From Haliotis rufescens (taxonomy: Eukaryota), in contig NW_025964388.1 of the NCBI RefSeq assembly GCF_023055435.1, forward strand, positions 868,001-932,000: a DNA stretch of 64,000 bases, in the 5' to 3' direction. A model generated the notes under the pieces. That model saw only the letters and a program-made list of their open reading frames with translations, was not told the origin of the DNA and did no database searches. Positions within the stretch are counted from its first letter, which is position 1. Each line of letters begins with the position of its first letter. The position numbers and the translations under genes were made by a program. Below, piece after piece: positions 1 through 64,000 of this stretch.

Positions 1-69
1 ATGGGCACAGGCGTCCTATATGGGCGACGTGTGTACCATTAGGCTAGCACTGATTGAACCTCGTCTATC

Positions 70-530
70 CAATCTCATTAAAATCATATCTTAGTTCTCG
101 CTACCGCTAAACAAAGATCTGAGGACATCCCATTACGCGTCACGTTAGAAGGACCTTTCATCCGACCAATCAGAGCATCGCTTACCAGACTATGAAAGTG
201 TCAGTCGGAATGTGATGCAACCTCGAAAACTTTAACTCCGAACGATAGTTACGGGTTTAACGACTGAATCCATACAATCTAGACCATCTATCAGTCATTC
301 CAGAATATTCTTTTGTTCGGGTTTCAAATTTGTAATCGAGAATTTGTCAAAATATGTTTCGAAGCGAAGTCGCCAATTTGAAATTAGTGCCGTAAAGCAC
401 GGGGAAGCTGCCTTCTGATTGGTCATTCCATTGGTCGGTCAAAGTTCGCGCAAGTAATGGGCCGTAATGGGATGTCCTCAGATCTTTGTTTAGCGGTAGC
501 GAGAACTGAGGTCTGATTTTAATGAGATTG
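70..530. mobile_element. MITE with ~65-bp TIRs and 9-bp TSD (Mutator/MULE-like, non-autonomous)
   Basis: Left TIR CAATCTCATTAAAATCATATCTTAGTTCTCGCTACCGCTAAACAAAGATCTGAGGACATCCCATTACG; its near-perfect reverse complement ends at 530. TCGTCTATC is duplicated at 61-69 and 531-539. A collapsed copy lies at 27004-27099 and a degenerate relative at ~46648-47170. Confidence 0.85.
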
Positions 531-855
531 TCGTCTATCCTTCATCACTTGCTTCATAAAGGTATCGCATCTGAACTGAAACGGATTGAGAGAGGATTAA
601 GCTCTATAAAGTTTATTTAAGTTCCTAAATTTATAAGTCACTCTGTCTCCATTGATAGAGCGGTTTCTAAAATGCTTTTAATAATATTGATGTAAAATAG
701 TTCTCAAGACGAGCAAAAGGTCAAACAGGATCAACACAGAAGTTGCGCCTTTGAAACACAACGAATGTTGGCTGAGAATTAAAGGAATCGTGTTTCCTTC
801 GCCTAATTTGTGTCAGTGTACATTTCTTCCCTGTCGGTTACTTTGTGACGTGTTG

Positions 856-3100
856 TTATGACATGGTGCTGAGAGTGACAGCAGGACCAACATCTCTCCT
901 TCTACAACAAGGCACAAAGTCCTGACGTCTCTTCAGAAGAGAGTCGTTGAAGATGACGTACACAACAACGTTAAGCCAACTATTGGTGTAAGTCAGGAAT
1001 AGAAAAGTGTTCAGGAGGTAACCACTGTTGTCAATGACGTCATTTCCGGTATAAACATACACCCGCCATATTTGAGTCGGAAGTTGGCAGACTGTATAGA
1101 GTATAACAATTAGAAGCACCATCTTGATGACCTTGTAATTTCGTTTTCTGGCTTGTAGATTGACAAAAATTAAATTCTGCTGTTTTAGAAGCCAGAACGT
1201 CATTTTGATATATAAACAGCTAATTATAAACAGAGGAATCACAAAATGCACGAAGAAATCCAGAATTAAAACACTCAGCCTCGTGTCATTATCACTTATG
1301 CCACAAATGACAAGAAAGTCTGAAGAATTGTTTAACGTCACATTGACGTCAGTCTGGAATATGAGGTCATAGGTAAATGGTTCCCGGATGGCATAAACTG
1401 CTGCGCAGAGCCAAATGACGGTAATGACGATGTTGACGTGTTTAAACGACGGCTTGTTTGCGTACATGTGTACGATGCATCGATATCTGTCCGCTGCTAT
1501 GGCAACTACACAATACAAGTTGGACGTGAGGACGAAGTAGCGCATGAATTCCATGATCTTGCACGTTGCTGACGTGTGTTTGATGGCGCCGACCTCGTGC
1601 AGGATGTCGAGGGGGATGATGAAGACACCGACCAACACATCTGTGGAAATATGAAATATGTGTCAGGCAATATACTTTCCCTCGCGCCACAACAGATACT
1701 ATTTTAGAACGTTAGCATGTCCAGTGAGCAATATATGTTTTATGTAAACCCCGAGGACAAATGTTTTTTTCCATGATTTCAGGGGAATTGTCTTCAACCC
1801 CAGCGTTAGTGAGTGAGTGTGTTGGGATGCAACACCGTTTTGAACAGGATTTCAGTAACAGGTGTCTTTGGCCACACTTAAGGAAAGCACGAGTTTGTTT
1901 GTTTGTTTGTTTGTTTGTTTGACGCTGCACTCAGTGATATTCCAGCAATATGTCCGCGGTCTCTAAATAATCGAGTCTTGACCAGACAAACCAGTGATTG
2001 ACAACATGAGCATCGATCCATGCAATTGGAATACGATGACCTGCATCAACCAAGTCAGCGAGCCTGACCACCCGATCCCGTGAGTCGCCTCTTACGACAA
2101 GCATAGTCACCTTTTACGGCAAGCATGGGTTGTTGAAGACCTATTCTACCCCGGATCTTTATGGGTCTCAAGCATGAGTAATCCTATAGTGATGACCAGG
2201 GGTCCTGTTCCGGGCGAACCTCGGAAGCAAGGCTGAACAGAAAATTGCGAAACCTTTGACCAGTATCCAGTAGCCCTGATATGTTCTTTTTTTCTATAAA
2301 TGTTGAAACTATAAAACAGTAAAAAAGCTCAATGTCTTAGGTATGGAATAGCGTCAAGATGGTGGAGTCAACTGGATTAGGTAACTTGACATTGGTTCTC
2401 CAAAAATCCATTTTGTGACCAAAGTTACTTTGACAATATCTTGTTATTTTTCACACATGCCTCCGCTACTAAAATAGGTATTACACGGCTGCCTATTATA
2501 CATAGTCACAGACAGACAACCATGGAGTGGCCACTCGTTCCCTCCCTCACCCTCACTCACTCGCTCACTCGCTTGCTCGCTCACTCACTCACTCACTCAC
2601 TCACCCGCTCGACCCGTGAAGATCCGGGGTAGAACAGATCTTTAGCAACCCATGCTTGACGTAAAAGGTGACAATGCTTGTCGTAAGATGGGACTTGCGG
2701 GATCGGGTGGTCAGGCTCAATGACTTGGTTGATGCAGGTCATCGTATCCCAATTTCGTGGATCGATGCATGTGAAATTAATCACTGGATTGTCTGGTCCA
2801 GACTCGATTATTTACAGACCGCCGTGATACAGCTGGGATATTGCTGAGTGCGGCGTTAAACATCACTGACTCACTGACTCACTCACTGACTGACTCACTC
2901 ACTCACTCACCTGTTATGGCCAGAAATGCTATATAGGAGTTCCTAGGTGTTCTGACTTCCTTCTTTGTGGCGAACAGGGTCAGCACGAGACCGTTGCCCA
3001 GGACGATGAGCAAGGTGAAGGCCACACTGATGACGACAATGACGGGCTTGTTAGTGTCTTTGTGGAAACTGATGAACTCGGCCCCAGAAGTGTCCTCCAT
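856..3100 (-). CDS. Rhodopsin-family (class A) GPCR, neuropeptide-receptor-like orphan, 324 aa, 2 coding exons
   Basis: Exons 3100-2911 and 1640-856, joined by a phase-1 GT-AG intron (ACAG|GTGAGT ... ttccacag|ATGTG). The join rebuilds TM2 AFLAITDVLVG. Other motifs: TM1 LGNGLV, TM3 ADRY, TM4 W, TM5 FVIPL, TM6 CQLP, TM7 NSWLNVVVY. 975 nt including stop. A possible non-coding upstream exon ends at 5263 (CAG|GTATGT), with an acceptor near 3167. Confidence 0.9.
2611..2910 (+). mobile_element. SINE family B (Nin/Deu-domain-like core, no tRNA head)
   Basis: Starts GACCCGTGAAGATCCGGGGTAGAA. Family core is CCCATGCTTG..GTAAGAGGCGACTAA; 3' end GCTGGAATATTGCTGAGTGCGGCGTTAAAC plus a microsatellite tail. 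Other copies (approx.): 1893-2167(-), 3887-4146(+, 13-bp TSD ACTTACGGAAATG), 23396-23610(+), 25766-26031(-), 40824-40995(+), 50151-50350(-), 54529-54700(+), 56688-56978(-), 58647-58890(+), 60317-60467(+). Confidence 0.8.
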
Positions 3101-4729
3101 CGAGCACTTCCACGCATGCCACTGTTGAGGTCAAACAAGGTCAACACCCAGGCTATTGTTCATGGACTGAAAACTATATGATGATGGAAGAATGAGGTGA
3201 GGTGAGGTGAAATGGGGTTTAACGTCGCGTCCAAGATTATTGCACTTATATAGCGACGTGCATGTACGTGTTTGTGTTTGTGTGGCTGCTTGTACTAGTC
3301 CGGACTGATGCCTATTTATAGCGCTTGCTCACTGAGATACCATACCGCAGTTTAACATGAATACCCCACTCAGACACAGTATACTGACTCCGAGCCGACC
3401 AGTCCTTGTTTTAGCCCCTTTATGCCGAGCGCCTGACAGGGTAACAACCAGTAGCATCTTTTAACATCTTTTGGTATGACGCGGACCTTCCGCTCTCCGG
3501 GCGGACGTTCTACCACTAGACCACGGAGGCGGTTTGATGGAAGAATGGTTTGTGAGTATTGTTTTAAGACACTATTAACATAGTTCCAATAACAACAAAG
3601 CCCAAACATTGTTCCAGCCAGTTCATGGCGGGGACACCAGGTGTATGCTGTATATACTGCTACCACATGTCTATATATTGTCGGAGACAGCCACAGCCTC
3701 AAGACGCACCAGTCTAAATCTCTAAATGAGGAGTAACGGTGGGGTAGACTAGTCATTAAAGCGTTTGCCGGTGACGCCGAAGACCTGGTTCGATTCCCCA
3801 CATGGATACAATGTGTGAAGCACATTGCTGGTGTTCCGTGTCGTGATATTGCTGGAATATTGCTATCATACTTACTTACGGAAATGGCCCGTGAAGATCC
3901 GGGGTAGAATAGGTCTTCAGCAACCCATGCTTGTCGTAAAAGTCGATTATGCTTGTCGCAAGAGGCGACTAACCGGATCGGGTGGTCGGGCTTGCTGACT
4001 TGGTTGATGCATGTCATCGTGTCCCAAATGCGTGGATCGATGCTCATGTCAATTACTGGATTGTCTGGTCCAGACTCGATTATTTACAGACCACCGTCAT
4101 ACAGCTGGAATATTGCTGAGTGCGGCGTTAAACAACAAATAAACCAACTTACGGAAATGACTTTTGCACAGCAGCAGTATGCTCCCAACACATCTTAGGA
4201 CCAGCACATTTTTGGAGCATAAAATCTGAGGCGATCTTAAAATGCGGTAAAATCTTATTTTTCTCTCTGTATTTTCGGAAGCGAATTAATTTTCACTGAT
4301 GAGATGTATCGACGTGTGATCATACCATGAACCTCCTTTCCCTAAAGGGGCGGTCGGGTAGCCTAGTGGTTAAAGCGCTCGCTCGTCACGCCGGAGACCC
4401 GGGTTCGATTCCCCACAAGGGTACAATGTGTGAAGCCCATTTCTGGTGTCCCCTGCCGTGATATTGCTGGAATATTGCTAAAAGCGGCGTAAAATCATAC
4501 TCACTCACTCATCCTTCCCCAAACAGATGTGTCCGATTGCTTGAGAGACATTTCTTAGAATTTGACGGATGACAAAGTAGACAAAAAGTCACGGATGACA
4601 ACTTTTTCTTATACTGTAATATAGCGGCGTTTCGGAAAGATCCTTATACCATTGTCAAGCAAGGCTGAATAATGAACATGGTACAGAATATGTATGGTGG
4701 CTGATGGATTAACAGTAACAACTATTATA

Positions 4730-5071
4730 GACAGACAGACAGACAAATTTATTCGGGACTTCAGGCCACCGGCCCATAATACAATGGAAATATACTGTAT
4801 ATATATTTGCTTGCTGAGTAGATTTAATAATGATTTACCGTTCAACACTGTGTTTCCGTTCGAATGTTCATGACTTGGAAGATAAATCTACCTAAGCTTT
4901 TAATAATTTGTTCGTTTTCAGCTGACATAAGTCTTATAAAATTCTCAATAGAGGGAGGGGTAACGAGACGCTTGGGAAAAGAGTTTCTTCTTGCTCTAGA
5001 ATACTGGTCACAAATCATAAGAACATGGAATTCATCTTCAACCTGGTTATGTCCCTTCGAAAAACGGCAAC
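4730..5071 (-). mobile_element. 5'-truncated LINE 3' end (RTE-X-like C-terminal Cys/His region)
   Basis: Minus-strand ORF C..VEDEFHVLMICDQY..R matches a LINE ORF2 C-terminus, followed by AATAAA and a (TGTC)n tail. 12-bp TSD ACAACT(A/G)TTATA at 4718-4729 and 5072-5083. It sits between decayed inverted repeats (~4536-4625 and ~5080-5166). Confidence 0.7.
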
Positions 5072-7168
5072 ACAACTGTTATATTACAGTATGATAAAGA
5101 AGTTATCCCTAATTTGTTTGTCCATTTTGTCATCGTCAATTTCTGAGAAATGCCTATCAAACAATTTATACACTCCTAGATATATTCAACAACTTCGTGT
5201 ATTCATTACATGATAACTACCCTCCGGCTTTCCGACAAGCGTTAACTGTCGAACGTACATACCTGAAGTAAAGATGTGTATAGTATCCAGAAGGACGACC
5301 CCGAGAGACAGATGTCACTTTGTTCAGAGCCTGTGTGTCACCTGGACATTACTATCGCTGGTAATCACCCCGTCAGCCTCCTTGTGGATGCACGGCCGCC
5401 GTCAGTACGCCACCACCCAGTGGAGGTTAAACTGACACTTTAACCCTTCGTGAATCAATGATTATAAGGTGAGGTGAGTGAAATGGGGTTTAACGTCGCG
5501 TCAAGCATTATTGCACTTAAAGAGCGACGTGCGTGCACGTGTGTGTGCGTGCGTGTGTGGCTGCTTGTACTGGTCCGGTTTAATGCCGATTTTATAGTGC
5601 TAGCTCAGGGAGATAACATGCCGCATTTTAACATGAATACCCCACTCAGACACAGTATACTGACTCCGAGCCGACCAGTCCTTGTTTAAGCCCCTCAATG
5701 CCGAGCGCGAGGCAGGGTAACAACAAGTGCCATCTTTTAACGTCCTTTGGTATGACGCGGCTGGGGATCGAACCCAAGACCTTCCGCTCTCCGGGCGAAC
5801 GCTCTACCACTAGACCACGGAGGCGGTCCATTTATTATTAAACACGTGCATACAATCAGGACCTTTTTTATTACCTGGGTAATTGTTTCTTCTTTCCCAA
5901 AACGTTAAAATAATGTATATATTACATAAAAATCAGAAGGAAAAATCCCAAAATATGTTAAAATTTAATAAAGTTAGTTAAAACGTTTGATTAATTGTTA
6001 AAATAGGACAATAGCCATCTAAGGTTGATGCACTGGGCTCATCAGAATATCATGAAAGTAATCTTAAATTGGCTCTATATTCAGTATAGTGAAGGAATGG
6101 GTGCCACCGTTAATCGGTGGGTGAGTGAGTGAGTGAGTGAGTGAGTGAGTGAGTATTTTGACGCCGCTCTTAGGTGGACGTGTTGACCTAGTGGTTCGCT
6201 CGTCACGTCGAAAGCCCGGGTTCGATTCCCAACAAGCACACAATGTGTGAAGCCATTTCGGTTGTTCTCCCGCAACAAGGCGTCGGCAACCTTGGTATTA
6301 AACTCGGGAATTCCTCTTGACGAACCAACGCTGTATCCATTGGGCTACCCCACCGCCCCAGACATTGCAAGTAGCCAATTAAAAAGTAAATAACACAGAA
6401 GCGCATGCACATTTTTTAAAAAGCAACTTTAGAAGCGGTTTGAGATGAGAAACAGGTACTGTTATTCATGAGGTCTTATTACCGAGAATACATTTGAAGA
6501 GTTCTTTTCTAGTGGGTCCAGATGTGGTTGCCTGTCGCGATTGTGTATCCCATCAAGTGTTAACTTTGTCTAGCTTAACGTGACAGGAATTATATTGATC
6601 TGCCAGACGACCATATCGGGCGCGTCCCTTTCCCGACAAAACACTGTCCTGCGTCACATCACAGAGGGTTATACAAAGTAAATATACCTTTTTACGTGGT
6701 CATTTTTAAGCCTAGATGGATCTGAAATGGATAATGCGAAGCTATTTTATTTATAAAATGTTTATTGATTTTCAGCAAAACTATAGGGTTTGGCCAGTAG
6801 GCAAAGCAACGGTACCTCGCTGTACAGAGTTGCGTCCCTTAGATGACACGATTCGCTGGTCGTGGTTCGAATTCAATTCATCCCGATTATGATATTTTCT
6901 CTGTCAGTGTTCGTGGTAAACGTCTGAATCCTGGGGGCTTCACACACAAAGCTTTAAGCGAATCTGTGCAAAACGGCTTAATCTCACTGTAGATCTATGT
7001 CGTAAACGAAACGATCGCTATAAAGCTACCACACGTTGTGACAGTGACATTCAACGGAGGTAAAGTTGTGACTAAGGATGATCCAACGTTTCCTTGTGCA
7101 CTGGGGCTCCACGTATAACATTAGCCAAATCTTAGAATATTTTGTTGCACCGCCACGCCACAAAACGA

Positions 7169-7356
7169 ATGACGTCATAAGACATATGACGTCATAGTAC
7201 ACAATCCAAGACGGGAATTGTGGGAGTTGGTTGCCGTGAAACTGGTCAGTCTTGGAGGTCATTCAAGTGGACACACGTCTATCTGTGGAGAGCTCACGGT
7301 CCCATCTTAAATTTACTGCAATTGATAAATTCCCTTCGCTCCATCAGCTGAACAAG
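7169..7356 (+). promoter_or_regulatory. Putative promoter and non-coding exon 1 of the array gene (two palindromic CREs plus an RFX X-box-like site); repeated in each unit
   Basis: ATGACGTCAT at 7169-7178 and 7186-7195 (also 11396/11413, 15326/15343, 19518/19535). GTTGCC(G/A)TGAAAC at 7230-7242. Donor AAG|GTAAGC at 7356, 11583, 15513 and 19705. A third TGACGTCA lies in intron 1 (7635-7642). Confidence 0.6.
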
Positions 7357-8247
7357 GTAAGCAGAGTCTTACTGTTAGAATGTGGGCATAATTATCACGA
7401 AAGGAATATTTTTTTTTTAATATAAAAGCCTTCGGAAATCTTAACAAAATGTTTCCTCGTGATTAATTACACTTCAATCGAAAATTAAACCTGTAAATAG
7501 TTGAACAGTAAATTATTATGCGAGAAAGAAACATGTGTCGTGCATTGGGTATTTCTTATTCAGCCCAATAACAGTTTTAAAACGACTTTCCGTGTGAGTT
7601 TGACAGAAGTAATTGTCTTAGCGTCACAATAGTATGACGTCACAGTATCACGTGTCATGAGCTGCTATCAGGCCTGCATGAACCCGATGACATTTCTATC
7701 ACCCATTAGTTTTATGGATACCTTTATTTGTGTTTTGTGTGAATGATTAATAATGGATTTTAAAACTTGTTTGGTATCTTATAAGCCAAGCAGGACATCC
7801 TTTTTCATAAAATATTCCCCCTATTCTCCCAATCGCCAGTCCAGGGCTCAGTTAATGTAAATTAATTAAATAATGGTGCCACACATTCTATTTATTATTG
7901 TAAGATATCACAAAATGTAGGATTGATGTCGGGATATCGATTATAAGGTATCATTAACAAATTATTAATATCACTTAATAGAATGAGTGATGAAGAAAAA
8001 AACATTTCGATACATTTATCAATATTTTTTTTATCGATATCTAAAAATCGAATTTGTGATATCAATAATCAATTTATTATATCATAAAATCGAATATGTG
8101 AAATCCATAAATACATTATTTATATAGTTGAAACAGAGAATAAACAGTAAACCGTTTCCTGGTACATTAATGCATATCATATGACATTATTATAAACATG
8201 TCCGGCCCGTGCATGTCATCAATGTGTATATTCTCCTTAATTACAGC

Positions 8248-9415
8248 ATGGCGGACATATTGACAATGATTGACATCGTCTACCCAAAGCTCCGTATGTT
8301 CACGGACGGAGCAAGAACAGCCGCACTCATCATGTACAGATTGAAATATGGCAAGAAACAGCCACAACACGACTATATGGTGGATCCAGAGGAAGATAAC
8401 TCTCACTGGGGTCCAGGGGGAGATGACTCTTGGCAAACTTGGGGACCAGGGGAAGATAACCTTCACTGGGGACAATGGGAAGACATTTTGGAAGACGAGA
8501 GGGACACAAGGTTCGATAACTCGTACACCTCCAAGCCACAGTCGAACTGGTATTCTAACTTGGATGCGGAATCTGAGACAAACGTGAAGATTCCAGATGA
8601 CGCAATCATTCCCATCGGATATGAAGGTGAGCTCTCTTAATGACTTGTTTCATATATGACTGGTAAACAATATAAATAAACAGTACCTTGTTAAAATATA
8701 TACATAATTAATTTGGCACGACGTTTTAAAGTAATGATGGCAGGAAAGTAATTTGATGCGCCAACGTTGTGAAGCAGATCCTGATTTTGAACACCTCTGT
8801 TGAGTATTTAATATATTTTTGTTTAAACATTTTGTTCGCTGACGTAAAACGCTTACACCCACCCACCTACCCGTGTTTTAGTATGTGACAGGAAACAAAT
8901 GCACACTTCTTCCTGGCTTATGTTTCCGTGGAACCAGCATCAGTGATCTAACATAGAATCACCGAGGTTCATTTGTTCACATGTTGTTCCAGTAATGGCG
9001 GGTGATGTGAGAACCGCCAGGAGAAAATCAGGGAAGAAATCTCTTCGATCACGAATCGTATCGGTAAGTCATACTTACTCTGAGCGTACACCATTAACGA
9101 ATATATGGTACAGGAGAGCGCGAATAACGTCACTCCCATGTTGTAGTTACTTTCTAAGTACTGCTCCTGTTGCTTGAGAATCAGAATTGTCGGTTTAGGA
9201 TTTCGTGGAGTTGCTTTAGGCTATGGTTGTGTTAACTTTTCAATGCAGCATTAAGGTTATAAAGCATTGGAACAATAACGAACAAGTATGTCGTCAGTGT
9301 GTGTAACATGCCCGTGTCACTCTCTGTGAACATTGTATAATATGTGTGTCATACTTTATATTTCCAGGTGATGCGGCGGCTGTCATTCTGTATACCAAGA
9401 AAAACAACTCTATAA
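8248..9415 (+). CDS. Unrecognised 165-aa protein, array copy 1 (acidic WG-repeat middle, basic C-terminus)
   Basis: Coding exons 8248-8626 (ttacag|cATG ... GAA G|gtgagc), 8993-9063 (ttccag|TA ATG ... TCG|gtaagt) and 9368-9415 (tttccag|GTG ... CTA TAA). Phases match. AATAAA at 9670-9675. Protein: MADILTMIDIVYPKLRMFTDGARTAALIMYRLKYGKKQPQHDYMVDPEEDNSHWGPGGDDSWQTWGPGEDNLHWGQWEDILEDERDTRFDNSYTSKPQSNWYSNLDAESETNVKIPDDAIIPIGYEVMAGDVRTARRKSGKKSLRSRIVSVMRRLSFCIPRKTTL. Confidence 0.75.
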
Positions 9416-12400
9416 ATAATCTCACAAAGCTCCGTTGGATAAATCCTAATATATTTGTGAACAGAAACAGTATTACCTTATATTTGATTGAGTAACGAGA
9501 ATTGTATTTTGTGTATGGTCATAAAAATAGTTGTCTCTGTTAATGTAGAAGGTCCATCTCACCTAAACAAGTGTATATAAACTGCCTGTTGAAGATAATA
9601 ATGTTCTATTCAATTGTTACTGACAATCAATCAACAATGTACATATTTCTATTTATTTGTATTATTGTAAATAAACAAAACAAAATTCTTTTGAGCCATA
9701 CAGTCTTCTGGATTTATTTTTTCTAGTTGTTTCATCTAATTGAATCTCGAGTATCTAGAGCATTATACATCAAGTTTAATATGATCCATTCGCTGACATC
9801 GGAACCGATCCAAATAGTACGACGCTAGCCATGGAATCAAATTACTGTCACGAGCTGTAGAGATGGATAAAGATGTGAAATCGTAGCCATGTACTGCTCC
9901 ACTTTTACCCTCTGTGCCAACACATAGCTACGGTTCACGTATTCTTACTTGCTTACCAGCTTCGTCAAGGTTGGTGCAGACAAACCAAGGGTAATAATCG
10001 GGGCGAAGGGCGCAACTCTGTCGTTTTACAGAAAGACAGTAAAAGCTGATCATAAAAGTCGGACAGTAACAGCTGAGCATAAAAGTCGGACAGTAACAGC
10101 TGAGCATTAAAGTCGGATAGTAATAGCTGAGAATTAAAGTCGGACAGTAAAAGCTGAGAATTAAAGTCGTATAGTAGAGGCTGAGCATTGAAGTCGGATA
10201 GTAAAAGCTGAAAATTTAAGTCGTATAGTTAAAGCTGAGCATTAAAGTCGGATAGTAAAAGCTGAGCATTAAAGTCGGATAGTAAAAGCTGAGCATTGAA
10301 GTCGGACAGTAACAGCTGAGCATTACAGTCGGACAGTAACAACTGAAAATTGAATAGCTACAATTTTGCAGCTGAGATGGATAAAGCAAGAGACAGAAGT
10401 GATGAAGCTACCAAATCAAATCTATGTGTCCAGGGTATTTCCCAACAAGCACACAATATGTGAAGCCATTTCGGTTGTTCTCCCGCAACAAGGCGTCGGC
10501 AACCTTGGTATTAAACTCGGGAATTCTTCTTGACGAACCAACGCTGTATCCATTGGGCTACCCCACCGCCCCAGACATTGGAAGTAGCCAATTAAAAAGT
10601 AAATAACACAGAAGCGCATGCACATTTTTTAAAAAGCAACTTTAGAAGCGGTTTGAGATGAGAAACACGTACTGTTTTTCATGAGGTCTTATTACCGAGA
10701 ATACATTCGAAGAGTTCTTTTCTAGTAGGTCCAGATGTGGTTGCCTGTCGCGATTGTGTATCCCATCAAGTGTTAACTTTGTCTAGCTTAACGTGACAGG
10801 AATTATATTGATCTGCCAGACGACCATATCGGGCGCGTCCCTTTCCCGACAAAATACTGTCCTGCGTCACATCACAGAGTGTTATACTAATTAAACATAC
10901 CTTTTTACGTGATCATTTTTAAGCCTATATGGCTCTGAAATGGATAATGCGAAGCTATTTTATTTATAAAATGTTTATTGATTTTCAGCAAAATGATAGG
11001 GTTTGGCCAGTAGGCAAAGCAACGGTACCTCGCTGTACAGAGTTGCGTCCCTTAGATGACACGATTCGCTGGTCGTGGTTCGAATTCAATTCATCCCGAT
11101 TATGATATTTTCTCTATCAGTGTTCGTGGGTTCACCAAAGTGGTAAACGTCTGAATCCTGGGGGCTTCACACACAAAGCTTTAAGCGAATCTGTGCAAAA
11201 CAGCTTAAACTCACTGTAGATCTATGTCGTAAACGAAACGATCGCTATAAAGCTACCACACGTAGTAACAGTGACATTCCACGGAGGTCAAGCTGTGACC
11301 AAGGATGATCCGACGTTTCCTTGTGCACTGGAGCTCCACGTATAACATTAGCCAAATCTTAGAATATTTTGTTGCACCGCCACGCCACAAAACGAATGAC
11401 GTCATAAGACATATGACGTCATAGTACACAATCCAAGACGGGAATTGTGGGAGTTGGTTGCCATGAAACTGGTCAGTCTTGGAGGTCATTCAAGTGGACA
11501 CACGTCGATCTGTGGAGAGCTCACGGTCCCATCTTAAATTTACTGCAATTGATAAATTCCCTTCGCTCCATCAGCTGAACAAGGTAAGCAGCGTCTTACT
11601 GTTAGAATGTGGACATAATTATCACGAAAGCAATATATTTTTTTAAATATAAAAGCCTTTGGAAATCTTAACAAAATGTTTCCTCGTGATTAATTACACT
11701 TCAATCGAAAATTACAGCTGTAAATAGTAAACAGTAAATTGATATGCAAGAAAGAAACATGTGTCGTGCATTGTGTATGTCTTATTCAGCCCAATAACAG
11801 TTTTACAGGACTTTCCGTGTGAGTTTGTTGACAGAAGTAATTGTCTTAGCGTCACAATAGTATGACGTCACAGTATCACTCGTCATGAGCTGCTATCAGG
11901 CCTGCATGAACCCGATGACATTTCTATCACCCATTAGTTTTATGGATACCTTTATTTGTGTTTTGTGTGAATGATTAATAATGGATTTTAAAACTTGTTT
12001 GGCATTTTATAAGCCAGGCAGGACATACTTTTTCATAAAATATTCCCCCTACTCTCCTAATCGCCAGTCAAGGGCTCAGTTAATGTAAATTAATTGATTA
12101 ATGGTGCCACACATTCTATTTATTATTGTAAGATATCACAAAATGAAGAATTGATGTCGCGATATCGATTATAAGATATTGTAAATGAATTATTAATATA
12201 ACTAAATAGAATGAGGGATGATGATAAAACTTATTTCGATACATTTATCAATATCTTAAATTCTTTTATTGATATCTAAAAATCGAATTTGTGATATCAA
12301 TAATCAATTTATTATATCAAAAAATCGAATGTGTAAAATCAATAGATACATCATTAATATAGTTGAAACAGAGTAAAACAGTAAACCGTTTCCTGGTACA

Positions 12401-12481
12401 TAAGTACATATCATATGACATTATTATAAACATGTCCGTCCCTTGCATGTCATCAATATGTATATTCTCCTTGATTACAGC

Positions 12482-13652
12482 ATGGCGGACATATTGACAA
12501 TGATTGACATCATCTACCCCAAGCTCCGTATGTTCACGGACGGAGCAAGAACAGCCGCCCTCATCATGTACAGATTGAAATATGGCAAGAAACAGCCACA
12601 ACACGACTATAGGGTAGATCCAGAGGAAGATAACTCTCATTGGGGTCCAGGGGGAGATGACTCTTGGCAAACTTGGGGATCAGGGGAAGATAACTTTCAC
12701 TGGGGACAATGGGAAGACATTTTGGAAGACGAGAGGGACACAAGGTTCGATAACTCGTACACCTCCAAGCCACAGACGAACTGGTATTCTAACTTGGATG
12801 CGGAATCTGAGACAAACGTGAAGATTCCAGATGACGCAATCATTCCCATCGGATATGAAGGTGAGCTCTCTTAATGTCTTGTTTCATATATGACTGGTAA
12901 ACAATATAAATAAACAGTACCATGTTAAAATATATACATAATGAATTTTGCACGACGTTTTACAGTAATGATGGCAGGAAAGTAATTTGATGCGCCAACG
13001 TTGTGAAGCAGATCCTGATTTTGAACAGCTCTGTTGAGTATTTAATATATTTTATGTTTAAACATTTTGTTCGCTGACGTAAAACGCTTACACCCACCCA
13101 CCTACCCGTGTTTTAGTATGTGACAGGAAATAAATGCACAATTCTTCCTGGCTTATGCTTCCATGGAACCAGCATCAGTGATCTAACATAGAATCACCGA
13201 GGTTAATTTGTTCACATGTTGTTCCAGTAATGGCGGGTGATGTGAGAACCGCCAGGAGAAAATCAGGGAAGAAATCTCTTCGGTCACGAATCGTATCGGT
13301 AAGTCCACAAACTTACTCTGAGCGTACACCATTAACGAATATATGGTACAGGAGAGCGCGAATAACGTCACTCCCATGTTGTAGTTACTTATTAAGTACT
13401 GCTGCTGTTGCTTGAGAATCAGAATTGTCGGTTTAGGATTTCGTGGAGTTGCTTTAGCCATGGTTGTGTTAACTTTTCAATGCAGCATTAAGGTTATAAA
13501 GCATTGGAACAATAACGAACAAGCATGTCGTCAGTGTGTGTAACATGCCCCTGTCACTCTCTGTGAACATTGTACAATATGTGTGTCATACTTTATATTT
13601 CCAGGTTATGCGGCGGCTGTCATTCTGTATACCAAGAAAAACAACTCTATAA
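12482..13652 (+). CDS. Unrecognised 165-aa protein, array copy 2
   Basis: Exons 12482-12860, 13228-13298 and 13605-13652; all splice sites intact. The exon 3/4 differences from copy 1 (CGA>CGG, GTG>GTT) are synonymous in this frame. Confidence 0.75.
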
Positions 13653-16399
13653 ATAATCTCACAAAGCTCCGTTGGATAAATCATCATATTATATTTGTGA
13701 ACAGAAACAGTATTACCCTTATATTTGATTGTGTAACGAGAATTGTATTTTGTGTATGGTCATAAAAATAGTTGTCTCTGTTAATGTAGAAGTTCCATCT
13801 CACTTAAACAAGTGTATATAAACTGCCTGTCAAAGATAATAATGTTCTATTCAATTGTTACTGACAATCAATCAACAATGTACATATTTCCAATTATTTT
13901 ATTATTGTAAATAAACAATTTTTTTCTGTTGAGCCATGCAGTGTTCTGCATTTATTTTTTCTAGTTGTTTCATGTCTAATTGAATCTCGAGTATCTAGGG
14001 TTTTATACATCAATTTTGATATACTTCATTCGCTGACATCGGAACCGATCCGAATAGTACGACGCTAGCCATGGAATCAAATTACTGTCACGAGCTGTAG
14101 AGATGGATCAAACTGTAAAATCGTAGACACGTACTGCTCACTTTTACCCTCTGTGCCAATACATAGCTACGGTTCACGTCTTCTAACTTGCTACCAGCTC
14201 CGTCAGGGTTGGTGCAGACAAACCAAGGGTAATAATCGGGGCGAAGGGCGCAAGTCTGTCGTTTTACAGAACGACAATAAAAGCTGATCATAAATGTTGG
14301 ACAGTAACAGCTGAGCATTGAAGTCGGACAGTAACAGCTGAGCATTACAGTCGGACAGTAACAACTGAAAATTGAATAGCTACAATTTCGCAGCTGAGAT
14401 GGATAAAGCAAGAGACAAAGTGATGAAGCTACCAAATCAAATCTATGTGTCCAGGGTATTTCCCAACAAGCACACAATATGTGAAGCCAATTTCGGTTGT
14501 TCTCCCGCAACAAGGCGTCGGCAACCTTGGTATTAAACTCGGGAATTCCTCTTGACGAACCAACGCTGTATCCATTGGGCTACCCCACCGCCCCAGACAT
14601 TGCAAGTAGCCAATTAAAAAGTAAATAACACAGAAGCGCATGCACATTTTTTAAAAAGCAACTTTAGAAACGGTTTGAGATGAGAAACACGTACTGTTTT
14701 TCATGAGGTCTTATTACCGAGAATACATTCGAAGAGTTCTTTTCTTATAAGTCCAGATGTGGTTGCCTGTCGCGATTGTGTATCCCATCAAGTGTTAACT
14801 TTGTCTAGCTTAACGTGACAGGAATTATTTTGATCTGCCAGACGACCATATCGGGCGCGTCCCTTTTCCGACAAAATACTGTCCTGCGTCACATCACAGA
14901 GGGTTATACAAATTAAACATACCTTTTTACGTGGTCATTTTTAAGCCTATATGGATCTCAAATCGATAATGCGAGGGTATTTTATTTATAAAATGTTTAT
15001 TGATTTTCAGCAAAATGATAGGGTTTGGCCAGAAGGCAAAGCCGGCGTACCTCGCTGTACAGAGTTGTGTCCCTTAGATGACACGATTCGCTGGTCGTGG
15101 TTCGAATTCGATTCACCCCGACTATGATATTTTCTCTGTCAGTGTTCGTGGGTTCACCAAAGTGGTAAACGTCTGAATCCTGGGGGCTTCACACACAAAG
15201 CTTTAAGCGAATCTGTGCAAAACGGCTTAACCTCACTGTAGCTCTATGTCGTAAACGAAACGATCGCTATAATCTTAGATAGCCAAATCTTAGAATATTT
15301 TGATGCGCCGCCATGTCACAAACAAATGACGTCATAAGACATATGACGTCATAGTACACAATCCAAGACGGGAATTGTGGGAGTTGGTTGCCGTGAAACT
15401 GGTCAATCTTGGAGGTCATTCAAGTGGACACACGTCGATCTGTGGAGAGCTCACGGTCCCGTCTTAAATTTACTGCAATTGATAAATTCCCTTCGCTCCA
15501 TCAGCTGAACAAGGTAAGCAGTGTCTTACTGTTAGAATGTGGACATAATTATCACGAAAGCAATATATTATTTTAAATATAAAAGCAAACTGTTTCCTCG
15601 TGATTAATTACACTTCAATCGAAAGTTACAGCTGTCAATAGTTGAACAGTAAATTGATATGCAAGAAAGAAACATGTGTCGTGCATTGGGTATTTCTTAT
15701 TCAGCCCAATAACAGTTTTAAAACGACTTTCCGTGTGAGTTTGTTGACAGAAGTAATTGTCTTAGGGTCACAATAGTATGACGTCACAGTATCACGTCAC
15801 ATGAGCTGCTATCAGGCCTGCATGAACCCGATGACATTTCTATCACCCATTAGTTTTATGGATACCTTTATTTGTGTTTTGTGTGAATGATTAATAATGA
15901 ATTTTAAAACTTGTTTGGTATCTTATAAGCCAAGCAGGACATCCTTTTTCATAAAATATTCCCCCTATTCTCCCAATCGCCAGTCCAGGGCTCAGTTAAT
16001 GTAAATTAATTAATTAATGGTGCCACAAATTCTATTTATTATTGTAAGATATATTGTAGAATTGATGTCGCGATATCGATTATAAGATATCATTAACAAA
16101 TTATTAATATCACTTAATAGTATGAGTGATGAAGAAAAAAACATTTCGATACATTTATAAATATCTTCATTTTTTTTTATCGACATCTAAAAATCGAATT
16201 TGTGATATCGATAATCAATTTATTATATCATAAAATCGAATATGTGAAATCCATAAATACATTATTAATATAGTTGAAACAGAGAATAACCAGTAAACCG
16301 TTTCCTGGTACATTAGTGCATATCATATGACATTATTATAAACATGTCCGGCCCTTGCATGTCATCAATAATTTTATGTATATTCTCCTTGATTACAGC

Positions 16400-17564
16400 A
16401 TGGCGGACATATTGACAATGATTGACATCATCTACCCCAAGCTCCGTATGTTCACGGACGGAGCAAGAACAGCCGCACTCATCATGTACAGATTGAAATA
16501 TGGCAAGAAACAGCCACAACACGACTATATGGTGGATCCAGAGGAAGATAACTCTCATTGGGGTCCAGGGGGAGATGACTCTTGGCAAACTTGGGGACCA
16601 GGGGAAGATAACTTTCACTGGGGACAATGGGAAGACATTTTGGAAGACGAGAGGGACACAAGGTTCGATAACTCGTACACCTCCAAGCCACAGACGAACT
16701 GGTATTCTAACTTGGATGCGGAATCTGAGACAAACGTGAAGATTCCAGATGACGCAATCATTCCCATCGGATATGAAGGTGAGCTCTCTTAATGTCTTGT
16801 TTCATATATGACTGGTAAACAATATAAATAAACAGTACCATGTTAAAATATATACATAATTAATTTTGCACGACGTTTTAAAGTAATGATGGCAGGAAAG
16901 TAATTTGATGCGCCAACGTTGTGAAGCAGATCCTGATTTTGAACAGCTCTGTTGAGTATTTAATATATTTTTTGTTTAAACATTTTGTTCGCGTAAAACG
17001 CTTACACCCACCCACCTACCCGTTTTTTAGTATGTGACAGGAAACAAATGCACAATTCTTCCTGGCTTATGTTGCCATGGAACCAGCATCAGTGATCTAA
17101 CATAGAATCACCGAGGTTCATTTGTTCACATGTTGTTCCAGTAATGGCGGGTGATGTGAGAACCGCCAGGAGAAAATCAGGGAAGAAATCTCTTCGATCA
17201 CGAATCGTATCGGTAAGTCTTACTTACTCTGAGCGTACACCATTAACGAATAGATGGTACAGGAGAGCGCGAATAACGTCACTCCCATGTTGTAGTTACT
17301 TTCTAAGTACTGCTGCTGTTGCTTGAGAATCAGAATTGTCGGTTTAGGATTTCGTGGAGTTGCTTTAGGCTATGGTTGTGTTAACTTTTCAATGCAGCAT
17401 TAAGGTTATAAAGCATTGGAACAATAACGAACAAGCATGTCGTCAGTGTGTGTAACATGCCCGTGTCACTCTCTGTGAACATTGTATAATATGTGTGTCA
17501 TACTTTATATTTCCAGGTGATGCGGCGGCTGTCATTCTGTATACCAAGAAAAACAACTCTATAA
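16400..17564 (+). CDS. Unrecognised 165-aa protein, array copy 3
   Basis: Exons 16400-16778, 17142-17212 and 17517-17564; splice sites and stop intact. Confidence 0.75.
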
Positions 17565-20500
17565 ATAATCTCACAAAGCTCCGTTGGATAAATCCTAATA
17601 TATTTGTGAACAGAAACAGTATTACCTTATATTTGATTGTGTAACGAGAATTGTATTTTGTGTATGGTCATAAAAATAGTTGTCTCTGTTAATGTAGAAG
17701 TTCCATCTCACCTAAACAAGTGTATATAAACTGCCTGTTGAAGATAATAATGTTCTATTCAATTGTTACTGACAATCAATCAACAATGTACATATTTCTA
17801 TTTATTTGTATTATTGTAAATAAACAAAACAAAATTCTGTTGAGCCATACAGTCTTCTGGATTTATTTTTTCTAGTTGTTTCATCTAATTGAATCTCGAG
17901 TATCTAGAGTATTTTACATCAAGTTTAATATGATCCATTCGCTGACATCGGAACCGATCCAAATAGTACGACGCTAGCCATGGAATCAAATTACTGTCAC
18001 GAGCTGTAGAGATGGATAAAGATGTGAAATCGTAGCCATGAACTGCTCCACTTTTAGCCTCTGTGCCAACACATAGCTACGGTTCACGTATTCTTACTTG
18101 CTACCAGCTTCGTCAAGGTTGGTGCAGACAAACCAAGGGTAATAATCGGGGCGAAGGGCGCAACTCTGTCGTTTTACAGAAAGACAGTAAAAGCTGATCA
18201 TAAAAGTCGGACAGTAACAGCTGAGCATAAAAGTCGGACAGTAACAGCTGAGCATTAAAGTCGGATAGTAATAGCTGAGAATTAAAGTCGGACAGTAAAA
18301 GCTGAGAATTAAAGTCGTATAGTAGAGGCTGAGCATTAAAGTCGGATAGTAAAAGCTGAGCATTGAAGTCGGACAGTAACAGCTGAGCATTACAGTCGGA
18401 CAGTAACAGCTGAGCATTGAAGTCGGACAGTAACAGCTGAGCATTACAGTCGGACAGTAACAACTGAAAATTGAATAGCTACAATTTTGCAGCTGAGATG
18501 GATAAAGCAAGAGACAGAAGTGATGAAGCTACCAAATCAAATCTATGTGTCCAGGGTATTTCCCAACAAGCACACAATATGTGAAGCCAATTTCGGTTGT
18601 TCTCCCGCAACAAGGCGTCGGCAACCTTGGTATTAAACTCGGGAATTCTTCTTGACGAACCAACGCTGTATCCATTGGGCTACCCCACCGCCCCAGACAT
18701 TGGAAGTAGCCAATTAAAAAGTAAATAACACAGAAGCTCATGCACATTTTTTAAAAAGCAACTTTAGAAACGGTTTGAGATGAATAACACGTACTGGTTT
18801 TCATGAGGTCCTATTACCGAGAATAAATTCGGAGAGTTCTTTTCTAGTAGGTCCAGATGTGGTTGCCCGTCGCGACCGTGCATCCCATCAAGTGTTAACT
18901 TTGTCTAGCTTAACGTGACAGGAATTATATTGATCTGCCAGACGACCATATCGGGCGCGTCCCCTTCCCGACAAAACACTGTCCTGCGTCACATCACAGA
19001 GGGTTATACAAATCAAACATACCTCTTTACGTGGTCATTTTTAAGCCTATATGGCTCCGAAATCGATAATGCGAAGCTATTTTATTTATAAAATGTTTAT
19101 TGATTTTCAGCAAAATGATAGGGTTTGGCCAGTAGGCAAAGCAACGGTACCTCGCTGTACAGAGTTGCGTCCCTTAGATGACACGATTCGCTGGTCGTGG
19201 TTCGAATTCAATTCATCCCGATTATGATATTTTCTCTGTCAGTGTTCGTGGGTTCACCAAAGTGGTAAACGTCTGAATCCTGGGGGCTTCACACACAAAG
19301 CTTTAAGCGAATCTGTGCAAAACGGCTTAAACTCAATGTAGACCTATGTCGTAAGCGAAACGATCGCTATAAAGCTACCACTCGTAGTAACAGTGACATT
19401 CCACGGAGGTAAAGCTGTGACTAAGGATGATCCAACGTTTCCTGATGCACTGGGGCTCCACGTATAACATTAGCCAAATCTTAGAATATTTTGTTGCACC
19501 GCCACGCCACAAACCGAATGACGTCATAAGACATATGACGTCATAGTACACAATCCAAGACGGGAATTGTGGGAGTTGGTTGCCATGAAACTGGTCAGTC
19601 TTGGAGGTCATTCAAGTGGACACACGTCGATCTGTGGAGTGCTCACGGTCCCATCTTAAATTTACTGCAGTTGATAAATCCCCTTCGCTCCATCAGCTGA
19701 ACAAGGTAAGCGGTGTCTTACTGTTAGAATGTGGACATAATTATCACGAAAGTAATATATTTTATTAATTATAAAAGCCTTCGGAAATCTTAACAAAATG
19801 TTTCCTCGTGATTAATTACACTTCAATCGAAAATTACAGCTGTAAATAGTTGAAGAGTCAATTATTATGCGAGAAAGAAACATGTGTCGTGCATTGGGTA
19901 TTTCTTATTCAGCCCAATAACAGTTTTAAAACGACTTTCCGTGTGAGTTTGACAGAAGTAATTGTCTTAGCGTCACAATAGTATGACGTCACAGTATCAC
20001 GTGTCATGAGCTGCTATCAGGCCTTCATGAACCCGATGACTTTTCTATCACCCATTAGTTTTATGGATACCTTTATTTGTGTTTTGTGTGAATGATTAAT
20101 AATGAATTTTAAAACTTGTTTGGTATCTTATAAGCCAAGCAGGACATCCGTTTTCATAGAATATTCCCCCTACTCTCCCAATCGCCAGTAAAGGGCTCAG
20201 TTAATGTAACTTAATTAATTAATGGTGCCACACATTCTATTTATTATTGTAAGATATCACAAAATGAATAATTGATGTCGGGATATCGATTATAAGATAT
20301 CATTAACAAATTATTAATATCACTTAATAGAATGAGTGATGAAGAAAAAAACATTTCGATATATTTATAAATATCTTAAATTTTTTTTATCGATATCTAA
20401 AAGTCGAATTTGTGATATCGATAATCAATTTATTATATCATAAAATCCAATATGTGAAATCCATAAATACATTATTAATATAGTTGAAACAGAGAATAAC

Positions 20501-20609
20501 CAGTAAACCGTGTCCTGGTACATTAGTGCATATCATATGACATTATTATAAACATGTCCGGCCCTTGCATGTCATCAATAATTTTATGTATATTCTCCTT
20601 GATTACAGC

Positions 20610-21779
20610 ATGGCGGACATATTGACAATGATTGACATCATCTACCCAAAGCTCCGTATGTTCACGGACGGAGCAAGAACAGCCGCACTCATCATGTACA
20701 GATTGAAATATGGCAAGAAACAGCCACAACACGACTATATGGTGGATCCAGAGGAAGATAACTCTCATTGGGGTCCAGGGGGAGATGACTCTTGGCAAAC
20801 TTGGGGACCAGGGGAAGATAACCTTCACTGGGGACAATGGGAAGACATTTTGGAAGACGAGAGGGACACAAGGTTCGATAACTCGTACACCTCCAAGCCA
20901 CAGACGAACTGGTATTCTAACTTGGATGCGGAATCTGAGACAAACGTGAAGATTCCAGATGACGCAATCATTCCCATCGGATATGAAGGTGAGCTCTCTT
21001 AATGTCTTGTTTCATATATGACTGGTAAACAATATAAATAAACAATACCATGTTAAAATATATACATAATGAATTTTGCACGACGTTTTACAGTAATGAT
21101 GGCAGGAAAGTAATTTGATGCGCCAACGTTGTGAAGCAGATCCTGATTTTGAACACCTCTGTTGAGTATTTAATATATTTTTGTTTAAACATTTTGTTCG
21201 CTGACGTAAAACGCCTACACCCACCCACCTACCCGTGTTTTAGTATGTGACAGGAAACAAATGCACACTTCTTCCTGGCTTATGTTTCCGTGGAACCAGC
21301 ATCAGTGATCTAACATAGAATCACCGAGGTTCATTTGTTCACATGTTGTTCCAGTAATGGCGGGTGATGTGAGAACCGCCAGGAGAAAATCAGGGAAGAA
21401 ATCTCTTCGGTCACGAATCGTATCGGTAAGTCCACAAACTTACTCTGAGCGTACACCATTAACGAATATATGGTACAGGAGAGCGCGAATAACGTCACTC
21501 CCATGTTGTAGTTACTTATTAAGTACTGCTGCTGTTGCTTGAGAATCAGAATTGTCGGTTTAGGATTTCGAGGAGTTGCTTTAGCCATGGTTGTGTTAAC
21601 TTTTCAATGCAGCATTAAGGTTATAAAGCATTGGAACAATAACGAACAAGTATGTCGTCAGTCTGTGTAACATGCCCGTGTCACTCTCTGTGAACATTGT
21701 ATAATATGTGTGTCATACTTTATATTTCCAGGTGATGCGGCGGCTGTCATTCTGTATACCAAGAAAAACAACTCTTTAA
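20610..21779 (+). CDS. Unrecognised 165-aa protein, array copy 4
   Basis: Exons 20610-20988, 21355-21425 and 21732-21779. The last codon CTA>CTT is synonymous and TAA is preserved. Confidence 0.75.
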
Positions 21780-22381
21780 ATAATCTCACAAAGCTCCGTT
21801 GGATAAATCCTAATATTATATTTGTGAACAGAAACAGTATTACCTTATATTTGATTGTGTAACGAGAATTGTATTTTTTGTATGGTCATAAAAATAGTTG
21901 TCTCTGTTAATGTAGAAGTTCCATCCCAACTGCCTGTTGAAGATAATAATGTTCTATTCAATTGTTACTGACAATCAATCAACAATGTACATATTTCTAT
22001 ATATTTGTATTATTGTAAATAAACAAAAAAAAATCTTTTGGGCCATACAGTGTTCAGGATTTTTTTTTCTAGTTATGTCATGTCTAATTGAATCTCGAGT
22101 ATCTAGGGTATTATACATCAATTTTAATATGATCCATTCGCTAACATCGGAACCGATCCAAATAGTACGACGCTAGCCATGGAATCAAATTACTGTCACG
22201 AGCTGTAAAGATGGATCAAACTGTAAAATCGTAGACACGTACTGCTCCACTTTTACCCTCTGTGCCAATACATGGCTACAGTTCGCGTCTTCCAACTTGC
22301 TACCAGCTCCGTCAGGGTTGGTGCAGACAAACCAAGGGTAATAATCGGGGCGAAGGGCGCTACTCTGTCGTTTTACAGAAC

Positions 22382-23235
22382 GACAGTAAAAGCTGAGCAT
22401 AGAAGTCGGACAGCAACAGCTGAGAATTGAAGTCGGATAGTAAAAGCTGAGCATTGGAGTCGGAAGTAAAAGCTGAACATTGAAGTCGGATAGTAAAAGC
22501 TGAGCATTGAAGTCGGATAGTAAAAGCTGAGCATTGACGTCGGACAGTAAAAGCTGAGCATTGAATTAGGACAGTAACAGCTGAGCATTGAAGTCGGACA
22601 GTAAAAGCTGAGCATTGAAGTCGGTCAGTAAAAGCTGAGCATTGAAGTCGGATAGTAAAAGCTGAGCATTGAAGTCGGATAGTAAAAGCTGAGCATAGAA
22701 GTCGGACAGTAACAGCTGAGCATTGACGTCGGACAGTAACAGCTGAGCATTGAAGTAGGACAGTAACAGCTGAGCACTGAAGTAGGACAGTAAAAGCTGA
22801 GCATTGAAGTAGGACAGTAACAGCTGAGCATTGAAGTAGGACAGTAACAACTGAGCATTGACGTCGGACAGTAAAAGCTGAGCATTGACGTCAGATAATA
22901 AAAGCTGAGCATAAAAGTCGGACGGTAACAGCTGAGCATTGTGGTAGGACAGTAACAGCTGAGCATTGTGGTAGGATAGTAAAAGCTGAGCATTGAAGTC
23001 GGACAGTAACAGCTGAGCATATAAGTCGGATAGTAAAAGCTGAGCATTGTGGTAGGACAGTAAAAGCTGAACATTGTGGTAGGACAGTAAAAGCTGAGCA
23101 TTGTGGTAGGACAGTAACAGCTGAGCATATAAGTCGGATAGTAAAAGCTGAGCATTGAAGTAGGACAGTAACAGCTGAACATTGAAGTAAGACAGTAAAA
23201 GCTGAGCATTGACGTCGGCCAGTAACAGCTGAAAA
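22382..23235. repeat. 27-bp minisatellite (VNTR) AGCTGAGCATTGAAGTCGGACAGTAA(C/A) at the 3' end of each array unit
   Basis: About 32 copies here, ~11-12 at 10036-10349, ~4 at 14273-14370 and ~11 at 18184-18470. It explains the MLSCYCPTS and LLLSDFNAQ 9-aa-repeat ORFs. Confidence 0.95.
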
Positions 23236-24139
23236 TTAAATAGCTACAACTTCGCAGCTGAGATGGATATAGCAAGAGATAGAAGTGATGAAGCTACCAA
23301 AACAAATCTATGGGTCCAGGGTATTTATCATAATAGAATGAAGATATATAATACTAGATAATCGATAATGCATCTGATTGGTTATGAGATAACTACCCCT
23401 TGAAAATCCGGCTTAGAATTGGTCTTCAGCTGCCCATGCTTGTTGTAACAGGCAAGATCGGCTCGCTGACTTGGTTTATGCATGGCATCGCATACGTTTG
23501 CGTAGATCGATGTTCATGATGCCCATCACTGGATTTTCTGGTCCAGAATATTTACAGACATACGGCTGCAATATTGCTGAGCGCGGTGTTAAACAGCAAA
23601 CAAACAAAATAAGATAACACACACGTGACAACTACAAACTCTACCCGTCGGGGTATGATGACACACATTCAACCGCGTCACCGAGCTTGACCATCCGATT
23701 CATTTAACGCCTTTTACAACACGAAACCGACCATTTGACATTCTGAGAGTTGGGTGGGGTTGGAGATCGTGTACCGATACCAGATATTTTTTCAGCTTCA
23801 AAGCCAGATATGTTTTTAATTGAAACTATGAAAAACTACATATTGTTTCTTTTAAATCACCTTGCAATAATGTAATATTTGAGGCTGACAATTATTTTTT
23901 CAACAGTCTAATTTATAATTATTTTTTCCGAGCATTTTCTGGGACAATATTTTGTCCAGTGACTATGTATTTTCTCTGTTGATGAAAATGGACAGAATTG
24001 GCTACTGTGCATCAAGTATATCCAACTGAAGGGGATAACATCAACAGTCATGCATGCGGACATGGCGTCAACTGTAGGGGGTGGTGCTCCTTCCTTCCAC
24101 TGTTAAGAGGCGAAGAGAGCGCCCGAAATATGATGCTAG

Positions 24140-25198
24140 ATAAGGAAGACCTTAAGGAAAATGCTGATAAAATACATGACATGATTATGGATGATCGACA
24201 ACTCACCACAAGTCACATAGCCAGACAATGGGCTTCTCTCGCGGGGGGGTGAGAACATTCTGAGGAATGCACTGGGCAGGACAAAGGTTTCAGCACGCTG
24301 GATTCCAAGGCTTCTGACTCCTGATTAGAAACGCCTCGGGTTCATATGTCATCGTTTTGAGACATATTTTAACCATTGATGACTCTTGGGTTCACCATTG
24401 TCAAGCAGAGACGAAACAACAGTCGAAACATCTAACGTCTCCGAAAAAGCAAGGCCTGTCAAGGTGATTGATGGCTTCGTGTTTCTGGGATTCCAAGCGA
24501 TTCCTACTGGTGGACTACCTCCCGAAAGGTCAGACCAATAATGGCCGATAAACTGCACCGATAACTGTGTGAAAATACCAAGGCTAAAGTTGTGCATAGA
24601 TCACTTAAGGGGTTTTGTTCCACCATGACAACACACCTGTGCCAAAGTCTGTTGTCGCTGTTGCTGAAATACATGACTGTGGCTTTGAATTCATGAAGCA
24701 TCCTCCGTATATACCAAATTTGGCACTGCCACTTTTCCACCGTCCAAACTTGGAAAAAAAGAACTGTGTGGCAAATATTATGAAAATGATGATAACGTCA
24801 TTTCTGCTGTGGGTGAACATTCACACCACCAAGAGGACGCCTTCAACACAAATGAGATCCAGCAGAGACCATAAAATAGAATCTAAGAACATCTAGAAAT
24901 AAAATCTATTTTATGGTTTCTGGGTCCAGCATCGTTGGCAGAAGTGTTTGGACCTCGGAGGGGATTGATGCTGAAAAATAATTAGCAAGTTCCAGCGTTA
25001 GAAATTGGCACTAGTCCTTTAGTCCTTGCCAAAATGCCCAGTAGTTAAGGTAACATAAGGACAAGTAGAAATTTGCCATTTTAAAGGGTTTTGTTGTATC
25101 TTATCAATAAAAGACTGGTGGACTAAAAATGTTAGTTACCACCGCAAGATCAACGCAATCCATCAAAGTGTAGTCTCGGAACTTTTCACACACTCGTA
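24140..25198 (+). mobile_element. Degraded mariner (DD34D-type) transposase fossil
   Basis: Frameshifted fragments KIHDMIMDDRQLT, KVSARWIPRLLT (WVPHEL-like), TIDDSWVHH, LFHHDNTP, HPPYIPNLA (HPPYSPDLAP-like) and QHRWQKCLDLGG. A TIR-like end AACTTTTCACACACTCGTA lies near 25180-25198. Confidence 0.85.
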
Positions 25199-26465
25199 TA
25201 TACTTTGTCATATTGCTGTTGGAACAATGAATACTGCAGCGTTAAACAACAAACACAAACGACTGGTGTAGCATGGTATGCTATATTATCGCGGTAGTTA
25301 ATTTATAATGGATCGTAATGGCGAACCCAAATCCCGAATCCCGGTTCGCCCGATTATGTTTCTAGGTTTGTCAGCAACATACCCGTGCTCGTGGGTTTCA
25401 CCGAAGTGGTAAACGTCTGAGACCTGCATCACTTCGGGCTTAAATAATTGAAAAATATGAAAAGACAATAGTTGAGCATATCGTCATTGCATATGTATAG
25501 TTTCAATTTCGGATAATTCATCGGGTTTGTATGGTGGCATGTGTGGGTCTGCGTATGTGTGTGTGTGTGTGTGCGTGTGTGTGCACTGTGTGACACTATG
25601 CAGTCCTCCCATGTCTTCGCGTTCTTTGAAAGGTTGATAATTTCCTAAATGGGGATCCTGTTGGGATTCTTGTGCAGACGAGATCTCCATGCAGGACGCC
25701 ATGTTTGTGAGCTCCGTCAAATACAGGCCAGGGATTACAATGATGTGTCAACGTGTCCTGTTTGATTGTTTGTTTGTTGTTTAACGCCGCACTCAGCAAT
25801 ATTCCAGCTATATGACGTCGGTCTGTAAATCGAGTCTTACCGGATACAATCAAGTGACTCACATCATGAGCATTGATCTACGAAAATGGAATACGATGAC
25901 ATCCATCAACCAAGTCAGCGAACCTGACCATGCACCCGATCCCGTTAGTCGCCTCTTACGACAAGCAATGCCGCCTCTATTGAAAAACATGGGTTGCAGA
26001 AGACCTACTCTAACCCGGATCTTCACGGGTCCAACTTGTCCTGACTTTGGTGTAAAAAAACATTGATTCAATGTCGAAATAAGTAGAACAAGAAAAAAAG
26101 TGAGCGTGGCTCACTAATACTCCCGACCCGCCTAGTGTGTCAATAGTTTCAAATTAAATAGCGAGGATAGGGTTAGGGTTTGAAAAATTCATTCAGAAAA
26201 TGGAAAATTAATAAAAACAATTGTTTTCTTTTGACTGCACCCCTCCATATGACACAGATTATATGTACTAAGTTTGAGATGAATCCACTGAATAGTTTAA
26301 GAAAAATTGCGCGGACAAAGTTTTCGGACGGACGTTAGCTTGTTTTTGAAAAATAAATATGTTCAACAAGTAATATAGAAAAAAAGGCCTTACCATGTGA
26401 CAGATGGAGTTTTACTGATACGCTTCATAATGTAATCATGCACATATAAGCATGGCCCTAGATTT

Positions 26466-26505
<40 letters not shown>

Positions 26506-27003
26506 GTTTATCGTCAAAGAAACGTCTAGTCAAAAATAATTGCAAAAGATGACACCATTTATATTCAGAAATGTTGGCAAAACTAGAAGAAGGAATATAG
26601 ATCTAGTTTGCCCGGGGCGATTGTGTCGCCTTACTCCACGGAGATCGACGATGATGAACCACTTGTTTGTCTCGTCCAGATTCGATTATTTACAGGTGGC
26701 AGTAGGCGAATCTAGCTGGGCCATGGATGCGGTGTACCATGGCTTCATGGTACGCACTGAGTCACTGACAATATTTCCTCTTTGGTCACCACTCGGGTTA
26801 TTCCGGGGCAAGCACATTGCATACGTATTTTTTTAGATAATTTTATTTCTGGGACTTAGTGTCTCCGTCACACTTGCATTTTTCCGTAACCTTCCAGACT
26901 CGCAATGGCAAGAGAAGGGTAAAGCAGAGTTACGGGCCCTTACGATGAGCTGCGATTGCATCCGGCCAAGGCAAGGCAAAGCCGGGCCCCTTCTCTTTAT
27001 ATC

Positions 27004-27099
27004 CAATCACATTAAAATCAGATCTTAGTTCTTGCTGCCGATAAACAAAGATCTTTGTTTAGCGGTAGCGAGAACTAAGATCTGATTTTAATGAGATTG
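27004..27099. mobile_element. Internally collapsed copy of the 70-530 MITE (96-bp near-perfect palindrome)
   Basis: The two TIR ends are fused at a shared AGATCT. Flanks CTTTATATC and ATTTATATC form a 9-bp TSD with 1 mismatch. Confidence 0.85.
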
Positions 27100-27539
27100 A
27101 TTTATATCACAATTTTATTAATTTTTCTTTTTAATCTTGTCTTATCAGAAAATCACTTAACAAGTGTGGAACTTGCATATACATTACAGCTAAACGACTT
27201 CCCGTATTTTTTCATTGCGACGTCTCTCTGCATTCGTGACCAACTCGAGTTATTCCGGGACAAACAGAATAGCGACTCGTGCCCCTCTCATGGCCATTTT
27301 TGCGACCGGGTTCCGTCTTAGCGCAAACGGGCATACCTACGACAATTGTCAACTCGTTGCGTAATGGTTCACATATTATTTCCCCATGTATTATCTATAT
27401 TTCAGATGCAATTTAAAGCACATTGGGACGTGCGGAATTATACAGTATGATTGAACACATTTAACTGTATCTTGGGTATATTTTTAGATCAGAGATATTT
27501 CTGAGGGATTTATTGACGAAGAAAATGAAATCATACGCG

Positions 27540-28004
27540 CATTCTGATTGGTTTGTCGTATTTTCGCACATAACATTTATCGAGGGGTGGGGGGTGGGTG
27601 GGGGGGGGGGTGGGGGGAGTCTTCTTGCAGGCTACGGAAAGGGGCGAGTGGTGACGAATGAGTCCAGCAAAGTAAACCGGTTGTGACGTCAAGTTAGAGT
27701 CGGACAAGCTCCACCCCTGCACCAATCGATGGCCAAGATCAGCTTAGAGGGAAGGAGATATCGCTGTGAGGAGCTTCCAATGGGACACGCTTTCAGTCTA
27801 AAATTAGTAACAGGGGGATTTCCCATGCATATCGAAACCAGGAAATTGTCGTCGACATATCTTTGCTCTCGCAACTGCGTTTTATAATGTTTCATGATAA
27901 TCCGAAGATACAGGTGTCAATATAAACAATCCCTTAGCCTGTCAACACCGTGGCAACTGTAGAGAGGACGGATACAGATTTGATTTTTATACTGAAACGA
28001 ACAG
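27540..28004 (+). promoter_or_regulatory. Putative caspase promoter and non-coding first exon
   Basis: CpG-rich stretch with CCAAT/ATTGG boxes (~27547, 27722, 27777), a G-rich GC-box tract, CRE TGACGTCA (27684-27691), kappaB site GGGGATTTCC (27814-27823) and donor CAG|GTAACA at 28004. The next acceptor, cttttcag|, is at 30848, just before the caspase ATG. Confidence 0.55.
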
Positions 28005-28442
28005 GTAACACGAACCAAGGGCTCGTGGGCAAGTCCCGCGGATCTGTAGTTGAATGGATCACAATTCGCTGATGTGTGTTTTCTTGCTTTCCGAAAACAA
28101 TGATCGATTAGATATTGACCATGGTTATTACTACACTGACTTTTGCACCATGATTTTCAAACTCCATAGTCAGATTACAAATTACAGAATACCGTGGAAG
28201 TTGTATTTATGTTTATGTTTAACCTTGTTCTGGGTTATTTACCTTAAATTGAAGACACACCTTGTTTTTGTGTTGTATTGTTGAGAGTTAGTATTTATTA
28301 GCCATGTATTAGCAACCAGTGGAGGCCAGATAGTAACAGCAGAGCAGTATGAAGCAATGATTTCATAGCTAGGGTTGTAAATTGAAGTCATGTTTTTTCA
28401 GGTGTTTATGGAGTGTATTTTTAACAATGTGTATATTCCTAA

Positions 28443-28873
28443 TGTAGCAGGGCGTGGAGTCATCCCACAGATGACATCCTTACCTTGTCAGCTTGCTGAT
28501 GGGGTTAACATCTTTGGTCATGTGGACAAGGTGTCCGACCTCTGATCAGAAGGTCCGTGGTTTCGAAATCCAATCACGGGACTCTGAAATTTTATGGCCG
28601 CTACATTGGCGCCAAACGTGGGGCTGAGCACGTTCATATTAAATTTGAGCAAAATAAGCATTAGTACCCTACTATGCAGCCCGGGACGTGCCTTCTGTTG
28701 ACGGGGGAGTATGTAGCAGGGCGTGGAGTCATCACTCAGATGACATCCTTACCTTGTCAGCTTGCTGATGGGTCTAACCTCTTTGGTAATGTTGACAAGG
28801 TGTCCGATCTCTGATCAGAATGTCTGTGGTTTCGAATCCCATCACGGGACTCGGAGATTTTATGGCCGCTACA
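28443..28873 (+). mobile_element. TRIM (miniature LTR retrotransposon) with tRNA-like sequence in its LTRs
   Basis: Direct repeats 28443-28605 and 28712-28873, both TGTAGC...GCTACA. PBS TGGCGCCAAACGTGGGGC at 28607-28624, one mismatch to the tRNA-Lys1,2 PBS. Polypurine tract GACGGGGGAGTA before LTR2. Flanks CCTAA and CCTAC. Confidence 0.88.
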
Positions 28874-29021
28874 CCTACAGTGACTGTGTTTACTGAGCTT
28901 TGGTTGATGGCATCACTTCCCTTCCACTTCATTTTTGTACATGTGTATGTGTGACCCTGTGGGGATTCTCTGGTAGCAGATAATTGTCTCCCCATGGGTA
29001 TGTGGCAAGGATAGGTTCTAT

Positions 29022-29850
29022 GTACCCCATGATTGTCTCCCTGTGGGGATTCCAGGCCAGAATAAAGTTCTCCAGTACCCCATGGTGGCCTCCTTGTGGG
29101 GATTCCAGGCCAGAATACAGTTCTCCAGTACCCCATGATTGTCTCCCTGTGGGGATTCCATGCCAGAATACAGTTCTCCAGTACCCCATGTTTGTCTCCC
29201 TGTGGGGATTCCAGGCCAGAATACTGTTCTCCAGTACCCCATGTTTGTCTCCCTGTGGGGATTCCAGGCCAGAATGCTGTTCTCCAGTATCCCATGTTTG
29301 TCTCCCTGTGGGGATTCCAGGCCAGAATACAGTTCTCCAGTATCCCATGTTTGTCTCCCTGTGGGGATTCCAGGCCAGAATGCTGTTCTCCAGTACCCCA
29401 CGTTTGTCTCCCTGTGGGGATTCCAGGCCAGAATACTGTTCTCCAGTACCCCATGATTGTCTCCCTGTGGGGATTCCAGGCCACAGTTCTCCAGTACCCC
29501 ATGTTTGTCTCCCTGTGGGGATTCCAGGCCAGAATACAGTTCTCCAGTACCCCATGTTTGTCTCCCTGTGGGGATTCCAGGCCAGAATACTGTTCTCCAG
29601 TACCCCATGTTTGTCTCCCTGTGGGGATTCCAGGCCAGAATGCTGTTCTCCAGTATCCCATGTTTGTCTCCCTGTGGGGATTCCAGGCCAGAATACAGTT
29701 CTCCAGTACCCCATGTTTGTCTCCCTGTGGGGATTCCAGGCCAGAATACTGTTCTCCAGTACCCCATGATTGTCTCCCTGTGGGGATTCCAGGCCACAGT
29801 TCTCCAGTATCCCATGTTTGTCTCCCTGTTAGGATTCGAGGCCAGAATAG
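29022..29850. repeat. 53-bp minisatellite (~15-16 copies) in the putative first caspase intron
   Basis: Unit CCCCATGTTTGTCTCCCTGTGGGGATTCCAGGCCAGAATACAGTTCTCCAGTA, with some 47-bp variants. It is the source of the long repetitive ORFs in all frames. Confidence 0.95.
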
Positions 29851-30879
29851 ATCCCCAATTCTCCATGCTTGTTTCTCTGTTACCATGGTTACTCTTCCAG
29901 GCAAAATAGATCCCCAAGTTGATCTCATGCTTGTCTCAACAAACCTAATGCTTTAAATACTTCTCCAATCATATAACACTCATGAGCGAGATCAATTCTA
30001 TGCTAAGATACGAGCATGAAGGAGGTGACATCATTTCCAACACTAGGATATGTTGGCGATGTGGTCCAGGGTATTTATCATAATGGAATGGAAATATACC
30101 GGTAATACTCTGGATAATAAAGGATGGCCACAAATGATATTTCTTATGCCATCAACCATTTGCATCCCTTGCCTAAACATGATTATTGATAGACTTGCTG
30201 AAGACAATATATATCTTAACTGTGCAGAGCTCCAGATGAGCTGCGTATCTGCGTAAAATACGCATCAGAAATGCAGAAATACGCAGTAAAATAAAATCGA
30301 ACATTACAGATACGCTACAAAAATAAAACTTGTGCGTATCATCAAAATATTGTGAAGTAACCCTGCGTATTCGTTTAGCAAATCAGCAACTAATTTTGAA
30401 ATTATAAACGGGCATTCTGTCAACCTTGCCAAACTCCATGATGACAGTAAAATCATGATCATTTGCCATCACACTTTCTTGTGGAAGTATCGTGGTATTT
30501 TTGCGTCCTATAAAGCTCTCGAACCCACACGACACCAGTTTGCAGGGACTAGATGAAAAGTGTTTTTAAATATTTATTTTAAATACCAACATGTGTAAAA
30601 ACTAGTGGTAACAGAAATTTGAATACCCAGATAGAATTACTGATACCCAATGATTTTAAAATGCATGGGTAATAAACAACACTACCTCTTGTTGCTGATG
30701 TGATTGCTTTTTGTTGTCGAACTTTTTGTGAACTACAAATCAACTATGAATACATTAATCTTGACTGTTTACCGCAAAAATTAGTGATAAAAGTAATAAA
30801 AATAGTTTTTCCAATAAATCACATTTTAAGATGACAATTTCTTTTCAGGATATGGGTCAGCTGTGACTGCTGTTGAACA

Positions 30880-33800
30880 ATGGAAGAAGTTCAGAGAGAG
30901 GCTCTGAGACGGAGCCGAGTCTTCCTGGTGACCAATCTAATGCCCAACACTCTGTGGGACCACCTGGTTGAAAAAGGTGTCTTCACAGACATGATGTTGG
31001 AATATATCAAGGTTCGTTTCACACTCCGTCGCAGTGGTGACTCAGCATAACACCACTGCCACAGGCTAATTTGCATATCACGTGACCAGACTTTTCTCTT
31101 GTTTGTAAACAAACGCGCTTTTTCAGAAATCAGTATAGAACGGACTAATGCAAGTATTTGGGGGCGCTTTACATATTGTTTTGCATAACTATATAGACAT
31201 GCTACTACAACTGCGACAGTGAGTTGCATGACAATATATATTTATGCATCAAAGTGACCATGTCGCTACCTCTCCGTTGGGCTTCGATGACAGCACGTGG
31301 AGCCGTACAACCAATGTAAACATAGGATAACTACGCAAAAACAAGTAGATTTTTACGTATTTGCATACTTTCTCAATGAAAGTTAACCATTCTTTGACAT
31401 TTGTTTATGAAAATGTGTAGACTTGTCAAACATGAAACGGATGAAAAGCATATGCAATATCTTGAATGGACTGTGAAAGATGTGACGAATCGTCACATGG
31501 CGCTGGCCTGTGGCAGAGGTACTATGCTAGCTGGCTGCCGGCCGCATGGAACTCTGGCGCTGGCCTGTGGCAGAGGTACTATGCTAGCTGGCTGCCGGCC
31601 GCATGGAACTCTGGGTAGGAGAGTGGGTTCGTTTGTGGGGAGGATTTTGAGAAGGGTAGCCATGACAGATTTTTGATTATCTCTCCCTGATGAGACAGTG
31701 ACATAATTTTGAATTTTAAAATGCTAGGTTACCATGGTTACAGTTTTTGTCGTATCAAGCGCCCTGCTCCATAAGCAGCCAACTGACCCACTTGTGGATC
31801 AACCTGTTTGAAATAAAATATATTGCCAGGCTGCCATCAGGACCCTCAGACTTTAGAAGCTGCATGGTGTATTGTATTTTGACCTGGAATCCCCAAAGAA
31901 TCACACAGTTTAGAAATCTGAAATCTGATTGACTCCAAAGACTCGGGGGACACGGGGGCCCAGTCGTCTAAGGCGCCGCGATTCGCTGTGCAGAGTTGCG
32001 TCCCTTGGCATGCCAGAAACCTATGATTGTGGGTTCGGATCCCAGTTCGCCCCGATTATATTTCTAGGTTTGTCAGCACCATACCCGTGCTCGTAGGTTT
32101 CACCGAAGTGGTAAACGTCTGAGACCTGCATCACTTCAGGCTTACCTCCCACATTAAGCTGGCACGCCGCGATATGACTGGAATACTGTTAAAAGCGGCG
32201 TTAAACCCAACTCACTCACTCACTCCAAGGACCCATGCATCTTTCATTTAGATCGTGCAGACAAGATTTGTTCAGAGTTCACCTGAAGCGGTGAATAGGT
32301 AGACAGTTAGAATATCAGTGCAAAAGGTGAGGTGAGGTGCAGTGGGGTTTAACGTCGCATTCAAGATTATGGCACTTATATAGAGATGTGCATGCATGTG
32401 TGTGTGGCTGTTTGTTCTTGTCCATACTAATGCTGATTTTATAGTGCTAGCTGCTGTTTAACATGACTACCCTACTCAGACACAATATACAGACTCCGCG
32501 CCGACTAGTCCTTGTCTTAGCCCTATAATGCCGAGTGCCAGGTAAGGTTAAAACAAGTGCCATCTTTAAACGTCAATTGATATGACGCAGCCCAGGATCC
32601 AACACCCGACCTTCCGCTCTCCAGGTGGATGCTCTAATCCCTGAAAATGATAGGGGGCACGGGTTGCCCAGTCGTCTAAGGCGCCACTATTCGCTGTGCA
32701 GAGTTGCGTCCCATGGGCACGCCAGACACCTCTGATTGTGGGTTCGAATCCCAGTTCTCCCCGATTATGTTTCTGGGTTTGTCAGCACCATACCCGTTCT
32801 TGTGGGTTTCGCCTGAGACCTGCATCACTTCCGGCTTTCCTCCCACATTAAGCTGACACGCCATGATATAACTGGAATACTGTTAAGAGCAGCATTAAAC
32901 CCACTCACTCACTCACTCACTCACTGAAAATGGTAGGCATCGTTTAGGATCAAAACATCTGACTGTTATGCAATGGGAGCTCTAACAACTACTGACGGAG
33001 TTATTACCCTTCTTGTCTTTGTTCTGTTTAGTGCAAAACCCCCAGAAGTGAGCAGGTCCGAACTCTCCTGTCGGACTTGAACCGCCGACACCGAGGGGCA
33101 TACAGTGCTTTCCTGGAATGTTTGGAGGAAACGGGTCACGAACACTGTGCCCAACACATACGCGGCCATGAAATGAAATATCGTGTTGAGAAAGGGCTCG
33201 CTCCGGTAATGCAGGAGACGAGCTCAAACACCAGCAGTGAGCAGGCGCCTTCTGGGATGATTGTCGGTCAGACGGCCCAAGTGGTGACAACTTCGCCTCA
33301 TACGCAGCCCGTTGATGACGATGAAGATGTGGAGATGCTATTACAGGACAATCCTCAGTCGTCCACATCTCAATCAAGCTCAAGTGAACCTCGTAAGAAG
33401 ATTCTATTTAGCCTATTTATTTGTTCAAAGGTGCTAGAACCTAAATAAGAAGAGAATTTTAATACTGATTTTACTTATCTCATCCTACTGAGGTTTTTTT
33501 CTTTAAAAAAACAAAATCCCTAAACCAGTCATTAATATGAAAAAAGGTCTAGGGTATATTTTTGAATAAAACAACATGAGAAATGGTATTTTGTGTTTTG
33601 TATTCATCTGTATGATATTAGTTATCGATAGTATATTGGGACATCAAAGTTAATTATTGGTATTTCACCTGGTCATCGATGTTCTGCAATCATGGACAAT
33701 TGTGATGCATTGATAGTTTGATCAATTGTTATACCCTTACCTGTGCTTACCTGTATTTACCTGTGCTTACCTGTATTTACCTGTATTTCCCTATACGTAC

Positions 33801-36800
33801 CTGTATTTACCTGTATTTACCTGTACGTACCTGTACATACATTCATGCTTATCTTTGCTTCAGCATCCATACCTCTGCATGGCTACACCTACCACAGGCG
33901 TTATACCACTGATGAAGTGAGTGAAAAAAAATTCTTGAGCTTGATTATCAGGAATTTTCCCTTCATTTATCTGTTTTAGACATATTTTATTGACATTAAA
34001 GGGTCAAATGGATATGGCAAAGTTTGTCCAAGTTACGATGCCCTTTCCATAAACATTTATGCAGACAGCAGACAATCGTGTAATTATTAAACATTAAAAT
34101 ATATAAATTGCATACAAAGCACAATACTTCTGGGGCAAAAAGTAAGATTTATAATTTATAAAATGCATAGAATATTGTAGCGATGAATGCTGTATAGTAT
34201 TCATATGGTGAGAGGTTGTAACTGGTAAAATACCAACTGTTTGTTGATTTCTTTCATTCAGGTTTACAACATGGACAGCACTCCACGTGGTCATGTGTTC
34301 ATCATCAACAACTGCAAGTTTGACTACTTGGCTGAAAGAACAGGAACACACAGAGATGCACAAAACGTGAAAACTATGTTTGAGGAACTAGGATTTGAAG
34401 TCAACATTTTACATGATTTAACAGCTGAGGTAGGTGACGGTGACGACGAGTGTCATTACGAACTGACTTTCACTTTGTTTGAACTGTCACATCTTCCTGA
34501 GTCAAGGGAGTTAACTGACTTTAAAAGTCCAGTTTCCACCCTTGCCGAACTAGGCTGGAATTCCTGGGCTCGATCGTAGCGCCACCAGTGGCTATTACAA
34601 GTTATGTCCCCTCTAAGCCTCTCCTATGGACCAATCAGATTCCACCTCTTGTATCACTTGCGTTTGCTTCAAACATAATGGCAGCACCCAGTCAGGACCA
34701 TCTGATCGATAATCAAACGGGTCTTACATCGCGAAATGCATCAAATCACGTGAGCACCTTGATTAAAAACTGCTTAAAAATCTGCTGACAACAAGTTGGC
34801 AGTGTACATGCTTTGCAAATCCTGCAATCGACCGAAATCTGCATAACAGTTTACGAACAGGATTTTTGATTTCGGTGCACGATTTTGATTGGACTATGCA
34901 TAGACTTGTTAGTCCAGCCAAAATGTAACTCCATAATACCAGCCTAGTTCAGCAAGGGTGGAAACTGGACTTGTATAGTCAGTTTACACTCTTGCCTCGG
35001 GAAGATGGGATTGTCACTGAGCGCAGACTGAACCCTGTGAACCAATATGTTTGTGAAAGCAATAATTCCTTTAAAATGAAATACTATATAAACATATGTA
35101 TTTGGGCTGGGACAAGTCCAAATTTACTACCTGGGTACCCCCCCCCGCCGTCCTCAGTCAAATTTCATGTATCCCGCTGAGAAATCAATCGGAAAACATA
35201 AGTCAGTCAACTCAGCAGGAGAGGTTGGAGGTCATTTAAGATGAAGCGTGAGCTGGAGAGAATCAGGGGAGGTAACCTAGACCGGGTTGATAATTGCTGG
35301 ATACATTTTTTGAAGGGTCCTTAAAAAGGTTATTTAACATGGGTTTATGATAGTGATAGATCCAGATGGGGGTACCAGGCGGTCCGGACCTCCCTCTTTT
35401 GAAAACCAAATGTATGTTGTAGGCAGTAAATTTGACTTAGGGGGACTTTGATATTTTGGACCCCTCCCTTTTAAAAATGCTGGATCCGCCCATGGGTAAT
35501 ATTTGTGTCATACTGATGATCTCATCAACTACATACCATATTACCCAGTAAGACAAGAGTCAACCAGCACTTGGGTAGTTGGACATAAGGGGTCTAGTGC
35601 TTATTACCTTGAGAGCAATATATGATAATTGATAAATATACTATAAGTTGTAACAGGATCACAGGAGGTACTTGGGGTTTTATGGGCCCCACGTTAGGTT
35701 TTATACCACGACGCATAAAACATCATGTACCCATCACGATCCTGCTCAAAAGAATTTAATTTATTGACATGACATTGTAAAATAATTCAAAATTGATAGA
35801 AAAAAGCTGTTCAAATTGAGCTGAGGTTACCTTGTGCTATGTCACGTGACTTTCATTGACGTAAAAAAAGTGTGCAGCTTTTTGCTCAAAAGTGGTTTAT
35901 AAGGGATTTATTCTGCTTCTCAAAAGTCCATGTGCAGCTTGACTTGCTTGTGGTGATATGAGAAGTTTTTTCCCGCTGATGTATTTATAATTCCCCTCCA
36001 AGGCGAGATACACAGTATTTTATCAAGATCAATCAGATCCCATCATTCCGACAAGGGGGTATGATAAAATAATTATACCATGACAGCCCCAAACAACGTT
36101 TATTCTGAAGATAATAAATATATTATCTGATTTCTGTAAATGCAGTGCTGTTGTCTTTCAGATGATGAGGATCAGGCTGAGAGAATTTGCGAGGAAATGT
36201 CCCTGGAACCAAGTTGATTCTTGTGTGGTGGTGATTCTGACTCACGGCAGTGACGCCCAGCGGATGTATGGCACCGATGGGAACTTTGACAATTACAACT
36301 TCATCACTAATAGAGATCTTTTTGACATATATGGTAGCAGCAACTGCCCTGGCCTACAAGGGAAACCGAAGTTCTTTCTGATACAAGCTTGCCGGGGATG
36401 TGAGTAGGATTTCTTATACATCTCTTGTGGCACTAGGTAAGGACAATTATTAAGGTATATTCCTGAGGCAAGGGAGATAACTGACTTTAAAAGTCCAGTT
36501 TCCACCCTTGCAGAACTAGGCTGGAATTATGGAATTACATTTTGTCTGGACTAACCTGTTAATGCATTATCCAATCAAAATCGAGTAATGAAATCGACAT
36601 CTTGTTTGTAAAGTGCCATTCAGATTGCGGTTGATTGAAGGATTTGCAAAGTAATCGCTCGTCCGATACCAGAACTATTCACTCTTTCATAAAATTGGTT
36701 TTACACGGGAACGAGTTTAGTATTTTATTTATTACTGGCCATTTATAACGTTTTGAGAATTTATACTGTTGAGTGTGAATAGGCTGACACCTACATGATC

Positions 36801-39800
36801 CACGGCATAATCTAATTGAGTTTTAACAGAATAATACTTCTAACATGTCAATAGTTGAAACATATGAATTTAATACCATACAACGGTCCACCTTTAGAAT
36901 GCAGGCGTCCGTTCCACAAAATTATCGTAGCGCTAAGTTTATCGCAACTCACATACTTTAACTTAGACTAACGACTGTCGTTGCGGTACATTACGATCGC
37001 CTTGTGGAACGGGGCCTTGCACCTCAAAGCTTACAATCATGTCACAATACCCGATGACGTAATTTGTGGAATTTTGTTGCAAGATCCATAGGTGAAACAC
37101 TGCCATGTGACGTCAGCCTAGCAACAAGGTTGCTGGGGACATCCAATGTGCATAAGCTCCTCTCAGTGATCTATCAACTCCACACACAATGTCGATGAAA
37201 AAGCCAAGGGATGTTGAGAGCTTTCAATATTTGTTCGTGAAACTTGTTCCAAGAGTACATAAGCATGCCTTTAGGAATTACACAATGTGTAATACAGCTG
37301 TATGTTTATTAAACGGGTTATCTCTTCAGGAGCAAGTAATAACTTCAACTTAGCATCAACAGATATTTTCCAAATCTGTTCATGTTTTTCATCATGAGAT
37401 TTTATGAAGTAAGACCCTGTATAATTACAGTATAGATTTTGATTAGCAATCAGATTGTCTTCACTTGTGCCGCCATTTGTTTGAAGGGAATGCAAGTGGT
37501 ATCAGCATGATCAGAGGTGCAGTCTGATTGGTCAATAGAAGGGACAGAGAAGGGACATGACTCGTAATAGCCTCTGGTGGCACTACACGAGCCCAGAAAT
37601 TCCAGCCTTGTTTGCCAAGTGTGGAAACTGACTTAAGAGTCAGTTGTCTCCCTTGCCTCAGGAAGATGCTATTAGGGACAGGTTAAGTCCCTGGTCAAAA
37701 GTTCAGTGTGCACTGATTTCAATCTCAGCCCCCTCGGGAGTATACAACTATGCCTTGATGCTATATTTTGTTTCTTTATAAGTCTAACTCTATATTTGCA
37801 ACAACGCTTTTAATATTTTGGTAGCCTGTGTTTTGTTTATGGTTGGGAGGCTACAGCTGTCTTCACATTCATACAGACAAGTGATCGCACATGTCACTCC
37901 GTGGACATGCTCAAATGTGTATTGACTGGAAGAAATGTTGCGAACTACAAATCTTGTGTTTGAATACAACAACTCATTTAATAAATGGTAATCATTCTGG
38001 TATATCTGAAAGTTGCCTATTTCTCCCAGCGGAAGAAGACTTGGGCTGTGTTAGTCTCTCCCCCACAAGGCATTCTATACAGGAAACCACTGAAACAGAT
38101 ATCATGGCTGAACAGGGCGATGCCTTCGCGGAAACCGATCGACCAGATGGACGTAGCCTGGGCTTGCTGTCTCTCCCGTCCTTCTCCGACATGATCATTG
38201 CTCATTCCAGCGTAGCAGGTAACTCACAAGTTTTAAACTTGTATTTCAGGCTTTATAAATAGTGGGGCGGTCGGGTAGCCTAGTGGTTAAAGCGTTCGCT
38301 CGTCACGCCGAAGACCCGGGTTCGATTCCCGACATGGGTACAATGTGTGAAGCCCATTTCTGGTGTCCCCCGCCGTGATATTGCTGGAATATTGCTAAAA
38401 GCGGCGTAAAACCAAACTCACTCACTCACTCACTTTATAAATAGTGTATGTTATTAAACGAAAAGAAAATTTTAAGTAATAGTTTTTGTCTCGGGTCAGA
38501 CATAAGTCACAGCTGCGGATCTCATTCAGTTGATTTGCTAATATGGACATTGTGGAGATTTTGACATGGTCCCTGTAAGGTCTAACATGTCTAAGAGTTG
38601 ATAGGCAGATCCAGAGGTAGGGTCCATGGGGTCCAGACCCCCCACCCCCTACCCCACCCACCCCCCCTCCTTCCCAACCCCCTTTCGAAAACAATTTTTT
38701 TGTATGTTTGTATGGTAGGCAGTAAAATTTTCTGAGAGAGCATTTTGATGTTTTAATTGGACCCCTCCCTTTTAAAATTGCTGTATCTGCACTCTGATGG
38801 TGTCTATTGTTGCTCATAAAACCCTGGGGTGGTGAGGTAGCCTAGTGGTTAAAGCGTTCACTCATCAAGCCGAAGACCCGGGTTTCATTCCCCACATGGG
38901 TAAAATGTGTGAAGCCATTTCTGGTGTCCCTCGCCGTGATATTGCTGGAATATTGCTAAAAGTGGCATAAACCTTACTCACTCACACTTAAAACCCCATG
39001 GTGTATCTGGTCCAGATTATTTATGTCACCATATAGCTGGAATATTGTTGATTCCAAAAGCAACAAAATTCAAGTCAACATAGTCTCACAACAAAATCAT
39101 TATAATTTGGTTGAGAAATGTTCTTCTATACAGATATGAAGTAACCTGTCAAAAAAGTCAAAGAAGTAGCTGTTGAATCACTAATAGTGTTTCATAAACT
39201 ATACTACATTTCTCGCTCCTGGGGTGGTCGGGTAGCCTAGTGGTTAAGCGTTCGCTCGTCACACCGAAGACCCGGGTTCGATTCCCGACATGGGTACAAT
39301 GTGTGAAGCTTATGTCTGGTGTCCCCCACCGTGATATTGCTGGAATATTGCTAAAGCGGCGTAAAACCATACTCACTCACTCACGCTCGCTGCTGGCGGT
39401 GTTAGCATGACTAAGGACAAGCTAAAGGACAAAATGGCTACTGAAAACCTCATCTAGATACGTATTTGTACCCAGTTCTATATATCATGGTGACATCTTG
39501 ATAAGTATTGGATGTCTACATCTGCCAATTACAGAGAATATAAGTCTAGCTACAGATCGGATGCCATTTTGTATTAATAGCGTGTCCTAGCAACAGGTTG
39601 AAACGGTTGAAATCGTGACTGATGGACTGTACAGGTGAGGTGAAATTGGGTTTAACGTCGTGTCCAAGATTATTGCACTTATATTGCGACATGCAAGTCG
39701 GTGGCTGCTTGCACTAGTCCGGACTGTACCGATTTCATAGTGCTAGCACACTGAGATACCATGCTGCAGTTTTACATGAATACCCCACTCAGACAAAGTA

Positions 39801-41220
39801 TACAGACTCCGAACGGATCAGTTCCTTGTTTTAGCCCCTTAATGCCGAGCGCCAGACAGGGTAACAACAAATAGCATCTTTTAACAGCTTTTGGTATGAC
39901 GCAGCCGGGAATCGAAACCCGGACCTTCGCTCTCCGGGCGGACGCTAGACCACGTCTGGACCATAAAGGCATGTTTTATCCAGGGTTGTTGTAAGTGGGA
40001 TGATAGACAGATTATCTTTGTTGCAGGGTTCGTATCATACCGGACCTTAAGGCATGTTTCAACCAGGGTTGCTGTAAGTGGGATGATAGACAGACTATCT
40101 TTTTTTGCAGGGTTCGTATCGTACCGAGCCATAAGGCATGTTTCATCCAGGGTTGTTGTAAGTGGGATGATAGACAGACTATCTTTGTTGCAGGGTTCGT
40201 ATCATACCGGACCTTAAGGCATGTTTCATCCAGGGTTGCTGTAAGTGGGATGATAGACAGATTATCTTTGTTGCAGGGTTCGTATCATACCGGACCTTAA
40301 GGCATGTTTCAACCAGGGTTGCTGTAAGTGGGATGATAGACAGATTATCTTTGTTGCAGGGTTCGTATCGTACAGGAATACAGAGCACGGGAGCTATTTC
40401 ATAAGTTCGGTGGTGGAGGTGTTCAGGAACTTTGCAGACAAGTGTGATATTAACGACATGCTCACAAAGGTAGGATCAGGATCACTGCTAATATTCGATT
40501 CTGGATTCGAGACTTCTCCTTGAATACGAAACTGCCCACTAATACTTTGGGAATGACTTTACGGCAGCCATCTTGTTTTGCTTTAGGCTGGCAGTGAGTG
40601 ACAACACGTATGAGAGCAGGTAGTGTGTTGTGTTTGCTGATGAATACAAATGTGTATGTGAAGAACCTGTGTCTGCCTATTAAAACAATCACTTTGTAAG
40701 ATCTGGGGGAGAGATCAGAGTAACGAACACAGAGGAGAAGGTTTAATGTGTAGTATAAATAGAATTATCGTTGTGATAAACCGACTGTGACTATCTGATA
40801 AATATGCAAATGACATTACCCAGGGTGGTTAGGCTCGCTGACTTGGTTGATGCATGTCATGGATCCGGATTGCATGGATCGATGCTCATGATGTCAATCA
40901 CTGGATTTTCTGGTCCAGACTCGATTATTTACAGACCGCCGTCATATAGCTGGAATATTGCTGAATGCGGCGTTAAACAACAAACAAACAAACAACTACT
41001 ACTACTACTACTATTACTACTACCACTACTACTACTACTACCACTACTACTGCTACTACTACTATTAAGATGATGATGATGATGACGATCTGTCCAGGTT
41101 AACAGGAAGATCGCTGAGAACTTCCAGACGGAGGACGGCAAGAAGATGATGCCAGCCTCCACAAACCAGCTGCTCAAGAAGTGGTTCCTCAATCCCCAGA
41201 TCCGACAGGCGCCGCGATAA
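30880..41220 (+). CDS. CARD-containing initiator caspase (caspase-9/caspase-2-like), 457 aa, 8 coding exons
   Basis: Exons 30880-31011, 33032-33392, 33864-33916, 34262-34429, 36162-36399, 38030-38218, 40360-40469 and 41098-41220. All introns are GT-AG with matching phases; 1374 nt. CARD MEEVQREALRRSRVFLV..LWDHLV..EQVRTLLSDL..AFLECLEETG. p20 PRGHVFIINN, RTGT, catalytic ILTHG and GKPKFFLIQACRG. p10 SDMIIAHSSVAGFVSYRNTEHGSYFI and QLLKKWFLNP. Confidence 0.93.
31945..32221 (+). mobile_element. SINE family D (tRNA-Leu-like head with long A/B-box spacer, ACTC tail)
   Basis: Head GGCCCAGTCGTCTAAGGCGCC ... TGTGGGTTCG(G/A)ATCCCA; body GGTTTCACCGAAGTGG..CCTCCCACATTAAGCTG; TSD-like ACTCCAA(A/G)GAC. Other copies ~32652-32925(+), 51292-51566(-), 55122-55345(-); partial 25330-25440, 53500-53700, 57340-57520; decayed copies in each array unit (e.g. 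6790-6945). Confidence 0.8.
33735..33840. repeat. 10-bp minisatellite (TTACCTGTAT)n just upstream of the 53-nt caspase exon
   Basis: About 10 imperfect copies ending ~25 nt before the acceptor at 33863. Confidence 0.85.
38264..38432 (+). mobile_element. SINE family A (short tRNA-derived SINE, ~165 bp, ACTC tail)
   Basis: A box TAGCCTAGTGG, B box GGTTCGATTCC, tail (ACTC)n, perfect TSD CTTTATAAATAGT. Other copies ~3737-3865, 4347-4511, 38826-38986, 39220-39383, 57589-57750 (+); 49435-49568, 49851-50020, 51854-52021, 52117-52272, 60799-60943 (-). Confidence 0.9.
39964..40373 (+). repeat. 83-bp tandem repeat (5 copies) spanning the acceptor of caspase coding exon 7
   Basis: TTGCAG|GGTTCGTATC recurs with AG ending at 40026, 40110, 40193, 40276 and 40359. 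Only the last continues into the caspase exon. Confidence 0.95.
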
Positions 41221-41460
41221 GAGTGTCTGGTTGAAAGATGTTCTTAAGGATTTGTGTGAAGAGAAAGAGAGAAAATATGAGATGTGTTTGGTCAGAACTA
41301 TTGATTGATTATCAAATCCCTGAAAATAATTTGTAATTAAGACTGCTTTGAGGGGTTTTGTGTCAAATCATGCTAATAAGATATGTAAATCAATAGATTC
41401 ATATGAGAATTCACACGTTTCTAGGGTAACATGGTCACATAATAACACATACATAACTAA

Positions 41461-41806
41461 TAGGGCTGGGACGGGTAACTCTGGTACTCGGATGGGGTGG
41501 GTACTGAGTAGGACCCGGGTACCCACAGGACTACCCAGACCAAAGGTTAGTCACGTGATATAGTGTTAAATGGCAAAAATTGTCCGCATTTCTTTCTGAT
41601 TTTATAAATTTGAATAGAGATAAAAGGTTATGCAAGACCAGATCGTTTTATACGAGTATCTGAAGACATTTTGCCAGGGCTATGGTCAAAATATTCCCAA
41701 TCGGACAATTGTACCTATCTCTTGACACCAACAGCGGGTACCCGGGTAGGGTTGGGTAATAGGGGGGTAGGTACCCTGGTAGTAAATTTAGACTCATCCC
41801 AGCCCT
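41461..41806. mobile_element. hAT-like MITE (TIR TAGGGCTGGGA, ~8-bp TSD)
   Basis: TAGGGCTGGGA...TCCCAGCCCTA with flanks ATAACTAA and ATAATTAG. A second copy at 62348-62751 has flanks GACAGCAT and AACAGCAT; a fragment lies near 35101. Confidence 0.75.
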
Positions 41807-42401
41807 AATAATTAGCCTATCAGATGCAAGCACAGATAATGTATAGGAGAAAAAGTATGTCAAAAACTGAAATTTAGCTGTCAGTGCTAACAGGATGTTT
41901 TAGTGTTCCAATAGATCAATACCATGCTGGGTCGCCGACGGTAAAGACATGAGCAAATATTTGTACAGTACAAACATTAGAACAAGGAAATATTTTGTTT
42001 ACAGATTTTATAATCAATGTGCCACAAGTCAAGAAACCAAGAAAATATGAGATTTGATGAAACTCTCGTTTTTATCAATTTAGAATTTAGGATGGGTTGA
42101 TCAACAAAAAAACAAAAACGAAATTGGTCCTTCCATGTGAAGTGAGCTGCAGTACCTCGTGGCTTTATATGTTTGTCAGTGTTTTGATTTTTATACTTTA
42201 TCTATTAAAACCACCTTTTAATTTTTAGAGGTTTTGGAAAATGTTTGAACATGAACAAGTCTTTGAGTTTCAGTGATTCATTGATTGAGGTAGAGACACT
42301 TGCTTTAGACCTTTAAGAACTGAGGCAGGACTTATATGTGTCAAAAAGACAAAAGATCACTTTTATGGTCAGTAAGTGTTTTTAAATGTTTAACAATTAT
42401 A

Positions 42402-42725
42402 CCGTATTCCACGTAATAAGCGCCCTGCTCTAATAAGCGCCCACGGCGATATTTGCTAATATATTGGCGAGTGAACAATCCCAGTTAGCACCCCTTCCGA
42501 TTGATCAATGTACACAAGACGGATAATACACACTTGTGTGTTATATGCACCCTTAATTATGTGCAATTAAATTCTAGAACGATATATTTGTCGTATATAA
42601 ACATTTCAGGCTGTCAGCATAAACGATTGAAATTTATCTTTCAACTCTGTTTTTTTTCACCAAAATAATATTCTTATAAGAGCCCCCTATTTCTAAGCCC
42701 TGGGCGCTTATTATGTCGCATACGG
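42402..42725. mobile_element. Tc1/mariner-superfamily MITE (CCGTA TIR, TA TSD; Tc2/pogo-like)
   Basis: TA|CCGTATTC(C/G)ACGTAATAAGCGCCC ... GGGCGCTTATTA..TACGG|TA. Further copies at 47439-47770 and 58153-58569. Confidence 0.8.
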
Positions 42726-43672
42726 TAAGTGTTTTACCCAAGTTGATTTTGGCAAAGACAGTACAAATATGTTTACAAGATATAGATTTCATAACAAGAA
42801 GTTAAAAGAAATCTTCCCTTTTCACCTTTTTTAGCCATACTACATGTATTTCTTGTAAAAAAACTTGCCAGTGATAGAAAGAAGAAAATCGGATGTCTTT
42901 CATAAGAATCAGTTTTCTGCTGCTGCAGAGTAATGGCCCTAATCCTTTTTGTTTTGGGTCTAAGTGATTAGTGTGTGCTTGTACTTCAGATGAGGATTCA
43001 TCAAACACCAAGAAAACTACAGGCCAGACATTTTGTAAACTATGTTCACAAATCTACCAACTCCCAAAAATGCTAGCCTTGCAGAACTACTGTTAGATAA
43101 GCATGCATCTCCAACCTTCCTCGTCAACCAACTACACGAACACATTCATCTAAAGTAAAAAAACTCTGACTGACACTGAGCTAACTTTTCATCTACTCAT
43201 AAAAAACACATGCAAAAGCAGCTTTGATATTCGGTAATCTCATCTCAAAACTTTCCAGATGCAGTTAATGCTATTGTTATCAACTTTTCATAATTTCATG
43301 GTGCAAAACTTTCCAGATCTACATGAGCGCCATATTTCCATAATGTTCCAAGGTGAAGGGTGAGTCTGTTGAGTTTAATATCACAGCAGCAATCATGAAA
43401 GAGATAGATATGGATTCATGTTCAGCGCATCCTCCTGTGGCAAGGGAGTTAACTGACTGTAAAAGTCCTAGTTCGGGAAGGGTGAAAACTGTATGAATTA
43501 AGAACCACAACAGGACTAAAATGACTAGATTTATTTGTCTGAAGTAGGTAAAAGATGCAGACCAGGTACTATGCACAGCACAAAAGTAACACAATAAAAA
43601 AGTGTATACTTGAACGACTTAAATTCAAATTAGCTCAGTTATAAAATTAGCTCAGAGAAAATATTAGAGAAA

Positions 43673-43810
43673 CTCACCCGAGTGTCTTTTCATATCAAAT
43701 ATATCAACACGAGTTGATAAAAGTGGAAAAATCACGAGGCTTGCCGAGGATTTTTGCCACTTTTATCAACGAGTGTTGATATATTTGATATCAAAAGACA
43801 CTCAGGTGAG
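43673..43810. repeat. ~138-bp near-perfect inverted repeat (hairpin)
   Basis: CTCACCCGAGTGTCTTTTCATATCAAATATATCAACAC..TTGATAAAAGTGGAAAAATC pairs with its downstream reverse complement around a short ACGAGGCTTGCCGAG loop. Confidence 0.9.
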
Positions 43811-46800
43811 ATTTTATTTATTATCCAACATCATTCTTCCAACTTTTTCAATTTGTAGACAGTAATTAGCAGTGTCTTCAGTGTAAAAAGTACTGCTAAC
43901 AGCTTCAGTAGCAGAGCCATTAGTGATGTCATTTGATTGTGATGTCATGGTCACCAGTGATGTCACAATGGTCTGCAAAGCATTGTGATGTAATTTCATT
44001 GCAGCAATATCTACAGTGTAGATATCGCTTGATCTAATCCAAGCGATATCTCCTGTGGGGGCCAGTTTTGGATGATAAATTAAGTTGCTAGTAGAGTGTA
44101 ACTTGTACCTCGCCCAAAACCCACCGGGACATACAACTAGAATATACTGAACAGAAAAGGCGGCGGATGGGAGGGGAATAAAAACAAATGTGTTCGAGTA
44201 GTATTTAGCTAGCCAATGACACCGAAAGGCGGGAATTTAAACCATGCCCCCAGGGATTGGTGGGAATAGAATATTAGGTCTCGTCAGCCCGAGACGCGAA
44301 CATTGAAACGGGTATTATGGGTAGAAACTTGACCTGGAAAAGGCCTAGCAGACCTGAAAATTTTATAAACAAAGATATACCCCAAGCATAACCTAGCAGG
44401 CTGAAAACTATTTAACAAATGAAAAATGCGAACGCCTGTAGAAAAACAAGAAAGCCTCACATGGACAGGTGAAATAAACAGACTATAAACAAACGGTATG
44501 TGGCAAAACAATTGCTGTTGGGATCTTAATTAAACATTTTCAATCCACAATAAAAAATTGTTAAAATGAATGTAGAAATGCTGAGTTGATGAACGTAGAA
44601 GTGATCTGTTGAGTGACCCTGTGTACTTTGTTCTAAATAAGCCTGTGTTCACCAGGCAGTGAATGTAATCTGCATACAAGCCTTAACATGCCGCTTGGGT
44701 GGTATACTCTCCAGGAAGCTGAGAATGTATGTTTAGTGCTCATTATTCCTTTGACAGGGTTATAGTGATGTAGTTCTATGAGAATGGAATGGAATGGAAT
44801 CTGGCGCAGTAAAGTTGGACTTGCAGTGAAGTACCAAGGCTGGTCACATCCATCTTCCTGAGGCAAGGGAGTTAACTGACTATTTAAGTCCAGTTTTCAC
44901 CCTTGCCAATCTTGGCTGGATTTCCGGAGTTATATTTTGGCTGGAATAACGAGCCTATGTATATCCCAATCAAAATCTCGTAACGAATTAGGCATCCTGT
45001 TCGTAAACAATATGGATTTCAACGCACAGATTTTGGTCAACTGCAGGATTTGCAAATCGTGTACCATCAACTGGGTGTCAACAGTTTTTATGCAAATCAT
45101 TCATGTTTTTAATCATGGCACTTATCAGTGTAAGACCCGTTTTATCACAATATAGATCTTGATGATCGATCTGATAGTCTTGACCGGGCACTGCCATTTT
45201 GGTTTGAAGCAAATGCAAGTGATATGAGAGATGGAATCTGATTGGTCAGTTGGAGGGACATTGAAGGGACATAACTCATAATAGCCACTGGTGGCGCTAC
45301 GATCAAGCCTGGAAATTCTAGCTTAGTTCTGCAAGTATGTGTTATACCCATCTGTTAAGAAGTAAACACTTCCTCAGGTGTAGCATCTGTGTGTTTGCCA
45401 GCATGTACATTTTTAATGTGTTATAACATTTATTTTAAAGAAGCAATCTGACATGTTCACAAATGTATTATTTACATAATCTCTTTCTATATACTACCTT
45501 TGTGCATACTAGCATTATGCTTATTAAGGGCATTAAACTTTTGGCCTTTTAAAAAAAATAAAAAAATCTTTATTTCAGTTGATAACTTTTAATATACTAC
45601 TCAAAAAATATTGAGGATCAGTTGATTCTTTCATAATACTATCGTTAACAACAGATTAACTGTAGAATAACTATAGTAATATGAAAGAATCAGGTGATCA
45701 TTATATTTCTTTGAGCAGAAAAACACTAAGAGAGACATGTTTTAATTATATTTTTATTTGACAACCGATACAATTGTTATTTTAAAAGAGGTATCTTTAA
45801 TGAAAGAAGAAAGGCTTATTGGGATTGAATATCATGAAAAGATACCAATTATTCCTTTGTCAAGTATCATCAAACGAATGAAAATTTAAGATTGAGGTAA
45901 AATTGTAAATAGTGTTTTATTTCTAAGATAGAGGTAAAATTGTACATAGTTTTTCAAAACCGGGGAATTTATTTATGTCCTTGAAGTCTTTAATTAACAA
46001 GTGCCTCAATGTTGTCTCCGACGTTCTGTATGCACCAATCATGACATGCTGCTGTGTAGGATTGTGTAGGTCCTGTGATGAAGGGAGCCTTGTCCTTGAG
46101 ACGGTTGCAGTAACAACACCCACGTCGCCATCATCCCCTATTATGACAGCTGACGTGCTCACAGCATAGCTGTCATTTTTCATGTCTTTCACGTGAATAC
46201 CTGTACTATTATGAAGAGTGTTGGTTCAGAGACTGACCATTTCATGTTCTGGGGGGCCTGTTTTTTAAAAGAATATTTCTTCCAGAAAACACTGAAAAGA
46301 ATTTTTTTTCCAGGTTTTACAGAAAAAAAGATAATTTGCTGGATATCCTGAACATATGTGTTTTAGATATAATTGTTTGGCTCCTGTTTTCAGGGAGAAA
46401 AAATACATTTTCTGAAGCAGTGATTGAAAAAATATTTTGTCTGTATAAAAAATACACCCCCCCCCCCCCAGAATACAAGATGGACAGCTCTTGATTGTCA
46501 CTACTTGACTACCATAATGTGATACAATTTAATCCTGTAAATACAGATGGTAGCATTCCTGGTGAAATCTTCCTGATACACAAACTGTGTACCAAGTAAT
46601 TTCCATTACATATTGTATAGATCTTCAACAGTCTGATTTTCTGGTCCATCTCATTAAAATCAGATGTTTTACTCTGATATGATGCCTCTCCTCGTGAAGA
46701 GCTGACAACCCCTCAATATGATCTCGCGTCAGGTGAACTTTCTAATTCACCAATCAGCATCAAGGCTTCACAATTCTCAGTGCAAGTGAGCATTTTGAGC

Positions 46801-48730
46801 AACATATCAGATATCTGTATCTTAACAGCCAGTTCGAAATGCAAATAATAAAGGTCACACCATTATATTGTTGTGGATAGTTAAGTCTCATGGCATCTAT
46901 GCCAAAAGGAATATTTGTGTTCTGTCTGGTCGTTTATTGGTTAAAATATAAATTTCAGAATCAATGTACTTAAATTGAAGCCAAATTGAGTTGGAAAGCT
47001 GGCATCAGATAAACCCAAGACTCCTTGCATCCTTAATTTAGATTGGCGTCTAAATGTCACAGAGGGTTTACCTGACTAAACAATATATGGAGTTGTCAGA
47101 GCTTCTTGCAGAGGGGAATCGTATCAGAACAACTGAAGTTAAAGAGCTGATATTTTTTCAGAATGAGTGTCTATATAGCAGGGTTTCACTGCCAAATGTA
47201 CAGATGTGATCGGTGTGACAGACTGTGTATTGTACATATCAGTCCAGTATTAGAGAATGGAGCAGAATCATCCTGGATAATTCAATTATCCTGAAGAATA
47301 TATTGCCATATTATTGATATAAACAACCTGGACCTATTAGCTTCCACAGCTTCGTTGTAATTCTGGTTATATTGAAACAAAGCTAAAAGTAAACATATCA
47401 ACACGCCCATATTGGAACAAGTATTGACATCACCATTACCATATTCGACGTAATAAGCGCCCCGCTCTAATAAGCGCCCACGGCGACATTTGGCTAGTGA
47501 ACAATCCCAATTAGCACCCCTTCCGATTGATCAATGTACACAAGACTTATTTATTCGTGTATAATACGCACTCGTGTGTTATATGCACCCTTAATTATGG
47601 GCATTTAACTCTGGAAAAATATATCTGTCGTTCATAAACATTTCAGGCTGTCAGTATAAACCACGAAATTTATCTTTCAACTCTGTTTTTTTCACCAAAA
47701 TAATATTCTAATAAGAGCCCCCTAGTTCTAATTTTGAGAGCACCCTGGGCGCTAATTACGTCGAATACGGTACTGAAATTGTCTTGTTGGGTAGCTTCTC
47801 AACTAGATTCCCTCTCCACCTCGATATTTACCAGCTTAGACTTCTATATGCAAGTCTTCTGATAAAGCGAACTTTCGATGGTACGAGGCCCCCATTTTGA
47901 ATGTAGATCTATGCCAAACTCATTTGGCAGTAATTTTGATAGGTTGATCATTTTTAAGCAGTGAACCAGAGAAATTCTGGAGATGGTTTTCATGAGCTTG
48001 ACCATAAAATGGTCAAGACCAGAACATGATTTAGTGTTTTCATGTTGCGGTCATGTCACAGGACGGTCATGGAAACGCACAACTGCGGTCACAACCCAAT
48101 TGACAGCCCAAACAATATGGTGGATCATGTGCCACCATCACTTTCCAATGAAGAATCTGACATAATTTAAATAAGATTTTGAAGGCAGGTAGCTGAAAAG
48201 TGGACAGATCTTGGCGGTGGTCATGGAACATAATTTTGCAGCAACTGCGTTGAAACTTCAAATCATCGATAGTGTCTGTCAATGCAGCCCCAAGAGTAGT
48301 CAGATCTGCTTTCTGCTGTGATGTTTTGATTTAAGGTTAATGTCGGTTCTGCGCCACGGTCAAAGTCCCAGCTACCGAAACTTGCCCATTGACCAGAGTC
48401 CATGACGTTCCGCCTTTGGTCAAGTCCCGAAAACCTAAACGTCCTTGGTTGGTGATGAAAGATTAAGATGGTAACATCACTTCGGTAACGAGGCTGGGGT
48501 GGCGGATGATTGCAATCAGTAATATTCCAGCTATATCACAGCGGACTGTAAATAATCAAACAGCCAAACCACCTTGTTCCCATTTCAGTTTTGCAAAACA
48601 TTGTTGGATATATTCACATTTATAGTTACTCTGCTGTTAACTGATATATCAGTCCTTTGTAACATACATATATTTCATTCAATAAATATGCTTTGAGATT
48701 TCGATGTTTTAATTTAATCATACCACATTA

Positions 48731-49086
48731 GGTGAGGTGAGGTGAAATTGGGTTGAACATCGCGTCCAAGATTATTGCACTTATATAGTGACGTGCATGC
48801 ACGTGTGTGTGTGTGTATGGCTGCTTGTACTAGTCTGGACTCATGCCGATTTATAGTGCTAGCTCACTGAGATACCATGCCGCAGTTTAACATGAATACC
48901 CCACTCAGACACAGTATACGGACTCCGAGCCGACCAGTCCTTGTTAAGCCCTTTAATGCTGAGCGCCAGACAGGGTAACAACAAGTACCATCTTTTAACG
49001 TCTTTTGGTATGATGCGGCCGGGGATCGAACCCCGGACCTTCCGCTCTCCGGGCGGACGCTCTACCACTAGACCACGGAGGCGGTC
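48731..49086 (-). mobile_element. SINE family C (tRNA head, Meta/MESC-like core, CACCT tail)
   Basis: Minus-strand head CCGCCTCCGTGGTCTAGTGGTAGAGCG..GGTTCGATCCCC; core CATACCAAAAGACGTTAAAAGATGG; TSD CATACCACATTA. Other copies ~3194-3533, 5468-5826, 32325-32640, 39633-39950 and a fragment at 52683-52754 (all minus). Confidence 0.85.
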
Positions 49087-50988
49087 CATACCACATTAAA
49101 ATCATTTCGATTTTGGTCACTTGACCAAATTATCGATTAGATTGTCTTGGCTGGGTGCCGCCATTTTGTTTGAAGCAAATGCAAGTGATATAAGAGATGG
49201 AATCTGATTGGTCCATAGGAGGGACAGAGAAGGGACATTACTCACAATAGCTAATGGTGGTGCTATATCCAAGCCTAGAAATTCCAGCCAAGGGTGGAAA
49301 CTGGACTTTCACAGTCAGTTAACTCCTTGCCTTGGGAAGATGGTGTTGTACAAAACAGAGGCAATTTTGTAAGGACAGCGTGTCCTTTGTCACATGATTA
49401 CCAACAGTTGGAATTGCACTTGGACACAATCCTTGAGTGAGTGAGTGAGCATGGTTTTACGCCACTTTTAGCAATATTCCATCACACATTTTACCCATGT
49501 CGGGAATCAAACCCGGGTCTTCGACGTGACGAGCAAACGCTTTAACCACTCGGCTACCCGACCGCCCCCACAATTCCTTGGCATCAAACCCATACTTTGG
49601 GGGATTAGTGCACAAGCTAAACCAACACAAGACTTCTCAAAATGGGATATTTTATTGAGAGGATGTAATACATACAACAGAAAGGGAAGCATCAGGACAT
49701 TGACCTGACGAGATTAGCACTGTTGGAGCTAGGAGTGATGTAAGATTTGTAACAGTAACAGTCCTACATCGGAACACAGATCTGAGCAGCCTAGACTTGC
49801 AACCACCTCACACCATCATGACTGGAAACTGTGCAACACAGTTACTATAAGAGTGAGTGAGTGAGTGAGTTGTATGTTACGCTGCTTTCAGCAATATTCC
49901 AGCAATATCACGCAGGGGGTACTCCAGAAATGATCTTCACACGGTGTACCCACGAGGAAAATCGAACCTGGATCTTCAACGTGACGAGCAATCGTTTTAC
50001 CCACTTGGCCATGCCACCGACCTGAACAACAGCTAGAATGGGATCTTATGATTTGTACATGTCCTCCAATGTCAAACAATGCCCATTGATCAACTAACTA
50101 CAATCATGTGCCCTGAAATACTAGATGACAGTATCTTAGCTGATGTAAATGTTTGTTTTTTGTTTAATGCATTATACCTGCTATATGACGGCGGTCTGTA
50201 ACAGTCGATTCTGGACCAGACAATTCGGTGATAGACATCATGAGCATCGATCCATGCAATTGGGATACGATGACATGCATCATCAAAATCAGCAAGCCTG
50301 ATCACCCGATCCCGTTAGTCCCCTCTTACGACTAGGCCTATTCTACCCGAAATGGTAAGATGAAGTTGAGGTGATGTATTCCACCCATTGTAAAAAACTT
50401 AACACAGAATCCAGTCATGGTGATTACTGAGGGTGGCCTCAAGAGCTATGCAATGTTAATGCACCGGTAAACGCATTGACATTTTCACCAATAGTTAATA
50501 CTTCTTCAACAATGCAACTATGTGCATCCATTCATAATGTGTAGCTACATAACTGCAGTGATATATACAGAGAAAGATGCACAGGATATAATCCGTCAAT
50601 ATCTTTAACAACTGCCTTTTCAGTCGGCATCAAAGAGTCACATCAAGGTCAAATCACTCCTTCAAATCGAATCTTGGGTTGTCATACCAAAACATGATTC
50701 ATCAATCATTCTGATGTAAACCATAAGTTACTGAATGTATCAACGTGAGAAGAAGAAAACATTGGTAACAAAATATACAACAAAACACAAATAACAAATG
50801 AAACAGACATCCGTAACCCCATTCGTGAATAGCATCAAGCTGGGCACCAAGCTGTTGTAGCTGAATGTGACGGTCACTTCTCTCCGTGGGACATGTTAAT
50901 ATGGCACATTCAAAAAGCTATGGAAAGTGGTAAGCTGAAAACTAAATAGCTTTTCTTGCACTGAGCATTTAGAATCTAACAGTTCACT

Positions 50989-63999
<13,011 letters not shown>

Positions 64000-64000
64000 T

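What the first reader, a model, noticed from the sequence alone, without database searches (positions are those of the whole stretch)
6226..23326. Four-copy tandem array of an intact, unrecognised 4-exon gene that the ORF track shows only in fragments
Seen: each unit has a non-coding exon, then three coding exons with canonical, phase-compatible splice sites and a downstream AATAAA, giving a 165-aa protein. All four copies are intact, while introns and spacers carry many indels. The three variant sites in the last two exons (CGA/CGG, GTG/GTT, CTA/CTT) are all synonymous in the predicted frame; exon 2 has a mix of synonymous and replacement changes. I recognise no domain. Inference: a recently amplified, lineage-specific gene family under coding constraint. 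This is the best candidate for an undescribed system in the window.
Basis: partly seen in the sequence, partly recalled or inferred. Interest (0 to 1): 0.85.

Follow-up and report, generated by a model that had tools for sequence, protein, structure and literature searches.

The report
Abalone-only four-copy orphan gene array
Four tandem copies of a small, spliced, expressed gene found only in abalones (Haliotis) are real and intact, but public RefSeq annotation already lists all four as "uncharacterized protein" and their function is still unknown.

Summary
Window 6226-23326 is exactly four ~4.1-kb tandem units. Each carries a non-coding exon and three coding exons with GT..AG introns, giving a 165-aa protein that is intact in all copies. 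Exon-only contigs from four public runs (three organism labels, four studies) show all three predicted junctions, so the gene is transcribed and spliced as predicted.

The gene is not unrecognised. The window is Haliotis rufescens (red abalone). RefSeq already models the four copies as 165-aa uncharacterized proteins (LOC125377698, LOC124137754, LOC124137753, LOC124137752).

Relatives exist only in Haliotis: H. cracherodii (96% identical) and H. rubra (137 aa, 54%). Pfam, PDB sequences, 1.84 billion protein representatives and the ESM Atlas gave nothing else.

- **Constraint:** paralogues show purifying selection (dN/dS 0.09-0.40; no indels in exons).
- **Conservation pattern:** between species only the first ~40 residues and the basic C-terminal ~25 are conserved. 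The Trp-rich acidic linker, with its WG and LIR-like motifs, is not.
- **Structure:** AlphaFold2 predicts mostly disorder.
- **Promoter:** each copy keeps three perfect CRE palindromes.
- **Origin:** one founding duplication, with its left breakpoint inside a SINE.

Verdict: a real, genus-restricted orphan gene family. It is ordinary in kind and its function is unknown.

The parts
6226..23326 (+). Whole tandem array: four units of ~4.0-4.2 kb, the last lengthened by its minisatellite
   Evidence: Self-BLAST; boundary mapping
6187..6273 (.). tRNA-like SINE fragment (contains GGTTCGATTCCC) that holds the left breakpoint of the array at 6226; related copies are dispersed through the window
   Evidence: the 5' part of the element is present only before unit 1; internal junctions start at its TTCCCAACAAGC part
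7150..7256 (+). Copy 1 proximal promoter, with two perfect CRE palindromes TGACGTCA at 7170-7177 and 7187-7194. Equivalents: 11397/11414, 15327/15344, 19519/19536
   Evidence: 17 CREs in the window against 0.9 expected; 12 lie in the array; the 66-nt core is identical in all four copies
7257..7356 (+). Copy 1 exon 1, non-coding, no ATG. The 5' end is approximate (the furthest contig start). Equivalents: 11484-11583, 15414-15513, 19606-19705
7635..7642 (+). Third CRE, in intron 1, next to a CACGTG E-box. Equivalents: 11863, 15779, 19984
8247..8626 (+). Copy 1 exon 2: ATG at 8248 and 126 codons plus 1 nt (LOC125377698, protein P0005)
8993..9063 (+). Copy 1 exon 3
9368..9690 (+). Copy 1 exon 4: CDS to the stop at 9413-9415, 3' UTR, AATAAA at 9670. 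The 3' end is approximate
10035..10346 (.). 27-bp minisatellite at the 3' end of unit 1 (11.6 copies). Equivalents: ~14278-14376 (short), 18183-18467 (10.6 copies), 22382-23232 (31.6 copies)
12481..12860 (+). Copy 2 exon 2 (LOC124137754, P0003). Exon 3 is 13228-13298; exon 4 CDS is 13605-13652; AATAAA at 13910
16399..16778 (+). Copy 3 exon 2 (LOC124137753, P0001). Exon 3 is 17142-17212; exon 4 CDS is 17517-17564; AATAAA at 17819
20609..20988 (+). Copy 4 exon 2 (LOC124137752, P0002). Exon 3 is 21355-21425; exon 4 CDS is 21732-21779; AATAAA at 22018

Best explanation
This is a real, transcribed, four-exon protein-coding gene restricted to abalones (genus Haliotis). In red abalone it is present as four tandem paralogues, and RefSeq already annotates them as uncharacterized proteins.

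Origin of the array (inferred from the sequence). One founding tandem duplication copied a 4.1-kb segment. Its left breakpoint lies inside a tRNA-like SINE and its right breakpoint lies in unique DNA just past a 27-bp minisatellite. All three internal junctions are identical, so the growth from two to four copies came from unequal crossing-over between units.

The protein (165 aa) is predicted to be mostly disordered, and I saw no obvious signal peptide or membrane span by eye. Its conserved parts are a basic amphipathic N-terminal helix (about residues 1-40) and a strongly basic C-terminal amphipathic segment (about residues 140-163) that carries an invariant RRLS basophilic-kinase site. The Trp-rich linker between them evolves fast and its length varies.

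Most likely mode of action (inference, roughly 30% likely). It is a small intracellular adaptor or regulator that binds its partner or partners through the two terminal helices. It would be switched on transcriptionally by CREB/ATF-type bZIP factors acting on three conserved CRE palindromes per copy, and possibly tuned by phosphorylation of the tail. Gene amplification would serve dosage.
For: - **Array:**
- **Gene model:** intact exons and splice sites in all four copies. The four RefSeq 165-aa models match the exon-by-exon translation of copies 1-4.
- **Transcription and splicing:** exon-only contigs with GT..AG joints at all three junctions, in runs X1 and X4 (organism A), X6 (organism B) and X7 (organism C).
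- **First AUG:** exon 1 has no ATG. After splicing the start context has A at -3 and G at +4.
- **Constraint among paralogues:** 12/499 variable CDS sites against 119/1531 in introns (p=5e-6), and no exon indels. dN/dS is 0.09-0.40, with 5 replacement to 7 synonymous sites (binomial p=0.005).
- **Restricted range:** only H. rufescens, H. cracherodii and H. rubra appear among 5.8 billion and 1.84 billion proteins. There are only four copies in this genome.
- **Conserved ends, variable middle:**
- **Disorder with terminal helices:** AlphaFold2 mean pLDDT 37.7; helices at 2-34, 126-135 and 144-156. The highest hydrophobic moments are at residues 15-32 and 146-163.
- **CREs:** 12 of the window's 17 TGACGTCA sites lie in the array, against 0.9 expected for the whole window. 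The 66-nt promoter core is identical in all copies.
Against: - The functional part is inference only. There is no homologue of known function, no confident fold and no tissue or condition metadata, because the runs are coded.
- CRE palindromes are consensus matches, not shown binding sites.
- Introns 2 and 3 are also less diverged (4.0-4.4% variable sites) than intron 1 (10.5%). Part of the exon similarity could therefore come from gene conversion rather than selection.
- The RNA status of the contig runs is the tool's guess. It rests on contigs covering exons only and skipping introns.
- Copy number in other individuals was not tested.
- The absence of a signal peptide or membrane span was judged by eye, not with a predictor.
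Confidence: 0.85

Rival explanations
1. The transcript is real but effectively non-coding, or codes for a peptide of no function. The 165-codon frame would survive only because the copies are young.
For: The copies are only 2.7-4.4% diverged. Variant counts are small, with 12 coding sites. The linker changes between species at about the neutral replacement-to-synonymous ratio, 8:2 and 10:3 codons. No domain or confident fold was found.
Against: The frame is kept in H. rubra at only 54% identity, with three in-frame gaps and near-identical N- and C-terminal blocks. dN/dS among paralogues is 0.09-0.40 (p=0.005). Exons have no indels while introns and spacers have many. The start is the first AUG and sits in a strong context.
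Confidence: 0.07
2. The unit is a transposon, or a satellite-like repeat carrying a chance ORF.
For: The unit starts inside a SINE fragment and ends with a minisatellite. Short pieces of intron 1 (window ~8015-8155) and of the 5' spacer (~6292-6380 and ~6817-6897) recur across the genome.
Against: Exon 2 occurs only four times in the 1.33-Gb genome, all in this array. The genome-wide DNA matches are 50-120-bp pieces of intron and spacer only. Pfam found no transposase, RT or integrase in the encoded protein, and the other unit ORFs of 60 aa or more were listed but not scanned. The unit has a spliced host-type gene structure.
Confidence: 0.02
3. The four-copy array is an assembly artefact, made by haplotypes or mis-joined reads, and the true locus has one or two copies.
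For: Tandem repeats with minisatellites are hard to assemble. No long-read or depth check could be run here, because the one read-laying run went to RNA.
Against: The four copies are all different from each other: 2.7-4.4% substitutions plus many indels, and different minisatellite lengths. That is more distinct sequences than two haplotypes can supply. Independent RNA contigs of organism A carry different variant combinations (X4 has C at 8286, X1 has A), and these match variants that distinguish the assembled copies.
Confidence: 0.05
4. The protein works through the short linear motifs of its acidic linker. These are the WG repeats (Argonaute-hook-like) and a WEDI LIR-like Atg8-binding motif, as another first-stage note (s1-811289) proposed.
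For: H. rufescens has three WG motifs, at residues 54, 65 and 74, and an acid-flanked WEDI at residue 77.
Against: The H. rubra homologue has no WG or GW motif and no WEDI. Its linker has net charge -2 against -18 in H. rufescens, and is 28 residues shorter. Species B and C already replace residues in this stretch.
Confidence: 0.08

Closest known systems
RefSeq models of Haliotis rufescens: XP_048247621.1 (LOC125377698), XP_046360147.2 (LOC124137754), XP_046360146.2 (LOC124137753) and XP_046360145.2 (LOC124137752)
   Same: They match the exon-by-exon translations of copies 1, 2, 3 and 4 at every residue compared, and are 165 aa long.
   Different: Nothing differs. These are the same genes. RefSeq gives no function, and no paper in the held library mentions these LOC identifiers.
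Haliotis cracherodii XP_071109497.1 and Haliotis rubra XP_046562946.1 (LOC124271839), both uncharacterized proteins
   Same: They are orthologues or homologues with the same N-terminal ~40 residues and the same C-terminal KKSL...RIVSV.RRLSFCIPRKT block.
   Different: H. rubra is 137 aa and 54% identical. It lacks the WG motifs and the strongly acidic character of the linker.
Taxonomically restricted (orphan) genes amplified in tandem, common in mollusc genomes (general knowledge)
   Same: A short, disordered protein with no homologues outside a narrow clade, in young tandem copies.
   Different: Here expression, splicing, constraint on the termini and the duplication breakpoints are all documented for this particular family.
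Abalone fertilisation proteins lysin and sp18 (Pfam Egg_lysin), the classic fast-evolving Haliotis-specific small proteins
   Same: Small, Haliotis-restricted and fast-evolving in part.
   Different: There is no sequence match to any Pfam family at E up to 10. I saw no N-terminal signal peptide by eye. The protein is predicted disordered rather than a helical bundle.

Membership tests
Annotated RefSeq gene (Haliotis rufescens LOC125377698 / LOC124137752-4) | The protein sequence matches the translation of the window's exons | tested here: met
   each of the four RefSeq proteins matches one copy at every copy-diagnostic residue (11, 44, 67, 72, 99)
Transposable element | Encodes transposase, RT or integrase, or occurs as dispersed full-length copies | tested here: not met
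   Pfam found no family in the encoded protein or its homologues. Exon 2 occurs only four times in the genome, all in the array. Only 50-120-bp intron and spacer pieces are dispersed
GW/WG Argonaute-hook proteins (GW182/TNRC6-like) | Multiple GW/WG motifs kept among orthologues | tested here: not met
   Three WG motifs in H. rufescens and none in H. rubra
Atg8-interacting (LIR) proteins | A conserved [W/F/Y]xx[L/I/V] core with acidic flank | tested here: not met
   WEDI at residue 77 is deleted in H. rubra. Binding itself cannot be tested with these tools
Egg_lysin / sp18 abalone acrosomal proteins | A match to the Pfam Egg_lysin profile; a signal peptide | tested here: not met
   Pfam gave 0 families at E up to 10 for P0001, P0004, P0006 and the exon 2 peptides. 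The N-terminus carries two Asp residues within its first 9 residues and has no obvious hydrophobic signal core; this was judged by eye, without a predictor
CREB/ATF target genes | Functional full-palindrome CRE (TGACGTCA) within about 100 bp of the transcription start | tested here: inconclusive
   Two perfect CREs lie 63-87 bp upstream of the furthest contig start, and one more lies in intron 1. All are kept in all four copies. Factor binding and inducibility cannot be tested here

The most novel reading that the evidence does not exclude
A genus-specific, cAMP/CREB-inducible disordered protein. Its two conserved basic amphipathic helices would dock on a conserved cellular target (membrane, kinase or phosphatase, or nucleic acid). 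Its fast-evolving Trp-rich linker would be under diversifying selection. That would make it a young regulatory module invented in abalones and then amplified for dosage in the Californian lineage.
Probability: 0.15. Interest if true: 0.45.

Novelty: new member of a known kind. Interest (0 to 1): 0.3.

Why it matters
The finding gives a well-documented case of a taxon-restricted gene. The exact duplication breakpoints, independent splice evidence in several species, and a clear split between conserved termini and a free-running linker are all in hand. That makes it a tractable example for studying how orphan genes arise and amplify in molluscs, and red abalone is a species of aquaculture and conservation interest.

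It does not open a long-standing question. The gene models are already public. The value added here is characterisation, and the correction of the 'unrecognised' claim.

Tried and rejected
- **Pfam:** scans of the exon 2 peptides and of the full RefSeq proteins at E up to 10 gave 0 families.
- **PDB:** a sequence profile search with alignment A2 at E up to 10 gave 0 hits.
- **phmmer:** a search of P0001 against 1.84 billion representatives found only the H. rubra protein.
- **Profile search:** A2 against 5.8 billion proteins found only the two Haliotis clusters.
- **ESM Atlas:** P0001 gave no usable hit. For P0006 the best feature score was 0.78 and all TM-scores were below 0.5, which is noise level.
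- **AlphaFold2:** with the 5-sequence alignment, mean pLDDT was 37.7 and pTM 0.18. That is too poor for a fold search, so none was run.
- **Papers:** a search for the five LOC identifiers found 0 papers.
- **The look-up of encoding contigs:** Synteny, copy number and DNA-level dN/dS in H. cracherodii and H. rubra could not be done.
- **Earlier findings:** a search by words gave nothing.
- **A first fuzzy-regex script** timed out and was replaced by BLAST.
- **Joined translation:** Exon 2 was searched by reference. The peptides of exon 3 (23 aa) and exon 4 (15 aa) were not searched on their own. Full-length searches used the database proteins returned by the tools. dN/dS was summed exon by exon with the split codon left out.
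- **Minisatellite as recombination point:** rejected. The unit junction lies about 90 bp beyond the minisatellite.
Full report
**Observation**

A self-comparison of the window shows four head-to-tail units: 6226-10438, 10439-14459, 14460-18559 and 18560-23326. They are 94-95% identical by BLAST. Pairwise substitution distance over ungapped columns is 2.7-4.4%. Tandem Repeats Finder places a 27-bp minisatellite near the 3' end of units 1, 3 and 4, with 11.6, 10.6 and 31.6 copies, and BLAST shows a short tract at the same place in unit 2. The longest run explains why the last unit is longer. The window contains no N.

- Copy 1: exon 2 is 8247-8626, exon 3 is 8993-9063, and exon 4 CDS is 9368-9415.
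- Copy 2: 12481-12860, 13228-13298 and 13605-13652.
- Copy 3: 16399-16778, 17142-17212 and 17517-17564.
- Copy 4: 20609-20988, 21355-21425 and 21732-21779.

All introns are GT..AG with pyrimidine-rich acceptors. The phases fit, and every copy reads 126 + 1 (split GTA codon) + 23 + 15 codons, which is 165 aa followed by a stop. One AATAAA follows each stop by 239-258 nt.

**Is it a gene?**

The 126-aa exon 2 peptide, searched by reference, hit a 165-aa RefSeq protein of Haliotis rufescens at 98% identity. The 90% cluster holds four H. rufescens proteins: LOC125377698, LOC124137754, LOC124137753 and LOC124137752. It also holds one from H. cracherodii. Alignment shows that the four match copies 1, 2, 3 and 4 at every diagnostic residue. 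The window is therefore red abalone, contig C610 at 868-932 kb.

Independent evidence comes from the reads tool. Four public runs were laid on 6500-10400. They carry three organism labels and come from four studies, and are held as Logan contigs. The contigs cover the exons only. They show GT..AG joints that skip 890, 366 and 304 bases, exactly at 7356/8247, 8626/8993 and 9063/9368. One 651-nt contig in X1 spans all four exons.

The tool labels these runs 'RNA?' as a guess. The exon-only, intron-skipping layout is what identifies them as transcripts. Contigs start as far upstream as 7257 and end at 9676, just past the AATAAA at 9670. That implies an mRNA of roughly 0.86 kb. Exon 1 has no ATG. 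After splicing, the start codon sits in an A(-3)/G(+4) context.

Contigs from organism A differ at sites that distinguish the assembled paralogues: position 8286 is A in X1 and C in X4. At least two distinct versions are therefore expressed.

**Constraint**

In a MAFFT alignment of the four units, 12 of 499 CDS columns vary, against 119 of 1531 intron columns (Fisher p=5e-6). Exons have no indel columns, introns have 50 and the 5' spacer has 87.

Nei-Gojobori counts were summed exon by exon, with the split codon omitted. They give pN/pS of 0.09-0.40 for the six pairs. Five replacement sites among 12 variable sites is fewer than neutral expectation (binomial p=0.005).

One caveat applies. Introns 2 and 3 (4.0-4.4% variable) are also less diverged than intron 1 (10.5%). 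Gene conversion may therefore add to the similarity of the 3' half.

**Range of the family**

- phmmer of P0001 against 1.84 billion 50% representatives found one protein. It is H. rubra LOC124271839, 137 aa and 54% identical.
- A profile of all six proteins found nothing further among 5.8 billion proteins.
- Pfam, PDB sequences and the ESM Atlas gave nothing.
- In the 1.33-Gb genome, exon 2 and the H. rubra protein match only the four array copies.
- The sequencing-run index lists exon 2 words in 14 RNA-like runs of five organism labels and seven studies, at shares consistent with close relatives.

The family looks genus-restricted and is expressed in several species.

**Not a transposon**

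A whole-genome DNA search with one unit returned only 50-120-bp dispersed pieces. These come from intron 1 (window ~8015-8155) and from the 5' spacer (~6292-6380 and ~6817-6897). Exons are unique to the array. Pfam found no family in the encoded protein. The unit's other ORFs of 60 aa or more were listed but were not scanned.

**How the array arose**

The three internal junctions are identical, reading ...GTCCAGGGTAT|TTCCCAACAAGC.... The left edge of the array (6226) lies inside a tRNA-like SINE at 6187-6273. This element contains GGTTCGATTCCC and has related copies elsewhere in the window. The right edge (23326) lies in unique sequence about 90 bp past the minisatellite. At most a few bases of microhomology (ATT) are shared.

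I infer one founding non-homologous (microhomology-type) tandem duplication of 4.1 kb. Unequal crossing-over between units then brought the number to four. Copies 1 and 3 are the closest pair (2.7%), and the others differ by 3.8-4.4%. The minisatellite is not the junction.

**The protein**

AlphaFold2, run with the shallow family alignment, gives mean pLDDT 37.7 and pTM 0.18. It predicts helices only at 2-34, 126-135 and 144-156. This fits a mostly disordered protein, and the model is too poor for a fold search.

Net charge by region is +4 (residues 1-40), -18 (41-126) and +11 (127-165). The highest helical hydrophobic moments are at 15-32 and 146-163.

Compared with H. rubra, residues 1-40 and the C-terminal block KKSL..RIVSV.RRLSFCIPRKT are nearly unchanged. 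The linker loses 28 residues, all three WG motifs, the WEDI motif and most of its negative charge, falling to net -2.

In the contigs of organisms B and C, every replacement in exon 2 falls at residues 41-112, apart from a V11I difference, which among the four copies is peculiar to copy 1. Changed codons split 8:2 and 10:3, replacement to synonymous, which is about the neutral ratio.

The conserved and presumably functional parts are therefore the two terminal basic amphipathic segments. They include an invariant RRLS (a basophilic-kinase, PKA-type consensus, from general knowledge). The linker motifs proposed in another first-stage note (s1-811289) are not conserved.

**Regulation**

TGACGTCA, the full palindromic cAMP-response element (general knowledge), occurs 17 times in the window against 0.9 expected. 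Twelve of these lie in the array, three per copy. Two lie 63-87 bp upstream of the furthest contig start, and one lies in intron 1 beside a CACGTG. A 66-nt promoter core containing both CREs is identical in all four copies, while about 7% of columns vary in the neighbouring spacer. This is a consensus match, not proof of binding.

**Best explanation and its limits**

Shown:
- a real, spliced, expressed, Haliotis-restricted gene in four tandem paralogues;
- purifying selection among the paralogues;
- conserved termini and a free-running linker;
- the gene models are already in RefSeq.

Inferred:
- the duplication mechanism;
- an intracellular location, because I saw no obvious signal peptide or membrane span by eye;
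- CREB/ATF-driven transcription and phospho-regulation of the tail;
- action as a small adaptor through the terminal helices.

I put the functional inference at about 30%. Rivals (non-coding transcript, transposon, assembly artefact, linker-motif scaffold) are each under 10%, for the reasons given in their entries.

**Procedural notes**

Exon 2 was searched by reference, and the full-length queries were the database proteins the tools returned.
- Reads were laid on the RNA question, so copy number in DNA reads was not tested.

**Verdict**

This is an ordinary kind of thing, a taxon-restricted gene amplified in tandem. It is documented in more detail than usual, is already annotated as 'uncharacterized', and has no known function. 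Interest is modest.

Noticed in passing
window 856-1638 (-): A 260-aa ORF matches Pfam 7tm_1, the rhodopsin-family GPCR (E=4e-24). It is probably a single-exon receptor gene just upstream of the array. Two further TGACGTCA sites lie inside it, at 1035 and 1344.
   Followed up: partly
window 55785-56219 (-): An ORF fragment matches Enolase_C (E=3e-14, profile positions 82-135). It is an exon of an enolase gene, or an enolase-derived fragment.
   Followed up: partly
window 6187-6273, with related copies at 4379-4449, 38294-38373, 51912-51991, 60860-60930 and elsewhere: A dispersed tRNA-like SINE head (GGTTCGATTCCC) recurs at 75-85% identity many times in the window. One copy carries the left breakpoint of the array.
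   Followed up: partly
window 8015-8155 (intron 1 of copy 1): An AT-rich ~100-bp element, partly self-complementary, recurs on many contigs of the genome and often in local clusters (for example C112:58794762-58795327 and C594:8447451-8447743). It could be a MITE or a satellite-like repeat.
   Followed up: no
window 29022-29849: A 53-bp tandem repeat of 15.8 copies at 92% identity. It produces long spurious ORFs on both strands (28774-29956).
   Followed up: no
window 39958-40377: An 83/167-bp tandem repeat of 5 copies. It overlaps the place where another first-stage note (s1-811136) describes amplified splice acceptors in a caspase gene.
   Followed up: no
window 59794-60138 and 63166-63853: A 14-bp minisatellite (24.6 copies) and a 21-bp minisatellite (32.9 copies). 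The second is strongly G-rich (GC skew +0.31 in 62-64 kb).
   Followed up: no
window 34490-35008, 44840-45335 (reverse strand) and 55485-56029: Three copies of a ~500-bp dispersed repeat, 76-85% identical. One lies beside the enolase fragment.
   Followed up: no
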